From positions 132 through 64,131 of the forward strand of contig JAJDBK010000076.1 in assembly GCA_029261405.1 (NCBI GenBank): a DNA stretch of 64,000 nucleotides, given 5' to 3'. Of the stretch, positions 1 through 64,000 are shown piece after piece (position 1 is the stretch's first letter; the number at the start of each line of letters is the position of its first letter). The stretch is from Nitrospinaceae bacterium (GTDB lineage: Bacteria > Nitrospinota_A > UBA7883 > JAJDBK01). The notes below the pieces were generated by a model that was not told the origin of the DNA, did not search any database, and saw only the letters and a list, made by a program, of their open reading frames with translations. A program made the position numbers and the translations under genes.

Positions 1-85
1 CAGGGACGACAAATTAATGGCGCGAGTATTGCATTTTTTCAGACGTTACCTGAAGAACAAACGACAACCGGGAGGAAACGGCTAA

Positions 86-205
86 GTGAGCGACTCAATA
101 AATATCGAACGGAAAATCACCATGATAAGGATGTTCGGATTGGTCAGTTTTATTGGAATCGCAATCGCCGTGGTCATGGTTGTCGAAGCCATCGTTAGCA
201 GGTAA
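86..205 (+). CDS. hypothetical small single-helix hydrophobic peptide (28 aa from ATG 122, or 40 aa from in-frame GTG 86)
   Basis: ATG at 122-124 through TAA at 203-205 encodes MIRMFGLVSFIGIAIAVVMVVEAIVSR. An in-frame GTG at 86 lies 7 nt downstream of GGAGG. It is too short for the supplied ORF track and nothing supports expression. Confidence 0.15.
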   Translation: MSDSINIERKITMIRMFGLVSFIGIAIAVVMVVEAIVSR

Positions 206-301
206 ATCTGATCCGGCTTGGCAGTATCGACCAATCAGATCGACAGGAAAACGGACCTTAAGGAACCTCGCCCACCGACACCCTCCCGGTGGGCGATATT
301 T

Positions 302-1360
302 TTATCCGCTCAACAGTCGTTTGACAAACTCCCAGTATAGATCGAGCGCAAATTCGAGCGCCTGTTTCGCGATTTTTACCGGCCCTTTGACGCGGGTCGG
401 AAACATGAAGATTTCACCTGGCATGAGTAGCTCACTATCGGATCTCACCTTAACCGCCTGTACCGCTCTCCTCTTTTCAGCAATCCTCTTTCTGTCGTGA
501 AAAACCATACCGATTCCACGCCACCATTCAGGTAAAGCGCCTTTGACTGTCAAAAATACCAGTTGAGCCAACTCGAAAAAGAGGAGCGCAGGCGAGAGGA
601 GGAGAAGTGACCTTGTGGAGTACGCTTTCAGTATAAGGTTCCATCTCCCTTTTATCTGGTACCTGAGCCGTTCCGGGTTTCGCCCCTCTTTTTCGAGGTG
701 ATATATCCTGGCCGAAGGTACCTGGACTACATTTCTCCCCGATGCTGAGACCCGGAATGTGAACTCCCCGTCGTCGTACCCGAAATTGAAATCCTCATCG
801 AAGCCGCCGAGACTTTCGGCCACATCCTTGCGTACCATCATGATACCGCCCGACCCGCACACGGTTTTTCGTACAGACGAATCGAAGCCGTCTGACAGGT
901 ATCGGTACCTGTCGGGCAGGATGGCAAAACAGACGTAGTGCAACTCTGCGCCATTTGAGTAGACCCTGTTCCTGATTTCAGAATCGAGAACCATAGGTGT
1001 GGTGACACCTGTTGAGGGGTACAATTCCATAGCCTCGACCAGTAATTTCAGGCAATCAGGCGCAAGAGTTATGTCGTTATCAGTAACGAAAACAAGATCA
1101 TGTTTCGACTCACGCAGAACCGTGTTGCGGGCGCTGTTCGGCCCCGCATTCTTATCCTGGACAAACATACGAACTTTGGGAAACCGCTCTTTCACATAAC
1201 TTACGCTCTCGTCGGTGGAACAATCGTCCACCACCAGAAGATCAAGGTTCGGATAGTCGCTCTCAAGTATTGAGTTTATGGTTTGTCCGATTATTTCCCG
1301 GCCATTGTAGTTGATTATCCCTACGGAAAGGGGTGGCCTGGTGTTTGCTTTATCGATCAT
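302..1360 (-). CDS. family 2 glycosyltransferase
   Basis: 352 aa ORF. The N-terminal GT-A fold shows VGIINYNG...DLLVVDDCSTDES...DKNAGPNSARN (DXD-type GT2 pattern). Confidence 0.8.
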   Translation of the reverse strand: MIDKANTRPPLSVGIINYNGREIIGQTINSILESDYPNLDLLVVDDCSTDESVSYVKERFPKVRMFVQDKNAGPNSARNTVLRESKHDLVFVTDNDITLAPDCLKLLVEAMELYPSTGVTTPMVLDSEIRNRVYSNGAELHYVCFAILPDRYRYLSDGFDSSVRKTVCGSGGIMMVRKDVAESLGGFDEDFNFGYDDGEFTFRVSASGRNVVQVPSARIYHLEKEGRNPERLRYQIKGRWNLILKAYSTRSLLLLSPALLFFELAQLVFLTVKGALPEWWRGIGMVFHDRKRIAEKRRAVQAVKVRSDSELLMPGEIFMFPTRVKGPVKIAKQALEFALDLYWEFVKRLLSG

Positions 1361-1449
1361 CTCTACTCATACTGTTTTTTGGGAACACAATTATGGCATA
1401 TGAGAAGGTCGGTGTATAATGCGATACGAATTCTAACAACAGGGTAAAA

Positions 1450-2316
1450 TTGTCTACCAGAAGAAGTTTCCTGAAAAACGGAGCGCGGCTGTTTGTGGTC
1501 GCCAGCCTGGGTAAAGGGATCTATAACACCACCGAGCCTGAACTCAAAAATGTTCAGTTAGAGCTACCCGACCTGCCGGCATCGTTTAGCGGAGTGAAGA
1601 TCGCTCTTCTTAGCGACTTTCACGCATCAGCAATATCGAATACCCGGCTTTTTGAACAAGCCGCCACCATGACCATGCAACAGAAACCGGACCTGATACT
1701 TCTTGCCGGAGATTTTATAACAAGCGAAACAAAGTTCCTTAATACCTCCATTGGCAAGTTCGACCGGAAACGGTTAGAAGAGATGTTAAGAGCCATTTCA
1801 AGGCTTAAAGCGCCTTTGGGAATCTACGCAACCCTCGGAAACCACGATTTCTGGAGCGGAGCCCATGCGGTAGACACCATAATCGACCAGATGAAAGGTC
1901 GCCTCGGAGCAGTGGTTTTACGAAACAACAACGTCGAAATAAAACGTAGAGATGAAAAAATTGTCCTGATGGGGGTGGACGATTATTGGGAAAAGACCTG
2001 CTCAGTAACAAAAGCCTACTCCGGCCTCGACCGTGAGTCGTTCAAAATCCTGTTAAGCCACAATCCCGATATCAACGCCGACATCCGTCATCAGATGAAG
2101 ATCGACCTTGTCCTCTCCGGGCATACGCATGGCGGACAGGTTTCATTGCCGCACATAGGGATGCCGTTCCTGCCATCACAATTTGGACAAAAATATATGG
2201 CGGGGCTGGTCCGGGACGGGAAACGTTACACCTATATCACCCGCGGTGTAGGTTACCTTATGGCGCCTGTCAGGATAAATTGCCCACCTGAAGTAACCGT
2301 AATCACACTGATTTAG
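1450..2316 (+). CDS. Tat-exported metallophosphoesterase (calcineurin-like)
   Basis: TTG start. The N-terminus STRRSFLKNGA matches a twin-arginine signal. Phosphoesterase motifs GDFIT, GNHDF and GHTHGGQ are present. Confidence 0.75.
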   Translation: MSTRRSFLKNGARLFVVASLGKGIYNTTEPELKNVQLELPDLPASFSGVKIALLSDFHASAISNTRLFEQAATMTMQQKPDLILLAGDFITSETKFLNTSIGKFDRKRLEEMLRAISRLKAPLGIYATLGNHDFWSGAHAVDTIIDQMKGRLGAVVLRNNNVEIKRRDEKIVLMGVDDYWEKTCSVTKAYSGLDRESFKILLSHNPDINADIRHQMKIDLVLSGHTHGGQVSLPHIGMPFLPSQFGQKYMAGLVRDGKRYTYITRGVGYLMAPVRINCPPEVTVITLI

Positions 2317-3602
2317 ATAACAGTCCCCGCGGGTATCACGGCTCCTTTAGGAACGATGACTATGCCGTCACGGATAAAATAGTTATCACCGTCGGCCTCG
2401 GTCACCCCTTTGACGTTGATGATTTTCGATCCGCTCCCGACTGAAACGTTCTTGTCGAGGATTGCCTTTTTGACCACCACATCGTCCCCGATTCCGCAAG
2501 GGGGCATTCCCTCCTCTCCTGGAGGGCGTTCGTAATAATCGGCGCCCATTATGTACGAGGATTCAATTCGGGTCCTTTTCCCTATGGTCGCGCGGATTCC
2601 TATTACAGACTTTGTAATACTCGATTCCGAGTCTATGAAACAACCGTCACTTATTACCGACTCGGATATCGTGGATCCGAGAAATCTTGAAGCGGTAAGG
2701 AACCGTTGATGGGTAAAGATCGTCCGCTTTTCGCCGTCGAAAAAATTGAAATCGGGTTTAGGAGAGCCAAGCTGGATATTCGCCTCGTAGAACGATTTTA
2801 TTGTTCCGATATCCTCCCAGTACCCGTTGAAAATATGGGCCTGTGTTTTATATTTCGACAAGGCCGCCGGAATTATATCTTTCCCGAAATCTATCTGGCT
2901 CTCGTCTTTAAGGATGTCGAGAAGAACTTTCGTCTCGAAAAAATAGATTCCCATACTGGCCAGCCACTCTTTTCCCGACCCTTGAATACCCTGTTTTTTC
3001 GAGAACGCTTCGCTGACTTTCATCGACTCGATAACTTCCGGGTCTTTCGGTTTTTCCGCGAACTCGGTGATTTTGCCGTCGTCGTTTATCCGCATCACAC
3101 CGAAACCCTCCACACTCTCCCGTGAAACCGGCAGAACGCTTATGGTTATGTCAGCCGAATTGTCGAGATGTGTTTTAAGGGCTTTTTTGTAATTCATCCT
3201 GTATAGCTGGTCCCCGCTTAATATGGCCACCCTTTTGTATTGGTGAATATTGGCCGAGGCGAGGCATTTGCGGACGGCGTCGGCGGTTCCCTGAAACCAG
3301 TCTTGCGCTCCTCCGTGGGTCTGTGAGGCGGCTAGTATGGAGACGAACCCCTTGGAATAGACATCCATCCTGTACGATCTGGATATATGTTCGTTTAAGG
3401 AGGCGCTCATGAACTGTGTCACTATGTAAATCCGCATAAGGCCGCTGTTGATGCAGTTACTTATAGGCACGTCGATCAACCTGTATTTTCCACCAAGAGG
3501 GACCGCCGGTTTGCACCGGTCCTTGGTCAGTGGATAGAGTCTGCTCCCCATTCCACCCCCCAGGATTATGGCTAAAGTATCGTTAGGAGTAACTCGTGGC
3601 AT
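2313..3602 (-). CDS. glgC: glucose-1-phosphate adenylyltransferase
   Basis: 429 aa. LAIILGGGMGSRLYPLTKDRCKPAVPLGGKYRLIDVPISNCINSG aligns closely with the ADP-glucose pyrophosphorylase N-terminal signature. The C-terminal left-handed beta-helix region is present. Confidence 0.85.
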   Translation of the reverse strand: MPRVTPNDTLAIILGGGMGSRLYPLTKDRCKPAVPLGGKYRLIDVPISNCINSGLMRIYIVTQFMSASLNEHISRSYRMDVYSKGFVSILAASQTHGGAQDWFQGTADAVRKCLASANIHQYKRVAILSGDQLYRMNYKKALKTHLDNSADITISVLPVSRESVEGFGVMRINDDGKITEFAEKPKDPEVIESMKVSEAFSKKQGIQGSGKEWLASMGIYFFETKVLLDILKDESQIDFGKDIIPAALSKYKTQAHIFNGYWEDIGTIKSFYEANIQLGSPKPDFNFFDGEKRTIFTHQRFLTASRFLGSTISESVISDGCFIDSESSITKSVIGIRATIGKRTRIESSYIMGADYYERPPGEEGMPPCGIGDDVVVKKAILDKNVSVGSGSKIINVKGVTEADGDNYFIRDGIVIVPKGAVIPAGTVI

Positions 3603-3631
3603 ATCTACCTCAATCTCTTAATGTTTGGTGT

Positions 3632-4351
3632 TCAATTAAACAGGTTATAGCGAAAAATGCAGTAGACCGCTCTCACCGCATCCCTGAATCCGATCTTTTT
3701 CCCTTCGCCGTAGGTTCTTCCGTAGTAGGAGATCCCCACTTCGTAAATGGCGACATCGAGTTTCGATATCTTCGCCGTCATCTCAGGTTCGACACCGAAA
3801 CGTTTCTCCTCGATTACGAACTGGCGCAACACATCGGTTGCAAAAACCTTGTAGCAGGTCTCCATGTCGGTAAGGTTCAGGTTGGTGAACATATTCGACA
3901 GGGTTGTCAGGATGGCGTTGGCCACCCTGTGCCAGAAGAGCAGAACCCTGTGCGGGTCGCCACTTGAAAACCGGCTACCGTAGACAACATCCGCCTTCCC
4001 CGAAATAATCGGATCGAGCAGGCGGGGATACTCCGCCGGGTCGTATTCGAGGTCAGCGTCCTGGATTATGGTTACCTCCCCTGTGGTCATCTCGAATCCA
4101 CTGGAAAGCGCCGCCCCTTTCCCCATGTTGACGTCGTGGCGTTTGGTGCGGAGTGTATCGCCATACTGTCTCGTGAGATCCTCGATTACCTCGTCCGATC
4201 CATCTGTGGAATGGTCGTCGATAACGATAATCTCAAGCTCGTATTTTTCGAATAGAGGCTGTTTAGCCACTGTTTCGACAATTTTGCGCAGTGTGGACAC
4301 CTCATTGTAGCAAGGAATGACTACACTTATCTTTTGCACTGTAAAAGACAT
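3632..4351 (-). CDS. family 2 glycosyltransferase (DPM1/polyprenyl-phosphate glycosyltransferase-like)
   Basis: VVIPCYNE...[12 protein letters not shown]...[11 protein letters not shown]. The ORF in the track begins at a GTG at 4405. An internal ATG at 4349-4351 has an AAGGGA-type RBS and is preferred. Confidence 0.7.
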
Positions 4352-4535
4352 TTGGTCCCTTTTACCCCGATTCTTTATAAGGATAACAGTATATCCAATT
4401 ATCACCCGCGAAAACAGTGGAGCCTCTTTACTTTACAGGATGGTCAAACTAAACTTGTCTGACCGGTTCATTAATACACGATTACGGTTAAGATTCTATA
4501 AAGGTGTGCAAAACGCACATATATACGGAGAAAAA

Positions 4536-5726
4536 ATGCCACAACCCGATCCGTCCGGTCATTTCGATCAATTCGGAGGCCGTTACGTCATAGAAACGCT
4601 GATGCCAGCCCTGACAGCGCTGGAAGCCGAATTCAACAAGGCGTCGAAGGATAAAAAGTTCAAAAAAGAGCTGGACCGACTTCGATCCACCTACATAGGC
4701 CGACAAACGCCCCTCTATTTTGCAAAACGGCTCTCCGATCATTGCAAAGGCGCAAGAATTTACCTGAAGCGAGAGGATTTGAACCATACCGGCGCCCACA
4801 AGATAAACAACACCATCGGTCAGGCTCTGCTGGCCCTGCGCATGAAGAAAAAAAGAGTCATCGCGGAGACTGGCGCCGGACAACATGGTGTCGCCACAGC
4901 CACTGCGGCGGCTTTGTTCGGTCTTGAGTGCGAGGTCTTTATGGGCGCCAAGGATATGGAGCGCCAGAAACTCAACGTCTTCCGGATGAAACTGCTCGGC
5001 GCAAAGGTTCGCAAGGTCGAAAGCGGCACAAAAACGCTGAAAGACGCTACGTCAGAAGCGATACGGGACTGGATATCTACGGTCAACGACACCCACTACA
5101 TCATAGGCTCAGTGGTCGGCCCCCATCCGTTTCCGAAAATAGTACGGGAATACCAGGCGATCATCGGCGAAGAGACGAAGTTTCAGATGATGGTTAAAGA
5201 GGGGCGGTTACCCGACACGTTGATAGCCTGTGTCGGTGGCGGCTCCAACGCCATGGGGTTTTTTCATGCTTTCCACGGCGACGAAGAGGTCGGCATGATC
5301 GGTGTGGAGGCTGGCGGTCTCGGTCTTTCGACCGGGATGCACGGCGCTCCCCTTGCCAAAGGTAAAGTGGGGGTGCTTCACGGTTCAAAAAGTTACGTCA
5401 TGCTCGACAAGAATGGACAAGTGATGGATACCCACTCTATCTCCGCCGGACTCGACTATCCGGGGGTCGGTCCCGAGCATTCCTGGTACAAGGAAACTAA
5501 ACGGGCAAGCTACGTGACCATCAACGACAAGGAGGCGTTAAAAGCGTTTCAGACCCTCGCTCAACTCGAAGGTGTCATTCCCGCCTTCGAGTCGGCCCAC
5601 GCCATCGCCCACGCCATGAAAGTGGCGAAAAAAGCGTCGAAAAAAGATGTGATCGCTGTATGTCTATCTGGACGCGGTGATAAGGATGTGGAAGTCGCCC
5701 AACAAATTTTCGGAGGTGACGAATAG
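4536..5726 (+). CDS. trpB: tryptophan synthase beta subunit
   Basis: [14 protein letters not shown]...[39 protein letters not shown] is a canonical TrpB PLP enzyme. The ATG at 4536 ([17 protein letters not shown]) is preferred over the upstream extension in the ORF track. Confidence 0.9.
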
Positions 5727-6511
5727 TGAGCGCCATAACAAACGCATTTAACAGAGGCCATAAAGGGCTGGTGATATTCCTTACCGCAGGCGCCCCCAGT
5801 CTCGCCGGGACTCTAGATCTGGTGAAATCCGCATACGATAACGGCGCGGATGTTATAGAGCTTGGCATCCCCTTCTCCGATCCGTTGGCGGACGGGCCGG
5901 TGATTCTCGAATCGTTCTACCGGGCCATAAAAAAAGGGACGACACTTAAAAAATCGATTGAAACCGTTCATACGATCCGCAAATCGTGCGACGCGCCGCT
6001 GGTTTTCATGCTCTCCTCGACTCTGATTATCAATCACGGAACAAAAAAGTTCATGACCGATACCGCATCGGCGGGAGTCGATGGGTTGATTATCCCGGAC
6101 GTGCCGATAGAGGAGGCGGATGAGTTTCTCCCCCTGGCGAAAAAAGCGGGCCTCGACACCATCATGCTGGCGGCGCCTACCTCCACACCGCAAAGGATGC
6201 GGGCGATAGTAAAGTTGAGCAGTGGATTCGTCTATTACATCAACGTGACCGGTGTAACAGGCGCCAAGAAAGCGGCGCCAAAAGAGAGCGCCAAAAACAT
6301 CAAGACGTTAAAATCGATGACAAAACTGCCGGTCCTGGCAGGATTTGGTGTCACAGACCCGCAACAGGCGAAAGCGATGTCTAAGATGTCCGACGGCGTT
6401 ATCATCGGCACCCAGGCGATCAGGGTTATTACCGCCGCAAAGAACCAGAAGCGGGCCGTTGCCGACCTGGGTAAATTCGTGAAAAGCGTCAGAAAAGAGA
6501 TCGATTCGTAA
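5726..6511 (+). CDS. trpA: tryptophan synthase alpha subunit
   Basis: GTG start overlaps the trpB stop by 1 nt. The sequence LVIFLTAGAPSLAGTLDLVKSAYDNGADVIELGIPFSDPLADGPVI is a TrpA signature. Confidence 0.9.
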   Translation: MSAITNAFNRGHKGLVIFLTAGAPSLAGTLDLVKSAYDNGADVIELGIPFSDPLADGPVILESFYRAIKKGTTLKKSIETVHTIRKSCDAPLVFMLSSTLIINHGTKKFMTDTASAGVDGLIIPDVPIEEADEFLPLAKKAGLDTIMLAAPTSTPQRMRAIVKLSSGFVYYINVTGVTGAKKAAPKESAKNIKTLKSMTKLPVLAGFGVTDPQQAKAMSKMSDGVIIGTQAIRVITAAKNQKRAVADLGKFVKSVRKEIDS

Positions 6512-6513
6512 AT

Positions 6514-7545
6514 TTAGCTTTGAGCCGCAGGCTCCTGCATGGTCAGGCAATGGATACTGCCTAGCCCCAATACAAGATCCACGGCATGCACACCGTAGAC
6601 AACCCGGTCGGGAAAAAGCTCACGCATGATACCGAGGGCTTTGTAATCGTTCGGATCGTTGAATGTCGGAACTAAAACCGCATCGTTGAGAATATAAAAA
6701 TTAGCATAGGATGCGGGAAGGCGGTCTCCGTCAAAATATAACGGACCCGGCATAGGTAACAAAACGACCTCCGGTTTCGAGCCGTCTTGCAAACGAGCCG
6801 CTTCTAACCGTTCCCGGTTCTCCTGCAAGGCGTGGTAATTAACGTCGCCCGCATCCTTTTCGTGCGCCAGAACGATGGTATTTTCGTTTACGAACCTGCA
6901 CACATCGTCCACATGACCGTGGGTGTCGTCCCCTTCAATGCCTTTCCCTAGCCATATAACATTGGTGGCCCCTAAAAAACTTTCGAGCATTTTCTCTACC
7001 TGTCCCCTGTCGAAACCTGGATTGCGCGTCTGCACAGCTTGATCGAGAAGACACTCTTCTGTGGCGATAAGCGATCCCGCCCCGTTTACGTCGATAGCTC
7101 CCCCCTCCAGCACAATTTCCCGACCATCTATAATAACCGGGTAGAGGTCGAGAGCGAGTTTATCGGCGATCTTCTCCGGGACCAGCCTGTCTTTTGCGAA
7201 ATCGTCATACTTTGACCAGGCGTCAAAATGAAATCTTGCGACAGCTTTTTTTCCACCGGAATTTGTAACAAACAGAGGGCCAGAGTCGCGTATCCAGCTT
7301 CTGTTGGTGGGAATTTCGATCAACTCAACCGAGTCTGTCTTCGCTCCAGACCGCGCAAAAGAGGTCTCCTTATTTCCCGGTTCGACCAGTAGCCAGACTT
7401 TTTCGTGACGGCTAATGATCTTTATCATCTCGGCAAACGCCCATTTGACGGCGTTCATTTTACCAGGCCAATCGTCCCTGTTGTGGGGCCACACAAGCCA
7501 TGTAGCCTCGTGAGCGGTCCACTCCGCAGGCAAAAACGGTGTCAT
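6514..7545 (-). CDS. aguA: agmatine deiminase
   Basis: PAEWTAHEATWLVWPHNRDDWPG N-terminus and length (343 aa) are typical of agmatine/porphyromonas-type deiminases. Confidence 0.8.
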   Translation of the reverse strand: MTPFLPAEWTAHEATWLVWPHNRDDWPGKMNAVKWAFAEMIKIISRHEKVWLLVEPGNKETSFARSGAKTDSVELIEIPTNRSWIRDSGPLFVTNSGGKKAVARFHFDAWSKYDDFAKDRLVPEKIADKLALDLYPVIIDGREIVLEGGAIDVNGAGSLIATEECLLDQAVQTRNPGFDRGQVEKMLESFLGATNVIWLGKGIEGDDTHGHVDDVCRFVNENTIVLAHEKDAGDVNYHALQENRERLEAARLQDGSKPEVVLLPMPGPLYFDGDRLPASYANFYILNDAVLVPTFNDPNDYKALGIMRELFPDRVVYGVHAVDLVLGLGSIHCLTMQEPAAQS

Positions 7546-8414
7546 CTTGATGTAATGCCGCCGTAAAGGTCGATCCGCCTGTCACGAAAAAAAGGCCAGG
7601 TCCGGCGCGTCTTTTCTATAAGGGAGAGGTCTATCTTCGCCACGATTACCTGTTCTTCTGTTTCAGAAGCGGAGTCGATAATTTCACCCAGTGGGCCTGC
7701 GATAAAACTCGATCCAAAAAAATCTATTCCACCACCATCTGCGTTTCCCTCGCACCCGACACGATTAACAGCCGCCACAAAAAGACCGTTGGCGATGGCG
7801 TTTCCTCTCTGGACAGTAATCCACGCCTGACGCATTTTTTCGCCCTCGCTCCCTCGTTCATCTGGCAGAAGGCCGATAGCGCTCGGGTAGAAGATGATGT
7901 CAGCCCCCATCATCGCCGTCAATCTTGCCGCCTCCGGGAACCACTGGTCCCAGCAGATCAGCACGCCAACCTTGATGAATCCGAGATCAAAAGCCTTAAA
8001 ACCGAGGTCACCCGGCGCAAAATAGTATTTTTCGTGGAATGAAGGGTCGTCAGGAATATGGGTCTTTCTGTAGAGTCCCGCCTCGGTCCCATCGCTGTTG
8101 ATTACCATGGAGGAGTTGAAATAGAGACCGGGACCGCTCCGCTCGAAAAAGGGAACAACCAGCGCCACCTTTCTCCTCTCAGCAAGCTTCATGAACCTTT
8201 TCAACAGAGGGTCGTCGCGCCCGATGGCCAGATCAAAATTTGAGTCGTTGTGGGATTGGCAAAAATAACGGGTGGCAAAAAGCTCAGGTAAACATACAAT
8301 CCTCGCCCCCCTGTCCGCGGCGCGTTCTACCATGCCGACCGCTTTTTCGACGTTTTCGCCGGTCTTCTCCGACATGGTCATCTGGATCAGGCCAACGCTG
8401 ATTTTTTCTTTCAA
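7542..8414 (-). CDS. aguB: N-carbamoylputrescine amidase (carbon-nitrogen hydrolase family)
   Basis: Nitrilase-superfamily fold with VGLIQMTMSEKTGENVEKAV...RIVCLPELF. There is a 4-nt overlap with aguA, suggesting translational coupling. Confidence 0.8.
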   Translation of the reverse strand: MKEKISVGLIQMTMSEKTGENVEKAVGMVERAADRGARIVCLPELFATRYFCQSHNDSNFDLAIGRDDPLLKRFMKLAERRKVALVVPFFERSGPGLYFNSSMVINSDGTEAGLYRKTHIPDDPSFHEKYYFAPGDLGFKAFDLGFIKVGVLICWDQWFPEAARLTAMMGADIIFYPSAIGLLPDERGSEGEKMRQAWITVQRGNAIANGLFVAAVNRVGCEGNADGGGIDFFGSSFIAGPLGEIIDSASETEEQVIVAKIDLSLIEKTRRTWPFFRDRRIDLYGGITSR

Positions 8415-8467
8415 TGTCCGTACCTTTAAATTGGTAAGATAGAGTATTGTAACAATTTGGTTAGAAT

Positions 8468-9547
8468 ATGGCGGCGCTGAAAAAAAATATCACGCTGGTT
8501 CTCTGGTTTGCGGCGGTAGTTCTCTTTTCCGGAGCTACAACGGCTCATTCAGCGGACGAAGAGGAGATCGGTCGGGAAACCGACATCCAGATTGTTAAAC
8601 GGTTCGGTCTCTACGACAACCCGAAAGTCACCGAATACGTCGAACGTGTGGCTCGCCGGACTCTCGACAAGATAAGCGACCGGGAGTTCGAGTTTCATTT
8701 CAAGACCCTCGACGACGATATGGTGAACGCATTCGCCCTGCCGGGCGGTTATATCTATGTCACGCGCGGACTTTTGGCCACCCTCGACTCGGAAGCGGCT
8801 TTAGCCTGTGTCATCGGCCATGAGATCGGACATGTCATAGGCCATCACTCGATCCGGCAAGCGAAAAAAAGTATCGGTTCACTGCTCCTTAGCCTCGGAG
8901 CCATGGCTGTCAGCAAAGAAGCAAGAGATAACGCGGCGGCGTGGATTACCGTAACAACCTCTATTTCGCAACAGACCCTGGCAGGGTACGGGAGGGAGTT
9001 TGAGATCGAATCGGACCAGATAGGAATGATTACCGCACACGAAGCGGGATACAACCCCGTAGGGATGTCTGGTTTCTTAAGAACGTTACAACGTATGGAG
9101 CAGTTGGGGGGACGGACCTACCATGGGTTCATGGCGTCTCATCCCGATACGATATCCAGAATAATCGAATCGGAACAGAAATCAGAACTGCTACTATTAC
9201 GAAAAGACGAAGTCAGACTCTACCGTGACCGGTATCTTTCAGCCATCGCCGGTATGGATTACGGCAAGGCGGAACGACGTGGTCAAACATCGCCCCCCTA
9301 CAAAATCCGTATCCATACGGTAAAAGAGGGTGAGACCTTCCTGTCGATAGCCGAGCAATCTGTGGGGGACGGTGGCAAGGGGATCGAAATCGCGGCGCTA
9401 AACAACATGGATGTCACCGAACATCTGACGCCGGGAAAAAAGATAAAGACCCTGGTTAAATCTGAACCGAAAGATAAATACATTATATTAAATGAGAGGA
9501 GTGAAGATGAAATCAGCCCTGGAACTGGCGATGGAGAAAGCCAATAA
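8468..9547 (+). CDS. M48 family metallopeptidase with C-terminal LysM domain, signal peptide
   Basis: HEIGHVIGHH zinc motif (HExxH). The N-terminal signal is LVLWFAAVVLFSGATTAHSA. The C-terminus IRIHTVKEGETFLSIAEQ...ALNNM is LysM-like. Confidence 0.7.
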   Translation: MAALKKNITLVLWFAAVVLFSGATTAHSADEEEIGRETDIQIVKRFGLYDNPKVTEYVERVARRTLDKISDREFEFHFKTLDDDMVNAFALPGGYIYVTRGLLATLDSEAALACVIGHEIGHVIGHHSIRQAKKSIGSLLLSLGAMAVSKEARDNAAAWITVTTSISQQTLAGYGREFEIESDQIGMITAHEAGYNPVGMSGFLRTLQRMEQLGGRTYHGFMASHPDTISRIIESEQKSELLLLRKDEVRLYRDRYLSAIAGMDYGKAERRGQTSPPYKIRIHTVKEGETFLSIAEQSVGDGGKGIEIAALNNMDVTEHLTPGKKIKTLVKSEPKDKYIILNERSEDEISPGTGDGESQ

Positions 9548-9794
9548 CATAACTGGCGGCAAGAGTGTCAAGCTCGACAAAGAGCAGAAAGAGAAGATAG
9601 CTGAAGTCAGGAGTATCGGTGAGGCGAAAATAGCCGAGGCGAAGATCATGCTTGATGACAAGTTGGCAAACATGACCAGAAAACCTGGGCTTTTCGCCGA
9701 AATTGAAAAAATCAAGGAAGAGTACCGGACTGATATAGAACGGGTTGAAAGTGACGTAGAACGAAAAGTGGACAAAATCCGAAACCGGAGTTAG
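9507..9794 (+). CDS. hypothetical small coiled-coil protein (95 aa)
   Basis: ATG at 9507 is preceded by a GAGAGGAG RBS. The product is rich in K/E heptads (KIAEVRSIGEAKIAEAKIMLDDKLANM). Its 5-prime end overlaps the last 41 nt of the M48 gene in another frame. Confidence 0.35.
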   Translation: MKSALELAMEKANNITGGKSVKLDKEQKEKIAEVRSIGEAKIAEAKIMLDDKLANMTRKPGLFAEIEKIKEEYRTDIERVESDVERKVDKIRNRS

Positions 9795-9853
9795 ACTCGG
9801 TATCAGTTATATATTTTGTAGCGTCAGGAAAAACTTAACAGAGGCGACCAACT

Positions 9854-10258
9854 ATGTTCATGGAGTGGGAAGAGGGTTTCAGCGTTAACGTTGATAAATT
9901 CGATGAACAGCATAAAAAGCTGATCAACATGATAAATGAGCTCCATGACGGCATCGTGCAAGGACGCGCCAAAGCGCTGGTAGGAGACATTCTTGACCAG
10001 CTCATCGACTATACGGAATACCACTTCGCGGCCGAAGAAGACCTGATGACCTTAACCGAATATCCGGGTAAGGAAGATCACATTAAAGAGCACTGGGATC
10101 TGATCTACAAAGTCAAGGATCTCAAGGGCGATTTTGAAAGCAACGAAAGAGCCATGAACGTCGAAGTTATGGCATTTCTTGTAAAGTGGTTGACCACACA
10201 CATCTCCGTGACAGACAAGATGTACAGCTCCCACTTCAACGATCATGGCGTCAGCTAG
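9854..10258 (+). CDS. bacteriohemerythrin (single-domain)
   Basis: 134 aa. Hemerythrin iron-ligand pattern: H..xxE (DEQHKKLINMINELH), HF..EE (EYHFAAEEDLM), H...H (KEHWDLI) and WLTTHISVTD. Confidence 0.8.
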   Translation: MFMEWEEGFSVNVDKFDEQHKKLINMINELHDGIVQGRAKALVGDILDQLIDYTEYHFAAEEDLMTLTEYPGKEDHIKEHWDLIYKVKDLKGDFESNERAMNVEVMAFLVKWLTTHISVTDKMYSSHFNDHGVS

Positions 10259-10264
10259 TGGCTC

Positions 10265-10382
10265 GACCACAGCGAGTAGTGCGACCACAGCGAGTAGTGC
10301 GACTACCCCGGGTGGCCCGGCCACAGCGGGTGGCTCGACTACGGCGGGTTGCGTGACCACGGCAGGTGGCACAACCACAACG
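10265..10382. repeat. Imperfect tandem repeat of an 18-nt unit (GACCACRGCGRGTRGYGC), about 6.5 copies, filling the convergent intergenic space
   Basis: Read directly. Six consecutive 18-nt units from 10265 and a partial seventh. The first two copies are identical (gaccacagcgagtagtgc). Confidence 0.7.
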
Positions 10383-10393
10383 TTAACAGGTTG

Positions 10394-11335
10394 CTAGCTG
10401 TTTATAAAAGCCTCGGTTTTATCGATTTCGCTTACAACCTTGTCGAGAAGTTCTATCATCTCATCGATCTCCACTCCCAGGTCGTACCAGGCGCCTTCGC
10501 TCGATTTTGTGGGAAAAATGTCTCCCGGCTCAGAAAGGCCCTGATCTGAAACGATAAACTCGGAAAGATGCACAACCTGACATAGCCATTTTGTCTCTTG
10601 AGGACAACGATCCGGCTCATGGTGAAACTCTACCGCATCGTAAATCACCTCCGGTAGCCCCCATTTGGCAAGCAGTAGTGAACTGATCTCGCCATGGTCC
10701 ATTCCAAGTAGTTCTTTTTCGACCTCGTGGACCTGTCTTTGCTCCTTTTCCGCGACTTCCCTAACCTTTGCGTAATACTCCGGGAAATATATATCAAGGA
10801 TATATATTCCCATATCGTGGAGCAGGCCGGCTGTAAAGATCATGTTCTTGTCTTTTACCGGTCTTCTGGAAGCGACCAGGCTTTGGGACATCAACGCCGT
10901 TGAGATACAGTGTTTCCAGAATTTCTTATGGTCCACAAGGCCGGAGGGGCTTTCGAATATTTTCATGGCGGCGAAGGTCATGCATATCTTCCTGGTTTCC
11001 GGGACTCCGAGTCTTACCAGCGCCTGCTGTACCGTGGTGAACCTTCCGTCCACAGGCGCGTAGAACGCGGTGTTTACCAGCCGAAGAAAATGAGCCGTCA
11101 GGGAAGGGTCGGTCTCGATGATCCTCGACACGGCTGTAAGGTCTATCGACTCCTTATTCATCTCGGCATTGAGCCTGTTGATAATGTCGGGAAATGGAGG
11201 CAGATTTTCAATTCCCTGGATTTTTTTCAAAATCTCGTATTTTATAGTTTCAGAATCTTTATCCAATGATTTTACTCCATGCTCTCTTTCAGGTCCGCGT
11301 AAAATAAGAAGCGGAACTTCCTCTGACTCTTGCAA
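10394..11335 (-). CDS. HDOD-domain signalling protein
   Basis: HDOD hallmarks: LPPFPDIINRLNAEMNKESIDLTAVSRIIETDPSLTAHFLRLVNTAFY... and GLLHDMGIYILD. The ORF start shown is a TTG overlapping cheR by 47 nt, so the true start is uncertain. Confidence 0.65.
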   Translation of the reverse strand: MQESEEVPLLILRGPEREHGVKSLDKDSETIKYEILKKIQGIENLPPFPDIINRLNAEMNKESIDLTAVSRIIETDPSLTAHFLRLVNTAFYAPVDGRFTTVQQALVRLGVPETRKICMTFAAMKIFESPSGLVDHKKFWKHCISTALMSQSLVASRRPVKDKNMIFTAGLLHDMGIYILDIYFPEYYAKVREVAEKEQRQVHEVEKELLGMDHGEISSLLLAKWGLPEVIYDAVEFHHEPDRCPQETKWLCQVVHLSEFIVSDQGLSEPGDIFPTKSSEGAWYDLGVEIDEMIELLDKVVSEIDKTEAFINS

Positions 11336-12155
11336 AAAGGTCGGAGTTTCCAGTTACGCTTTCGGTGGACCCAAGAAAAAGGGAGCCATTTTTATTGAGA
11401 GTTTTTGCGAGTTTCGCGTAGAGCGCCACCTTGAAATCGTCCTTGAAATAGATCGCCACATTTCGCATGAACACAATATCGAAATTCCCCATACCGAGAA
11501 AGTCGTCCTTAAGGTTAAGGCTCTTGAATTTCACCTTCTCCTTTACCTCAGGCTTTATAGTGTGACACCTTCCTTCCTCTTTAAAATAACGATTAACCAT
11601 GTCCTGATTCATTCCCCTTTTCATCGCTATCTGGTCGTACCGGCCTGAAATAGCGATAAACATGGCGGACCTGCTTATATCGGTAGCGGTTATCTCTATC
11701 TTGTTCACCATGTCAGGCGCAATTTTTCTTGCCACCTCCAGGTAAGTCATGACAATAGAGTATGGCTCCTGCCCCGTAGAGCAGGCGGCGGACCAGATTT
11801 TGACCGAGCGCCGTTTCTTTTCCTTCAGTTCCCGAACCATGGACGGAAAGATTACTTTCTGTAGCTCGTCAAACGGTTTTGTATCCCTGAACCACAAGGT
11901 TTCGTTTGTTGTCATAGCGTCCACTAACTTGTCCCGTAACCCCATAGCGGGCCTGGTTACAGCCAGATCGTATAAGGAACGGTACGACCCTGCGCCTGTC
12001 TCTTTGAGAAGCCCGGAAAGGCGGGTTTCCACCAGGTAGGTCTTCTCGTCTCCCACGGAAATCCCACAGTTTTTTTCGATGTAATCCCTTAAGAGCCGAA
12101 ACTCATCTTTACTGATGGATGGGGGTTTATTTGATGAAGTCGTGGCGGTTTTCAT
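11289..12155 (-). CDS. cheR: chemotaxis protein methyltransferase
   Basis: EFRLLRDYIEKNCGISVGDEKTYLVETRLSGLL N-domain. The SAM-MTase core shows IWSAACSTGQEPYSIVMTY. Confidence 0.85.
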   Translation of the reverse strand: MKTATTSSNKPPSISKDEFRLLRDYIEKNCGISVGDEKTYLVETRLSGLLKETGAGSYRSLYDLAVTRPAMGLRDKLVDAMTTNETLWFRDTKPFDELQKVIFPSMVRELKEKKRRSVKIWSAACSTGQEPYSIVMTYLEVARKIAPDMVNKIEITATDISRSAMFIAISGRYDQIAMKRGMNQDMVNRYFKEEGRCHTIKPEVKEKVKFKSLNLKDDFLGMGNFDIVFMRNVAIYFKDDFKVALYAKLAKTLNKNGSLFLGSTESVTGNSDLFARVRGSSASYFTRT

Positions 12156-13255
12156 GAACGCAGAGACAGGTTCGATATATACACGGCCATATCGTCAATA
12201 TCGACCGAGATATCGTTCAAGCTTGCTTCATCTACGGCTCTTGGCATCCCGTATATCACACATGACGACTCCGACTGGGTGATGCAATAACAATTACAAT
12301 CCTTTTTTAGCGCCCTGACACCCTTGGCCCCATCAGAACCCATGCCGGTAAGAATGGCGGCCACTACTCCACTTTTACCATAAACCTCGGCTACCGACCG
12401 GAAGAGAGGATCTACAGCCGGCCTGCAGTTGTTCTCTGGTGGATCGTCGTTTATCACAACCGTGATAACTCCCATATGGCGGTTGATTACCATATGATGG
12501 CCACCCGGAGCGATGTAGACCTTACCCGGGTTGACAGCTTCTCCATGCCGCGCCTCCACTACCGTAAGGTTCGATTTCCGGTCGAGCGTCTTGGCGAGCG
12601 ATGCGGTAAACAGAGGGGGCATATGTTGAACTACCAGGACCGGCAGAGGGAAATCGGCGGGTAACTTCGGAATCAACCTGTCCAGGGCTACAGGACCGCC
12701 TGTGGAGACACCAATAACCAGCGCTTCAAATCGTTGAGGTTTCCTGACATGCGATCTTTTACGGGGAGGAACAGCGGTGCGAGAGGTCAGGCCATTAGCC
12801 GCCACCTTTGCCGCTATTGCCGGTATTACGGTTCCCCCTGTTGAGCGGAGGATTCTGGCCTTCACAACACCCGCAAGCTCCTTGACCTCATGGCGTAGCT
12901 GAGCGACGTTTTTCTCAAACGACTTGTCATCCGGCTTGCGGATAAACTCCAGAGCCCCGGAACCGAGCGCCTTGACGACAATATCGGCTTCCCGCGAGGC
13001 GAGAGCGCTCATCATGACCACCATTATTTCCGGGTGAAGTTCCTTGATCTTCTCCATGGTTTCAAAACCGTCCATCTCCGGCATATACACATCCAGCAGG
13101 ACCAGGTCAACTTTTGTGGTGTCAAGTTTTTCAAGCGCCGATTTTCCACTGAATGCGGAACCGACAACTTCAAAATCAGAGACCTCTTTCAAGGCGTCTG
13201 AAAACATCTTCCGGAAAAACACCATATCATCGACGACAAGCGCCTTGATACTCAT
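12152..13255 (-). CDS. cheB: chemotaxis response regulator protein-glutamate methylesterase
   Basis: N-terminal receiver (LVVDDMVFFRK...DLVLLDVYMPEMDG) plus C-terminal CheB methylesterase domain (ALVIGVSTGGPVAL...GMGSDGAKG). There is a 4-nt overlap with cheR. Confidence 0.85.
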   Translation of the reverse strand: MSIKALVVDDMVFFRKMFSDALKEVSDFEVVGSAFSGKSALEKLDTTKVDLVLLDVYMPEMDGFETMEKIKELHPEIMVVMMSALASREADIVVKALGSGALEFIRKPDDKSFEKNVAQLRHEVKELAGVVKARILRSTGGTVIPAIAAKVAANGLTSRTAVPPRKRSHVRKPQRFEALVIGVSTGGPVALDRLIPKLPADFPLPVLVVQHMPPLFTASLAKTLDRKSNLTVVEARHGEAVNPGKVYIAPGGHHMVINRHMGVITVVINDDPPENNCRPAVDPLFRSVAEVYGKSGVVAAILTGMGSDGAKGVRALKKDCNCYCITQSESSCVIYGMPRAVDEASLNDISVDIDDMAVYISNLSLRS

Positions 13256-13321
13256 AAATACTCCAAAACTGCAACAAACGTATTTATTACAAGTATGTGA
13301 AAAAAACTCTGTTCAGGATTA

Positions 13322-15751
13322 TTAAACCCTGAAACGTTTCACCGCGCTATCGAGCTGTTCGACAAGCCTGGATAGTTCCAGCGCTTCGGCGTTGTTCTCT
13401 GTTGCGTAGTCCGTATTGCTCCTGGCTACGGCGCTCATATCTTCGATGTTATGCAAAACACCACCTGTCGCGGTCGATACTTCCTTAATGTTCATCTCAA
13501 CCTCACCTGCCGAAGAGGAGGCGGCGGAAAAGTTTCCGGCGATCTCATTCATGGTAGCCGACTGCTCCTCCACCGCGCTTGCTATGCTGTGGGAAATATC
13601 GTTCATCTCCGTTATCACCGAGGCAATTCGCTTGATCGCCTCGACCGTCGAAAAGATGTTGGTGTGCATGGTCCCTATCTGCCCTGCAATCTCGTCTGTG
13701 GCGGTGTTGGTCTGTTTTGCAAGATCCTTCACCTCATCAGCCACTACCGCGAATCCTTTCCCGGCGTCCCCCGCAGAGGCGGCTTCAATAGTTGCGTTTA
13801 ACGCCAGAAGTTTCGTCTGATCGGCGATATCCTTGATGGTGTCAAGAACCTTGTATATCTCCCTGGACGAGTCACTAAGCAGTTTGATGGTTTCCCCTGC
13901 GGCGCTGGCCTGGGAGTCGGCGTCGTTTGCAATGTTCGACGCCCTGGAGCAGTTGTGGGCTACTTCGTTGAATGATGAACTCAGTTCCTCCACTGCGGCG
14001 GCGGACGAGCTTATGTTGCTCGACATTATCTCTGAAGAGTCGGCGATACTGCTGATATTAGACGAGGATTGCTCCACAGCCGCCGACACACTGTTCGACT
14101 TCATCGTCATCTCGTCTGACGCGCTAACCAGTCTTCGGGAGGATTTGGAGAGCGAATCGGCGGAATCAGACATGCCTGAGGAGGTAGTCACAACCGTTTC
14201 CACTATCTCCTGGATGTTCGCTACGAAGACGTTGAGCCAATGCGACATCTCTCCGATCTCATCATTCGACTTCACCTCAACGCGGGCCGTCAGATCCCCG
14301 TCCCCCTCGGCCATTTCACGAACGGCCATGGCCATCTTTCTTATAGGAATAGAAACGCTCCGCGAGATGACCACTCCGCCACTAATACCGAGAAGAAGGG
14401 CAACCAGAAAAATCACGCCAACTTTAAAAATATCGGAATGGATCTTCTCTTTTGTTTCTACCATCAGTTCTGTAAGACGTTTTTCCGTGTCCTTTTTCAA
14501 CGCCACAACATGGGGTCGCAACTCTTCAGCCGCTTTCGAAAGCTCCGTCATCGCGGTATTGATCTTTGCGTCGATGGTTACTATCTTTTTGAAAAGGGTG
14601 TGGTACTCATCAAGCAGAGTGTATAAAGGACCCGCTTCCCGCTCGGAAACAGCTTCACCGATCCCCCGTCTAAGGATCTCCACCTGGCTTGCCACACGAT
14701 CAATATATTTTTTGTCACCTCTGAGCAGGAAGTCCTTTTCATGTCGCCGCAACATCAGGAGATCACGTTCGAGTTTAATGTTCTCGAAACTTGAAAAATG
14801 GTCTTCCAGCGCATGTACACGTTTCCTGAACTGGCCTACTATTCCTTTCTCCACGAAACCTTTCTCAAAGACCAATTCGACAATATTTTCGAAACCGGAG
14901 CCATATTCGGCCAGATGCTCCACCACCTCCTTGCTCTCTTTTTCCACCAGCAGTTTGTCAAAACCCATGGACAACTGGATCGACACAATCTCATCAACCG
15001 TATATTTGATGTTCTGGATCATCTCTTTATGTTCGGTCAGTCGCCTCCGTTTTTTGTCCAGGAGAAAGCTCTCCTCAATTTTCCGCGCTTCGAGGGTATA
15101 AAGCTCAATATGCGATATCTCGCCCAGGGCGGTCCGGCTCTCCTTGATGATCCCGTCGTATTTCTCTACGGCGTTTAATACAGTGTTATATGCGTAACCG
15201 AGCGCCAGCGCCAGAACAATGTACGATACGCTCAGTCCACCTATCATCCTCCGGGCAAGAGTTCCGCCGCGAACAAACCGTGAACTTGAAGCGGACCGTT
15301 TTCTTGTCGCCTGTGTGCCAGGTTCACCATCCGAAGAAGCTTGCGAAGGTTTCATGCCCGCTCTAATCAAGTCCTGCGTATACCTTTTGTCGGCGCCGTG
15401 GATATGGTTCTTGAGCCAATCGATCAGGAACCCGAGCAGGTCAACACTAATAGCCTCACCGGCCTTGAACCGCTCCACATATCGCGTCACTTCCGCAAGC
15501 AGTTCCTCGTGTTTTTGTTTGTGGTCCTCAAACCCGGGATATCCGCATTTCATCATCTCCCGTTCTTCATTGGCGAAATGAGTGACGGTAAACTCCGTGA
15601 GACCGTTTAAGATATTCTCCAGCGCCTGGTTGCTCGATCCTTTTTTCATGGCGGCGTGAAGATCGTTGATGAACTTGAAGATCCGTTTGTGTTGGTCGTC
15701 GTAATCGGCGATACCTACGCTATAGTCATCACTCCAGTCTATGAAAGCCAT
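13322..15751 (-). CDS. methyl-accepting chemotaxis protein with N-terminal cytoplasmic hemerythrin domain, two TM helices flanking a CHASE3-like periplasmic region, and HAMP
   Basis: The first ~130 aa show hemerythrin ligand spacing ([44 protein letters not shown]). TM1 is near aa 165-190. The periplasmic region contains [14 protein letters not shown] (CHASE3-like). TM2 is near aa 440-465. The C-terminus is an MCP signalling domain ([10 protein letters not shown]..., [11 protein letters not shown]). Confidence 0.8.
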
Positions 15752-15887
15752 ATTCCCCTCTTCAATTGTTCCCGGTCTGTGAACATGCTACAGGCCAGAC
15801 CGTTATTAATATGTTCGTTTATTGTGGAGAATGCATTACGACACCAGGAGACAGTATCCATTTCAGAAGCGCCGATAAACATCAGGA

Positions 15888-16361
15888 TTAATTGACAGAT
15901 ACCGATTCAGGTACGTTTAAAACCACCATTAACCTTTTGTCTAGCTTAACCACCGACTTAAGGAAGCGGCTATCCATACCTCTCATGTTCGCAGGAGGTG
16001 GTTCAGTATCCGAATCTTCCACAGGATGAACTTCATCGACGTTGTCTATAAGTATGCCAACCAGATCGTCCGGCATTTTGGTTTGAGTCTCAGAGGGGAC
16101 GGAGCCTTTCAGTTCCCCGGCTGTTTTCAAAACCACACAATGCCTGTCAACGCTTTTCCCGTCCCCTTTCTTTATTCCGAATCGGGCGGAAAGATCAACG
16201 ATGGTGACTATCCTTCCCCTCAGGTTCATCAGTCCGCAGACATATTCGGGAGCGTGATCGACAGAGGTATACTCGAAGTTGTGAATGATCTCCCTTACGA
16301 GCATTATATCGATTCCGAAAAGCTCCCCGCCCATATAAAACGAGAAATATTTATGTTCCAC
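15888..16361 (-). CDS. cheW: chemotaxis coupling protein CheW
   Basis: 157 aa single CheW domain with YFSFYMGGELFGIDIMLVREII...VCGLMNLRGRIVTIVDL. Confidence 0.85.
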   Translation of the reverse strand: MEHKYFSFYMGGELFGIDIMLVREIIHNFEYTSVDHAPEYVCGLMNLRGRIVTIVDLSARFGIKKGDGKSVDRHCVVLKTAGELKGSVPSETQTKMPDDLVGILIDNVDEVHPVEDSDTEPPPANMRGMDSRFLKSVVKLDKRLMVVLNVPESVSVN

Positions 16362-16391
16362 TACTACTTTTCCCCCCTCCGGTAAAACGTT

Positions 16392-19388
16392 CTAGAGAAT
16401 TTCCTTAAGAGTGTGGATAAGCTTATCCTTGTCCAGCTTATGTTCATAAGCGGTCACTCCAGACTCAAGTCCCCTGGTGCGGTCCCGTTCAAGGGTCATG
16501 GAAGTCAGCGCCACTATGGGCAACGATTTATAGTCCCTGCTGGCCCGAACTTTCCTGGTCAGTTCAAAGCCGTTCATCCTCGGCATGTTTACGTCGGTAA
16601 TCAGGATATCGTAAGTTTCGTTTCCGCTCATGAGTTCTTCCCACGCATACTGACCGTCGATTACCGCTTTGACAGTCAAGCCGATATCCTCCAGGTATTT
16701 GGTCGTAATCGCCCTGAAAAACGCCGTATCCTCAGCCAGGAGAACCTTCTTTCCGTCAAGACCCCGCTCCGCCTTGGCATTGTCTTTATAAAGTTCGGGC
16801 GCCGCTTTCTCGTAGATTTTGTATATATCTATAAAAACGGCCATGGTGTTGTCTATCATGGAGGTTCCGAAAATACCGTCACCGCTTAAGCTATCCTTGT
16901 CCACCTCGGCGTCGGCGCTTACAACATCTTTCACTTCGGCAACGATAATACCGATAGTATGGCGAACAAGCCGTGGCACCAGCACCAGAAACTCTTCCGG
17001 AAACTCTTCCGGCGGGTTTACCGGCAGATAGTCGTGGAGTCTTATGACCCGCATAGAATGATCCTTGTACCGGACAAACTCCTTGTCGCCGATTATTTCG
17101 ATACGATCGGAAGTTATCTTGTCTATCCTGGCGATAAGATCGACGTTAATAACAAATGTCTCTTTGGTATTGTTGGTAAAGAGAAGAAGTTTCTGCATGT
17201 CAGCCAGTTTCTTCTTGATCGCCGCCCCCTTGGCGTCGAGTTCTTTCTCTTCGCCAAACTGGTCGAATCTCAAGTCCGCCCTTTGAGACAGGCCGTTAGG
17301 GTCAAGAATCATCGTGATCTTTCCATCCCCCATTATCGTCGCGCCGGAATAGATGTTTATCCCCTTTATGTAACGGGACAACGGTTTTACGACGATCTCC
17401 TCAATATCCTGAATACTATCCACCACCAGACCGAACCTGTGGGAATCGACTCGCAAAACCACAACCTGCATCGCCGAAGCCAGAGATTTCCGGCGATCAT
17501 CGATATGATCCCGATGATCCTCCTTTGAAGTATCCTCTTTGGCGATCTCCTCTTCTTTTTCGTCCGCTTCCATGTCGCGCCTGTCAATGAGGCGTGTTCT
17601 ATGCTCTTCAACCAACGAATTGGTGACCGGGTCCCGATAAAAGGTCTCTTCCGTTCCAAGAATGTCTGCGAGCCTGACGAGTGGTAACAACCTTCCCCGT
17701 CTGCGAATAACCGCTGAATCCCCCAGTTTTTCCACAAGGGTTGGTATATCCTTGCCGCGTATCCGGGTGAACTCCTCCACCGCAGTCTGCGGAATGGCAA
17801 ACCGTCTGCTTCCAACGGTCACGATAAGTGACGGGATAATTGCCATGGTCAGAGGAAGTTTTAAGGTCAGTCGTGTGCCAGAGCCGAGATTCGATTCCAG
17901 TTCTACAGCTCCGCCCAGCGATTCTATGTTGGTCCGTACCACATCCATGCCAACACCCCGACCGGAAACATCCGATACCGCCACGGCAGTGGAGAATCCG
18001 GGGGCGAAGATGAGGCGCTGGGCTTCGGAATCGGGCATTGAGGAAGCCGCTTCGCTTGTAATAATCCCTTTTTCCACCGCTTTGGCTTTAACCCTGTCAG
18101 GATCGATTCCCCTGCCGTCATCTATAATCTCAATGAGAACCTGGCCACCGTCATGCCTGGCGTTTACCGATACGGAGCCCTCCGACACCTTGCCTGCGGC
18201 CATTCTCTCGTCGGGTGTTTCGATAGCGTGATCGCCGCAATTGCGGATTATGTGAACCAGTGGGTCGGAAAGAGCCTCTATTATCGATTTGTCAACCTCC
18301 ACGTCCTTTCCGGTGATCTCAAGGTTAATCTGTTTGCCGAGGTTGCGGGAGAGATCGCGGATCAGCCGTGGAAGCTTGGAAAATACTGTACCCACAGGCT
18401 GGAGACGGGTGTGCATTATGCTCCCCTGGATGTCGCTTGTAACCTGGTCGATCTGTTTGGAGGCGATACGAATGGGCGAGATATCGGCCAATGAAACGGT
18501 GAACGACTTTAATATCTCTTCCTTGAACCTCGAAAGTTCCTGATCCAGACCCGCCTGAAGCCCTCCATTACCGTTTCCCGCAGAGCCTGCTCCCGGGTAT
18601 TCCTTTTCTACTCGGGCGATTATCGATGACAGACACTGGGTGGTTTTAGCCTCCATCTCGCCTGCGATCCCCTCTTCGCCCATCACTTCTGAGACTTTCT
18701 GGTTCAAAACGCTCATCATCTGGTTTCTGGCCAGAACCAACTCCCCGGCGAGGTTCATCAAACGATCAAGCAGTTCTATTCTGATTCTTAACGCTTCATT
18801 ACCTCGCGCTCCTGTGGAAGATCCGTCCGCTCCCGGTTGCTGACCCGATTTTCCCTTCTTCTCGACAGTCGCATTCCCAAGCTCCACCACAGGCTCAGAG
18901 GCGACCTTCGGCACATCCGGGGTTTTTTTCTTTTTCGGTTTCGGTTCGGTTTTTTCGCTGACGCTCTTCTTTTCTTCCACAGGCTCTTCCGGCGCGGGAG
19001 GGTCATCGGATATGAACGGCGACAGCAGGGCAAGCTCGTCATCAATAGGGAGACTTTCCGATGTTTCGGCGTTGTCGATCATGGTGGAGAGCTTGTCGAT
19101 TCCCTTGAACAGGGCGTCTACCAGTTTGGGATCAACCGTAAGTTCGCCATCACGGACTTTCCCCAAAGCCGTCTCCATGCCGTGAGCCAGATTGGCGATA
19201 TTCATCATCCCCATGAACGAAAAACCGCCCTTGATGCTATGGACTGTACGGAAAAGACGGTTTATCACATCTTCGGATGACTCACTTCCATGAGTTTCCA
19301 GCAAAAGCAGGTCTGGCTCTATGGTGGCCAGATGCTCTTTTGATTCAGTAATCATCTCCTGAAGGAGTTCTTCGTCTTCCAAGCTCAT
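16392..19388 (-). CDS. cheA: chemotaxis histidine kinase CheA hybrid: Hpt, dimerisation, HATPase, CheW domain, 2 additional CheW-like domains, C-terminal receiver
   Basis: Hpt (RLFRTVHSIKGGFSFMGM). HATPase G-boxes (IIDDGRGID, GRGVGMDVV). CheW-like segments (RRFAIPQTAVEEF; VVVLRVDSHRFGLVVDSIQDI; LLLFTNNTKETFVINVDLIARI). Receiver (KKVLLAEDTAFFR...ILITDVNMPRMNG). Confidence 0.85.
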   Translation of the reverse strand: MSLEDEELLQEMITESKEHLATIEPDLLLLETHGSESSEDVINRLFRTVHSIKGGFSFMGMMNIANLAHGMETALGKVRDGELTVDPKLVDALFKGIDKLSTMIDNAETSESLPIDDELALLSPFISDDPPAPEEPVEEKKSVSEKTEPKPKKKKTPDVPKVASEPVVELGNATVEKKGKSGQQPGADGSSTGARGNEALRIRIELLDRLMNLAGELVLARNQMMSVLNQKVSEVMGEEGIAGEMEAKTTQCLSSIIARVEKEYPGAGSAGNGNGGLQAGLDQELSRFKEEILKSFTVSLADISPIRIASKQIDQVTSDIQGSIMHTRLQPVGTVFSKLPRLIRDLSRNLGKQINLEITGKDVEVDKSIIEALSDPLVHIIRNCGDHAIETPDERMAAGKVSEGSVSVNARHDGGQVLIEIIDDGRGIDPDRVKAKAVEKGIITSEAASSMPDSEAQRLIFAPGFSTAVAVSDVSGRGVGMDVVRTNIESLGGAVELESNLGSGTRLTLKLPLTMAIIPSLIVTVGSRRFAIPQTAVEEFTRIRGKDIPTLVEKLGDSAVIRRRGRLLPLVRLADILGTEETFYRDPVTNSLVEEHRTRLIDRRDMEADEKEEEIAKEDTSKEDHRDHIDDRRKSLASAMQVVVLRVDSHRFGLVVDSIQDIEEIVVKPLSRYIKGINIYSGATIMGDGKITMILDPNGLSQRADLRFDQFGEEKELDAKGAAIKKKLADMQKLLLFTNNTKETFVINVDLIARIDKITSDRIEIIGDKEFVRYKDHSMRVIRLHDYLPVNPPEEFPEEFLVLVPRLVRHTIGIIVAEVKDVVSADAEVDKDSLSGDGIFGTSMIDNTMAVFIDIYKIYEKAAPELYKDNAKAERGLDGKKVLLAEDTAFFRAITTKYLEDIGLTVKAVIDGQYAWEELMSGNETYDILITDVNMPRMNGFELTRKVRASRDYKSLPIVALTSMTLERDRTRGLESGVTAYEHKLDKDKLIHTLKEIL

Positions 19389-19631
19389 TTACGCCTCGGC
19401 GCCCAGTGTTAGACTTTTTACAAACAATGGGTGATTATACGAAGTCCAACTGTAAAAATACCAGCTAATTAAAGCCTTATCTGGAATTCTGCGGTTTTCA
19501 TTATATAATCGGGTCTTGCAGAGTCGTTTTCATGATCGTACCGGGAATATCGTAGTGGTTTGCGCCTGTTTACATTTGAAACCGTCTATTTGAACGCTTC
19601 TTCTGATCGAGACTGATGAAATGCCCGGAGT

Positions 19632-21041
19632 GTGGTTTATAAGATGTTGAAAAAACATAACCAGCTTTTCCTGTCGTTGACGTTGGTCACCGACCTGTCT
19701 GTAGCCTGCGTCTCATGGATAGCCTCGTATTACATCCGGTTTACCTTTTTCGACGCGCCAAAGGGTATCCCTCCCATAGAAGACTACCTCCAGTTTATTC
19801 CGGTGGTGGCTCTTGTCTGGGCGGTTTCCCTTCAGGTAAGCGGGCTCTACATACCGATGCGCTCCGATTCAAGGTTCCACGAATATTACCGTATTTTCAA
19901 AGCGACAACCATTTCGACCGTGCTAATAATAGCTGGCGCCTTTTTTTACAGGGAAGCGGAGTTCTCCCGCGCCGTTATGGGTATTTTCTGGGGAACCAGT
20001 GTTCTCTCCCTGATGCTCTCGCACAGTGTAATCCGATCAGTCTTGAGGTCTGTGAGATCAAAGGGTTACAACCTCAGGTTTGTGCTTATCATCGGCGCTG
20101 GTGAGCTTGGGCGGGCGCTGGCGGAAAACTTCTCGCGGCATCCTGAGTCAGGCCTGAAAGTCCTCGGGATACTCTCAGACGACGAGAACGACATGGGGCG
20201 GGAAATCTGTGGTTACAAAGTCATAGGCTCCATAGACCGCGTGAAAGAGATTATAGCGAAACTTAATATAGATCAGATATTTATCGCCCTGCCCCGCCAC
20301 ATGGACAAACGGCTGGAGAAAACCCTGGAGGCGTTGGGTGACGAGATGGTCGATATAAAACTGGCGCCCGATATCCTCAACCTGATCCAGATAAGCGGTG
20401 GTGTGGAGGATTTTGACGGTATCCCCATCATCTCACTCTCGGAAAGCCCCATGTACGGCTGGAACCGGGTGTTAAAACGGCTCTTCGACATTGTTTTCTC
20501 CCTGGTGTTCATAGTGATCGCCTCCCCGGTGATGCTGGCCATATCTATCGCAATCAAGCTGGAGTCGAAAGGCCCGGTAATCTTTCGTCAGGAACGGATG
20601 AGCCTGGGAGGGGTGCCTTTCAATATTTTCAAGTTCCGCTCCATGACCGTTGACGCCGAAAGCGAGACAGGCGCCGTGTGGGCGAAAAAACATGACAACC
20701 GGAGAACGAAGGTCGGCGAGTTTATCAGAAAGACCTCCCTGGACGAGTTTCCCCAGCTTTTTAACGTATTAAAGGGGGATATGAGCCTCGTTGGCCCGCG
20801 CCCGGAACGTCCTGTTTTCGTAAAGGATTTCAAGAAAAGCATCTCCATGTATATGCTCAGGCACAAAATGAAAGCCGGAATAACAGGATGGGCGCAGGTA
20901 AACGGCTGGAGGGGGAACACATCGATCGACAAAAGAATAGAATTCGACCTCTATTACATAGAGAACTGGTCTCTGCTCCTCGATATTAAAATTCTCTGGC
21001 TGACGATCTTCAAAGGTTTCATCAACGACCACGCCTATTAA
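19632..21041 (+). CDS. undecaprenyl-phosphate hexose-1-phosphate transferase (bacterial sugar transferase, WbaP/WcaJ/EpsB type)
   Basis: N-terminal polytopic membrane region. The C-terminal bacterial sugar-transferase domain shows PVIFRQERMSLGGVPFNIFKFRSM...DEFPQLFNVLKGDMSLVGPRPERP. Confidence 0.8.
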   Translation: MVYKMLKKHNQLFLSLTLVTDLSVACVSWIASYYIRFTFFDAPKGIPPIEDYLQFIPVVALVWAVSLQVSGLYIPMRSDSRFHEYYRIFKATTISTVLIIAGAFFYREAEFSRAVMGIFWGTSVLSLMLSHSVIRSVLRSVRSKGYNLRFVLIIGAGELGRALAENFSRHPESGLKVLGILSDDENDMGREICGYKVIGSIDRVKEIIAKLNIDQIFIALPRHMDKRLEKTLEALGDEMVDIKLAPDILNLIQISGGVEDFDGIPIISLSESPMYGWNRVLKRLFDIVFSLVFIVIASPVMLAISIAIKLESKGPVIFRQERMSLGGVPFNIFKFRSMTVDAESETGAVWAKKHDNRRTKVGEFIRKTSLDEFPQLFNVLKGDMSLVGPRPERPVFVKDFKKSISMYMLRHKMKAGITGWAQVNGWRGNTSIDKRIEFDLYYIENWSLLLDIKILWLTIFKGFINDHAY

Positions 21042-21048
21042 TGAAACC

Positions 21049-21755
21049 TTGTCGAAAAAATCCAAAACACCGGCTGACAACCGGTTCACTTTTTACGAAT
21101 TTTTCGCCGGGAGCGGCATGGCGCGGGCGGGACTCGGTTCAAAATGGAGATGTCTTTTCGCCAGCGATATCGACCCTACAAAAGTTTCGGCATACCAGGA
21201 GAGCTGGAGTAACGCTCGTACCGTACAGAATGATGTCGCAAACCTCGCAACAGACTTACCTTCACCGAAGTGGCGCCCAAAAGCGTATCAGCGAAATGGA
21301 TCTGGTGGGACCTTCCCATACCGGGTCAGCGGAAGATAAGTCTGACGGATATTCCCGAACATCACCCGACCGATGTTAATTTTCATCCGCCTGAAAAGAC
21401 AAAAACCCTGCTCGAAATGATGAGCGGGATCAACACCGCCAAGGTCACCAGGGCGCAAGGATCGGGGGTTATGAAAGCCGGGTGTAGCTACAGAAGAATG
21501 CGGAACGGAATTCAGCGAGCGGAGGTAAGGTTCGACAACGTGTCCGGCTGTTTAAGAACGCCCTCCGGCGGCTCCAGCAGACAGACACTACCGCTTGCGC
21601 ATGGAAAAGAGGTACGATCCCGGCTTTTTTCGGCGCGTGAAGTCGCCCGCCTCATAGGTCTATCGGAAAAATATAAACTTCCCAAAAGTTATCACGCCGC
21701 ATACCACCTGGCAGGAGACGGGGTCGCTGTGCCGGCAGTGAAATTTCTGGCGTGA
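21049..21755 (+). pseudogene. Decayed DNA (cytosine-5)-methyltransferase remnant split over three reading frames
   Basis: Frame 1: FYEFFAGSGMARAGL...CLFASDIDP..A..YQ resembles C5-MTase motifs I-III. Frame 3 ends with REVARLIGLSEKYKLP...YHLAGDGVAVPAV, resembling motifs IX-X. No frame carries a PCQ catalytic motif. The total span of about 235 codons is too short for an intact enzyme. Confidence 0.45.
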
Positions 21756-21798
21756 ACTCTACTGGAACCGACAACAAAACTTAACCGACAGTGGATGT

Positions 21799-22635
21799 TC
21801 AGTTAAATTCCACAACTTCCGGTATCCGCATCCGGGAAAAAAGAATCGCGCTCCCTTCGAGGTTGTCGCAATCTATCCCCATCATCCAGGCGTAGCTAAC
21901 TGTCTGACCGGGTGCGATCTCTTTTGCCAACAGCTCCTGATTGCCGTTATCAAAACGGATGGCGACATTTTGCACCGGAGTCGAGCCAACATTAAGCGCC
22001 TTTATTGCGCAGTGGCCCAACCACATTGAAGGCGACCGACCTACCAGAACCTTGCTTTCGAATTGTCGTTCCATAACCTCTACCGAAAAAACGACAACTG
22101 CAACCGCAACAATAAACAGGGCAAGCTTTTTTACCACACCTGGTCGGCGTTCCTTTTCCACACCGTTGAATCGGAGAATACCCCCTGTTACCAGCATTGA
22201 ACTAACTACCGAAACGGCGAAACTGAATAGACCCAGTTCGGCTGTCACGTCCAGAGCCGACTCAAGCTGGAACAGGGCCACGAGAACCGCCACCAGAAAG
22301 ACATCCAACATCGCCCACTTGCCGATCCGGTCAATGAATGACATCGGCCATCTTTTTGCTTCCGGCCCGGGAAATAACGCAATGACCACCGCCATATATT
22401 TTATTATCGGTGTGACCACCGTAAAAAACCCCACAACCACCGCCAGCGCCAGATGGTCCGAGTCACGCAACCGCTCAATAGCCTCCACCAGAAAAAATGT
22501 CTGGAAACCGGTAGCTATTCTGGTGTCAACAAATGGAATAACCAGCCAGGAGGTAGTGGTGAAAACAGGAAGAGTGAGCGCCAGCGCGAACGTGGTCACG
22601 CTTAAACAAAACAGGAGGTATATAACAAAGACCAT
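21799..22635 (-). CDS. hypothetical integral membrane protein (possibly PqiA-like) with C-terminal soluble domain
   Basis: About 5 predicted hydrophobic helices over the first ~170 aa, then a ~100 aa soluble tail. The PqiA-like assignment is from vague recall only. Confidence 0.4.
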   Translation of the reverse strand: MVFVIYLLFCLSVTTFALALTLPVFTTTSWLVIPFVDTRIATGFQTFFLVEAIERLRDSDHLALAVVVGFFTVVTPIIKYMAVVIALFPGPEAKRWPMSFIDRIGKWAMLDVFLVAVLVALFQLESALDVTAELGLFSFAVSVVSSMLVTGGILRFNGVEKERRPGVVKKLALFIVAVAVVVFSVEVMERQFESKVLVGRSPSMWLGHCAIKALNVGSTPVQNVAIRFDNGNQELLAKEIAPGQTVSYAWMMGIDCDNLEGSAILFSRMRIPEVVEFN

Positions 22636-22662
22636 CAGATAAATCCGCTTTCGGTCGGGCTC

Positions 22663-24267
22663 CTACCTGATCCCGGCGAACGGAACGCCTGAGAGATCGG
22701 ACATCTCCCGGCTCCATGTCACAAGATCGTTGGTGGAGAGGTTCGCAACGTTCCGATGACCACAGGCCCGGACCAACACTTTTATAAGCTCCGTGGCGCT
22801 TTCAAGAAACCTCGCCAGCCGTTGGGCCGAATGGTCTATGGAGAGTCGGCTTCGCAGGTCTCGATTTTGCGTGGCGATACCGACCGGACAGTTATTGGTG
22901 TTACACGCCCGCATGGCTATACAACCGATGGAATGCATGGCGACCGTTGAGAGGGCGATGGCGTCGGCCCCGAGGGCTATCGCCTTGAAAAAATCGGTCG
23001 GTGTGCGCAAACCGCCGGTGATAACGAGGGTTACATCCTTTTGTTCGGCTCTGTCGAGATGGCGACGCGCCCGGGCGAGGGCCGGGATGGTCGGAACCGA
23101 GATATGGTCCCTGAATATCGACGGCGCCGCGCCCGTTCCCCCACCCCGTCCGTCGAGAATAATATAATCGACCCCCACTTCCAAAGCCGCATCGATATCC
23201 TCCTCAATCCGCTGGGCGGACAATTTGTATCCCACAGGTATTCCTCCGGTCGCTTCTCTCACCTCCGTCGCAAAATCCCGGATCTGTGAAAGCTCCGTCC
23301 AGTCGGGAAACCGCGATGGCGATATTGCCGGTTGCCCTTCCGGCAAACCGCGCACACCGGCAATTTTTCCCATGACCTTCTCTCCCGGCAGATGACCTCC
23401 GGTTCCGGTCTTGGCGCCTTGCCCGCCTTTAAAATGGAACGCCTGACACTGTTTCACCTTCTCCATAGAAAAGCCGAACCGGCCTGAAGCCAGTTCGTAG
23501 AAATAACGGCTGTTCTCTTCCCGCTCTTCCGGCAACATTCCACCCTCACCTGAGCAGATTCCGGTACCAGCTATTTCCGCCCCCTTGGCGAGAGCTATCT
23601 TCGCCTCCTCGGACAATGCGCCGAAACTCATATCGGAAACCATCAGCGGTATTTTTAGCCGAAGAGGTCGCTTTGCATTCGGCCCTATGACAACTTCTGT
23701 AGTTATATGCTCGTTATCGAGCAGGGGCAGTCGGGCAAGTTGCGCTGTTACAATCTGGATATCATTCCACAAGGGCAGACTGGTCAACGCAACGCCCATC
23801 GCCGTCAAGGGACCATGCTCCCCCTCCTTGACCCCCTTCTCCGAAAGGGACTTTATCAGAGCGGTATAAGGTTCTTCAGGGGTCCCGTGCGGATCGGCGT
23901 ACTGACCGAGGTAAGCGTCACGCTGGTATGGCTGGGGGTTCTTCCCGCACCACTCGGCGATTTCGTCCAGATCAACCCAGACTCCACCATCTTCAATAAA
24001 GGCAGTGAACTTTTCCAGTTTTTCTTTGTTGTCGTATTCGCTGACACCCGTGTCAAATCTGAAATCCCAGGAATGAACGCCGCATACCAGATTGTTACCT
24101 TTGATACTCCCGTCCGCCAGCATGGCGCCCCTGTGAAGGCAACGTCCGTAGAGTACCGAAACCTTGTTGTCATACCTGACTACAACCAGATCGACGTTTT
24201 GAACCAGGAGAGCAAATGGCTTACGGTCTTCAAGTTCGCTCCATTCGACAACTCTCTCTTTTCGCAT
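22663..24267 (-). CDS. Rieske [2Fe-2S] domain fused to FMN-dependent glutamate-synthase-family (GltB domain 2-like) protein
   Basis: Rieske ligands CLHRGAML...CGVHSWDF. The C-terminal ~430 aa have a glutamate synthase central-domain character (FMN-binding GltS family). The ATG at 24265-24267 with an AGGAGA RBS is preferred over the GTG/ATG at 24360 that would overlap the divergent antiporter. Confidence 0.7.
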   Translation of the reverse strand: MRKERVVEWSELEDRKPFALLVQNVDLVVVRYDNKVSVLYGRCLHRGAMLADGSIKGNNLVCGVHSWDFRFDTGVSEYDNKEKLEKFTAFIEDGGVWVDLDEIAEWCGKNPQPYQRDAYLGQYADPHGTPEEPYTALIKSLSEKGVKEGEHGPLTAMGVALTSLPLWNDIQIVTAQLARLPLLDNEHITTEVVIGPNAKRPLRLKIPLMVSDMSFGALSEEAKIALAKGAEIAGTGICSGEGGMLPEEREENSRYFYELASGRFGFSMEKVKQCQAFHFKGGQGAKTGTGGHLPGEKVMGKIAGVRGLPEGQPAISPSRFPDWTELSQIRDFATEVREATGGIPVGYKLSAQRIEEDIDAALEVGVDYIILDGRGGGTGAAPSIFRDHISVPTIPALARARRHLDRAEQKDVTLVITGGLRTPTDFFKAIALGADAIALSTVAMHSIGCIAMRACNTNNCPVGIATQNRDLRSRLSIDHSAQRLARFLESATELIKVLVRACGHRNVANLSTNDLVTWSREMSDLSGVPFAGIR

Positions 24268-24339
24268 AAGGCGGTTCTCCTGACTCGATATTATCACTTC
24301 GTTGTTGCGTGATTTTAATCCACAGGGTTCAATAGTGCC

Positions 24340-26133
24340 ATGAATGAATCTATTTTCCATACGTTAGCGGCCCTTGGAGCGGTCGGTATCACGTGTCAAT
24401 GGTTAGCGTGGTGGGTAAAACTACCCGCTATCTTATTCCTGCTTCTTGCGGGAATAGTGGCGGGACCGGTGTTGGGGGTTTTTGATCCTGACGCTATTTT
24501 TGGTGAACTGCTTTTCCCCGTTGTTTCGTTATCTGTGGCGGTGATTCTTTTTGAAGGGAGCCTGACGCTTCGGTTCGACGAGGTGCGGGGTGTGGGGCAG
24601 GTTATACACAATCTGCTTACCATAGGAGTGGCGGTAACCTGGGTAATCACGGCGGTAGCCACACATCTATTGATGCAGGTTTCGTGGGATCTCTCATTCC
24701 TGTTCGGCGCCCTTGTGGTCGTTACGGGACCGACGGTTGTGGTTCCGATCCTGCGCACTGTGCGGCCTAACGCCAGAATAGCCAACTTGCTCAGATGGGA
24801 AGGAATCCTGATCGACCCGGTAGGCGCCATCCTTGCCGTTATAGTCTACGAGTTCATCGTCTCCGGTCAGGCGGAGGGGGCGATTGGTCATACCATCGTA
24901 ATGTTCGGGTCGGTCATGGTAACCGGTCTGCTGACAGGCGTTCTGGCCGGTTACGTTTGGGGGGAGGTACTGCGCAGGTTCTGGTTACCCGAGTACCTTC
25001 ACTCTGTGGCGACCCTCACTTTCGTCCTGGCGATCTTCGCTATATCAAACTCTATATTTGAAGAATCGGGCCTTTTAACGGTTACTGTCATGGGAGTTTG
25101 GCTGGCAAATATGCGGGATGTGCCAATCGCAAAAATTCTCGATTTCAAGGAGAGCGTCACTATTCTTCTGATCTCGATCCTTTTCCTCATTCTGGCGGCC
25201 CGGATAGAGCTTTCCGATATTGTGGCTCTCGGCTGGTCTTCGTTGGCGTTACTTGCGGTCATACAGTTTGTAGCCCGTCCCGCCAAGGTCTTCGTATCGA
25301 CCATCGGATCGGACCTGACGTTAAACGAGAAGGCCCTCATGTCGTGGATTGCGCCTCGCGGAATCGTGGCGGCGGCGGTATCGTCCCTCTTCGGATTGCG
25401 GCTCGAAGAGTACGGATACGATTTCGCCCCTTACCTGGCGCCCCTGACATTTCTGATAATAGTCGGCACCGTGGCTCTCCAGAGTCTGACCGCCGGACCG
25501 CTTGCCAGATGGCTGAAAGTAGCCGAACCGGCTCCGCGCGGATTTCTTCTTATCGGAGCTAACCCGGTGGCCCGCGCTATCGGCACAGCTCTCAAAGAGA
25601 ACGGGTATCGTGTTCTTCTGGCCGACACAAACTGGGAGAGCATAAGCAAGGCGAGGATGGAGGGATTGTCAACTTATTACGGTAACCCGATATCGGACCA
25701 CGCAGACCGTTCGCTCGATCTGGTGGGAATCGGGCGTTTATTGGCTCTCTCCCCCCAACAGGAGCTTAACGTTCTCTCAGCCATGAGGTATCGATCAGAG
25801 TTCGGACACGCGGGAGTATACGCCCTCCAGACATCGGCCCAAAAGACGGCTTCCGAAAAACATAAAGCGTCCGAGCAGTATCGTGGAAAAACTCTCTTCG
25901 GAGAGGATGTGACCTACTCGAAGCTTGCAAGCCTGTTAAGCGGCGGGGCGGAGATAAAATCAACCCCACTCACCGACAAGTTCCTGATGGTAGATTATTA
26001 CGAAACCTACGAAGGGCGAGCCATACCGATGTTCACCATAAACAATAAAGGTGATATCGATATCTTCGTCGCAAAAAACCTGGTGGAACCGAAGGAAGGG
26101 TGTACGGTCCTGGGACTGGCGCCTGTGACTTAA
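24340..26133 (+). CDS. NhaP-type (CPA1) Na+/H+ antiporter with C-terminal RCK/TrkA-N domain
   Basis: About 12 TM helices with a Na_H exchanger pattern (LFEGSLTLRF, PILRTV). The C-terminus shows the Rossmann fold GFLLIGANPVARAIGTALKENGYRVLLAD. Confidence 0.8.
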   Translation: MNESIFHTLAALGAVGITCQWLAWWVKLPAILFLLLAGIVAGPVLGVFDPDAIFGELLFPVVSLSVAVILFEGSLTLRFDEVRGVGQVIHNLLTIGVAVTWVITAVATHLLMQVSWDLSFLFGALVVVTGPTVVVPILRTVRPNARIANLLRWEGILIDPVGAILAVIVYEFIVSGQAEGAIGHTIVMFGSVMVTGLLTGVLAGYVWGEVLRRFWLPEYLHSVATLTFVLAIFAISNSIFEESGLLTVTVMGVWLANMRDVPIAKILDFKESVTILLISILFLILAARIELSDIVALGWSSLALLAVIQFVARPAKVFVSTIGSDLTLNEKALMSWIAPRGIVAAAVSSLFGLRLEEYGYDFAPYLAPLTFLIIVGTVALQSLTAGPLARWLKVAEPAPRGFLLIGANPVARAIGTALKENGYRVLLADTNWESISKARMEGLSTYYGNPISDHADRSLDLVGIGRLLALSPQQELNVLSAMRYRSEFGHAGVYALQTSAQKTASEKHKASEQYRGKTLFGEDVTYSKLASLLSGGAEIKSTPLTDKFLMVDYYETYEGRAIPMFTINNKGDIDIFVAKNLVEPKEGCTVLGLAPVT

Positions 26134-26172
26134 CAAGAGTAATTTCCAGCAACTTAAAACCGGTTCGTATCG

Positions 26173-28176
26173 ATGAAAGAGAAACACCCGGAACACCATA
26201 AAAAACTTGCCGACTACGCAATGGTTTTCGAGCTGACGAGCAGGCTGGCCCACTTTACCAACGAAAAAGAGGTGGTGACCGAAGTTTTCGATTTTTTCAC
26301 CTCCCTCTGCGCCGCCAATACCGTTTCTTACCTCGGTTTCGTGAACGGAGAGCCGCAGGAACTCGAAATTTCCTCCTCCACAGCAATAAACGGGGAGGAG
26401 ATGAAAAACCGTTTAACCTTCTTTCGTGGCGATTACCAGTGGACCGACTCCGGCAAGGGTTTTACCATCCGAATCCCGTATGGTGAAGAGACTCTCGGCG
26501 TTCTGGAAGTGGATGAGATATCATTTCCGGAGTACAGGGAGCATTATCTCAATCTGGCGATAAACACGATTAATGTTGTGGCGCTTGCCATATCAAACTC
26601 AAGGATCTTCGAGGAGTTGGAGGAGCGGATCAAGGAGAGAACAGGGGAGCTGGTCCAGGCCAACGCAAGCCTTTTACAAGAGATAAGAGAACATGAGGAG
26701 GCTCATAAGGAATTGCGGGAATCGGAGATGCGGTATCGCTCCGTAACAGAATCCGCCAACGAAGGGATCGTATCCGTGGATAAATCGGGAAAGATCATTT
26801 CGTGGAATAACGCCGCCTCTGATATTTTCGGTTATTCGACTCAGACGATAATGGATAAACCGCTGAGCCTGCTGATCCCGGAAGAGAGAAACGAATCGGG
26901 CTTTGCGCTCATAGCCCGGTTCATCAACGACGATGGAGAGATGAGAAGCGGGAACTTCCTTGAAGTCGTGGGACGCAGACAAAATGGTGAGCGGTTTCCC
27001 ATGGAAATTTCCCTGGCCTCGTGGTGGGCCGACGATGAAAGGTACGTCACAGGTATCATTCGGGATATTTCAAACCGCAGGAGGGTTGAAAGTGAGCTTA
27101 ACCGGCTGGTCAGAGCCATCGAACATACGGCGGAGACTATCCTGATAACAGATACGGAAGGGGTCATAATCTATGTCAACCCCGCGTTCGAAAAAACCAC
27201 CGGCTATACACGGGAGGACGCTATCGGCAAAACCCCCAACATAATAAAGAGCGGCAAGCAGGATCGGGCTTTCTACAAAAAAATGTGGGGCGCCATAAAA
27301 AGGGGCCGTATCTGGAGTGGGCGGATAGTGAATAAACGCAAGGACGGCTCTCTGGTGGAGGAGCATGTCACCATCTACCCGGTCTTCGATTCGCAGGGGA
27401 AGATGGACACATACGTTGCGCTAAAACGGGATATAACCCGCGAAGTGCGCCTGACCAGGGCGAAGGACTACTTTACGTCTGTCACCTCCCACGAGTTGCG
27501 CACTCCGTTGACCAAACTCGGGCTGGTAAGGTTACTGCTCACCAAGGTAAAGAAGCGCACATCCGAATCAAGCAACCTCGACGACGCCAGATCGGTTCTG
27601 GAAGACTCGATTATAGATTTCGACCGGATTATTTCCGCCGCTCTCCTCTTTTCCGACCTGACCCTGGCGCCTAACAGGGAGTCGTTCCAGTACGCCAATA
27701 TTGATCTGGCCTTACAATACTGTGTGGAGTCGGCCAAAGCCTCCATCCTGGCGGAAAACCGTGATGTAAAGATTCTCTTCACAGGCTTCTCCCGTGGGAT
27801 AAGGATCAAATGCGATCACGAAATGATCCAGAAAGCTCTGACAGAAGTGATCTCTAACGCCATCAAATATACTCCCGACGGAAAAAGTGTGAGAATCACT
27901 GGAAGCGTAAAGGGGGACCGACCAGTGGTTGAGGTGCTCGATGAAGGTATTGGTATCCCGACCGACACGCTGGAAGAAGTGTTCGAGCCTTTCTTCTCCC
28001 TTGCGGATCACAAAAAACACGTTACCAGCAAATACCTCTTCCTCGGCGTTGGTGTCGGAATGGGGTTAACTATCGCCAAGTTGATTATGGAGTATCACGA
28101 TGGTTCACTGATTCTGGCGAGTTCCGGAAAGAATTTGGGGACCAAAGCGATTGTAACATTCCAGTCTCTGTTATAA
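26173..28176 (+). CDS. cytoplasmic sensor histidine kinase (GAF-like, PAS x2, HisKA, HATPase_c)
   Basis: PAS (RYRSVTESANEGIVSVDKSGKIISWNNAASDIFGY). HisKA H-box (FTSVTSHELRTPLTKL). HATPase G-boxes (LDEGIGIP, GVGVGMGLTIAK). There are no TM segments. Confidence 0.8.
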   Translation: MKEKHPEHHKKLADYAMVFELTSRLAHFTNEKEVVTEVFDFFTSLCAANTVSYLGFVNGEPQELEISSSTAINGEEMKNRLTFFRGDYQWTDSGKGFTIRIPYGEETLGVLEVDEISFPEYREHYLNLAINTINVVALAISNSRIFEELEERIKERTGELVQANASLLQEIREHEEAHKELRESEMRYRSVTESANEGIVSVDKSGKIISWNNAASDIFGYSTQTIMDKPLSLLIPEERNESGFALIARFINDDGEMRSGNFLEVVGRRQNGERFPMEISLASWWADDERYVTGIIRDISNRRRVESELNRLVRAIEHTAETILITDTEGVIIYVNPAFEKTTGYTREDAIGKTPNIIKSGKQDRAFYKKMWGAIKRGRIWSGRIVNKRKDGSLVEEHVTIYPVFDSQGKMDTYVALKRDITREVRLTRAKDYFTSVTSHELRTPLTKLGLVRLLLTKVKKRTSESSNLDDARSVLEDSIIDFDRIISAALLFSDLTLAPNRESFQYANIDLALQYCVESAKASILAENRDVKILFTGFSRGIRIKCDHEMIQKALTEVISNAIKYTPDGKSVRITGSVKGDRPVVEVLDEGIGIPTDTLEEVFEPFFSLADHKKHVTSKYLFLGVGVGMGLTIAKLIMEYHDGSLILASSGKNLGTKAIVTFQSLL

Positions 28177-28238
28177 TGAACCACCATCCAACGTTTGATT
28201 ATTGAATATCGCACACATTAACTGGAGTTTATACTGTT

Positions 28239-28430
28239 ATGAAAGTCGCCGACATAAAAAAAATCGCGAAGTCAGCCGGCGTAAAATCGATATCCGGCCT
28301 GAAAAAGAAGGTTGATCTAATCAGGGCCATACAGGTTGCGGAAGGAAACACGGACTGTTTTGAAAAGATCCAGAACTGCGCTCTTGTCGATTGCACATGG
28401 TTTGGTGACTGCCAGAAGGGCAAATCCTGA
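28239..28430 (+). CDS. small protein (63 aa): Rho_N/SAP-like N-terminal helix-hairpin followed by a 4-Cys cluster
   Basis: MKVADIKKIAKSAGVKSISGLKKKVDLIRAIQ resembles the Rho termination factor N-terminal (SAP-like) motif. The C-terminus is CFEKIQNCALVDCTWFGDC. Confidence 0.4.
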   Translation: MKVADIKKIAKSAGVKSISGLKKKVDLIRAIQVAEGNTDCFEKIQNCALVDCTWFGDCQKGKS

Positions 28431-28467
28431 AAAATTGACGTGAGGGTTTAGCCCGTAACCGGTCACA

Positions 28468-29580
28468 ATGAATTTCAGGCGGCTGTTGCTGATCTTTATT
28501 TCCATTACCCTCTTTACCGCAGGGTTTGTCGCCTCTCTGGAACACTACACCTCTCGGTCCGCCTTCTGCGGTACATGCCATATAATGGTGAAGTACCACC
28601 GGTCCTGGGCCGGATCGAGCCACTCGAATATCGACTGGGTCAGTTGCCACTCCTCCCCCGGAGCCGCTAACCTGGTGAAGGCGAAACTCAAGGGGTTATC
28701 ACAGCTGTTCTCATATATGGCCACAGGCGGAAAAGGGATCGTCCGAGCCAAAAGTGGTGTTGACGACAAAAGTTGCCTTGTGGCCAATTGCCATCCTGAA
28801 GATTCGTTTATCAAGAAGCGGTTGTTTATAAAGGGGAAAACTCCTTTCGTTCATAAACCTCATTTTGAGAAACCGATACCTGGACAGAAGTTGCACTGCG
28901 ACTCCTGTCACGCCTACGTCTCTTCAGCAAAACATTTTGAGACCGAGCTTAACACCTGCTACCTTTGTCATTTCAAGAACACCTCTTTCAACGAGGGGCG
29001 TGGAGAATGCGAGCTTTGCCATACCCTTCCAGATAAACCGCTGGCCCACCTCGCTAACCACGGTAGCGAAGAAGAGCCGAAAGGGAGGCTCATCACCCAT
29101 AAGAGGCTGAAACAAATGAAGGTGAACTGCGCCAACTGCCATGACGACCTGGTGGAGGGGGACGGCAATGTGGTTGAGGACAGGTGTCTTGACTGCCATG
29201 AAAAAGGGGATCATCTTGCAAAAATTGATGATATGCCTCTGATGCACAGCGTTCACGTTGCGACACTCGATACCGCGTGCAGAGCCTGTCACAGCCGAAT
29301 CGAACATAAGGTCTCATCCGATTACCTCGACAGGATGAGGGCCAAATGCGAGCTTTGCCACCCCGACCACCATCTGGAGTTCATGTCACAATTCACCAGC
29401 GACAACAGGGAGGGGCCGATGAATATTTTCCGAACCAACTGCATGGCGTGCCATGTCGATGATGGTCATGATTCCAAGGGGGGAAAACTTAAAAAAGGAA
29501 GTTTTAGAGCCTGTATGCAGTGTCATATGGCCTCCCATGGAGGGGAAGAGGAGAAACCTCAAAACAACCAGCTGAAATGA
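28468..29580 (+). CDS. membrane-anchored multiheme cytochrome c (NapC/NirT/NrfH-type N-terminus, 10 CxxCH plus one CX4CH)
   Basis: N-terminal TM helix followed by CGTCHIM. The CxxCH motifs are CGTCH, CDSCH, CYLCH, CELCH, CANCH, CLDCH, CRACH, CELCH, CMACH and CMQCH. There is also CLVANCH. Confidence 0.8.
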   Translation: MNFRRLLLIFISITLFTAGFVASLEHYTSRSAFCGTCHIMVKYHRSWAGSSHSNIDWVSCHSSPGAANLVKAKLKGLSQLFSYMATGGKGIVRAKSGVDDKSCLVANCHPEDSFIKKRLFIKGKTPFVHKPHFEKPIPGQKLHCDSCHAYVSSAKHFETELNTCYLCHFKNTSFNEGRGECELCHTLPDKPLAHLANHGSEEEPKGRLITHKRLKQMKVNCANCHDDLVEGDGNVVEDRCLDCHEKGDHLAKIDDMPLMHSVHVATLDTACRACHSRIEHKVSSDYLDRMRAKCELCHPDHHLEFMSQFTSDNREGPMNIFRTNCMACHVDDGHDSKGGKLKKGSFRACMQCHMASHGGEEEKPQNNQLK

Positions 29581-29646
29581 AAATAAATCCATTGCTTTGC
29601 AAAGGCGATAAGGAGACAATAGCGCGCTTTAACACCAGGTCCGGCT

Positions 29647-29663
29647 CCTGGAGTTACTCCAGG
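29647..29663 (+). terminator. short perfect hairpin (7-bp stem CCTGGAG/CTCCAGG, 3-nt loop) downstream of the cytochrome gene; weak terminator or attenuator candidate
   Basis: Read directly. There is no following T-run, so this is weak. Confidence 0.15.
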
Positions 29664-29736
29664 GACTGGTAACAGGAAAACCCTCCGGGTCGAAAGGCCT
29701 TCCTGAAGAGTGAAATAACCTCATGGGTAAGAATAG

Positions 29737-32016
29737 TTGAAACGAACATTGACCGGCTTTCTGCTGGCTTCCCTTCTGCTTACCGGTATTCTTGTTTCGA
29801 CCGGGACAGGTTATTACGCCACCCAAGCCCTGCGACTTGCCATCGAGGAGAATATCTCAGCGATTCATAAGCTGTTGCAACCGAGGTTCAAGGCTTTCGA
29901 CCACCTGATAGCCAGAGAAGAAGATGATATTCTGGCAAGCATGACAGAGAGCCTGCCGAAGATCGCAAAGGAAATAAGTGACCTCGCTACTCCTCATAAA
30001 GAGATTGATGTGGCGATATTACAGGAAATTGTAAAAAAGCATGGGTTCACGGAGCTTTATCTCATAGACAAAACCGGCAATATAGTCAATACCACCTACG
30101 CTCCCGATCTGAATTTCAACCTTACATCCATATCCTCAGGCTTCGCCGAATGGCTCAACGGAATTTTCGGCAAAGGGACGGTCTTTGTGGATCGGCTTAT
30201 CCTCTCCACCCAGACCGGAATATTGAATCAATACGGTTATTTCAGCCCCAAAGGCTCCGATTATATTGTTGAGGTGTCGATGGACATTCGGGCCTATTTC
30301 GCCCGGGCGCACGACCCCGCCTACTTCGATTTTCTGTTCCACGGTTTTTTTCTCGACGCCATCCGCACCAACGCCAAGGTCACTGATCTTGACCTTTATA
30401 TGTATAACGATCTTGCGTCCTGGTCGGTGTTGAAAGAGAAAAAGTCGATGGACCCCTCCATAGCCAGGAAACTGCTGAATGTGTCGGAAGTCAGAGTCGA
30501 GGATGGCGATAATCTGATCGTCTACTCCCGCTTCAAACCCGCTTTAAAACAGGGAATTTTTTCACAGGAATTCTGCACCAGGGTCACTTACGACATGAGT
30601 GATTTTCGTACAATCCCGATGAAGATAGCTCTCTTTTCTCTGATAACACTGCTTATCATAATTCCCCTCACCTTCTGTAGCGCCTCCTGGGCTATCAACC
30701 TGAGGATAATCTCGCCGCTATTGGGCATCATAAAAAGTCTGGAACGGGTCGGCGAAGGTAACTACAACAGATCCATCGAAGTGAAGGGAGACCGTGAGAT
30801 AGTAAAAATCGCACATGTGGTCAATCAGATGCAGAGAGAAATTCTGGGTCGGGAGTCTGAACTTATCAAGAGCAAGGAGCTTATGGAAGAGCGGGTCATC
30901 GAACGAACCTCCGAATTGCAGGTGGCCAAAGACCGGGCCGAAGAAGCCAACCGTCTGAAGGATGATTTTATCTCTCTGGTCTCCCACGATCTGCGCTCCC
31001 CCATCAATAACGCCAACATGGTCATGAAACTGCTTATCGAGGATGAAAATAGCGGACAGAACATCGAAAAAAGAGCGGAAATGCTATCCCTGGCCCAGGA
31101 GGGTCTCGACCGTTTGCTGGTTCTTATCAACAAACTGCTCGATATAAGCAGGTTGCAGACCGGAAAAATAGAGGTACACAAGTTCGGCGTAGATGTTCGT
31201 GTCAAGGTTGCGATGATATGGAACAGTATAGCCTTGGTGGCTAATGAAAAACGGCTCGTCTTTGAAAACCGGGTTCCTGAAGGGACATATTTTCTCGCCG
31301 ACTCTCACCTGTTCGGTCAGGTCATCCAGAATCTGCTGACTAACGCCGTAAAATTCTCCCATTCGGGTTCTACCATCACGGTTGACGTTTCCATAGGGGA
31401 GAGCCACATCCTTACGGTGGATGATAACGGTATCGGCATAAGCGAGGAGATTCTGCCAAACCTTTTCCGGCGCGATGTAAAAACCTCTACCGTAGGAGTA
31501 AGCGGTGAGATCGGCGCCGGGCTGGGGTTGCCCTGGTGTCACGACATAATTACTGCGCACGGCGGCGAACTTTCCGTAAAATCTATAAAAGGGGAGGGAT
31601 CGACTTTTATAGTAAAGCTTCCGAGATATGAAGACGCTATCCTTATCGTGGACGATCAACCGGCGCATCGCCAGATGATAAAGGAGCTTTTCCTGAAAAT
31701 GGACGATTTTAAGTTCATGGAAGCGTCAAACGGCGTGGAGGCGATCGAAAGCATGAAAGCGGCCCGTCCACGCCTTGTGATAACCGATATCAACATGCCC
31801 CTGATGGATGGAAAAGAGCTTATCGCGGAGATCAGATCGTGGCCCGAATATTCCGATATCCCGCTGGTCGCCGCCTCCAGCGGAGAAGGTAATGGCGCGG
31901 AAGGTATGGAGCGGTTGCGAAGGGAGGTCATCCGCTCCGGCGCTGACGACTTCGTTATCAAACCTGTCATCGGGAGTGAATTTATTCCTCGTGTAAAGAG
32001 GTTCATCCAGCAGTAA
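29737..32016 (+). CDS. hybrid sensor histidine kinase (periplasmic Cache-like sensor, HAMP, HisKA, HATPase_c, C-terminal receiver)
   Basis: TM1 is near aa 8-27 and a ~270 aa periplasmic region contains YLIDKTGNIVNTTYAPDLNFNL (Cache-like). TM2 is followed by HAMP, then H-box FISLVSHDLRSPIN, G-boxes DDNGIGIS and GAGLGLPW, and the receiver ILIVDDQPAHR...LVITDINMPLMDG. Confidence 0.8.
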   Translation: MKRTLTGFLLASLLLTGILVSTGTGYYATQALRLAIEENISAIHKLLQPRFKAFDHLIAREEDDILASMTESLPKIAKEISDLATPHKEIDVAILQEIVKKHGFTELYLIDKTGNIVNTTYAPDLNFNLTSISSGFAEWLNGIFGKGTVFVDRLILSTQTGILNQYGYFSPKGSDYIVEVSMDIRAYFARAHDPAYFDFLFHGFFLDAIRTNAKVTDLDLYMYNDLASWSVLKEKKSMDPSIARKLLNVSEVRVEDGDNLIVYSRFKPALKQGIFSQEFCTRVTYDMSDFRTIPMKIALFSLITLLIIIPLTFCSASWAINLRIISPLLGIIKSLERVGEGNYNRSIEVKGDREIVKIAHVVNQMQREILGRESELIKSKELMEERVIERTSELQVAKDRAEEANRLKDDFISLVSHDLRSPINNANMVMKLLIEDENSGQNIEKRAEMLSLAQEGLDRLLVLINKLLDISRLQTGKIEVHKFGVDVRVKVAMIWNSIALVANEKRLVFENRVPEGTYFLADSHLFGQVIQNLLTNAVKFSHSGSTITVDVSIGESHILTVDDNGIGISEEILPNLFRRDVKTSTVGVSGEIGAGLGLPWCHDIITAHGGELSVKSIKGEGSTFIVKLPRYEDAILIVDDQPAHRQMIKELFLKMDDFKFMEASNGVEAIESMKAARPRLVITDINMPLMDGKELIAEIRSWPEYSDIPLVAASSGEGNGAEGMERLRREVIRSGADDFVIKPVIGSEFIPRVKRFIQQ

Positions 32017-32097
32017 TATGCCCCCTCTGTTTGTGGGGATAGAGTGGCAGTTCTGGATGAACAAGCCTGGCGATAAAGAGACCGATGAAAACAGTGT

Positions 32098-33351
32098 TCA
32101 GGCGCTGTTGGTATGGGGATTATAAACCAGAGACTCCGCCCTGGCGACAAGCCGCCTGCGATCATGTTCATCGTGACCGATAACAAGGAATGTAAAATCG
32201 GAAGGCGCCCCTCCGAAAGGCAACACTCCGCTGGCGCGGTCAGGGTTAAACGCATCCTCCCCCAATCTTTCAATCCATTGCATCGGCGTTAAAGGAGTTC
32301 CAGCAGGAAGGCTCATGCAGAGAGCCGACCCGCTTCGGATCATGACAAGGGGGTCGCCGTTTGTAAACCTGTTGGTGAACCAGGCGGCGTAGGTCGAAGT
32401 ATTATGCCGGGCGTTCATCTCCACGGCGAAGACTTCTTCATCTTCGGTAATGATAAAATCTACGCCCAACACTCCTCGATACCCCATAGCCGCCACTTGG
32501 AAGGCAAGCTCCTTCCCCTGATCCAGGAGCTTTTCGCGAATTGTGGGGTCTTCCACCCTGTCGAAAAAATTTCCCCGGTGGTCCATTTTGTCATGCAAAA
32601 TCTGGACAGTCTCGCAGAAGAGGTAAACCTGATCGTCAGCGATATAGAATTGCAGGTTGGGGGAGAGGAGAACATCGCGCAGGGGTTGCATTACCAGCAG
32701 GGAGTCCCTCCCCATTTTATCCAGATGTTCCAGACAGGCCGTCCGCTCATCGTCGTTTCGTAAAGGCCACACGAGACTGCCGCCCACGCTGGCGCTAGAC
32801 CTGACTATCGAAGGTTTCGTTTCGATCTTCCTGATCCTGCCCGCAACGGCGTCGGAGTTGCCTATGAAACCCGGGATCCTGGGAAGATCAAGATCTTCCA
32901 TAAGGCGATAGAAGAAAATCTTGTCGTTTAAAAGCTCGGCGACCCGCCATCCGCACGACACCACGGAGCGACCCGTGGCCTCCCCGATTCTCTCTTCCCA
33001 CAAGCCCGGCATATATATCTCGAACCTGCCGTCCCACTCCTCGATTATCTTGATAAGCTTCGGACTGCCCGCTACCTCTTCGGCGAGAGAAAAACCCTCG
33101 GGACCATCGGTGAGAATCGGTATTCCACCCGCATGACACTCTTTTAGCAAGGCGAGGTATTCAGGTTCCGGAAGCTTGTCCAGAACAACGATATCATCTC
33201 TTCGGGCCATGAGAAGAGCGCGTGACGACAAGCGTTTGAACGATTTTTGTACCGTTTCATAATCTCCACTGAAGGGCCAGGAGGATTTCCGGAAACTTAT
33301 GGACGGGAGGTGAAAAACATTTTTATCCTTGCCGGGGCCAGCGTCATTCAT
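32098..33351 (-). CDS. ATP-grasp fold enzyme of unknown specificity
   Basis: C-terminal ATP-grasp signature VLGVDFIITEDEEVFAVEMNARHN. The ORF in the track starts at a TTG at 33390 overlapping the upstream gene. The ATG at 33349-33351 is preferred, but the start is uncertain. Confidence 0.55.
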   Translation of the reverse strand: MNDAGPGKDKNVFHLPSISFRKSSWPFSGDYETVQKSFKRLSSRALLMARRDDIVVLDKLPEPEYLALLKECHAGGIPILTDGPEGFSLAEEVAGSPKLIKIIEEWDGRFEIYMPGLWEERIGEATGRSVVSCGWRVAELLNDKIFFYRLMEDLDLPRIPGFIGNSDAVAGRIRKIETKPSIVRSSASVGGSLVWPLRNDDERTACLEHLDKMGRDSLLVMQPLRDVLLSPNLQFYIADDQVYLFCETVQILHDKMDHRGNFFDRVEDPTIREKLLDQGKELAFQVAAMGYRGVLGVDFIITEDEEVFAVEMNARHNTSTYAAWFTNRFTNGDPLVMIRSGSALCMSLPAGTPLTPMQWIERLGEDAFNPDRASGVLPFGGAPSDFTFLVIGHDEHDRRRLVARAESLVYNPHTNSA

Positions 33352-33370
33352 ACAGGTTTGATATCCCCGA

Positions 33371-34957
33371 TTAATCGACCGATATACCAAAAAAATCGAG
33401 GGTACGGCCTATAGAGTAGTGGTATTGAGCGACCGCTTTTCGCAGGTTGGCGATAGCGGAGAGTTCATTATTCTTCTGGACAGTCATATCTTTCTGGTAT
33501 TCGAGCACGCGAAACGAAGTAGAGGCGCCCGCTTCAAACTTGCTAAGCTCCGCCTCCAATCTTTTTTCCGCAAGATTTCGGGAAAATTCGGAAGCGGCAA
33601 GTTGTTTCCTGCCGTTTTCAATGCTCCTTATTGCGTCACGAACCTCCATGGCCACTTCCCGTTTGGCGTTTTCAAGGTTTATAACAGCCGTCTGAACGGC
33701 AAGACTCGCGCCAAGGGAGGTTGCTTTCGCCTCCCTGTTCCCCAGGGGAAAACTGAGAGTCACTCCGAAGGAGTATTGATAATAGTCGCCCGACCCGGCG
33801 TCGAGATAACTGTCAAACAGCCCACCTTCAAGATCAGACGAATCGGCGACGCCACCTGCGAGGCTGGTTGCATTCCGCACATCACCTCGCAAACCGTTTA
33901 GTGACATCACAGCGATGAAATCGAGTTCAGGTTTTTCCCCGTTCCGGTAATATACAAGTTCGGTTTCCCTGTTCTCAAGTTCCATTGAGGCCATTGCAAC
34001 TTCCGGCCTGTCGCGCAAAGCCCGGGATACGGCAAGATCGAGATCGACCTTTTCCGCGTTTATCACAGGTTCATCCACAGGGTTTAAAAGTCTCTTCCAT
34101 ATGTCGGAGCCGAGGCTTGGGTTAATCAGGCTCAGTAACCTGTCGGATGTCTCTTCAAGAGTATTGGCCGCCTCGATAACGAGCCTTTCCCGGTCCGCCA
34201 CCGAAGCCTGGGCTACAAGGATTTCTATCTGCGCAAGAGCGCCCACCTCCACCTGGATTCGGACCCTCCGTTCGAAATCACGCGCTATCGCAAGCGACTC
34301 TTTCTCGGCGGCGAGGGCGTCCTTCCGGTATACAAGTTCCCAGTATGTGCCGTTAACATCCGTTACCACATTGCTGATCGATTGCCGCAGACTCTCCTTC
34401 GAGGATATCTCCGAATTTGCGCTGGTGACGATTTGCCATCGGTTGACGTTCCTCCCCGCCCCTTTCCACAAAGGTTTGGTGAGAGACAATTTTACGACCG
34501 TGTTGTATGTCGGGTCGAGGCTACTGAAGGATGAATTTGTCGATTCCCTCAACGCTTGGGCCGACAGGGTGTACTCGCTTCCGGTATGGCTCTTTCTTGC
34601 GATAGCGACCTGGGCGTCCTGCGATTGCGACTCTCCGATAGCGGGGTCGGCGAAAGCGGACGAAGAAGGGGTGCGGGAGCCACCCAGAGTGGCGCTTGCC
34701 GAAAGGGACGGGTCGAAAGCCGATTCGGCCACGATTTTTTGCGCGCCAGCATTTAACAACTCCAGCCTCTTCAAGGCGACTTTAAAATTGTTCCGTACGC
34801 TTAAGGTCACCGCCTCTTCAAGGGTTATGGGGTACGGCTCGTCGTTCACCACGGCGGCCTGCGACACGGCGCCCCAGCCGGAGACTAAAACCAGCGCAAA
34901 ACAGGCGATGAGCGGATATCGGAAATAATTTTCCGACGATCTGTCAGAAAAAGTCAT
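33371..34957 (-). CDS. TolC-like outer membrane efflux/secretion channel protein (OEP family), signal peptide
   Basis: N-terminal signal (LIACFALVLVSGWGAVSQA). TolC-family repeat character TLEEAVTLSVRNNFKVALKRLELLNAGAQ. Two OEP repeats. Confidence 0.75.
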   Translation of the reverse strand: MTFSDRSSENYFRYPLIACFALVLVSGWGAVSQAAVVNDEPYPITLEEAVTLSVRNNFKVALKRLELLNAGAQKIVAESAFDPSLSASATLGGSRTPSSSAFADPAIGESQSQDAQVAIARKSHTGSEYTLSAQALRESTNSSFSSLDPTYNTVVKLSLTKPLWKGAGRNVNRWQIVTSANSEISSKESLRQSISNVVTDVNGTYWELVYRKDALAAEKESLAIARDFERRVRIQVEVGALAQIEILVAQASVADRERLVIEAANTLEETSDRLLSLINPSLGSDIWKRLLNPVDEPVINAEKVDLDLAVSRALRDRPEVAMASMELENRETELVYYRNGEKPELDFIAVMSLNGLRGDVRNATSLAGGVADSSDLEGGLFDSYLDAGSGDYYQYSFGVTLSFPLGNREAKATSLGASLAVQTAVINLENAKREVAMEVRDAIRSIENGRKQLAASEFSRNLAEKRLEAELSKFEAGASTSFRVLEYQKDMTVQKNNELSAIANLRKAVAQYHYSIGRTLDFFGISVD

Positions 34958-37173
34958 CGCTGGTCTGAATGATCTGACAGACGGGATAACCTGATATCCG
35001 TTTCGTTCAAACGGTTGATAAGCGACCTGATTATTTTCATCCCGATCTCAGGATAGTTTTCGATGGTCTGTTTGATCTTGTCACCCGGAAACACTTTTAC
35101 TATGCTACGCCCGGAAGAGCGGATCGTGGCGTTTCTCGGTTCGTTCTGCAACGCGGACATCTCTCCGAAATAATCGTTTGGCTGGCTGATTTCGCCGATG
35201 ATTTTTCCATCCTTGGTGATGACAAGAGAGCCTTGCATAAGCTGGTAGAAGTTTCTGTCGGTATTACCTTCGCGGATAATGAGGTCGCCATCGTCAAATG
35301 TAAGTTCGTCCGGGTTGAGCAGGTAGGCCGGGAGAGCCTCCCGAATAAGCACTGTTTTCCCCAGAACCTCTTCGAGCGTGGTTTCGCCGGCGCGCGCTTT
35401 ATCGAGGGCGTCCATCCTCAAGGTCTTCATCCCCTCCTTGATGGCTATTTTTCGTAGTTGGCTCTCCTGCAACTGAGCCGTGATAGCCTCCTTGATCGCC
35501 TCAGTGGCCTCCATCATCTCAAAAACACCGAGCCTCCCCTTGTATCCGCCACCACCACAGTGGGTACATCCCTTGCCCCGGTAGAGTTTGAAATCGGCCA
35601 GATCGTCCTTGTCGACACCCGCGTCGAGCAGCTCCTGAGGGTTGACATCCTTCACCTCTTCCTTGCACTTGGGGCAGATACGCCTGAAAAGGCGCTGGGA
35701 GGCTATGGCGCAGATTGAAGAGGCGATCATGTATCCCGGAATGCCGATATCGAGCAGTCGCCCGATGGTTGAAGGGCAGTCGTTGGTGTGCAGGGTGGAG
35801 AAGACCATATGGCCGGTCATCGCCGCCTTGATGGCGATCTCCGCTGTCTCTATGTCCCGGATCTCTCCGACCAGAATGACTTCAGGATCCTGCCGGAGGA
35901 ACGCCTTCAGCGCCGAGGCGTATGTCAGGCCAACTTCAGTCCGCACATTTACCTGGTTGATGCCGGTAAAGTTAAATTCGACAGGATCCTCGGCTGTGAG
36001 GATCTTCACCTCCGGTTTGTTCAGGATGTTTATCGCTGAGTAGAGGGTATTGGTTTTACCCGATCCGGTCGGACCAGTCACTAAAACCAGACCTTGCGGT
36101 TTGTTGATGTTTATCATGAACCGGTCGAGCATTTTCCTCGAAAACCCGAGTTTTGTCATGTCGATCTGGAGTTTGCTCTGATCCAACAGCCGCAAAACTA
36201 TCGATTCGCCGAAAAGGGTCGGCAATACGTTCACACGGAAGTCGATAGCCTTGCCCCTGCCGAGCCTGAGCTTTATTCTGCCATCCTGCGGCCTTCTTTT
36301 CTCGGCTATGTTGAGGCTCGCCATGATCTTCATGCGGGAGACTAAAGCGCCCTTGATGGTCAGCGGAAGGTTCATGGCCCGGATAAGTATTCCGTCGATC
36401 CTGTAGCGGACCTGAAAGCTCTTTTCGAACGGTTCGATATGGATATCGGATGCGCCCTGGTTGATCGCTTTGAGCAGAATTCCGTTTACCAGTTTGATAA
36501 TGGCGGCGTCGCCGGAGTTGTAGAGTTGCTCTCCTTCGTCATCATCCGTAGACTCAAGCTCCAGGTCTCCGGCCGCTTCGGAGATGATGCCACCGATATC
36601 GTCGAACTTGTCGATATTGATATTCTCTTCTACTTCATCCTTCTTGGAGACCTCCCGGTCCTTGACCAGCTCTTCATACTCCTCGTCACCAAGCTCGTAG
36701 AATGTCCTGAACTGTTCCAGAAGGGATTCTTCCAGAACGATCGCCGCCTTGACTGTCTGCCTTGAGGTCTTGTTCAACAACTCAAGATGTTTCATGTTCG
36801 TCGGGTCGAGCATTCCAATACGAATGGTCTTTCCGTCAGAACTGAGGGGAATGGACATACACTCCCGGGCGAGATCCCATGGGATCAGCTTGGCAAGTTC
36901 AGGGTCGAGTTTCTCGTCGTTAAAATCGACTACCGAAATGGAGAGCTGTCGGGAAATGAACCGGACCATGGAATCTTCATCCATGTATCCGAGTTTTATC
37001 AGGATCTTCCGGACTCCGACGTTGGTCTTCAGCTTTTTCTGGATCTCTTCGGCTTCTTTTAACTGGGACCGGGTAATCTGGCCGTCTTTGGCGAGGAGTT
37101 TCCCGAGAACCTCAGCGGCATCCTCTTTGATACTCTTCTTGAAAGATGTTTTTTTTTCAGCTATTTCAGCCAT
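34954..37173 (-). CDS. GspE/PilB-family secretion ATPase with MshEN-like N-domain and C-terminal cyclic-nucleotide-binding (CAP-family) domain
   Basis: Walker A VLVTGPTGSGKTNTLYS. T2SSE His/Asp boxes and a tetracysteine CPKC...CTHCGGGGYKGR. The N-terminus LGKLLAKDGQITRSQLKEAEEIQ fits the MshEN-type motif. The last ~125 aa, GDLIIREGN...FGEMSAL...RNATIRS, are a cNMP-binding signature. There is a 4-nt overlap with the TolC-like gene. Confidence 0.8.
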   Translation of the reverse strand: MAEIAEKKTSFKKSIKEDAAEVLGKLLAKDGQITRSQLKEAEEIQKKLKTNVGVRKILIKLGYMDEDSMVRFISRQLSISVVDFNDEKLDPELAKLIPWDLARECMSIPLSSDGKTIRIGMLDPTNMKHLELLNKTSRQTVKAAIVLEESLLEQFRTFYELGDEEYEELVKDREVSKKDEVEENINIDKFDDIGGIISEAAGDLELESTDDDEGEQLYNSGDAAIIKLVNGILLKAINQGASDIHIEPFEKSFQVRYRIDGILIRAMNLPLTIKGALVSRMKIMASLNIAEKRRPQDGRIKLRLGRGKAIDFRVNVLPTLFGESIVLRLLDQSKLQIDMTKLGFSRKMLDRFMININKPQGLVLVTGPTGSGKTNTLYSAINILNKPEVKILTAEDPVEFNFTGINQVNVRTEVGLTYASALKAFLRQDPEVILVGEIRDIETAEIAIKAAMTGHMVFSTLHTNDCPSTIGRLLDIGIPGYMIASSICAIASQRLFRRICPKCKEEVKDVNPQELLDAGVDKDDLADFKLYRGKGCTHCGGGGYKGRLGVFEMMEATEAIKEAITAQLQESQLRKIAIKEGMKTLRMDALDKARAGETTLEEVLGKTVLIREALPAYLLNPDELTFDDGDLIIREGNTDRNFYQLMQGSLVITKDGKIIGEISQPNDYFGEMSALQNEPRNATIRSSGRSIVKVFPGDKIKQTIENYPEIGMKIIRSLINRLNETDIRLSRLSDHSDQR

Positions 37174-37360
37174 ATTTTCCTGACATTCAACATGTAACGA
37201 TATTTACCGGACAAAGTCTTAATCCAGCGCATGCGACAGTAGGATTATACGATATTTGGCGCTTTTTTGCATTCAAGTGGCTCCATAAGATTGCGTAGGA
37301 GTGGTTTTTTCAATACCATAGAGCCACTCTGGATTAATACAGCGAGCTTACTCTACCGAT

Positions 37361-38764
37361 ATGCACACGATTCTTGTTGCGGACGACGAAAAAAGCATGA
37401 CCGAGTTTCTTGAGATCATGCTGACCCGTGAAGGATATGAAGTCATCACCACAGCAACGGCTGAAGGGGCGATTGAACAGTTGGAGAAGGGAGGTATCGA
37501 CCTGACCATTACCGATATAAACATGCCCACAGCCGGAGGCATGGCTGTGATGGAGAGAGCGCACACCCTCGACACGGAACTTCCCGTGATCATGATAACG
37601 GCCTACGCCTCCACAGAAAACGCCGTTTCGGCCATGAAACTTGGAGCGTACGACTATATAACAAAACCTTTCCAGGTAGATGAGATCAAACTGACCATCG
37701 CCAAGGCTCTGGAGCGACGTACGGACAAAGCTGAGATCAAACGGCTAAAAGAAGAGGTGACAGAGCGTTACAGTTTCGGAGGCATCCTGGGACGGTCGGA
37801 AAAGATGCTCGACCTTTTTCGCCTTATACAGAAGGTAGCCGACAGCCGTTCCTCCGTTCTGATCTCTGGTGAGTCGGGTGTTGGCAAGGAGATGGTGGCA
37901 AAGGCGATCCACTTTCTTTCACCCAACAAGAACGGTCCTTTCTATTCGATAAACTGCGGCGCCATGCCGGAGCAACTGCTCGAATCGGAACTGTTCGGAC
38001 ACCAGAAAGGCTCCTTTACCGGAGCGCACGCCGACAAAAGGGGTCTATTGGAACTCTCCGATGGTGGAGCTTTTTTTCTCGACGAGGTGGGAGAAGCGCC
38101 TCTTTCGATTCAGGTGAAACTATTACGATTTCTCCAGGAGCGTGAGTTCCGACGTGTCGGAGGGGTGAAGGATATAAAGGTGAGTCTGCGGGTTATAGCC
38201 GCCACGAATCGTAACCTGGAAGAGATGATCGCAAAAGGGGAGTTCAGGGAAGACCTCTACTACCGACTCAACATAATCAACCTTGAAATCCCCCCCCTCC
38301 GGGAGAGGCGTGTAGACATTCCGCTGTTGGCGGCGCGGTTTCTTGAACAGTTCGCTACAGCCAACAACCGTGTGATAACCTCCATATCGAGTGACGCCAT
38401 GAAACTGCTGGAAAATCATGGATGGCGGGGGAATGTAAGGGAGCTTGAAAACGTTATCGAACGCGCTGTGGTTCTGACATCGGGGCCTGTCATCGAGATT
38501 GACAGCCTGCCCGAGGAGATCAAGATCTCAAGTCCTGATCTTGAAAATGAGGAGATATCGATCCCGAACGGAGGAATCGACCTGGACGCAAAGGTCGAGG
38601 AACTCGAAAAAGACCTTCTTTTAAAAGCGCTCTCGAAAACAAAAGGAATCAAAAAAGAAGCGGCGAAAATTCTCAACCTCTCCTTCCGCTCTTTCCGATA
38701 CAAACTTTCCAAACACGGAATAGGCGGGCGAACCAAAGAGGGGGGGGAGCAGGGGGATGAATAG
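37361..38764 (+). CDS. sigma-54-dependent Fis-family response regulator (receiver, AAA+ sigma54 activation, HTH)
   Basis: Receiver (ILVADDEKSM...LTITDINMPTAGG). Walker A GESGVGKE and GSFTGA (GAFTGA variant). The C-terminal HTH is IKKEAAKILNLSFRSFRYKL. Confidence 0.85.
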   Translation: MHTILVADDEKSMTEFLEIMLTREGYEVITTATAEGAIEQLEKGGIDLTITDINMPTAGGMAVMERAHTLDTELPVIMITAYASTENAVSAMKLGAYDYITKPFQVDEIKLTIAKALERRTDKAEIKRLKEEVTERYSFGGILGRSEKMLDLFRLIQKVADSRSSVLISGESGVGKEMVAKAIHFLSPNKNGPFYSINCGAMPEQLLESELFGHQKGSFTGAHADKRGLLELSDGGAFFLDEVGEAPLSIQVKLLRFLQEREFRRVGGVKDIKVSLRVIAATNRNLEEMIAKGEFREDLYYRLNIINLEIPPLRERRVDIPLLAARFLEQFATANNRVITSISSDAMKLLENHGWRGNVRELENVIERAVVLTSGPVIEIDSLPEEIKISSPDLENEEISIPNGGIDLDAKVEELEKDLLLKALSKTKGIKKEAAKILNLSFRSFRYKLSKHGIGGRTKEGGEQGDE

Positions 38765-40901
38765 ACGACTGACCCCGATTATTCTGGCTCTATTTCTGGT
38801 AGTGGGGGCCTGCGCATCACCACCCACACCCAAACCTGTGGAGACAAAACCGGACGCGCCAGGGCTAAAACTGCCTATAGTTCGTTCCACAATTCCAGGG
38901 GAGGCGGATGCGGGCAACCTTTACCGCCAAGCGGAAAAGCTCTATTCCGAGCGGTTTTTCGAAAGAGCGGCCCAATCATATCTCACCTTCATAGCAAAAT
39001 CCCGTCCCGATAACCGCCTCATAGATAACGCTTATTTCAAGACTGGCCTGTCGTGGTTCGAGATCGGCAGGTACAAGGAAGCGCTCCACTATTTTACCGC
39101 TGTACTTGAGCGTTACAAAACCTCGGAGACAATTCTGGAATCGAAAATCAACGCCGCCATATGTCATTTCTACCTGCTCGAATACGCTCAGGCGGAAAAG
39201 CTGTTCGAGGAAGCCTTAGAAGAGATCGCAAGCCCCGGGCATAAAGCCTACATTCATTATTACAGGGCGCAGATAGCGGAGAAATCTTCCGATTTCACAA
39301 AAGCTGTTTCCCTTTATATCAAAAGCGAAATAATCGCCGAAAACGAACGTCTCATTTCATCGGCGAAGGAACGGACCGAGAGAATCCTTCACAACTTTTT
39401 TGGCGAAGGCGCCCTGTTGCTCATCACGAAAGAATACGCTGGCAGGTGGCCGGCGAAGTCGGCTTTCAACGAATTGCTGAATATTTACAGAAGATCAGGC
39501 GATTCTTCGTCCATGGAAAAGGCAAGGCGGGAATACCGACTGCAATTCCCTCCCGAAGAGGGCCAAAGGGGTCCGGCCTACGGAGTGGACGACTCGCACG
39601 TTCCCGATAATCCGAAGATCGGGGTGGCGTTGCCCATAACCGGTAACGGCGCAGACGCTGGCAGAGAGGTGCTTCAGGGCATCAACATCGCCTTCTCCGC
39701 ATTCCACACCCTGCTTACGGAAAAAGGGATAAAGATAATCATAAAGGACACCGCGAGCGAACCGGCCAAGGCGCTGACGGCGATGGAGCTTCTTTCCGAG
39801 GATCAGGATACCCTGGCGATAATTGGTCCCGTATTTTCCGACGCATTTGAGAGAGCCTCGGAAGTTTCAGGAAGATACCTCGTGCCGATCTTCAGCCCCT
39901 CCGCCACTGAAGAGGGGCTTGCAAGTAGAGGCGAAAGGCTGTTCCGCAACTCCCTGACCGCAGGCCTCGAAACCAGCAAGCTGGCCCGGTTGGCTACAGC
40001 TACGCTTGGCATATCGTCATTCGCCGTTCTCTATCCGAACAACACAAAAGGGGAAGAAACCTTTACATTGTTCATGAAAAGTGTGGAAGAGATGGGAGGG
40101 GAGGTAGTCGCCGCTGAAAGTTACAGCGAAAATCAGAACGATTTTTCCAAACAGATAAGGCAGATCGGAGGCAGATCGGACGATGAGTTGAGAGAAACCG
40201 TTCTAAAACTTTCGAAGGTGAAACCCGGAAGCGACATAGAAGAGCTGAACAGAATCATGCTCAACGCTAATGAGAGCGAGTTATCCCGGCCCGTTATTCT
40301 CAGCGCGGGAGAAGGAACCCTCACTAACAAAAACTTCCGGCCCGGTCTGATAACGGTTTATGATGCGGTGTACGTTATCGGTCCGGCTGATAAGACCGGC
40401 CTGATATTCGGCCAGCTCGCTTTTTACAATATAAAGAATGTCACCAGACTTGCGGGTAGTTCAGCCAACAGTGATATGTTCCTGACAACCGCCGAGCAAT
40501 ACGCCGATGGTGTGATCTTTGTGGACGGGTTTTTCAAGGACTCCAGCTCGACCGCTGTTCGCTCCTTTACCCGGAAGTACTCGCTGGCGTTTCGCGAGAA
40601 GCCAACTGCGGTAGCCGCCCAGGCGTACGATGCCGCCATGATTATCCTTTCCGGGATCGCTCATGGCGCAAATTCGAGAAAGTCAATGACCGAATATTTG
40701 CACAACTTGAGTTTCTTCGAAGGGGTTTCAGGCGTAACCTCGATAAACCAGGATGGCGACTCGGATAAAAAACTGACTCACCTTACCGTTTCGGAGGGAA
40801 AAATTATCGAATTCGATTCTGAAGCCGCTCAAACGGAAACGGAGGATGTGAAACAGTCCGTACCCGGAGAATCCACCCCAGCCGTATCTCCACTCCAGTA
40901 A
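38757..40901 (+). CDS. LpoA-like lipoprotein: N-terminal TPR region plus C-terminal type-I periplasmic-binding-protein (LivJ-like) fold
   Basis: Lipobox LFLVVGAC. TPR-like helical repeats cover aa 50-280. The C-terminus IGVALPITGNGADAGREVLQGINIAF...LAIIGPVFSDAF is a PBP1 fold. The start overlaps the EBP stop by 8 nt. Confidence 0.5.
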   Translation: MNRRLTPIILALFLVVGACASPPTPKPVETKPDAPGLKLPIVRSTIPGEADAGNLYRQAEKLYSERFFERAAQSYLTFIAKSRPDNRLIDNAYFKTGLSWFEIGRYKEALHYFTAVLERYKTSETILESKINAAICHFYLLEYAQAEKLFEEALEEIASPGHKAYIHYYRAQIAEKSSDFTKAVSLYIKSEIIAENERLISSAKERTERILHNFFGEGALLLITKEYAGRWPAKSAFNELLNIYRRSGDSSSMEKARREYRLQFPPEEGQRGPAYGVDDSHVPDNPKIGVALPITGNGADAGREVLQGINIAFSAFHTLLTEKGIKIIIKDTASEPAKALTAMELLSEDQDTLAIIGPVFSDAFERASEVSGRYLVPIFSPSATEEGLASRGERLFRNSLTAGLETSKLARLATATLGISSFAVLYPNNTKGEETFTLFMKSVEEMGGEVVAAESYSENQNDFSKQIRQIGGRSDDELRETVLKLSKVKPGSDIEELNRIMLNANESELSRPVILSAGEGTLTNKNFRPGLITVYDAVYVIGPADKTGLIFGQLAFYNIKNVTRLAGSSANSDMFLTTAEQYADGVIFVDGFFKDSSSTAVRSFTRKYSLAFREKPTAVAAQAYDAAMIILSGIAHGANSRKSMTEYLHNLSFFEGVSGVTSINQDGDSDKKLTHLTVSEGKIIEFDSEAAQTETEDVKQSVPGESTPAVSPLQ

Positions 40902-40909
40902 ACCGGTTA

Positions 40910-41614
40910 TCAGCGGTCCGCCGAAGTTAATGGGGATTTATCCATCACTTGCAAGACTCCGATACCGGAAAACTCGTCTGCGGTTTGCCACGTCATTCCG
41001 CCTTGAAAAAAAGACTTGAAATCAGTCAGATCCTCGAAAAACGGACGCTGGGTTTTATCAAACCTGGCTTTCCAGATTATGCGGCCATCTTCAGGGCTGA
41101 CCACAGCTACCGAAAAAGCTACCGACGCAGGTTTATCCGCCGTAAAATTTCCGCCTACACGCTCTTCATAGCGGGCGACATACCCGACAATAACCGCGTC
41201 CGCCCCCGTTTCCTTGGCTACTGAAACGGCTAGAGCGATGTCGAAATCGCCTCCATTATAGATTCTGTCTGTCACCTCGTTTACCTCTTCGGCTCCAACC
41301 AGCGTGAAACCACGCTCCGAGAGTTGAGCGCTGAAATGGTCGGCAATGGTCTCACCTGAGCCTGACAATACATCAGCGGGAGCGAAATTAAACCCGGTTA
41401 TGGGGCACAGGTTTCCGTCAGGAATTCCCTCCGCAAATTTAATAACGGCTACTTTTTTGATAGAGGAAATTGAAGAGTCAGTTGACCGTTCGGGTACCGT
41501 CACACCATGCCGGGACGAATAATCCCGGTGGCGGTGAGAGGAACATGAGACCAGCAGAACAGAACAGATAATAATCGTTACCAGGGATCGAACAGCAGTA
41601 TCGAACTTGTTCAT
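40910..41614 (-). CDS. lipoprotein with LpoB/TolB-N-like fold (COG3417-type)
   Basis: Lipobox LLVSC. GETIADHFSAQLSERGFTLVG...ADAVIVGYVARYE...EDGRIIWKARFD aligns by eye with the E. coli LpoB core (ATETLRNAL..GKFTLVS...AHYVLYS...TGEIIWSGK). Confidence 0.45.
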   Translation of the reverse strand: MNKFDTAVRSLVTIIICSVLLVSCSSHRHRDYSSRHGVTVPERSTDSSISSIKKVAVIKFAEGIPDGNLCPITGFNFAPADVLSGSGETIADHFSAQLSERGFTLVGAEEVNEVTDRIYNGGDFDIALAVSVAKETGADAVIVGYVARYEERVGGNFTADKPASVAFSVAVVSPEDGRIIWKARFDKTQRPFFEDLTDFKSFFQGGMTWQTADEFSGIGVLQVMDKSPLTSADR

Positions 41615-41635
41615 GGAACCTCCTTTGTCGTAATG

Positions 41636-42121
41636 TCAGCTAACACCGTTATTTTTCAGGTAATGTCCGCTCTTCCCCCCGCTCTTTTCCATCAGCGAAA
41701 TATCGGTGATAACTATCTCCTTATCGACCGACTTTACCATGTCGTATACGGTCAATGCGCAAACGCTCACCGCCGTCAAAGCGTCCATCTCAACGCCGGT
41801 CTTTCCGGTAGTCGAAACTTTCGCGGTTATCTTTATGGAAGATCGCTCAGGCTCCGGCGTAAGGTTGACCTCCACACCCGAGATAAGAATTGAGTGGCAT
41901 AGAGGTATCAGGTCGTCTGTTTTCTTCGCCGCCATTATTCCCGCCAATCGGGCGGTTTCAAGGACATCACCTTTGGCGATTTGTCTGTCGAGAACAAGTT
42001 TCAGGGTTGAGTCTTTCATAATGATCCATCCCTCCGCCACGGCGTATCTTCCTGTATCGTCTTTGCCAGAGATATCGACCATCCTGGCTCTCCCCTTCTC
42101 ATCGAAATGGGTCAGGCTCAT
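41636..42121 (-). CDS. moaC: cyclic pyranopterin monophosphate synthase accessory protein
   Basis: LTHFDEKGRARMVDISGK...LIPLCHSI...MDALTAVSVCALTVYDM is a canonical MoaC. Confidence 0.85.
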   Translation of the reverse strand: MSLTHFDEKGRARMVDISGKDDTGRYAVAEGWIIMKDSTLKLVLDRQIAKGDVLETARLAGIMAAKKTDDLIPLCHSILISGVEVNLTPEPERSSIKITAKVSTTGKTGVEMDALTAVSVCALTVYDMVKSVDKEIVITDISLMEKSGGKSGHYLKNNGVS

Positions 42122-42633
42122 CGTAAGACCTTTCGTTCTATATATTCTGCGATCAACTCCGCGTTATCTCTTGAGAAGAGCGGCCTGTCGTAAATTGTTT
42201 CTACAGAGGGTTTATCAGTAATATATGCGATGGTCATACCGTCATCCTCCTCGCCAACGCTTTCGATTTCACCAAGAAAGACAAGCCTGGGGACAAGCTC
42301 CCTTTGGAAACCTTCCACCACTATTATATCAACCTTACCCGCAAACATCGCCACCAACTCTGAAAGCTCAGGTTTTGTCGAAGGGCGGCTCATGTAACCT
42401 AAAAACGTATCGGAGGCCAGAATCACAGGTTCCGCGCCAGCTTTGTGGAACCTCTCCGAGTCTTTCCCCTCCTTGTCGATCATCACAATGTGATGTGTTC
42501 TTTTTATCGCGCCAACCCTGATTCCTCGTTTGGCGAATGTGGCTACAAGTTTTTCTATAAGGGTGGTTTTTCCACTACCGGAACGGCCTGTGATTAAAAG
42601 AACGGGTATTTGGTCTGGCAAATGGTTTAGCAT
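42118..42633 (-). CDS. mobB: molybdopterin-guanine dinucleotide biosynthesis adapter protein
   Basis: PVLLITGRSGSGKTTLIEKLV...GAIKRTHH P-loop typical of MobB. There is a 4-nt overlap with moaC. Confidence 0.8.
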   Translation of the reverse strand: MLNHLPDQIPVLLITGRSGSGKTTLIEKLVATFAKRGIRVGAIKRTHHIVMIDKEGKDSERFHKAGAEPVILASDTFLGYMSRPSTKPELSELVAMFAGKVDIIVVEGFQRELVPRLVFLGEIESVGEEDDGMTIAYITDKPSVETIYDRPLFSRDNAELIAEYIERKVLR

Positions 42634-42661
42634 ATTCTGATTATTCTAATATTATTTTGAT

Positions 42662-42916
42662 ATGGCGATCATAAAGTTCTTCGCATCGATAAAAGAGCGG
42701 GTCGGCTCCGGTGAGCTGGAAATTCCGGTTGACGAGAGCGGCGAGACTGTCAGATCGCTTATGGAGCGGGTCGCAAAAACGCTAAACCTCAACTCCGACA
42801 TTCTTTTGAACAAGACTGTTCTCTACGCCGTGAACCAGAAGATGAGTGACATTGATGACAAGGTAACCGATGCGGATGAAGTCGCCCTGCTCCCTCCCCT
42901 CTCAGGTGGTTGCTGA
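42662..42916 (+). CDS. moaD: MoaD/ThiS-family sulfur-carrier protein ending ...SGG-C
   Basis: 84 aa beta-grasp size. The C-terminus is LLPPLSGGC, a Gly-Gly followed by one extra Cys before the TGA. It lies immediately upstream of and overlapping moaE. Confidence 0.7.
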   Translation: MAIIKFFASIKERVGSGELEIPVDESGETVRSLMERVAKTLNLNSDILLNKTVLYAVNQKMSDIDDKVTDADEVALLPPLSGGC

Positions 42917-43332
42917 TGGCAAACCTTCAGAGAGCCGATTTCGATGTCGGAAAACTTGTAAGGGAGCTTGTGGAAAAAGAGAGAAGAACCGGCGGGGTGG
43001 TGACTTTTCTCGGAACGGCAAGGGAGTTTTCGAAAGGCCGGAATATTTTACATCTCGAATTCGAGAGTTATGCGGGGATGGCGATAGCAACGCTTGATCG
43101 ACTGGAGAGAGAGGCTGTATCGAATTTTGGTATCCTGCACTGCCGGATCGTTCACCGGACAGGAAAGATCGGGATTGGCGAAAATATCGTGCTTGTCATC
43201 GTAACAGCCATGCACAGGAAAGACGCGTTTACAGCCTGCGAATGGGCCATTGACGAACTGAAAAAGAGGGTTCCGATCTGGAAAAAGGAGTTTACCGATA
43301 ATGGCGAAGAGTGGGTGGAGCAACATCCCTGA
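42910..43332 (+). CDS. moaE: molybdopterin synthase catalytic subunit
   Basis: GGVVTFLGTAREFSKGRNILHLEFESYAGMA...HRTGKIGIGENIVLVIVTAMHRKDAF is a MoaE signature. Confidence 0.8.
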   Translation: MLMANLQRADFDVGKLVRELVEKERRTGGVVTFLGTAREFSKGRNILHLEFESYAGMAIATLDRLEREAVSNFGILHCRIVHRTGKIGIGENIVLVIVTAMHRKDAFTACEWAIDELKKRVPIWKKEFTDNGEEWVEQHP

Positions 43333-43333
43333 C

Positions 43334-44533
43334 ATGATTACAAGAGATCGCGCCAACGAGATTATCCGCGAAAACGTAAAACCCTCAAAACTGACCGAAT
43401 CGATCCCTCTGGAAAACGCGCTGGGCGCGGTTCTAGCCGACGACGTATATACCGACATCGACACGCCCCCTTTTACCCGTGTGACAATGGACGGTTACGC
43501 TGTTATCTCCTCAGACAGGATGGAGAAACGGGAAGTGATCGAATATGCGCCAGCCGGGGTTTTACCAAAAATAACCGTTACCCCCGGCAAAGTTTCACGG
43601 GTCATGACCGGCGCCCCACTGCCGGAAGGCGCCGACGCCGTTATACAGGTCGAAAATAGCGGAGGGTTCGTCGAGGTCGGAGACATTGCCACGATTCTGG
43701 CCTCTGTAGACTCTGGCGCCAACGTTTCAAAACAGGGGGAGGATATTAACAAAGGCGAAAAAATCCTCGACAAAAACCTCCTGATAACCACAACGATTAT
43801 GACAGCTCTGGCGGGGGCGGGTCTCGACCCCGTGACTGTCGTAAAAAAGCCGACGGTCGCTCTGCTCTGCACAGGTGACGAACTGGTTGATCCGGGGCAA
43901 ACTCCGGGTCCCGGGCAGATCAGAAACAGCAACGCATATACAATGATCGCCCAGATGAAAGAGCTTGGCATCGACCCTGTCAACCTCGGAGTGGCCAGGG
44001 ATGATATAAACGATCTGGTAAATAAATTGGAGGCGGGATCGCAATACGATTTTCTGCTCGTCTCAGGCGGGGTATCCGCCGGGGACAAGGATCATGTTCC
44101 TCCTACTCTCGAAAAACTTGGGTATCGTACAAAGTTTCACAAAGTAAAAATTAAACCGGGCAAACCGCTCCTTTTTTGTGTGAAAGATGGGGGCGGCTAC
44201 GCATTTGGTCTGCCGGGAAATCCGGTCTCCACATTTGTCTCGATAGAGCTTTTTATCAAACCTGCGATAAAACGGTTCATGGGCTTGCCGTTTGAGGATA
44301 CTTTGACGGTAAAGGCCGTCCTTGCCGGTGATTACAAAAGAAAAAGCGGTGAGCGGGAGGAATTTGTCCCTGTGTCACTCGAATTCGTCGGAGATCGGTA
44401 CAGATCGACACTTTTACGATATCATGGTTCGGCTCATGCGTTGGCGCTGACCAAAGCAAACGCCCTGATGAGGGCGCCTGTCGGCGTAACTTTCATCGGC
44501 AAAGGGTCTTTGGTCGATGCGCGGTTTTTTTAG
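43334..44533 (+). CDS. moeA: molybdopterin molybdenumtransferase
   Basis: VTMDGYAV, GEDINKGEKIL and the C-terminal MoeA domains. The ATG at 43334, 1 nt after the moaE stop, is preferred over the upstream in-frame extension. Confidence 0.8.
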   Translation: MITRDRANEIIRENVKPSKLTESIPLENALGAVLADDVYTDIDTPPFTRVTMDGYAVISSDRMEKREVIEYAPAGVLPKITVTPGKVSRVMTGAPLPEGADAVIQVENSGGFVEVGDIATILASVDSGANVSKQGEDINKGEKILDKNLLITTTIMTALAGAGLDPVTVVKKPTVALLCTGDELVDPGQTPGPGQIRNSNAYTMIAQMKELGIDPVNLGVARDDINDLVNKLEAGSQYDFLLVSGGVSAGDKDHVPPTLEKLGYRTKFHKVKIKPGKPLLFCVKDGGGYAFGLPGNPVSTFVSIELFIKPAIKRFMGLPFEDTLTVKAVLAGDYKRKSGEREEFVPVSLEFVGDRYRSTLLRYHGSAHALALTKANALMRAPVGVTFIGKGSLVDARFF

Positions 44534-44557
44534 TAACGGAGAGGAGGCTTAAAATCC

Positions 44558-45304
44558 ATGGCGGGACATTCAAAATGGGCCGGCATCAAGCACAAAAAAG
44601 CGATCATAGACGCCAAGCGCGGCAAGGTGTTTACGAAACTCGCCAAAGAGATAACTGTGGCGGCCCGTTTAGGTGGCGGCGACCCGAAAGCCAATCCGAG
44701 GCTTCGCACAGCCCTTGTCAAGGCGCGATCCCTCTCCATGCCAAACGATAATATCGAAAAGGCGGTAAAAAAAGGGACAGGTGAACTCGAAGGGGTGACC
44801 TACGAAGAGATCTCTTACGAAGGCTACGGTGTTAACGGTGTGGCGGTAATGCTCGATACAGTGACCGACAACAGGAACAGAACCGTGGCGGAGATACGGA
44901 CGGTCTTCGGCAAAGCCGGGGGACAACTTGGCGATAACGGTTGTGTCAACTGGCTCTTCGACAAGAGAGGTCTGATAATCGTCGATCGGGAGGCCATGGG
45001 AGAAGATGACCTGATGGAGGCGGCGATAACGGCTGGCGCCGACGACATTGTTACGTCTGAAAAAATATATGAGATCTACACCGAGCCTGACGATCTGGAG
45101 GCGGTGCGATCGGAGCTTGAATCCGACGGGTTAAAAATCGAATCTGCGGAGGTCTCCATGATACCGAAAGATACAGTGAAGATCGAAGATGTGGAGGCGG
45201 CGAAAAAAATTATTCACCTGATGGATAACCTCGAAGATCACGACGATGTCCAGAATGTCTCCGCCAACTTCGACATCCCGGACGAAATCCTCGAGTCACT
45301 TTAA
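44558..45304 (+). CDS. yebC: YebC/PmpR-family DNA-binding transcriptional regulator
   Basis: MAGHSKWAGIKHKKAIIDAKRGKVFTKLAKEITVAARLGGGDP is a canonical N-terminus. Confidence 0.85.
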   Translation: MAGHSKWAGIKHKKAIIDAKRGKVFTKLAKEITVAARLGGGDPKANPRLRTALVKARSLSMPNDNIEKAVKKGTGELEGVTYEEISYEGYGVNGVAVMLDTVTDNRNRTVAEIRTVFGKAGGQLGDNGCVNWLFDKRGLIIVDREAMGEDDLMEAAITAGADDIVTSEKIYEIYTEPDDLEAVRSELESDGLKIESAEVSMIPKDTVKIEDVEAAKKIIHLMDNLEDHDDVQNVSANFDIPDEILESL

Positions 45305-45316
45305 CCCGGATCAGTA

Positions 45317-45799
45317 GTGATAGTTATAGGCGTTGACCCCGGAACCCATGTCACAGGATACGGCGTGGTCTCCGAAGAGAGAGGTCTCATGTCGTGCCAC
45401 TACTGGGGGGTTGTTACAACCAGACCACGCGATCAGATGTATCTTCGGTTGCGACAGATCGCCGACGGGTTACGACAGGTTATCCGCGAATATTCGCCCG
45501 ATTGCCTCGCGTTGGAAGAGAGTTTTTTCGCCAAGGACCCAAAGGCCGCTCTCAAGCTTGGACAAGCGCGAGGCGCCATCATGCTGGTGGCCGCTGAAGA
45601 GGGACTGCTTTTTGACGAATATTCACCGCTCAAGATAAAAGAGACCGTGACAGGATACGGGCGGGCGGAGAAAACACAGGTCCAGCTTATGGTAAGAAAT
45701 CTTCTCAGGCTCGACGAGTCCCCGACCCCCCTCGATGCGTCTGACGCGCTGGCTGTGGCCATAACCCACCTTACCTTATCAAAGATAAAAAGATTATGA
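45317..45799 (+). CDS. ruvC: crossover junction endodeoxyribonuclease RuvC
   Basis: IVIGVDPGTHVTGYGVV...EESFFAKDPKAALKLGQARG. Confidence 0.9.
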   Translation: MIVIGVDPGTHVTGYGVVSEERGLMSCHYWGVVTTRPRDQMYLRLRQIADGLRQVIREYSPDCLALEESFFAKDPKAALKLGQARGAIMLVAAEEGLLFDEYSPLKIKETVTGYGRAEKTQVQLMVRNLLRLDESPTPLDASDALAVAITHLTLSKIKRL

Positions 45800-46395
45800 T
45801 CGCTCACCTGGCCGGAAAGGTTCTCTACAAAAACCCCGATTCGACCGTTATCGATGTAAACGGAGTCGGATATCATGTCATGGTGTCAGTGAACACCTTC
45901 TGCGCCCTCCCTGATCATGGGTCTGAAATTTCGTTGTTCATACATACCCATGTGAGAGAGGACGCTCTGCTCCTTTTCGGGTTTTCCGGGACAAAGGAGC
46001 TTGAGGTTTTTAAACGGCTCATCGGAGTGACTAAAATTGGGCCAAAACTTGCCATGACGATTCTCTCCGGGGCGCCTCCCGAAAGGTTCGTCGATGCGGT
46101 TATAAACGGTGACAAGACGGCTCTCTCCGCCATACCGGGTGTCGGGAAGAAGACCGCGGAACGGATCATAATGGAGCTTGCCGACAAATTCGCGGGATTC
46201 GGATCAGGCATTGGCGGGGAGCCTGTTACACCGGTAAACAGGGTTGCCGAAGATACAGTTTCCGCTCTGGTCTCTCTCGGTTATAAAAGAGCCGTGGCGG
46301 AAAAAGCGGCCAACAAAGCCATAGGCGCCCTGCCATCAGCCGACATCGAAACAGCTCTCAAAAACTCGTTGGCTATCCTGTCGAGCGGCGTTTAA
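45796..46395 (+). CDS. ruvA: Holliday junction branch migration protein RuvA
   Basis: MIAHLAGKV...VIDVNGVGYHVMVS, HhH motifs and the C-terminal domain III. There is a 4-nt overlap with ruvC. Confidence 0.9.
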   Translation: MIAHLAGKVLYKNPDSTVIDVNGVGYHVMVSVNTFCALPDHGSEISLFIHTHVREDALLLFGFSGTKELEVFKRLIGVTKIGPKLAMTILSGAPPERFVDAVINGDKTALSAIPGVGKKTAERIIMELADKFAGFGSGIGGEPVTPVNRVAEDTVSALVSLGYKRAVAEKAANKAIGALPSADIETALKNSLAILSSGV

Positions 46396-47834
46396 TCTGG
46401 TTGTAGCAGAAACAACGTGTCGTGGATCTTTTTGATACGTCGGTCCTCACCAACGGCGGCCCCCTCTTTTCCCCTGATGGCGTATTCGTAGATCACAGCC
46501 TTATGCGGATGGTGTTTCCTGATTAAGGACCGTTTCCATTTTCGCGCATAGATAATTTTTGCGGTCGATGGCAAAAGTCCGGCCCGCTCCCATACATGGA
46601 ATGTTCCGTTGCCGTAATACTGGCTCAAGAATATTAGAGTGTTGTCATGATCGGGAAGGTAGTTGCGAATGGCGTTGAGGTTTTTTCTCTCCCGCTCCTG
46701 TTCCGCTGTCAGGCGAAGGTTGTCGAAGGTTGGCAATTTCACGAACCGGGACACCGTTTCGGAGAAAGCCACGTTATTGTAATTGAGAATGGTGAAGGCG
46801 TTTATCAAGGTGAAGAGAACAAGAGCGGCGCTTCTTTTCCGGCTTCCCAAACCGGAGAGATAGACGGCGATGGGGAGGGCGAGAAGTGGAGCAACGGCAA
46901 TGTAATACCGGATATTCGGCCCGGTCCCTTCGTAATAAATGATTGGCCCCACAAATATCAACAATACAAGCGACCACTCAAGTCTGTATGGATAAGATCG
47001 CCTGATAAATAGCGTCGGCGCCAGAACGGAGTAAGCAAGTGTCAGGAAAACCAGCAGGTACCCGGTGTTGCTCGCCAGAATAGCGATCCGGTCCCGCCCT
47101 TGCAAAAAATTGTGTTTATTGGTCCCCATGTTGAATGTAGGAACAAGGCCGTTCTGGGCGGCGATTATCACACCCGATAACACCAGAAGGAAAAACAACG
47201 ACACCAGAAGGTTAATCCGCGACTCGCTCAACCCGCCCCTTCTCATAAAAATAAATAACCCACCCAAGGGTAACAGAATCAATCCGTGATGTTTCACCCA
47301 GACAGCCAGCACGACAAGAAGGGCGAAGATCGGCCCGTCATACAGCAACGCCGTCCGCGATGTGGCCCGATCAAGAAAGATCATTGCCCATAAAAACAGG
47401 AGCGCGAACAGAGTGTCCTGATACCCGGACATAAACTGGTAGAAAACAAGAGGGTTGAAAACCGTTATGAAGGTCGCCACAGCCATCAGCCGCGAATCGC
47501 AACCGAGCCTCTTGAGAAAAACCGGAACCGTGACCACCCACAACGATGTCCAGAAGAGCGAGGACAATTTTAATCCCGTATTGACACCGAAAAGAGATGC
47601 GAACGGATACGAGACTATGGGAAAACCGAGCGGTTTATTTCGAGCGTACTCTATCGATCCGAGTATACCGTAACTGTCGATGGCCTGTATAATCCGGGCG
47701 TAGATAACGCTGTTGCGCACTATCGGCGTTTCGATATTCACCAGAGTAAACGCGATGCCGAGAAGAATAAAACCGGCCACAAATATGGTCGTGGATTTTT
47801 CTCTCGTCATGAACGAACTGTTCTGGTCCAGCAT
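46392..47834 (-). CDS. polytopic membrane glycosyltransferase, GT39/GT83-like (PMT/ArnT family)
   Basis: 480 aa with >10 TM helices. The N-terminal loop with ...ARIIQAIDSYG... and the overall architecture resemble ArnT/PMT-type transferases. The assignment is by pattern only. Confidence 0.55.
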   Translation of the reverse strand: MLDQNSSFMTREKSTTIFVAGFILLGIAFTLVNIETPIVRNSVIYARIIQAIDSYGILGSIEYARNKPLGFPIVSYPFASLFGVNTGLKLSSLFWTSLWVVTVPVFLKRLGCDSRLMAVATFITVFNPLVFYQFMSGYQDTLFALLFLWAMIFLDRATSRTALLYDGPIFALLVVLAVWVKHHGLILLPLGGLFIFMRRGGLSESRINLLVSLFFLLVLSGVIIAAQNGLVPTFNMGTNKHNFLQGRDRIAILASNTGYLLVFLTLAYSVLAPTLFIRRSYPYRLEWSLVLLIFVGPIIYYEGTGPNIRYYIAVAPLLALPIAVYLSGLGSRKRSAALVLFTLINAFTILNYNNVAFSETVSRFVKLPTFDNLRLTAEQERERKNLNAIRNYLPDHDNTLIFLSQYYGNGTFHVWERAGLLPSTAKIIYARKWKRSLIRKHHPHKAVIYEYAIRGKEGAAVGEDRRIKKIHDTLFLLQPD

Positions 47835-48469
47835 GTGTAGGCGGCCACAAGAAACATCAGTTCCGCAAGGACTTTGAAAATGTCTTCGGCTATAGAAAGA
47901 AGTGTGTGAAAATCCCGCTCAGAAATGATATCGCGCCGGTTGGTAAGAGCGTCGAACAGTACCATCAGGACGAGCAATAGAACCCCGCCGATCAAAGGTC
48001 GCAAGCCATCGATGTATGGCCATAGCCTCCCACGAAACCGGATAAATAGTGTAAGTCCCACGACTCCGTAAAAAAGAATCAGCATATCGTCGAGCCGGTC
48101 CGTAATAGCTGTCTCTTTTAATCCGAAAACTTTGTGGATGAAAAAATCAGCGTTTTCATGGATTTCCATCGTCTCGTCGAAAGCCAGAAAGAGGAAACCT
48201 GCTGACATAAGAGCCCAGATAATCGAACCTGCGGGATGTAACGACTCCACAGAATCGGCCAGTTTCTCTTTTTCGTATACAATCCAGCAGAAGAGGGATA
48301 TCGCCACAAGGTTGAAAGACGAAAGAAACGTTACAACCTCACCTTCGGTAAAGTAACGTTTTGAATGTCCTTCCGAGTAACCTGCGATAATAGCCCCTGT
48401 CAGAACTGCAAGGTTGAGGGTGAGGGCAAGCGTAGGGAAACTAATTGTATTTGGTTTCATAACTGCCAC
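47807..48469 (-). CDS. hypothetical integral membrane protein (about 6 TM)
   Basis: Hydrophobic segments throughout. Its 3-prime end overlaps the start of the GT39-like gene by 28 nt. Confidence 0.35.
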   Translation of the reverse strand: MAVMKPNTISFPTLALTLNLAVLTGAIIAGYSEGHSKRYFTEGEVVTFLSSFNLVAISLFCWIVYEKEKLADSVESLHPAGSIIWALMSAGFLFLAFDETMEIHENADFFIHKVFGLKETAITDRLDDMLILFYGVVGLTLFIRFRGRLWPYIDGLRPLIGGVLLLVLMVLFDALTNRRDIISERDFHTLLSIAEDIFKVLAELMFLVAAYTCWTRTVRS

Positions 48470-48517
48470 ACCAATTTTGTAAATTTGTTATCATCTTCGG
48501 TTATTTAATATAACGGA

Positions 48518-48817
48518 ATGGATATGGACCCGTCACGTTTGATTTTCTACCGGATTCTGGGGTTGGTGGCCATAGTACGGCTTGTCATCATGCTAATCCG
48601 CGAGATGAAGGGTCGCAGTTGGGACAAGGCGCGCAACCTGGGCTGGTACAAAGAGACCTACCCTAACCTTGCAGGCGATGGGTGGGTGGCCTGTTTTTCC
48701 TGCTCCGGCAAAAATATTCATATCCGGGATACGATTACAACAACGAAGGCAGTGCTAAACAGCCACATATGCCAGCATTGTGGAACAGAATTATACCGCT
48801 CCGTTACTCCGAAGTAG
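48518..48817 (+). CDS. hypothetical small membrane-anchored zinc-ribbon protein
   Basis: N-terminal TM (LIFYRILGLVAIVRLVIMLI) then CFSCSGK...CQHCGTELY (CxxC...CxxC). Confidence 0.3.
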   Translation: MDMDPSRLIFYRILGLVAIVRLVIMLIREMKGRSWDKARNLGWYKETYPNLAGDGWVACFSCSGKNIHIRDTITTTKAVLNSHICQHCGTELYRSVTPK

Positions 48818-49913
48818 ACTGGCTCAGAAAAGTATCGATACACTTTGATAGCGATTCCTTGAACGCCTCTTTGGAAAACCGCCCGGCATGGGCGCTTATC
48901 CTTGCCTGATCGAATCTCTCGTAAGACGCCGTAAACATAACCACAGCGTCGACAAGATCCTGGGTGGTCTGATTTTTAAAAAAAAGACCCGTTACGCCTG
49001 GTACGACAGTCTCCAGAGCGCCCCCCTTGCCATAAGCTATCACCGGTGTTCCACACGCCATCGCTTCCACAGGTGTGATACCGAAATCCTCCTCACCCGG
49101 AAACAGAAGCGCTTTCGCGCCCCGGTATAGGTCCCGAATACGTTCATCCGATACGGCGCCCTCAAATGTGACATTCGGACCTGCCAAACCTTTCAACCGT
49201 TTTTCATCCTCCCCCGACCCGACAACGACCAGTGGGAAACCGGCTCTCATAGAAGCCTCAATGGCAATCTCCACCTTTTTGTACGGAGCGAAAGCCGAGA
49301 CCACCAGATAATAATCACCTTTTGTTACGTTATGGTCGGGAGTGAAAAATTCTGTATCCGCAGGGGGGTGTACCACATCCGCTGAAGCGTTATAAATCCT
49401 GCCGATCCGCTCCTTGACGTAGTGCGAGTTAGCGACGAAACGATCAACTCGTGAAGCCGTTGCGATATCCCACTTGCGAAGATATGGCATCAGGCGCCCT
49501 ATGGCAAAAGAGACCATTGCGGGGAAACGATCCTTATTAAAATAACTTTCGTACATATCCCAGGCGTAACGCATCGGGGTGTGGCAGTAGCAGATATGGG
49601 GAGCGCCGCCGGTTATGACACCTTTCACAACACAATGAGAAGATGAAATCACCAGATCGTAACCGGAAAGATCGAGCGACTCCACAGCTTTTGGCATGAG
49701 AGGCAGGTACCACCTGTATTTGCTCTTTATTAAAGGCGCGTGTTGCAGAAAGGATGTGTATATTTTACGATCCTCGATCAGGTCTGATACCGAACCTTTG
49801 ATATGGAGCAGTGTATAAAGATCGGCTGTCGGATAGAGCTCGCACATCGCTTCCAGTACTTTTTCTCCACCCCGCATCCCGGTGAGCCAGTCGTGCGCCA
49901 GCGCTACTTTCAA
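48804..49913 (-). CDS. GT4/GT1-family glycosyltransferase
   Basis: MKVALAHDWLTGMRGGEKVL and a C-terminal GT-B E-x7-E region (FPGEEDFGITPVEAMACGTPVIA). Confidence 0.75.
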   Translation of the reverse strand: MKVALAHDWLTGMRGGEKVLEAMCELYPTADLYTLLHIKGSVSDLIEDRKIYTSFLQHAPLIKSKYRWYLPLMPKAVESLDLSGYDLVISSSHCVVKGVITGGAPHICYCHTPMRYAWDMYESYFNKDRFPAMVSFAIGRLMPYLRKWDIATASRVDRFVANSHYVKERIGRIYNASADVVHPPADTEFFTPDHNVTKGDYYLVVSAFAPYKKVEIAIEASMRAGFPLVVVGSGEDEKRLKGLAGPNVTFEGAVSDERIRDLYRGAKALLFPGEEDFGITPVEAMACGTPVIAYGKGGALETVVPGVTGLFFKNQTTQDLVDAVVMFTASYERFDQARISAHAGRFSKEAFKESLSKCIDTFLSQSTSE

Positions 49914-50974
49914 ACCATCACCTCCTCGTAAACCCGCAATGTTTCTCGCGCCGCCTTCTCCCAGCTAAACTGTTTTATACGCTCGCGACCTTTATCAACC
50001 AGTTCTTTTCTGAAACCTTGGTCGAGCGATATTTTCTTTAAAGCCTCAGCCATTGCCGGGTAGTCGTCCGGGTCAACCAATATTGCGGCATCACCAGTAA
50101 CCTCCGGGATCGAAGAGCGGTTAGACGCTACCACCACACTTTGGCAGGCCATAGCCTCTAAAGGTGGAAGACCAAAACCCTCCAGGTATGAAGGAAATAG
50201 AAGAGCGGTCGCCCCGGTGTAGAGCGCTTCCATCTCACCTTTTTCAAGCCGGTTTAAAAAGCGGACATCACCGGCTACTTCATCAAAAAGGCTCTTGTCA
50301 TCTACCCTGCCGACGATCACAAACCGGGCTACCTCCCCCATAAGTTTCATCGTATTCGCTACGGCTTTGAGGTTTTTGTGAGGTCGGTCGGAGCCTACAA
50401 AAAGGAAATAGCCCGATGATAGATTCATTTTCGCCAAAACTTCGTCAAGTTCTCCATCGGCTGTTTTTCTGAAATCACCACCGCCGTTTAGAACAACCCT
50501 GATCTTGTCAGCCGGTGTATTCATTCTTTGCATCAGTTCTTTTTTTGTCGTTTCCGAGACTACAATAACCTTCCCGGCTTTTTTTACGGCCTTCTTAATC
50601 ATCCACTGGGCGTAAGCCTTGCGGTGACAACGCAGGCTATCGTCCTGTAGGTGGATCAAGTCATGAACTGTAACGACCGACCTGCATTTAGTGCGCAACG
50701 GCAGTGTGTAGTGAGGTGAATGGAACAGGTCGATCTTATGTTCTGTCGCTTTGGCCGGTAACGAAAAATGCTCCCACACAGAATATTTACCAGCCTTCTC
50801 CACAACCTTCGTGACCCGATTTTCCGGGTAGTAAAACTCCTTCTCTTCCCCCGGAGCGAAGAAAAGGACGTAGTGGTGGCTCTTATCGACCAGGAGAAGG
50901 TTTTTCACGAGATTGTCTATGTGTCGGCCTATTCCTGTATCCTTGATTTTTCTTACGTCTACGCCTATCCTCAT
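49910..50974 (-). CDS. GT4/GT1-family glycosyltransferase
   Basis: MRIGVDVRKI...GIGRH and C-terminus FPSYLEGFGLPPLEAMACQSVVVASN. There is a 4-nt overlap with the downstream GT4. Confidence 0.75.
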   Translation of the reverse strand: MRIGVDVRKIKDTGIGRHIDNLVKNLLLVDKSHHYVLFFAPGEEKEFYYPENRVTKVVEKAGKYSVWEHFSLPAKATEHKIDLFHSPHYTLPLRTKCRSVVTVHDLIHLQDDSLRCHRKAYAQWMIKKAVKKAGKVIVVSETTKKELMQRMNTPADKIRVVLNGGGDFRKTADGELDEVLAKMNLSSGYFLFVGSDRPHKNLKAVANTMKLMGEVARFVIVGRVDDKSLFDEVAGDVRFLNRLEKGEMEALYTGATALLFPSYLEGFGLPPLEAMACQSVVVASNRSSIPEVTGDAAILVDPDDYPAMAEALKKISLDQGFRKELVDKGRERIKQFSWEKAARETLRVYEEVMV

Positions 50975-51092
50975 CGCTCTGTTTTTTTGTTTTCTCCGGG
51001 TGCGATTGTATCACCGGTTATTGTGGCAATAGAGTTTTAAGTCAAACTGATATAATTGGTGGGTTGTAGACAATTTATCGTAAAAGAGAAGT

Positions 51093-51692
51093 ATGAGTGA
51101 CGAAAACGACTGGTTACACAAGTGGTACCGGTTGCACGACCGTTTCGACAAGATCAAGAAACGTGTAAGGAAATCCTTGCCGGGAAAGCACAACCTGCAG
51201 GATAGCGGCGCTCATCGCCTGTTCGGCCCTACGCTTTTCAAACCTGAGCTGTGGAGTTTTAAAGCTGAACCGTTGGCGCGCGGACTTGCCATAGGTATGT
51301 TCGTCGCCTTCACTCCCACCCTCGGATTCCAGATGGCTATCTCCTGCTTTATTCTTCTGCTGATTCCTGGCAACCTCCCTATCGCCATTGCGGTCTGCTG
51401 GATTACAAATCCCGCCACAGCGGCGCCGATCTATTACGCCGAATACAGGGTGGGGGAGTGGATATATTCCATATTCGGCGTGACACCGGCTGAGTCTTTC
51501 GATCAGGGATTCACTGTTGACAGTATGTTCGACGCCGCAGGCGCTCTCTGGGTCGGGTCGATAGTAGTAAGCGCAATACTGGCTGTGGCGAGTTATTTCC
51601 TTTTGTTCGGATTTATCTACCTGGAAAGAAAAACCCGTTTTGGGAAACATCTTCATTTCCGACGCAAAAGACCCGGAAACAGGAAAAAGTAA
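51093..51692 (+). CDS. DUF2062-family membrane protein
   Basis: RGLAIGMFVAFTPTLGFQMAISCFILLLIPGNLPIAIAVCWITNP pattern, as I recall for DUF2062. These proteins are often found beside glycosyltransferases. Confidence 0.55.
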   Translation: MSDENDWLHKWYRLHDRFDKIKKRVRKSLPGKHNLQDSGAHRLFGPTLFKPELWSFKAEPLARGLAIGMFVAFTPTLGFQMAISCFILLLIPGNLPIAIAVCWITNPATAAPIYYAEYRVGEWIYSIFGVTPAESFDQGFTVDSMFDAAGALWVGSIVVSAILAVASYFLLFGFIYLERKTRFGKHLHFRRKRPGNRKK

Positions 51693-51762
51693 CCCTTTTG
51701 TTTTCTCCAATCGCGTTATAAAATCAACATTTTATGTTTCTTCACTATTAAAGGCTCGAAAA

Positions 51763-52317
51763 ATGGGACTTCCGCAAACCAGCACTCTTGATTTCGTGAA
51801 AATATTCTCCAAAGGTATTCGTGACATGTTCGCAAGTAGCGCCGGGATAAATGTGGAGGTGGCAAGGTCAGCCATGCGCGTTACCGGAGTTCAGGTCGCA
51901 GGCGACATCGGGGCGTTTGTCGCGTTTAAAGGGGATTATAACGGCATTATGATCCTTAATTTTGAAGGTGGCGCCGCCCTGGAACTGGTTGCCGCTTACC
52001 TGACCCACCTTGGACTGCCGCCGGAGGATGTGCCTACCACGTTTCAGAACGACGACGTTCGTAACAACATCGGCGAGATAACAAACCAGATCATTGGTAA
52101 AAACAGGACAATGGTACAAGACATACTCGACCTCTCCGCCAGAGCCAACATTCCGGCTGTGGTGCCCATAACCATCCCGATCGCCCTGCAGATGGTATCT
52201 AAAGAGCCGGGAGAATTCGAATGTATACGGGTATCGTTCACCACACCGAAACGTAACAAGTTTTACATGGAAGTCGCTATGGAACAGCTCAAGGTGGAGA
52301 CGCTCAAGCTCGACTAG
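51763..52317 (+). CDS. CheC/CheX-family (CheY-P phosphatase-like) protein
   Basis: NIGEITNQIIGKN...P fits the E-x2-N-x22/23-P active-site pattern of CheC/CheX. The ATG at 51763 is preferred over the upstream extension that overlaps DUF2062. Confidence 0.45.
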   Translation: MGLPQTSTLDFVKIFSKGIRDMFASSAGINVEVARSAMRVTGVQVAGDIGAFVAFKGDYNGIMILNFEGGAALELVAAYLTHLGLPPEDVPTTFQNDDVRNNIGEITNQIIGKNRTMVQDILDLSARANIPAVVPITIPIALQMVSKEPGEFECIRVSFTTPKRNKFYMEVAMEQLKVETLKLD

Positions 52318-52346
52318 CCCCAATAATCACATTCCCGATAAAGAAT

Positions 52347-53390
52347 ATGGACCAGGAGAAGATCAGGCTGACAAGGTTAGCCCAGTCAGGTGGTTGAGGG
52401 TCGAAGTTGGGTCCGTCGGATCTGCGTCGCGCGCTCACCGGTATCGCCCCTTTCACCGACCCTGCAATGCTCTACGGGTTTGGTCCGGGGGACGATACAG
52501 GTGCGTACAAGCTCTCGGACGACCTTGTTATAGTGCAGAGCGTAGATTTCTTCACACCTGTGGTGGACGATCCTTACCTGTTTGGCCAGATCGCGGCGGC
52601 CAACGCTCTTTCAGACCTATACGCAACGGGGGCAAGACCTGTATCCGCCCTCAACATTCTGGCCTTTCCAACGGCTCTCGGCATGGAGACAGCCTCAATG
52701 ATACTGCGTGGTGGAGCGGAAAAGGTCCGGGAGGCTGGCGCGGCGCTCCTCGGAGGCCACAGTGTTGCCGACAAGGAGCCGAAATACGGTCTTGCGGTGA
52801 CAGGCGTAGTTGATCCGGCCCGTATGGTAACTATCAAAGGAGCGAAACCGGGGGACGCTGTAATCCTTACATCGAAAATCGGAACCGGTATTATCACCAG
52901 CATGAAAAGAAATGACAGTTTTGTTTCAGTCGAAGATTACACAGAGATGACGGATGCAATGGCGAAACTTAACAATGTCGCAGGGGCGGTCATGTCTCGA
53001 TTTCCAGTAACCTCGTGCACCGATGTCACCGGATTCGGACTGCTTGGTCATGCGATGAATATCGCCGAAGCCTCCGATGTAAATATCTCTATCTCGTGCA
53101 AAGAAGTTCCTCGTTACAGAGGCGCCCTTGAAAACGCCTTGCAACATACTAAAGGTGGAGGTGAGCGGAACCACTCATGGATAGAAAACTCGTTAAACCG
53201 CTCAACAGATGTGGAGGAGGCGTCTGTTATGCTGTTTTGCGACCCCCAGACATCGGGTGGTCTGCTGATTACCGTCCCGGAGAAAACCGCATCGGCTCTA
53301 CTGAACGCTCTCAAAGGCGATGGCGAAACAGACTCGGCCATCATCGGCCATGTGTCGCGCGGACCGACTGGCATCTCCCTCCTGCCGTAA
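52347..53390 (+). CDS. selD: selenide, water dikinase (selenophosphate synthetase), selenocysteine-containing form
   Basis: ATG at 52347 gives MDQEKIRLTRLAQSGG-U-GSKLGPSDL... with an in-frame TGA at 52395-52397. This aligns with E. coli SelD [12 protein letters not shown]17-GCKISPKVL. The downstream AIR-synthase-like body (DFFTPVVDDPYLFGQIAAANALSDLYATGARP) is canonical. The ORF track shows only the part after the TGA. Confidence 0.8.
52395..52397 (+). other. in-frame UGA predicted to encode selenocysteine in SelD
   Basis: Position aligns exactly with the catalytic Cys/Sec of SelD. The upstream 16 codons in the same frame show strong SelD N-terminal similarity. Confidence 0.7.
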
Positions 53391-53396
53391 TCTGCA

Positions 53397-54080
53397 ATGC
53401 TAAAGCGGATAATAAACTCCTATATCGCTCCAGCTCTCATTTATCCGCTTATATACTCAATTCTGGTCACCCTGCGCCTTACTGAAAAAGGGAAAGAGCA
53501 TGAAAAAAAAGCTCTTGCCGAAGGAAAGCCCCTCATATATACCTTCTGGCACAGCAGACTCCTCTATTTTCCCCACTACTACAGGAAAACATCACACGAC
53601 CTGAAAATCCTGATAAGTCCCAGTGTGGACGGGGAGATAATCACCAGGATAGCGACATTTTACGGTTTCGGCGCCATTCGGGGATCAAGCTTCAAGCAGG
53701 CGCGTAAGGCGTTTATGGCCTTGAAAAAAAGCATCCTGGACGGTTTTTCCGTAGGTCTTGTCGCGGATGGCTCACGGGGGCCGAGCGAGGTTTTTCAACC
53801 CGGCTCCCTTATGTTGTCGAAACTTACCGGTTCCGCCGTAATCCCTTTGACAGTCTCTTATTCCTCTTTCTGGACCTTGAAAACATGGGACCGGACGATG
53901 ATCCCGAAACCGTTTAGCGATGTCGTGGTAATATATGGAAAGCCTGTGACCTGCCCAAAAAACGCTGATTCAGACGACCTTGAACGGCTCAGGGCGACTC
54001 TTGGTGAAAACCTTTCACGCATCACAGGCGAAGCGGACAGTTTTTTCAATAATAATAGCGCTAAACCACAACATACATGA
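53397..54080 (+). CDS. DUF374-family lysophospholipid acyltransferase-like protein (often fused or adjacent to Kdo transferase)
   Basis: LIYTFWHSRLLYFPHYY...LISPSVDGEIITRIATFYGFGAIRGSS...GLVADGSRGP pattern typical of DUF374. Confidence 0.6.
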   Translation: MLKRIINSYIAPALIYPLIYSILVTLRLTEKGKEHEKKALAEGKPLIYTFWHSRLLYFPHYYRKTSHDLKILISPSVDGEIITRIATFYGFGAIRGSSFKQARKAFMALKKSILDGFSVGLVADGSRGPSEVFQPGSLMLSKLTGSAVIPLTVSYSSFWTLKTWDRTMIPKPFSDVVVIYGKPVTCPKNADSDDLERLRATLGENLSRITGEADSFFNNNSAKPQHT

Positions 54081-54129
54081 CACCTCAAATGATTTTACAA
54101 CAACATATAGATATCAAGGCGATGTTACC

Positions 54130-55416
54130 TTGAATCGGGTGATTCGTGGGCTTTATCGTCAGGCGACACGTCCGCTATTTCTCCTCTACTCCCCTTTTTT
54201 GCTTTTCAGGCTCTTCACACGCCCCGAATACAGGAAAGGTATACGGCAACGCCTCGGATACGAGCTTCCGGAAATCGCTCCAGGCTCGATCTGGATTCAC
54301 GCGGTCTCGGTGGGCGAAGTCATAACCGCTGTCCGCCTTGTCAGAGAATTTAATGAAAAATCAGTTCCTGTTATCTTAAGCGTAACAACACCAACAGGTT
54401 ACGATGTCGCCATTTCGAAGTTGTCGGGCCATGCGACCATAATTCATTTCCCCATCGACCTTCCCGGAGCGGTAAAAAGGAGCGTGAGAGGGATAAAACC
54501 GTCTCTTCTGGTAACTATCGACACCGAAATATGGCCCAATGCCATCTGGGAAGTAAAAAAGAGTGGCGCCGCCGTAGCCATCGTCAACGGCAGGATATCG
54601 GATCGCTCCTACCCCCGCTATAAACGGTTAAATTTTCTATTTAAAGAAGCCCTTGAGAGTGTCGATCTGCTCCTTATGCAAAGTGACGCTGATGTAAACC
54701 GCATAATAAATATCGGCGCCAATCCGACTTCGGTCTTTAACTTGGGTAATATAAAATTCGACTCGGAAAACCTGGATGAGACTGAAAAACCGACAAGGCT
54801 CGATCTGCGAAAGTCTCTCGGAATCGGCCCCGATGAGCAGGTAATAATGCTTGGAAGTCTGCATGAAGGGGAGGATCAGGCCATAACCTCGGCTATTCAC
54901 GCCATTAAAAAGAAGGGCTCTGGTCGGCTTGTCATCGCTCCTCGCAGAATAGAGAATATCGACTGGATCACAAATATCCTTGAAAAAGAAGGTTTTATAG
55001 CTGAACGAAGGAGCGGGGCAAACCCGAATCCCGATGTTCGACCCGATCTGGTTCCGGTCATAGATACGTTCGGCGAGTTAGGGCTTCTCTACAGCGTGGC
55101 GGACATTGTGTTTACCGGGGGAAGCCTGATCGATCATGGAGGGCAGAATCCGCTCGAACCTGCCAGCCATGCTATCGCGCCAATATTCGGCCCGAACATG
55201 TGCAATTTCAGTTCAGCGGTAAAAGCGTTGCTGGAAGTGGATGGCGCGTGGCAGGTGGGAAGTAGCGAAGAATTGCCGGAGCTATTCAATTCACTTTTGT
55301 TAAACAAGAAAAAAAGGGGAAAGCATGGTCAGGCCGCGTTGGAAGTGGTGATGAAAAACAGGGGTGTCACAAAAAGAGTCGCCGAACGACTGATGAAACT
55401 TATAGAACAGCCATGA
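54130..55416 (+). CDS. waaA: 3-deoxy-D-manno-octulosonic acid (Kdo) transferase
   Basis: RPEYRKGIRQRLGYELPE...IWIHAVSVGEV..A..LV N-terminal signature and a C-terminal GT-B domain. The start is uncertain (candidates TTG 54130 or GTG 54139). The ORF in the track extends upstream into the DUF374 gene. Confidence 0.75.
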   Translation: MNRVIRGLYRQATRPLFLLYSPFLLFRLFTRPEYRKGIRQRLGYELPEIAPGSIWIHAVSVGEVITAVRLVREFNEKSVPVILSVTTPTGYDVAISKLSGHATIIHFPIDLPGAVKRSVRGIKPSLLVTIDTEIWPNAIWEVKKSGAAVAIVNGRISDRSYPRYKRLNFLFKEALESVDLLLMQSDADVNRIINIGANPTSVFNLGNIKFDSENLDETEKPTRLDLRKSLGIGPDEQVIMLGSLHEGEDQAITSAIHAIKKKGSGRLVIAPRRIENIDWITNILEKEGFIAERRSGANPNPDVRPDLVPVIDTFGELGLLYSVADIVFTGGSLIDHGGQNPLEPASHAIAPIFGPNMCNFSSAVKALLEVDGAWQVGSSEELPELFNSLLLNKKKRGKHGQAALEVVMKNRGVTKRVAERLMKLIEQP

Positions 55417-56384
55417 GACGAGCAGAAGAACTGCTTTTAGCATTGTCACTGGGGAAGGATCATGACGCTCTAATAAACCCTCTGCAAGGGGACGCAAGTT
55501 CCCGGTCGTATCTCCACGCCCGCTTTAATGATGAAGTCATGGTGGTCATGAAATGCCCCGAAACAGGCTCGGTCGATCTTTTCGCCGAAATGACCGGAAT
55601 CATGCGCTCCCTCGGCGCCGACACTCCAACAATATACGCTCGTAATGGTCGTTATATGGCACTGGAGGATTGCGGTGACGATCTGTTACAAAAGTATGTC
55701 TCGGTGATGAACGACGATGCGATTTCCGATATTTACCAAAAGGTGATCGACGACCTGATACGATTCCAGGCGCAAACAAAGTCGTTAACCAAAAGAGAGT
55801 CCGACTGTTTTGCCCTTGCGCTCGATATAAAGAAACTTTCATTTGAGACAAGCTTTACCCTGGAGCATTTTATCGAAGGTTTTTTAAGGGTAACCTTGAC
55901 TGACAGTGAGAGAGAAACGCTCGACTCAGAGTGGACGAAGGTTGTCCATGAGCTTGCATTGAAGGTAGAAACCCTTTGCCACAGAGACTTTCACTCCCGT
56001 AACATCCTGTGTCATAAAGGCAGACGGGTCTGGATAGATTATCAGGACGCTCGCATGGGTCGCATGACATACGACCTCGCCTCCCTGCTCGAAGATCCCT
56101 ATGTCGATCTGCCCGTAGCGTTACGCGAGGAGTTTTGCGAATATTATTTCATCGAAGCTGGCAAGGCGGGATTAGCCTTGTGGAACCGGGACGAATTCGG
56201 GCGACTCTACAGATTTTCGGCCATGCAACGAATATACAAAGCTCTCGGCACGTTCGGTTACCAGGCCAACAGCCTGAACGTCAATACATACATTCCGTTT
56301 ATGGCGCCTGCCATGAGAACACTTTTGAGGCTGACCACCGATCCTCTCACTCCTCTTCTGGAGCGTTTCGCTTCACGTCTGTAA
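55413..56384 (+). CDS. protein-kinase-like fold phosphotransferase (APH/ChoK family), possible LPS-core or sugar kinase
   Basis: Catalytic loop LCHRDFHSRNIL and WIDYQDARMG (Brenner/APH motif). There is a 4-nt overlap with waaA. Confidence 0.55.
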   Translation: MRRAEELLLALSLGKDHDALINPLQGDASSRSYLHARFNDEVMVVMKCPETGSVDLFAEMTGIMRSLGADTPTIYARNGRYMALEDCGDDLLQKYVSVMNDDAISDIYQKVIDDLIRFQAQTKSLTKRESDCFALALDIKKLSFETSFTLEHFIEGFLRVTLTDSERETLDSEWTKVVHELALKVETLCHRDFHSRNILCHKGRRVWIDYQDARMGRMTYDLASLLEDPYVDLPVALREEFCEYYFIEAGKAGLALWNRDEFGRLYRFSAMQRIYKALGTFGYQANSLNVNTYIPFMAPAMRTLLRLTTDPLTPLLERFASRL

Positions 56385-58193
56385 GCCGGGATGCTCCCTT
56401 ATGGCGGCCAGAAACCGCTCTCCATACCGCTCCAGCTTTGCTTTCCCCACCCCTTTGACATCAGCGAGCTCTTCGATAGAGCGAGGTTTGATAGAGGCCA
56501 TCTCCATCAGCGCCGTGTCGTGGAATACCACGAATGGGGGGAGAGATTTTTCCTCCGCAATCTCTCTGCGAAGTATGCGAAGGGACTGGAAAAGCGGATC
56601 GTCATAATCACCCGACACTCCCTTGACGGAACGGGGTCTCGGGGTTTTGCCGGTTTTCTTTTCGGGCTGGAGAAGCGCGGGAGTGACGTTTCCTTTCAGA
56701 ACTTTTCGCCCGTCAGCGGTAACCTGCAAAACCGCATACTCCCCTACCCTCGCAAGAAACCCTTGCGAAACGAGGTTTTCAATCCAACCTCGCACGACCT
56801 GCTTTGTATAACCTTTAAGAAGACCATAAACACTAAGGCTGTTGTGGTTATTGGCCAGTATCCGCTTGTCTTTGCTACCGAGCAGTACCGAGGCTGTGTA
56901 GTCAGCGCCGAACCTCTCATTTATTCGCACCACACAAGAGAGAATTTTTTGTGAAAGCACAAGGGAGTCCTCCACACTTGCAAGCTCGCCCAAGCAAACA
57001 TCACAAGCGTCGCAACTTTTCTGTTCCAGCGCCTGCCCGAAATAACTGCTTATATACCTGTGTCTGCAATCGACCCCGGTCATGTAGTTGTAGATTTCGT
57101 TTAATTTTTCGAGGGAGGTCTCGCTTGCGACATCCTCCGAGCCTGTGATAATGCTTTTCCAGAGTCCGTAATCGCTCCCGGAATAGAAGAGTTTGCAATC
57201 GGCCGGAAGCCCGTCCCTGCCAGCCCTGCCACTCTCTTGCTGATAATTCTCCAGCGACTTCGGCCCGGCGGCGTGGATGACGTAGCGCACGTTCGATTTG
57301 TCGATACCCATGCCGAAAGCGATTGTGGCGATCACGATATCGACTTTTTCCTTCACAAAATCGTCCTGGCTCTTTTTTCTCTGATCGGCAGTCATGCCTG
57401 CGTGGTACGGCGCCACGCTATAGCCGAGTCCCTTCAACCTGATAACCATATCGTCCACATCGGTTCTGCGAATGCAATATATGATTCCCGATTCGTCTTT
57501 GTGCGTGTCGATAACCGAACGGACCTGCTCGATTATGTTCCCCCTCCGCGCAACGCTGTAAATCAGGTTTGCGCGATCAAAAGAACCGATGACGGTTTCG
57601 GGATTTTTCAGTCGTAGCTGGACGTTGATATCCTCCCGGACATGCTCCGTGGCGGTGGCCGTATAAGCTCCCATGGCGACACCCGGGAACGCTTCGCGTA
57701 AAACTCCAAGCTGTCTGTACTCTGGCCTGAAATCGTGTCCCCACGCCGATACGCAGTGAGCCTCGTCCACTGCGATAAACGATATCGTGGCTCTTTCGGA
57801 TCGGAGGAAGTCGATAAACCCGTTGGAGGCTATCCGTTCTGGAGAGACGTATAGCAGTTTTAACCGGTTCTCCCGTATCGCCGACCTGATCTCTATCTTC
57901 TCCGATGAAGAGCTGGCCGATGTCAGGGCGGCTGATGCGACACCACATTCAGTCAGGCCATCGACCTGATCTTTCATCAGCGATATCAGTGGAGATATTA
58001 CAAGGGCAAAACCGGGCAGGACAAGGGCTGGCGCCTGGTAGCAGATCGATTTGCCGCCACCTGTGGGAAGCACGACAGTGCAGTCACGCCCATCGAGGAT
58101 CAGTTCAACAGCTTTTTCCTGTAGTTCAAAAAAAGAGTCGTATCCCCAATGTTTTTTCAGCGCGTCCTGGGCGGCTTTCAGGGCCGGGTTCAT
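56373..58193 (-). CDS. recQ: ATP-dependent DNA helicase RecQ
   Basis: FRPGQ-like LQEKAVELILDGRDCTVVLPTGGGKSICYQ, DEAH box (FIAVDEAHCVSAWGHDFR), RQC and a C-terminal HRDC region. Confidence 0.9.
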   Translation of the reverse strand: MNPALKAAQDALKKHWGYDSFFELQEKAVELILDGRDCTVVLPTGGGKSICYQAPALVLPGFALVISPLISLMKDQVDGLTECGVASAALTSASSSSEKIEIRSAIRENRLKLLYVSPERIASNGFIDFLRSERATISFIAVDEAHCVSAWGHDFRPEYRQLGVLREAFPGVAMGAYTATATEHVREDINVQLRLKNPETVIGSFDRANLIYSVARRGNIIEQVRSVIDTHKDESGIIYCIRRTDVDDMVIRLKGLGYSVAPYHAGMTADQRKKSQDDFVKEKVDIVIATIAFGMGIDKSNVRYVIHAAGPKSLENYQQESGRAGRDGLPADCKLFYSGSDYGLWKSIITGSEDVASETSLEKLNEIYNYMTGVDCRHRYISSYFGQALEQKSCDACDVCLGELASVEDSLVLSQKILSCVVRINERFGADYTASVLLGSKDKRILANNHNSLSVYGLLKGYTKQVVRGWIENLVSQGFLARVGEYAVLQVTADGRKVLKGNVTPALLQPEKKTGKTPRPRSVKGVSGDYDDPLFQSLRILRREIAEEKSLPPFVVFHDTALMEMASIKPRSIEELADVKGVGKAKLERYGERFLAAIREHPGLQT

Positions 58194-58291
58194 TTGGGGG
58201 TATAGCTACCGGAGAGGATGTTCGTTAAGGATAAGCGGCTAAAAGATATCAGGTTCACTCTCACACAGTCACAACGGGAGTGACGGCGGTT

Positions 58292-58633
58292 TTAAGACTT
58301 GACCGCCTCGAATCCTTCTTCTTCCGTTTTGACAACCTTGATTTTGGAATCGAGTCGAGTAAACGAAAAGAGTTCCGCCAAGTCTTCAGATAGGTTCGAG
58401 ATAACCAGAATGCCTTTGGCCTCCTTTGCCCGCTTCGCCGCCAGGGCCAGCCTGCCGAGGCCAGAGCTGTTGATGAAGTTTACTTCCTTGAAGTTCAGGA
58501 TTATTTTGACCTTCCCCTCTTCAAGAGTCTCGTCGATAGTCTTCTTGAATGCGGAATAGTCGTCGTTTGTTCTGATGTTGCCGATAACCTCGACAACCCG
58601 AACTCCGTCTTCGTCTCTATATACTACTCTCAA
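58292..58633 (-). CDS. STAS-domain protein (anti-sigma-factor antagonist-like)
   Basis: 113 aa with KIILNFKEVNFINSSGLGRLAL. A conserved Ser in the SSGLG motif is typical of SpoIIAA/RsbV. Confidence 0.7.
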   Translation of the reverse strand: MRVVYRDEDGVRVVEVIGNIRTNDDYSAFKKTIDETLEEGKVKIILNFKEVNFINSSGLGRLALAAKRAKEAKGILVISNLSEDLAELFSFTRLDSKIKVVKTEEEGFEAVKS

Positions 58634-58763
58634 TGCGATACGCCTTCGTAAATACCGGTGTTTATGTTGAGAACAGAAATTATACGCTTAAAACTTAAAC
58701 TTGAGGCATTATACTGGATCAAGGCTCTTTGTCCAATACCCCAATTTAGCCCCTGTAACTTTT

Positions 58764-59597
58764 TCAGTTTTCCGTTGCCGTAATCTTCGATTTCACCAGG
58801 CCGAAAGAAGCCACCTTTTCATCTTCGCTGTATTCAAAAGAGTCTGCGTAATACATGGCGACCATAAGGCTTACACCTTTTGGTGAGTTGATATCCGAAT
58901 CGCTGAACGATCCCGGGATTTCGCTTTTGTGAAAAGATCTTACCGGTGATTTGATAGAAATATTGATCTCTTCACGTGTCATCCCCGCTTCGACAACGAT
59001 CATATCCTCTACGTTAGCCTCCTTTGAACAGTTCACAGCCTTCATCAGGAGTTCGTCCAGGATGAACGGGATCCGCGCAAGACAGGTATGGCTGTCGTAG
59101 CCGAGGCTCTGGGCCGTGCTGAAGATATGGCGGACTACGGCTTCAGCCTTCTCCTCGGAAGGAGCGATGGAAGTAGAGAGATCGTACTGTACAGAGTCAA
59201 CATCTTCAGCGTCACTCTTCCTCAAGAGGAAGTTAAGTCTCAGCCCCTTCTTTACAACATTCACAAGCGTTGAAGTTTCAAAGGGTTTGGTGACAAAGAA
59301 AAAAGCCCCTCTTGCAAGGGCTTCGACAGCCAAATCGAAGGTACCGTATCCCGTAATAATAATAACAGGAATACCCGGCTGGATTTCGTGGACCTGCTTT
59401 ATCAGATCGAGTCCGTTCATTCCTGGCATTCTGATGTCGGTAATCACGAGATCGACGGAATTCTCATGCAGTTGCATAAGCCCTTCCATGGCGTCTCCGG
59501 CTGTAATCGCCTTGTAGCCGCTTTTTTCGAGGATTCGGCTGACGATTTTCCTGATATCCTTTTCGTCATCTACAACCAGTACGGTTTTTGCGTTCAT
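58764..59597 (-). CDS. response regulator receiver fused to a C-terminal RsbW/HATPase_c_2-like (anti-sigma kinase-like) domain
   Basis: Receiver is TVLVVDDEKDIRK...DLVITDIRMPGMNG. The C-terminal ~140 aa have a weak N-box-like LDELLMKAVNCSKEA. The second-domain assignment is tentative. Confidence 0.7.
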   Translation of the reverse strand: MNAKTVLVVDDEKDIRKIVSRILEKSGYKAITAGDAMEGLMQLHENSVDLVITDIRMPGMNGLDLIKQVHEIQPGIPVIIITGYGTFDLAVEALARGAFFFVTKPFETSTLVNVVKKGLRLNFLLRKSDAEDVDSVQYDLSTSIAPSEEKAEAVVRHIFSTAQSLGYDSHTCLARIPFILDELLMKAVNCSKEANVEDMIVVEAGMTREEINISIKSPVRSFHKSEIPGSFSDSDINSPKGVSLMVAMYYADSFEYSEDEKVASFGLVKSKITATEN

Positions 59598-59932
59598 TTT
59601 CTACTTCCACACCGCATGCAATGGAAGAACGGACATGGGGCTATACTCCGAGTACTGCCGAAAAGGCGCTGACAACGATCTCAAGACAACCAAAACGCAC
59701 ACATCCTTCTCCTGAATTGACACCACCATATTAACACCATGTTACAGAATTGCCCCATTTAATTCACCCGACATTCAAAGATTGATGGACCGCCACAACC
59801 GACACTTCGAAGTTTCCCACAAAATCAAAAAAATTTGATTAAGTAGTAAAATGAATCACATCAAGCGGCGCCTTGTGATAAAATCCGGGTGTACAGGTAG
59901 ATCACATTAACGGTTATGTTGGGAAATTCACA

Positions 59933-62728
59933 TTGACCGACCACGAATATCAAGAGCTTCTTGAAACTCTGGACGAGATCGTCTCGCTTACCGGGGCGCT
60001 TACCGCCGATCTTACCGACAAGAAGACCATCTCCGATATCATGCTGGCGATGGAAAAAATCATACCTCCTTTAAACGAGAGGGTCGCGCCAAAGGTTACC
60101 CGCCTGGGGGTCGCGTTAGCTTCCCTCTACGAAAAGTTCCTGATGGAAACCGTAGCCAACGGCGAGCCTGGCCTGGAGCAAACTGTTGCGGGGATAGCTG
60201 TAATAAGGAGAGCTCTCACAAAAGAGGGTTCCCCCACTGAACTTGACAGTTCAGCAGACACCGCTGTTTCTGTTATCTCTTCTGAATACGGGATAGAAAC
60301 GCCACCGGCGGAACCCTCCACAGACATTGCAACCGATACGGTCGATCCTGTTGTCGCGATGGATTCATCATCCGATGAGACCGAAGAGTTGGCGAATGAT
60401 GAGGAGGAGGACGACTTCTTCGTCGGCATGACTTATGAGCCAAAGGAGCCGCATCCGGAATTTGAGAAAGCTGACGAACCGGCCCAGAACGAATCTATTT
60501 TGAAGATTTCGGCCATAGCTTCCAATATCACCATGCTTGACCCGGAGATGACCGACAAGAAACTGGTGTCTGACCTGGTTATCGGTTTCGATAATCTCGT
60601 AAAGGATTTCACGGAAAAAAAACTTCCCCACAGTCTGATTTTACTTTGCAAAGGGCTTTCCGGGGTTTTCGAAAAAAGCCTGATGGCGGGACTAGACGAT
60701 GGTGAGCTTGCGGTTAAACTCACGGGCGACGGGGTGCGAATCCTCGACGCGTTCTTCGAGGATATTGAGGATAAAGAGGCGATCCTCGGCAGAGCGGACG
60801 ACCTGACGGGCTTCTTTGTCGCTGACCTGGGTATTGAAATTGAGGACGAACAGCAAAAGAGAGAGGCGCCGCAAGAAGCGGAGCCTGAGGATGAAGGCTC
60901 CCACCCCAAAATAGTCTCAATTCCCATCGCTTCGGACGACGACCTTCTTCTCTATTCCGAATTCGTCAGCGAAACATCCGACATGACTGTCGCCATGGAG
61001 GAGGGACTGCTTGAACTGGAGGAGAACCCCGAGGACGAGAATGTTATCAACACGATTTTCAGGGCATTCCACAGCCTCAAGGGAGCCGCTGGTTTCCTCG
61101 GCCTGAACACAGTCAACGTTCTGTGCCACGAGTGCGAAAACCTGTTGGACAAACTGAGGAAGAAAACACTCGACCTCAACCAGGAAATGATTGATGTCTT
61201 CCTGAAGTCAGTCGACGTTATCAAGGCGATAAACGAAGAGCTGGATGAGTCGTGTACCCAGGCGAAAAGCCAGACACCAAACACCCAGATCGAAACTACG
61301 CGCTTCAAGATAAGCGATCTGTTGTCCACAATTTCCAATCTTGTCGAAGGCAAGCGGGATGACGACTCTGAAGGTGAAGAGGCGGATGAGACGGAGATGC
61401 TCGGAGACATCCTCCTCAAGAAACGACTGATTTCGGAAGGTCAGCTCAAGCAGGCTCTGGAAAACCAGAAACCTGTCGGTAAAATCCTTGTGGAGATGGG
61501 TGTCCTCGAAGAAAAGGTTGTCGATGACGCTTTAAGAGAACAGTCGCAGAAAAGGACCAAGAAAAAAGCGGTAGCCGCCCTGAAGGTGGATACCGAGAAG
61601 CTCGATAGCCTCCTGGAACTGGTTGGTGAACTGGTAATTTCCCAGTCGATCGTAGCTCAGGACAGCGTTCTTGGCGACGACCTGAACAAGGGTCTACAGA
61701 AAAACCTCTCCAGCATGGGGAAGATCACAAAGAACATCCAGGATCATGTTATGAACCTGCGCATGATTCCTATCAAGCAGACTTTCCAGAAGATGAGCAG
61801 ACTTGTCCGGGATCTTTCAAAAAAGATGGAAAAACCGGTCACCCTCCACCTCTCAGGGGAAGAGACTGAAATCGACAAAACCCTTGTAGAGGAGTTGAGC
61901 GATCCGCTGGTTCACCTGATGCGAAATGCGCTCGACCACGGTCTGGAGCCTCAGGCCGACAGAATCGACGCAGGCAAGTCACCCACCGGCAACGTATGGC
62001 TATCGGCCTACCACAAGGGGGGTAACGTCTATATTGAGGTCACCGATGACGGGCGAGGGTTAAACAGGGACAGGATCCATGAAAAAGCTGTCGAAAAAGG
62101 ATTGATTGACCCAGACCACGATCTTTCCGAGCACGAGATTTACAACCTCATCCTGGAGCCTGGATTCTCTACGGCTCAGGTGGTTACCGATGTATCGGGA
62201 CGTGGTGTCGGCATGGATGTTGTTCGCTCGAACATTGACAGGCTCGGAGGCAGAATAGAGATAAACTCCACACCCGGCAAAGGGAGTACCATGGCGGTAA
62301 AGCTACCACTGACCATGGCTATTGTGGACGGTATGATAGTGAGGATCGGTGATGAAAGGTTTATAATACCAACGATTTCGATCCGGGAATCGATCCGTCC
62401 CAAAAAAGACGAGATCAGCACGGTAAGAAACCAGGGTGAACTGATAAATATCAGGGGCAGGCTGTTGCCGCTGGTCCGACTGGTCGAAAAACTTAACGTC
62501 GAAGACGCCGAATGCCTGAATCCGTGGGAAGGACTTGTTATAATAGTCGAGAGCGACGACAAGGAGTATGGTCTCATGGTCGATGACCTTCTTGGCCAGC
62601 AGCAGGTGGTAATAAAAAGCCTGGGCAAGAGGTTCAAGGGACTGGCTGGCATATCGGGCGGCACAATTCTGGGCGACGGTCGGGTCGGACTGATTCTGGA
62701 CGTGGCCGGCGTTGTGGAGATGAACTAA
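59933..62728 (+). CDS. cheA: chemotaxis histidine kinase CheA with a ~350 aa N-terminal extension containing an internal tandem duplication
   Basis: Hpt (FRAFHSLKGAAGFLGL), dimerisation, HATPase (DDGRGLN, GRGVGMDVV) and C-terminal CheW domain. TTG start at 59933 is uncertain. Confidence 0.8.
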   Translation: MTDHEYQELLETLDEIVSLTGALTADLTDKKTISDIMLAMEKIIPPLNERVAPKVTRLGVALASLYEKFLMETVANGEPGLEQTVAGIAVIRRALTKEGSPTELDSSADTAVSVISSEYGIETPPAEPSTDIATDTVDPVVAMDSSSDETEELANDEEEDDFFVGMTYEPKEPHPEFEKADEPAQNESILKISAIASNITMLDPEMTDKKLVSDLVIGFDNLVKDFTEKKLPHSLILLCKGLSGVFEKSLMAGLDDGELAVKLTGDGVRILDAFFEDIEDKEAILGRADDLTGFFVADLGIEIEDEQQKREAPQEAEPEDEGSHPKIVSIPIASDDDLLLYSEFVSETSDMTVAMEEGLLELEENPEDENVINTIFRAFHSLKGAAGFLGLNTVNVLCHECENLLDKLRKKTLDLNQEMIDVFLKSVDVIKAINEELDESCTQAKSQTPNTQIETTRFKISDLLSTISNLVEGKRDDDSEGEEADETEMLGDILLKKRLISEGQLKQALENQKPVGKILVEMGVLEEKVVDDALREQSQKRTKKKAVAALKVDTEKLDSLLELVGELVISQSIVAQDSVLGDDLNKGLQKNLSSMGKITKNIQDHVMNLRMIPIKQTFQKMSRLVRDLSKKMEKPVTLHLSGEETEIDKTLVEELSDPLVHLMRNALDHGLEPQADRIDAGKSPTGNVWLSAYHKGGNVYIEVTDDGRGLNRDRIHEKAVEKGLIDPDHDLSEHEIYNLILEPGFSTAQVVTDVSGRGVGMDVVRSNIDRLGGRIEINSTPGKGSTMAVKLPLTMAIVDGMIVRIGDERFIIPTISIRESIRPKKDEISTVRNQGELINIRGRLLPLVRLVEKLNVEDAECLNPWEGLVIIVESDDKEYGLMVDDLLGQQQVVIKSLGKRFKGLAGISGGTILGDGRVGLILDVAGVVEMN

Positions 62729-62758
62729 GGCGTCAAGACATTATAGGAATTCTGATTA

Positions 62759-63181
62759 ATGGCTGTTAACATTCTGGTCGTGGACGACGAAGAAGGGATC
62801 CGCGGCTCCATCAATTCGTATCTGAGGCTTAACGACTACCGTACAGATGTAGCTTGCAACGGCGTCGAAGCTGTGCGGAAGGTGCGCAACGAGAAGTACA
62901 ATATTATACTTCTTGACATTAATATGCCGGAGATGGATGGACTTGAGACGCTTCAGGTCATCAAGAGCATCGACTTTTCGATACAGGTTATCATGATGAC
63001 CGCCTATTCAACCTTTGACAAAACCATGAAATCACTCGAGTACGGGGCCAACGACTACATCCTGAAACCGTTTGGGGACCTCTCCGAGATCCTTGACCTT
63101 GTACGCATGTCAGAAGAGCGCCTCGACCGCTGGAAACGGAACATGTCCGCGTCCATCGTCAGACAGAAAGAGGATGAATGA
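62759..63181 (+). CDS. cheY: CheY-like single-domain response regulator
   Basis: ILVVDDEEGIR...IILLDINMPEMDG...KPF, 140 aa. Confidence 0.8.
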   Translation: MAVNILVVDDEEGIRGSINSYLRLNDYRTDVACNGVEAVRKVRNEKYNIILLDINMPEMDGLETLQVIKSIDFSIQVIMMTAYSTFDKTMKSLEYGANDYILKPFGDLSEILDLVRMSEERLDRWKRNMSASIVRQKEDE

Positions 63182-63199
63182 AGAAACCATTAAGGAGCT

Positions 63200-63724
63200 G
63201 TGAGTAAGATGACCGTAGAAAACGCTTCAGCGAATAGCGCCGCCCCCACAGGCGCAAAGACCATTGGCTCCCTGGATGGGAAATACCTTACGTTTGTACT
63301 GGGGGAAGAGGAGTACGGGCTGGAAATCCTGAAAGTCCGGGAGATCATCGGGCTGATGGAAATCACCAGTGTCCCCCAGACTCCCGACTTTATAAAGGGA
63401 GTTATCAACCTCCGGGGAAAAGTGATACCCGTCATTGACCTGAGGCTGAAATTCGGCATGGCTGAGGTGGAGCCGACCGAAGAGACATGCGTTATCGTTG
63501 TGGATATAGTAGGATCGATGATGGGCATTCTTGTAGATACCGTATCTGAAGTTCTCGATATTGGCGCCAACCAGATCGAACCGCCCCCATCATTCGGAAG
63601 CAAAGTGGACGCGGATTTTATAATGGGGATGGGCAAGATCAAGGATAAGGTAAAAATCCTGCTCGATATCGACCGGGTTCTCTCCACTGAAGAACTGTTG
63701 CGTATAACCGGCGCCACAGGATAG
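63200..63724 (+). CDS. cheW: chemotaxis coupling protein CheW
   Basis: KYLTFVLGEEEYGLEILKVREII...VINLRGKVIPVIDLR. GTG start at 63200 follows AGGAG. An ATG at 63209 is an alternative. Confidence 0.8.
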   Translation: MSKMTVENASANSAAPTGAKTIGSLDGKYLTFVLGEEEYGLEILKVREIIGLMEITSVPQTPDFIKGVINLRGKVIPVIDLRLKFGMAEVEPTEETCVIVVDIVGSMMGILVDTVSEVLDIGANQIEPPPSFGSKVDADFIMGMGKIKDKVKILLDIDRVLSTEELLRITGATG

Positions 63725-63857
63725 TTGTCCAACTACAACCGTTTCGTGGCAACGAGGCTTAATCAATGTCGGCTTCCCATAACATCGCTGAAGCCGAATC
63801 TATTGCTCCTCTTATTACCGGAAAACAAGGCGATTGATTACAGGGAAATTTGATTAA

Positions 63858-64000
63858 GTGAGTTCAAAACATATATTTCGCGCTCCCGTTGAACTGAAGC
63901 AACGGGAGTTCGAGATGTTTCGACAACTCATTTTCGAGAAGAGCGGAATTACACTCCACGATGGCAAGAAGGAGCTTGTCCGGACGAGACTCGGTAGCCG
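63858..64000 (+). CDS. cheR: chemotaxis methyltransferase CheR, N-terminal fragment (truncated by window end)
   Basis: In-frame from GTG 63858: VSSKHIFRAPVELKQREFEMFRQLIFEKSGITLHDGKKELVRTRLGS. This matches the CheR N-terminal signalling-helix motif (EFE.FR.LI.E.SGI.L...K..LV..RL). It is not in the ORF track because it runs off the window. Confidence 0.6.
   Translation, partial: MSSKHIFRAPVELKQREFEMFRQLIFEKSGITLHDGKKELVRTRLGS

Follow-up and report, generated by a model that had tools for sequence, protein, structure and literature searches.

We identified in the window, by which we mean the whole 64-kb stretch of DNA analysed here, a gene for a predicted type IV pilus assembly motor, PilB, that carries a cyclic-nucleotide-binding (CNB) domain at its C-terminus (pilB-cNMP). 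Our preferred reading, to which we assign a probability of about 60%, is that the product is a cNMP-regulated PilB pilus motor which, in this lineage, is co-transcribed with envelope accessory genes. The fusion is apparently a widespread and seemingly unstudied PilB variant, and the three genes found together in the window probably do not constitute a self-contained new secretion system.

Organization of the locus

An ORF check of the window revealed three closely spaced ORFs on the minus strand, encoding the ATPase, a TolC-family outer-membrane factor (OEP) and an ATP-grasp ligase, at coordinates matching those of an earlier note on this DNA. The stop codon of the ATPase gene overlaps the OEP start codon by 4 nt (ATGA), as that note had stated. 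Its description of tight gene coupling also stands, with the distance from the OEP stop to the ATG of the ATP-grasp gene corrected from 20 to 19 nt. The preference for this ATG over a TTG start is backed by public gene calls and by the homolog alignment.

34954..37173, minus strand: pilB-cNMP, predicted type IVa pilus assembly ATPase with C-terminal CNB domain, 739 aa
36943..37110, minus strand: MshEN_N four-helix bundle (residues 22-77) with two degenerate c-di-GMP-type motifs, from alignment to 5HTL
36688..36942, minus strand: MshEN_C / T2SSE_N alpha-beta subdomain (residues 78-162), PF05157
35362..36516, minus strand: motor core, N2 plus C-terminal ATPase domain (residues 220-604), PF00437
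36052-36075, minus strand: Walker A GPTGSGKT (G367-T374), within the motor core
34960..35328, minus strand: CNB domain (residues 616-738), PF00027
35125-35169, minus strand: phosphate-binding cassette FGEMSALQNEPRNAT, within the CNB domain
33371..34957, minus strand: TolC-family outer-membrane factor (OEP), 528 aa
32098..33351, minus strand: ATP-grasp ligase, PGM1/LdmS/BesA-like by modeling, 417 aa from ATG (TTG alternative, 32098-33390)

The absence of T2SS or T4P companions within the 64 kb was likewise confirmed. Neither the 38 window ORFs of at least 150 aa nor the gene calls contained PilC/GspF, PilM-Q, a secretin or a prepilin peptidase, no PilT or pilin was found within the 64 kb, and the prepilin signal motif is absent from all six frames of the window. 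The term "orphan" in the earlier note describes 64 kb and not the whole genome. The window also encodes many glycosyltransferases and one polyprenyl-phosphate sugar transferase.

The ATPase is a PilB-type motor with a conserved CNB domain

All three domains that had been proposed for the ATPase exceed their Pfam cut-offs: MshEN (PF05157, T2SSE_N) with 41.6 bits against 23.1, T2SSE (PF00437) with 438 bits, and cNMP_binding (PF00027) with 54.3 bits against 27.5, the last confirming a CAP-family domain at the C-terminus. The protein had been called a GspE/PilB-type ATPase, and the PilB half of that name is the one to keep. It passes the equivalog cut-off of the NCBIfam PilB model (TIGR02538, 691.9 bits against 675.65) and scores below the GspE model's own cut-off (TIGR02533). 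The nearest solved structures are PilB from Myxococcus xanthus (3jc8, E 4.6e-160) and from Geobacter, with E values of 1e-155 to 1e-160. The core features claimed earlier are present and conserved across the family: the Walker A motif, the Asp box (EDPVEF), Walker B (VILVGEIRD), the His box (TGHMVFSTLHTND) and the CxxC...CxxC tetracysteine. G367-T374, C500, C503, C536 and C539 are invariant among 50 homologs. These motifs and profile scores identify the ATPase as PilB, the assembly motor of type IV pili.

In the same 50 homologs the CNB residues Y668, F669, G670, E671 and R680 are invariant, as is the linker KEALPAYLLNPDE N-terminal to the domain. The mean top-residue frequency is 0.77 in the CNB domain and 0.78 in the motor core, and this alignment shows the CNB domain to be under selection and to match the catalytic core in conservation. 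The predicted model contains a complete beta-roll, the cassette helix and the B/C helices (pLDDT of about 86-91), and so shows, at the level of prediction, an entire CNB fold joined via the invariant linker. Its nearest solved relatives are Plasmodium PKG CNB-D and the PKA R subunits. The residue following the cassette Arg is Asn in the window copy; in CNB domains it is usually Ser, Thr or Ala.

The N-terminal domain and c-di-GMP

The MshEN-type helix pair reported at the N-terminus lies at the expected place (residues 22-76). The predicted structure contains four helices at residues 22-77, and Vibrio cholerae MshE (5HTL) aligns with this domain with an E value of 1.3e-14. The c-di-GMP motif fared less well, scoring 30.3 bits against the NCBIfam cut-off of 38 for the MshE-type model (NF053729), and the sequence deviates from the motif at defined positions. 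Motif I reads VLG...EEIQ and lacks the first-position Arg/Lys (Val at position 1, Gln at position 11, Glu at position 21). Motif II reads NVG, a VR insertion and then KILIKLGYMDEDSMVRFISRQ, the 2-residue insertion breaking the 5-residue spacer or register. The family consensus retains K/R-h-G...Q in motif I and R-h-G...Q in motif II. By sequence, the motifs thus look competent to bind c-di-GMP in most family members and are degenerate in the window copy. This makes the gating by two second messengers proposed in the earlier note doubtful for this copy, which retains an intact cNMP cassette and may have cNMP as its main input.

Distribution of the PilB-cNMP family

Every one of the 120 best homologs has the MshEN-T2SSE-cNMP architecture, and 80 genome loci at species level match the ATPase over its full length. 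They come from Nitrospinota and Desulfobacterota, some of them cultured, and include Desulfobacter latus, Desulfurivibrio dismutans, Desulfobulbus elongatus and Hydrosulfovibrio ferrireducens. Source annotations call family members PilB. In the literature open to our search we found no description of a PilB/GspE ATPase that bears a cNMP domain. The suggestion that the architecture was new to the literature thus agrees with our search, although with this distribution it is neither rare nor peculiar to this locus.

Most pilB-cNMP genes stand singly amid housekeeping genes. At one locus (L016) the gene is followed by pilM and the prepilin peptidase gene pilD, and then by REC-GGDEF and PilZ genes; at another (L060) it adjoins a T2SS-like cluster. 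The earlier note had named an ATPase embedded in a T2SS/T4P cluster in relatives, with unconserved partners, as evidence against its own proposal, and these two loci are in part of that kind. Since the gene is isolated in most genomes, a pilus role rests on homology and on L016. Further PilB paralogs (GAF-PilB) adjoin pilB-cNMP in L060 and L035; rather than being the housekeeping motor, the cNMP form might thus be a specialised paralog.

OEP and ATP-grasp partners

The domain calls made earlier for both partners were upheld. The OEP matches PF02321 in two stretches (119 bits), scores 75.3 bits against TIGR01844, which is under the cut-off, and has a signal peptide that lacks a lipobox Cys. The ATP-grasp protein matches ATP-grasp_3 with 25.4 bits (cut-off 23.2), and its orthologs give a weak PreAtp-grasp match. 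Its best NCBIfam matches are LdmS and BesA, with scores far under the equivalog cut-offs. Foldseek searches with the AF2 model (pLDDT 91.4) returned 8ynd/8ynq, 3wvq/3wvr, 7r8q and 8yi6 as best matches (TM 0.70-0.74), and D298, E311, N313 and R315 are invariant in the homolog alignment, which fits an active ATP-grasp site. The modeled structure thus points to an amino-acid or peptide ligase resembling PGM1, LdmS and BesA. We found 24 homologs; all those with an organism name are Nitrospinota/Nitrospinae, and at least 9 of the 24 apparently share contigs with PilB-cNMP matches. Within search sensitivity, the ATP-grasp family was not found outside the pilB-cNMP context.

An OEP ortholog follows pilB-cNMP in L002, L003, L004, L009 and L082-L085. 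Conserved three-gene synteny, which the earlier note had called for, occurs in L003, L004 and L082-L085 and is absent from the wider ATPase family. The flanks of these six loci differ, also among L082, L083, L084 and L085. Only 5 of 79 species-level genome loci (L002, L003, L004, L008, L009) have an OEP and/or ATP-grasp neighbour, and L008 keeps the ATPase, an enhancer-binding protein (EBP) and the ligase without the OEP. The linked loci form one clade in an NJ tree, with identities of 61-81% for PilB, 34-47% for the OEP and 23-50% for the ATP-grasp protein, and the 4-nt overlap is retained in three loci. Because the block persists through differing flanks and partner divergence to 23-50% identity, we regard it as a real operon. 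The linkage is confined to one Nitrospinota subclade, and the ATPase family as a whole is not bound to these partners, contrary to what had been implied.

Promoter and regulators

Upstream of pilB-cNMP we located the following features.

37174..37360, minus strand: operon leader and promoter region, from direct reading of the sequence
37249-37244, minus strand: TATAAT
37181-37178, minus strand: AGGA ribosome-binding site
37361..38764, plus strand: NtrC-family sigma-54 enhancer-binding response regulator, divergent (Response_reg, Sigma54_activat, HTH_8)

A TATAAT-like element occurs in 9 of 9 clade loci, mostly about 60-100 nt upstream of pilB, and a sigma-54 -24/-12 match in none of the nine. 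An Rfam search of the leader region returned no RNA family. Pfam domains confirm the divergently transcribed sigma-54 EBP noted at 37361, which is possibly a co-regulator of the operon. The divergent EBP, together with a TPR/Peripla_BP_6 pair, recurs in L003 and L082. A second, in-operon EBP is present in L004, L008, L082, L083 and L085 and absent from the window, L003 and L084.

Proposed function and alternatives

We propose that pilB-cNMP hexamerises and would power pilin polymerisation on a PilC/PilM platform whose genes are assumed to lie elsewhere in the genome. When cAMP or cGMP binds the Gly-Glu...Arg cassette, the B/C helices would shift, as they do in other CNB proteins, and this shift may allosterically tune ATPase cycling or platform docking, so that cNMP would act directly and post-translationally on pilus extension. 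A single event in one Nitrospinota subclade, to which the organism of the window belongs, would have linked the gene to those of the OEP and of a PGM1/LdmS-like ATP-grasp amide ligase, with a sigma-54 activator as a further ancestral member, in an operon presumably read from a sigma-70-type promoter. The partners most likely have accessory roles at the envelope or surface and are regulated together with the ATPase: the ligase may produce or alter a small peptide or an amino-acid conjugate, and the OEP may serve a pump encoded elsewhere. That partners and ATPase are parts of one machine is less likely, although the OEP and ligase staying beside pilB with overlapping codons through deep divergence suggests a tie closer than mere co-regulation.

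An unlikely alternative is that PilB-cNMP is mainly a signalling ATPase and not a pilus motor, and that it reads nucleotide messengers and relays their state to putative outputs at the envelope or in biofilms, which in this clade would be the OEP, the ligase and the sigma-54 activator. The family's two sensor modules, the sigma-54 activators within or next to the clade operon, the glycosyltransferase-rich window with its polyprenyl-phosphate sugar transferase and the separation from pil genes in most genomes are consistent with it. There is also a precedent in M. xanthus PilB, a signalling intermediary in exopolysaccharide (EPS) production (PMC5544727), but that protein signals in addition to assembling pili. 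Moreover, the catalytic and zinc-site motifs are all invariant, as for a working motor, and the gene adjoins pilM and pilD in L016.

We consider it similarly improbable that the adjacency is meaningless, the OEP and ligase having landed downstream once and been kept by descent and shared transcription. The single origin of the linkage, the missing OEP in L008, the patchy in-operon EBP and the generic, fast-evolving nature of the TolC-family OEP would agree with this. However, the block survives with both flanks replaced and the ATP-grasp protein down to 23-30% identity, the codon overlap is kept, and the ligase family appears tied to this context.

Least probable is the compact export module of the earlier note, in which a second-messenger-gated GspE-type ATPase energises delivery of an ATP-grasp product via the TolC-like channel with no pilus or T2SS: the persistence of the block in one clade, the overlapping codons, the apparent limitation of the ligase family to operon-bearing genomes and the lack of pilus genes in the 64 kb speak for it, but the conserved block lacks a PilC/GspF inner-membrane platform, an ABC/RND/MFS pump and a membrane-fusion protein, the ATPase family extends far beyond the linkage, L008 does without the OEP, and the motor core is about as near to Myxococcus PilB as usual orthologs are, with no evident re-tooling. 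To our knowledge, there is no route from a cytoplasmic hexameric ATPase to an outer-membrane duct.

Comparison with known systems

The cNMP-regulated motor that we favor resembles PilB of M. xanthus and Geobacter metallireducens/sulfurreducens (3jc8, 5tsg, 6olj, 5zfr) in its MshEN-type N-terminus, N2 and C-terminal core, Walker A/B motifs, Asp and His boxes and tetracysteine zinc site. It differs in about 130 additional C-terminal residues, the CNB domain, and in mostly not being adjacent to pilT, pilC, pilS, pilR or pilA. With PKA regulatory subunits, PKG, CRP and the SthK channel it shares the beta-roll, the F-G-E...R-x-A cassette and the B/C helices, whereas its output is a secretion-superfamily hexameric ATPase and its post-Arg residue is Asn. 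Its N-terminal domain is homologous to that of V. cholerae MshE (5HTL), one of the MshEN c-di-GMP receptor ATPases (PMC5013675), from which the window copy departs by the Val start of motif I and the N-V-G start and 2-residue insertion of motif II.

The window OEP has the two OEP repeats of TolC and other outer-membrane efflux proteins but, unlike in TolC systems, has no adjoining membrane-fusion protein or inner-membrane transporter; its translation is instead coupled to that of a PilB gene. The ATP-grasp protein is similar in fold to PGM1 (3wvq/3wvr), LdmS/SAOUHSC_02373 (7r8q) and BesA (8yi6), yet shares 14-17% sequence identity with them and forms its own small Nitrospinota family.

Finally, the type IV pili of Pseudomonas aeruginosa are under cAMP control (Pil-Chp, CyaB and Vfr; reviewed in PMC11656802), which ties a cyclic mononucleotide to pilus production, as is proposed here. 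In Pseudomonas this control is transcriptional and exerted by Vfr, a separate regulator of the CRP family. In PilB-cNMP the sensor is fused to the motor, implying that control would be direct and allosteric.

Gene layout and identity of the ATPase

The three closely coupled minus-strand ORFs proposed in the earlier note were found as described:

34954-37173, minus strand, predicted PilB-type ATPase with a C-terminal cyclic-nucleotide-binding (CNB) domain (pilB-cNMP), 739 aa
33371-34957, minus strand, TolC-family outer-membrane protein gene (OEP), 528 aa
ATG at 33351, minus strand, ATP-grasp gene (ligase), third ORF of the group

The ATPase stop and the OEP ATG overlap by 4 nt, and 19 nt separate the OEP stop from the ATP-grasp ATG, a start preferred over an upstream TTG and backed by public gene calls and homolog alignment. 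Pfam upheld the domain calls for all three genes (T2SSE, cNMP_binding and MshEN; OEP; ATP-grasp_3). A divergent REC/sigma-54/HTH activator begins at 37361 and is followed by a TPR and periplasmic-binding-protein gene (Pfam). In a scan of 38 of the larger ORFs (150 aa or more), together with the public gene calls, neither PilC/GspF nor PilM-Q, a secretin, a prepilin peptidase or a pilin was found in the window, and the prepilin signal motif had no match in any of its six frames; this agrees with the earlier note, which saw no other type II secretion system (T2SS) or type IV pilus genes in the 64 kb. Beyond the window edges, look-ups for pilus genes yielded only a 10-kb contig that overlaps the window. 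Elsewhere in the window, a 161-aa ORF (21270-21755, plus strand) matches only positions 189-319 of the 324 in the C-5 cytosine DNA methylase profile and is probably a gene fragment.

The ATPase contains T2SSE at residues 220-604 (438 bits). It scored 691.9 bits against TIGR02538, the NCBIfam model for the type IVa pilus assembly ATPase PilB (equivalog cut-off 675.65), and 549.5 bits against TIGR02533 (GspE), below the cut-off of 630.25. The closest solved relatives are the M. xanthus and Geobacter PilB structures (E 1e-155 to 1e-160), with clearly lower scores for T2SS EpsE/GspE and Thermus PilF. The motor motifs comprise GPTGSGKT (Walker A), EDPVEF (Asp box), VILVGEIRD (Walker B), TGHMVFSTLHTND (His box) and CPKC...CTHC (tetracysteine); the four motor boxes and the four zinc-site cysteines are invariant or nearly so among 50-119 homologs. 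Since the protein passes TIGR02538 and fails the GspE models, has PilB structures as its nearest neighbours and retains invariant motor motifs, it is, judged from its sequence, a PilB and not a generic GspE. Of the further T2SS components, GspF, pseudopilins and a secretin were not found in the window, and the GspE equivalog models stayed below their cut-offs.

The C-terminal cyclic-nucleotide-binding domain

The cNMP_binding domain (PF00027) covers residues 625-707 at 54.3 bits (cut-off 27.5). Its model contains the full beta-roll together with the cassette helix and the B/C helices (strands within 622-695, cassette helix 671-676, helices within 697-738), with a pLDDT of about 86-91. The phosphate-binding cassette reads FGEMSALQNEPRNAT, in which 50 homologs show no variation at G670, E671 and R680; the linker KEALPAYLLNPDE and the cassette pattern YFGEMSA...PR.AT vary hardly at all. 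The mean top-residue frequency is 0.77 across residues 625-707 versus 0.78 across the motor core; by this measure, selection on the CNB domain is as strong as on the motor. The best alignments of the domain are to the CNB domains of cGMP- and cAMP-dependent kinases. Given this conservation, the kinase CNB alignment and the confidently modelled complete fold, the domain very probably binds a cyclic mononucleotide. With Asn following the cassette Arg (an Arg-Asn-Ala variant), a preference for cAMP or cGMP is not readable from the sequence.

The N-terminal MshEN domain

PF05157 (MshEN) matches residues 78-162 at 41.6 bits, above its cut-off, and the ATPase N-terminus is homologous to the c-di-GMP-binding domain of MshE (5HTL, E 1.3e-14). 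Four helices are predicted at residues 22-77, and the region has the MshEN fold of a four-helix bundle and an alpha/beta subdomain. We compared it with the c-di-GMP motif as defined in PMC5013675, in which the Arg or Lys at the first position stacks on guanine (PMC5013675). Motif I of the window copy has Val at this position, with Gln and Glu at positions 11 and 21, respectively. Motif II starts with N-V-G and contains a two-residue Val-Arg insertion (residues 56-57; window 37003-37008, minus strand), which only the window protein has among 13 aligned members; in these N-terminal alignments, its closest relatives have R-I-G at the insertion point. The window copy does not conform to the c-di-GMP receptor motif. 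K/R-h-G and R-h-G are kept in most other family members, which a relaxed motif fits. The family thus looks, from its motifs, competent for both messengers, and c-di-GMP binding by the window ATPase may be weakened or lost. Of the two-messenger gating suggested in the earlier note, the cyclic-nucleotide half is plausible, with an intact cassette; the c-di-GMP half is doubtful in the window copy, where the motifs are degenerate and the NCBIfam MshE-related motif model NF053729 falls short of its cut-off (30.3 bits against 38).

Two chemosensory loci lie elsewhere in the window. A CheA-type kinase of 931 aa (59933-62728, plus strand) has an internal MshE-related c-di-GMP motif at its residues 490-537 (NF053729, 45.5 bits, above the cut-off of 38), which suggests a chemosensory kinase with c-di-GMP input. 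A complete Che-type cluster (10394-19388, minus strand) encodes an HDOD-HD protein, CheR, CheB, a hemerythrin-HAMP-MCP receptor (13322-15751), CheW and a CheA-CheW-REC hybrid kinase (16392-19388), and could be a pilus- or biofilm-directed system.

Breadth and genomic context of the family

The earlier note knew of no description of a cNMP domain at the C-terminus of a GspE-type ATPase; the architecture is not rare. The best 120 matches in a collection of 5.8 billion proteins all contain MshEN, T2SSE and cNMP_binding (120/120, 52-76% identity), and the best 80 loci, drawn from one genome per species, all match nearly to the query C-terminus, to residue 723 or beyond. Wherever these homologs are named, the source databases call them PilB. 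The best 120 come mostly from Nitrospinota/Nitrospinae MAGs, followed by Desulfobacula, Desulfobacteraceae and other Desulfobacterota; cultured carriers among the best 80 are Desulfobacter latus, Desulfurivibrio dismutans, Desulfobulbus elongatus and Hydrosulfovibrio ferrireducens. A Nitrospinota bacterium is therefore the most likely source of the window, and the exact protein is found on metagenome-derived contigs only. A search with the C-terminal 150 residues in a 50%-identity representative library was dominated by multi-CNB proteins, with PilB-type matches in few clusters, and shows what appears to be a compact family. In the literature library searched, no paper describes a PilB or GspE ATPase that bears a CNB domain, and neither the 2016 MshEN paper nor a 2024 review of PilB regulation mentions one. 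The PilB-CNB sensor-motor fusion is widespread, testable and apparently unstudied.

To describe the surroundings of these genes, ORFs were called and clustered in the 80 loci (numbered with the prefix L) and the clusters identified with Pfam. In Desulfobacterales, pilB-cNMP stands between an ABC-F ATPase (27 loci) and queH/yggS/maf (24 loci), and in Desulfobulbia between fhs (18 loci) and folD with CODH/ACS genes (11 loci). In a Nitrospinota sister group it stands alone, for example adjoining secG-tpiA-pgk-gap. One locus (L016) has pilM and a prepilin peptidase gene directly downstream, then REC-GGDEF and PilZ genes, and in another (L060) a T2SS-like cluster with its own GspE and GspF neighbours pilB-cNMP. 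With housekeeping, pilM/pilD or T2SS-like neighbours in these loci, the ATPase family as a whole is not dedicated to TolC/ATP-grasp partners. Pilus machinery genes were not seen beside pilB-cNMP in most relatives. That these proteins are mainly signalling ATPases is a less probable alternative to a pilus motor; M. xanthus PilB, which has a signalling role in EPS control, provides an analogue (PMC5544727).

Several placements deserve separate mention. The fhs/folD position, followed by CODH/ACS genes, puts pilB-cNMP inside a Wood-Ljungdahl cluster and is conserved in many Desulfobulbia-type genomes (L030, L038, L046, L057, L061, L062, L064, L071, L073 and others), at about 9.5-22 kb of those loci whose flanks are complete. 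L038 (JAIWHJ010000083.1) is binned as 'Promethearchaeota archaeon' and has the bacterial fhs/pilB-cNMP/folD order typical of Desulfobacterota; the contig is probably a binning contaminant. In two Desulfobacteraceae MAGs, a 775-aa GAF-PilB paralog lies directly upstream of pilB-cNMP (L060, 7528-9855; L035, 195-2522), so sensor-fused PilB paralogs can stand in tandem.

An operon in one Nitrospinota clade

OEP and ligase both lie downstream of pilB-cNMP in L003, L004 and L082-L085, some of these at 60-75% PilB identity. In L008 an activator and the ligase are present without OEP, and in L002 and L009 OEP follows pilB-cNMP before the contig ends. In a neighbour-joining tree, the linked loci form one clade. 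Flanks differ between them on both sides; upstream of pilB lie a divergent activator (L082), a CsgG-like gene (L083), dxs (L084) or an RND efflux system (L085). Identity between linked loci is 61-81% for PilB, 34-47% for OEP and 23-50% for ATP-grasp, and the 4-nt overlap is retained in three loci. A single clade, differing flanks, partners that have diverged much further than PilB and the kept overlap indicate a genuine operon that arose once and has been kept by selection in one lineage of Nitrospinota. The three-gene synteny, a check proposed in the earlier note, recurs within this clade, and most family members lack OEP and ligase. A linkage of the three genes that is functionally meaningless is a second, less probable alternative.

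Five loci have an extra sigma-54 activator before the ligase gene, in four of them in the OEP-ligase interval (the fifth being L008); it is absent from the window, L003 and L084. In four clade members, two genes are convergent to the operon, one of them a DUF502 gene and the other encoding a metallo-beta-lactamase fold that Pfam matches as Anti-Pycsar Apyc1-like (L003, 9208-10755; L082, 16375-17955; L083, 16756-18364; L084, 15045-16643). These genes share 65-75% identity between loci and are absent from the window. Speculatively, the Apyc1-like enzyme could act as a phosphodiesterase on cyclic nucleotides, which would bear on a cNMP-sensing PilB.

A TATAAT-like element lies upstream of pilB in every clade locus, mostly 60-100 nt before the start codon, and at 37249-37244 in the window. 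No sigma-54 -24/-12 site was found upstream of pilB in 9 clade loci. A sigma-54 promoter for pilB, served by the divergent activator, was considered and rejected, as 37174-37360 contains no match with two or fewer mismatches. These observations speak in favour of a predicted sigma-70-type TATAAT promoter over a sigma-54 one. Sigma-54-like matches across the window occur at chance level (24 found, 21 expected); one of them, TGGCGCGAGTCTTGCC at 33698-33713 (minus strand), falls in the 3' part of the OEP gene, with the ATP-grasp ATG about 350 nt downstream. Rfam matched nothing in the window, so that neither a riboswitch nor another RNA element was found in the 5' leader, and an assignment of the divergent activator as PilR was dropped, with generic NtrC/AtoC-type NCBIfam matches only, below cut-offs.

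The OEP and ATP-grasp partners

OEP has two OEP repeats (PF02321 in two stretches, 119 bits) and a signal peptide without a lipobox. It is a generic, fast-evolving TolC-family protein, and scores 75.3 bits against the TolC type I secretion subfamily model TIGR01844, below the cut-off of 225.15. We rejected OEP as a secretin substitute: a type IVa pilus is far wider than a TolC duct, and L008 has no OEP.

The ATP-grasp_3 match is marginal (25.4 bits, cut-off 23.2). We found 24 homologs, of which those with an organism name are all Nitrospinota/Nitrospinae, and at least nine apparently share contigs with PilB-cNMP matches. The AlphaFold (AF2) model (pLDDT 91.4) is closest to PGM1-type peptide ligases, S. 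aureus SAOUHSC_02373 and BesA (8ynd, 3wvq, 7r8q and 8yi6; TM 0.70-0.74, 14-17% identity). LdmS and BesA equivalog level is not reached (NF047900, 37.5 bits versus 475; NF042917, 22.8 versus 750), and these weak matches agree with the structural neighbours. D298, E311, N313 and R315 are invariant among homologs, which fits an active enzyme. On the PGM1/LdmS/BesA-like model, the weak NCBIfam matches and the invariant residues, we assign it as a putative amide-bond-forming amino-acid or peptide ligase.

The earlier note read the three genes as a self-contained export or assembly module, in which a second-messenger-gated ATPase works with a TolC-like channel and the ATP-grasp enzyme. This is improbable and not the best reading: the conserved block, in the window and the clade loci, has no membrane-fusion protein, pump or transporter and lacks any inner-membrane component, the ATPase does not depart from canonical PilB, the partners are missing from most family members, and OEP is missing from one clade member.

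Discussion

In the best-supported reading, the window ATPase would be a cNMP-regulated type IVa pilus extension motor, whose platform and pilins would be encoded elsewhere, as for most family members, and an envelope-related operon would have formed around pilB-cNMP in this lineage. A literature search on pili in Nitrospina and Nitrospinota found nothing usable. We consider it very improbable that the clade's cNMP-sensing PilB left the pilus and, with the TolC-like duct, the ligase and the sigma-54 activator, became a cNMP-gated export or surface-modification system working without PilC, pilins or a secretin.

The interest of this locus is in the sensor-motor fusion, not in an orphan secretion system. 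A separate and smaller puzzle is the clade operon, in which pilB-cNMP is joined by genes for a TolC-like protein and a peptide-ligase-type enzyme; it may reflect an envelope function co-regulated with piliation. The fusion spans two phyla of environmental importance: Nitrospinota, which is nitrite-oxidiser-related, and Desulfobacterota, which is sulfate-reducing or disproportionating and includes the cable bacteria. Since cultured carriers exist, the family can be tested now, and most members would allow the integration of c-di-GMP and cNMP by one motor to be studied. What is currently understood of how type IV pili are controlled at the motor concerns mainly c-di-GMP (MshEN, FimX/PilZ) and protein cofactors, and cAMP, where it acts on these pili, does so at the level of transcription, by way of Vfr or CRP. 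If this reading is true, a PilB-fused CNB domain with conservation like that of the catalytic core would be a direct cyclic-mononucleotide input to pilus extension.

Follow-up and report, generated by a model that had tools for sequence, protein, structure and literature searches.

Selenide, water dikinase (SelD) is the second most widespread selenoprotein family of prokaryotes (PMC13188914). In a reference set of prokaryotic SelD genes 19% encoded selenocysteine (Sec), always at the position of residue 17 (PMC4561486). Every bacterial selenoproteome analysed included FdhA or SelD, Sec-containing SelD was listed for Deltaproteobacteria and Clostridia, and conversions of Sec to Cys were frequent in SelD (PMC1794560). 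As a rule selenoprotein genes are annotated wrongly, the UGA being read as a stop codon (PMC4561486, PMC13188914, PMC1794560). The initial annotation of the DNA studied here called Sec-containing SelD a known variant, which agrees with these papers, where Sec-SelD is described as common.

In the E. coli enzyme the glycine-rich region 14-21 carries a cysteine, Cys17, and the C17S mutant is catalytically inactive (PMC3956282). Insertion of Sec in bacteria depends on a hairpin in the coding sequence, for which a bSECIS model is available: an apical loop of 3-9 nt with a G among its first two nucleotides (most often GG or GU), an upper stem of 4-16 bp, a distance of 16-37 nt between the UGA and the loop, and a minimum free energy (MFE) of -7.5 kcal/mol or lower (PMC13188914). 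These elements differ between genes and lineages (PMC13188914).

In this work we analysed a selD gene with an in-frame TGA in a stretch of 64,000 nucleotides, called the window below. Judged from its sequence and from comparison with relatives, the segment 52347-53390 very probably encodes a complete, functional Sec-containing SelD with a UGA-encoded Sec at catalytic residue 17. It resembles the known bacterial Sec-SelD proteins in belonging to TIGR00476, in having UGA at the same single spot of the G-G-U-G-x-K loop, in the stem-loop located in the coding sequence just downstream, and in suffering from an equal problem of misannotation. There is no difference in kind, the dissimilarity being one of distance (49-56% identity to the nearest relatives) and of position, since this selD lies in a cell-envelope operon (DUF2062, CheX-like, selD, DUF374, waaA) and not beside selA, selB or ybbB. 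It is thus a further case of a well-described variant, distinctive only in its divergent lineage and its operon context.

Results

Reading frame of selD

The following features, all on the + strand, define the gene.

52347..53390, + strand: full coding sequence of selD, 347 codons and stop, predicted Sec at codon 17
52347..52394, + strand: N-terminal 16 codons (MDQEKIRLTRLAQSGG), first half of the glycine-rich selenium-binding loop, dropped by ORF and gene callers
52395..52397, + strand: in-frame TGA, predicted Sec codon, equivalent to E. coli Cys17
52404..52406, + strand: AAG, Lys20 of the conserved G-G-U/C-G-x-K motif (translation and alignment)
52407..52409, + strand: TTG called as start, in fact the internal codon of Leu21
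52467..52469, + strand: ATG used as start in public record P0001 (307 aa), internal Met41

One open frame runs from the ATG at 52347-52349 through the TGA at 52395-52397 to the TAA at 53388-53390, and the TGA is the single in-frame stop between the two ends. The translation reads MDQEKIRLTRLAQSGG, the TGA, then GSKLGPSDLRRAL, the residues directly after the TGA being GSKLGPSDL; it is identical to that given in the initial annotation, and the ATG is in frame with the TGA as had been proposed there. Met1 occupies the same position as in the relatives L085, L086 and L087. The 16 codons before the TGA are conserved with L086 (MQDKKIRLTKLATSGG), with L087 and with residues 1-16 of E. coli SelD. The proposal that they are homologous to the SelD N-terminus is borne out, both the TIGR00476 match and the alignment with E. 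coli SelD spanning them.

The gene callers did not find this N-terminus. The mechanical ORF listing starts selD at TTG 52407 and yields 327 aa, as had been recognized in the initial annotation, and the public gene call is mis-split further downstream: the public protein P0001, 100% identical to the product, begins with Met41 at ATG 52467. The callers give only 327 or 307 residues because the UGA is taken as a stop, and a start at residue 21 or 41 leaves a SelD product without the active-site loop.

Protein family and conserved residues

With Cys placed at the TGA, the 347-aa product scored 343.4 bits against the SelD equivalog TIGR00476, whose cut-off is 125. The match covers residues 7-314 and, of the 311 profile positions, 1-310; it is more than chance, because it starts at profile position 1 and runs through the TGA. 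Both PurM-like domains, AIRS (PF00586) and AIRS_C (PF02769), were found in the product, and the E. coli-type model NF002098 gave 284 bits, under its cut-off of 299.

E. coli SelD (PDB 3u0o) aligns with the product residue-for-residue, 1-313 to 1-313, which puts the TGA (residue 17) on Cys17, so both the alignment and the catalytic position claimed in the initial annotation hold. The loop reads SGG-U-GSK here and GAG-C-GCK in E. coli, with Lys20 kept. Unlike the product, the E. coli enzyme has Cys at residue 17, and its gene has no SECIS. The alignment with the SelD of Aquifex aeolicus (2yye), which we take to be a native Sec enzyme (PDB 2yye/2zod), begins at residue 5. The GGHS and TDVTGFG motifs and the aspartates D50, D67, D90 and D226 do not vary among 17 aligned homologues; the four aspartates presumably correspond to the metal and ATP ligands of E. 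coli SelD. With these residues and motifs preserved, the gene has no other sign of decay.

Relatives with TGA and with Cys codons

The codon of the motif could be located in 70 of 80 SelD loci taken from GTDB species genomes. TGA stands there in 52 of the 70, and TGC or TGT in the remaining 18. A tRNA-Sec was found within 6 kb of selD in nine of the 52 TGA-type loci scanned. Loci with a tRNA-Sec near a TGA-type selD include L004 (4695-4791), L009 (3702-3798), L034 (7046-7143), L035, L038, L050, L051 and L073; in L034 it follows the selD match at a distance of about 50 nt.

The nearest proteins in a collection of 5.8 billion are 53-56% identical to the product, and the nearest relatives overall 49-56%. 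Because identity is no higher than this, the gene comes from a poorly sampled, divergent lineage. Among these proteins P0002-P0007 are full length and have Cys at residue 17, whereas P0008-P0010 were called N-terminally truncated. In the DNA of the latter (L085-L087) the residue-17 codon is TGA, preceded by the conserved sequence M..K.(I/F/W)LT(K/R)(L/M)..(S/A)GG. By their DNA, P0008-P0010 belong to the Sec type, and they have been mis-called just as the selD described here was. TGA is found in three of the six nearest relatives (L085-L087) and Cys in the other three (L082-L084).

The nearest Sec-type selD genes (L085 2367, L086 2989 and L087 2962, corresponding to P0008-P0010) have all lost their N-terminus in the gene calls, and truncation of such records is a systematic annotation error.

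A putative SECIS hairpin downstream of the UGA

Two features, numbered from the U of the UGA as 1 (nt 15-29 = 52409-52423), describe the RNA structure.

52409..52423, + strand: putative bacterial SECIS upper stem-loop (fold and comparison of relatives)
52395..52437, + strand: longer predicted hairpin, spanning the UGA and the sequence as far as nt 43 (MFE fold; the lower stem is predicted only)

The hairpin consists of a 5' arm at 52409-52414 (GGGUCC), a loop at 52415-52417 (GUC) and a 3' arm at 52418-52423 (GGAUCU). The pairs are G15-U29, G16-C28, G17-U27, U18-A26, C19-G25 and C20-G24, closing the loop G21-U22-C23; the upper stem starts 11 nt and the loop G lies 17 nt after the UGA. In the initial annotation a segment at 52410-52430 had been noted as capable of pairing; the string ggtccgtcggatc, located at 52410-52422 within this hairpin, does pair. 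The MFE fold of 46 nt has -16.3 kcal/mol, with U14 bulged and the helix extending down to pair the UGA itself, although this lower stem is not conserved among relatives.

The paradigm of such elements, the SECIS of E. coli fdhF, has an 11-nt spacing, the loop nucleotides G23/U24 and a bulged U17. The hairpin in selD is similar to it and to the bSECISearch consensus in its location inside the ORF, 11 nt after the UGA, in an apical loop that begins with G-U, in the U that the MFE fold leaves bulged beneath the upper stem, and in the distance of the loop, 17 nt from the UGA with 16-37 nt in the model. It differs from the fdhF element in its loop of 3 nt, in its upper stem of 6 bp with two G.U pairs, and in having no sequence similarity to it and no match to an Rfam model. 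A search of the window against Rfam, at the gathering score and at E <= 10, returned no SECIS or other relevant family, and as there was no SECIS match even at E <= 10, the hairpin is filed under no Rfam family.

With a GUC loop, 6 bp, 17 nt and -16.3 kcal/mol the hairpin falls within the bSECIS model (PMC13188914, Fig. 2). By itself this fit is weak evidence, and thermodynamics gives no support. The fold energies of 52395-52455 and its sub-windows were not unusual compared with dinucleotide shuffles (z from +0.56 to -0.94), nor was that of the 46-nt extended hairpin (z = -0.25). Moreover, 14% of synonymous recodings fold as well, and the geometric criteria of the model do not discriminate, being passed by 66% of synonymous recodings of the peptide. 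These shuffle and recoding results are why we regard the model fit as weak. The specific six-pair helix was kept in only 3.2% of the synonymous recodings of the window's peptide.

Comparison with relatives is confounded by conservation of the peptide, since the stem is encoded by the G-P-x-D-L codons. One position escapes this: U18 is the third base of the Gly codon, and only a U there pairs with A26 in the Asp codon. In the six nearest Sec-type relatives (L002, L003, L033, L085, L086 and L087) all six pairs are intact and the Gly codon is GGU, one of several synonymous choices; together with the window they share the sequence YUG GGU CCG NNG GAY CUN. The nearest Cys-type genes (L082-L084) encode the same G-P-(D/E)-D-L but with GGC, which leaves a mismatched C.A halfway along the stem, and in two of the three the C20-G24 pair is missing too; this contrast is between seven Sec-type and three Cys-type sequences that are phylogenetically non-independent. 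The initial annotation had expected a SECIS hairpin downstream of the UGA; a hairpin of this type does lie within 30 nt, intact in the closest Sec-type orthologues and broken in the closest Cys-type ones.

Among sequences with GPxDL, GGU is used by 25 of 27 Sec-type versus 4 of 7 Cys-type genes. When all loci are taken together, the pairs of the helix form in 64-87% of the Sec-type sequences and in 17-89% of the Cys-type ones, with the widest gaps between the two types at 15-29, 18-26 and 20-24. In the 53 Sec-type sequences 74.8% of the cells of the helix are paired, compared with 19-59% after a displacement of the 3' partner by 1-3 columns. Of 500 shuffles, one attained the covariation score of the helix in these 53 sequences, from one of which the helix itself was taken. 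The Lys20 codon AAG begins with A10 and A11, and neither base varies in any of the 53.

RNAalifold, applied to the 12 Sec-type sequences of the window's subgroup, returned the same helix unprompted (pairs 16-28 to 20-24). There were no compensatory double changes in the helix among these 12 sequences, only changes from G-C to G-U. With all 53 Sec-type sequences RNAalifold did not arrive at one consensus structure, as the register varies from subfamily to subfamily; in other subgroups the register is shifted by about 6 nt (CCAGG-GGA-CCUGG). This absence of a common structure agrees with the reported diversity of bSECIS elements (PMC13188914). It is the comparative pattern that decides on the nature of the hairpin, and it supports a SECIS-type element, as far as this can be read from sequence.

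Genomic context

Profile searches and a tRNA scan found no selA, selB, tRNA-Sec or further selenoprotein gene in the 64 kb. According to a look-up of TrpA, the window begins about 20 nt into its contig of 71.6 kb. The scan detected no tRNA of any kind in the window, hence no selC there, and with Pfam and NCBIfam there was no match to SelA, SelB, SelU/YbbB, SenB, YqeB or YqeC among the neighbours. A context of selenoneine synthesis (SenABC) or of a selenium cofactor (YqeB/YqeC) was considered and rejected, as no SenB-type, YqeB or YqeC gene stands beside selD; the neighbouring GT4 proteins match only generic GT4 models, and these far under the cut-offs.

The initial annotation referred to an adjacent Moco cluster and thought formate dehydrogenases to be plausible further selenoproteins. 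Neither point is upheld by the map. The genes for MoaC, MobB, MoaE and MoeA are at 41.6-44.5 kb, 8-10 kb from selD, with YebC, RuvC, RuvA, two unknown genes and glycosyltransferases between, and no formate dehydrogenase was found in the window. In the same region (window 40910-42121, - strand) MoaC ends with TGA 41636-41638 and a lipoprotein-like gene (…LLVSCSS) starts seven codons on in the same frame; the pair was examined as a single UGA-interrupted gene, and this was rejected in favour of two separate genes.

Locally, selD starts 29 nt after a CheX-like/DUF3334 gene and ends 6 nt before a DUF374 gene. The order is GT4, GT4, DUF2062, CheX-like, selD, DUF374, waaA (Kdo transferase) and an AmgK-like kinase, with RecQ on the opposite strand. 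It recurs, with protein identities of 44-58%, in two distant metagenomic relatives, L087 (Sec-type) and L083 (Cys-type, from a hydrothermal vent), and partly in L086, where the DUF2062-selD adjacency is preserved. The spans of conserved order are as follows.

Window 49910-56384
L083 1-6149
L087 1-6990
L086 2212-4020

This envelope-gene order was found around selD in 0 of the 80 GTDB SelD loci. The linkage may possibly reflect a use of selenium tied to envelope glycans rather than a chance gene order. The Sec-type genes (window and L087) and the Cys-type gene (L083) have the order in common and differ by the UGA and by the synonymous GGU/GGC exchange.

Several other features of the window deserve mention. 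In an intergenic stretch of 757 nt, between 21041 and 21798, a C5 cytosine DNA methylase is represented by no more than its C-terminal part: the ORF 21270-21755 corresponds to PF00145 profile positions 189-319 of 324, and an overlapping ORF of 112 aa has no family match. The stretch is probably the remnant of a degraded methylase gene. Two separate chemotaxis clusters are present, one at 10394-19388 (HDOD, CheR, CheB, an MCP of 809 aa whose N-terminus is a hemerythrin domain, CheW and a CheA-CheW-receiver hybrid of 998 aa), the other at 58292-64000 (STAS, response regulator, CheA, CheY and CheW), and a stand-alone hemerythrin is encoded at 9854-10258. The 565-aa protein encoded at 22663-24360 (- strand) is an uncommon fusion, in which a Rieske [2Fe-2S] domain at the N-terminus is joined to an FMN domain of the glutamate-synthase type. 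ORFs of 480, 220 and 234 aa (46392-48469 on the - strand; 40910-41614) gave no Pfam or NCBIfam match at E <= 0.01.

Discussion

Alternative readings of the in-frame TGA

Since a Cys codon (TGC or TGT) is one base change away from TGA, the gene could be a pseudogene inactivated by such a mutation, or the TGA could be an assembly error. The nearest full-length relatives, P0002-P0007, indeed have Cys, and no Sec machinery is seen in the window. A chance lesion would, however, have had to fall on exactly the codon that is TGA in 52 of the 70 relatives, and in a gene that has both flanks intact, no other lesion and all catalytic motifs kept. The Sec-associated GGU hairpin is also present, as in the Sec-type relatives and unlike in the Cys-type ones. 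An error of assembly is opposed by the agreement of two assemblies: the same TGA occurs in an independent Logan assembly of SRR15505517 (L001), which differs from the window by one base in 13,819. We consider inactivation or error very unlikely. The one differing base lies outside the TGA, at position 55661 inside the AmgK-like kinase gene, and is A in the window and G in L001.

Read-through of the UGA without Sec, for instance by insertion of Cys or Trp through near-cognate decoding after loss of the Sec machinery, appears slightly less probable still. Read-through without Sec has been described for the UGA of an SPS gene, hymenopteran SPS1 (PMC4561486), and here, too, it counts on the side of this explanation that Sec machinery was not observed in the window. 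Against it, the SECIS-type hairpin with its G-U loop is conserved at the canonical distance and tracks UGA and not the Cys codon in the relatives, and all reports of Sec-type SelD in bacteria come from organisms that decode Sec (PMC1794560).

We give even less credence to the possibility that the upstream 16 codons are non-coding and that a truncated SelD-like protein is translated from TTG 52407 or ATG 52467. Such a product would be without the loop that bears Cys/Sec17 and Lys20, and in E. coli the C17S exchange is already enough to inactivate the enzyme (PMC3956282). The 16 codons are conserved as protein with E. coli, with A. aeolicus and with the nearest relatives. The public record does start at ATG 52467, and a GAGG resembling a Shine-Dalgarno motif is located 6-7 nt before TTG 52407, but this GAGG is merely the product of the codons GG-UGA-GG. 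Shine-Dalgarno cores precede only 18 of 48 genes in the window, therefore the weak one before ATG 52347 is uninformative.

An alternative genetic code with TGA as a sense codon (code 4 or 25), for which nothing speaks except the in-frame TGA itself, has a negligible chance of being right and can be regarded as refuted, because TGA ends 20 of the 51 long ORFs in the window (TAA 22, TAG 9), neither the genes with full-length Pfam matches nor the large multidomain genes are interrupted when read with table 11, and a scan of the window for further genes with a coding-looking segment before a TGA found only selD.

Proposed mechanism and implications

If the gene is, as we conclude, that of a Sec-containing SelD, its decoding would follow the E. 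coli paradigm: SelB-GTP with Sec-tRNA(Sec) would bind the hairpin at 52409-52423 by way of its GUC loop and bring Sec to the A site at the UGA while competing with RF2. By analogy with characterized enzymes, Sec17 in the flexible glycine-rich loop would handle selenium during ATP-dependent selenophosphate synthesis, and the product would make selenophosphate from selenide and ATP for the synthesis of Sec-tRNA, possibly also for other uses of selenium. Such an enzyme would require its own product for its own synthesis.

The clade to which this gene belongs, with its shared synteny and its synonymous changes that break the stem, is a small and clean example of SECIS decay or gain accompanying the switch between Sec and Cys. 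The process has already been described in general terms (PMC1794560).

The main value of this work is the correction of an annotation, the N-terminus being lost in the public gene calls. In P0001 (307 aa) and P0008-P0010 the catalytic loop is missing, and as a consequence family assignment, structure prediction and metabolic inference based on these records miss the active site.

For the organism, the finding means that it is probably a user of selenocysteine. It is unlikely that SelD is its only selenoprotein, or one of very few, and alone maintains the Sec-decoding trait. As a Sec user the organism would be predicted to carry selA, selB and selC, and possibly other UGA-interrupted genes, elsewhere in its genome.
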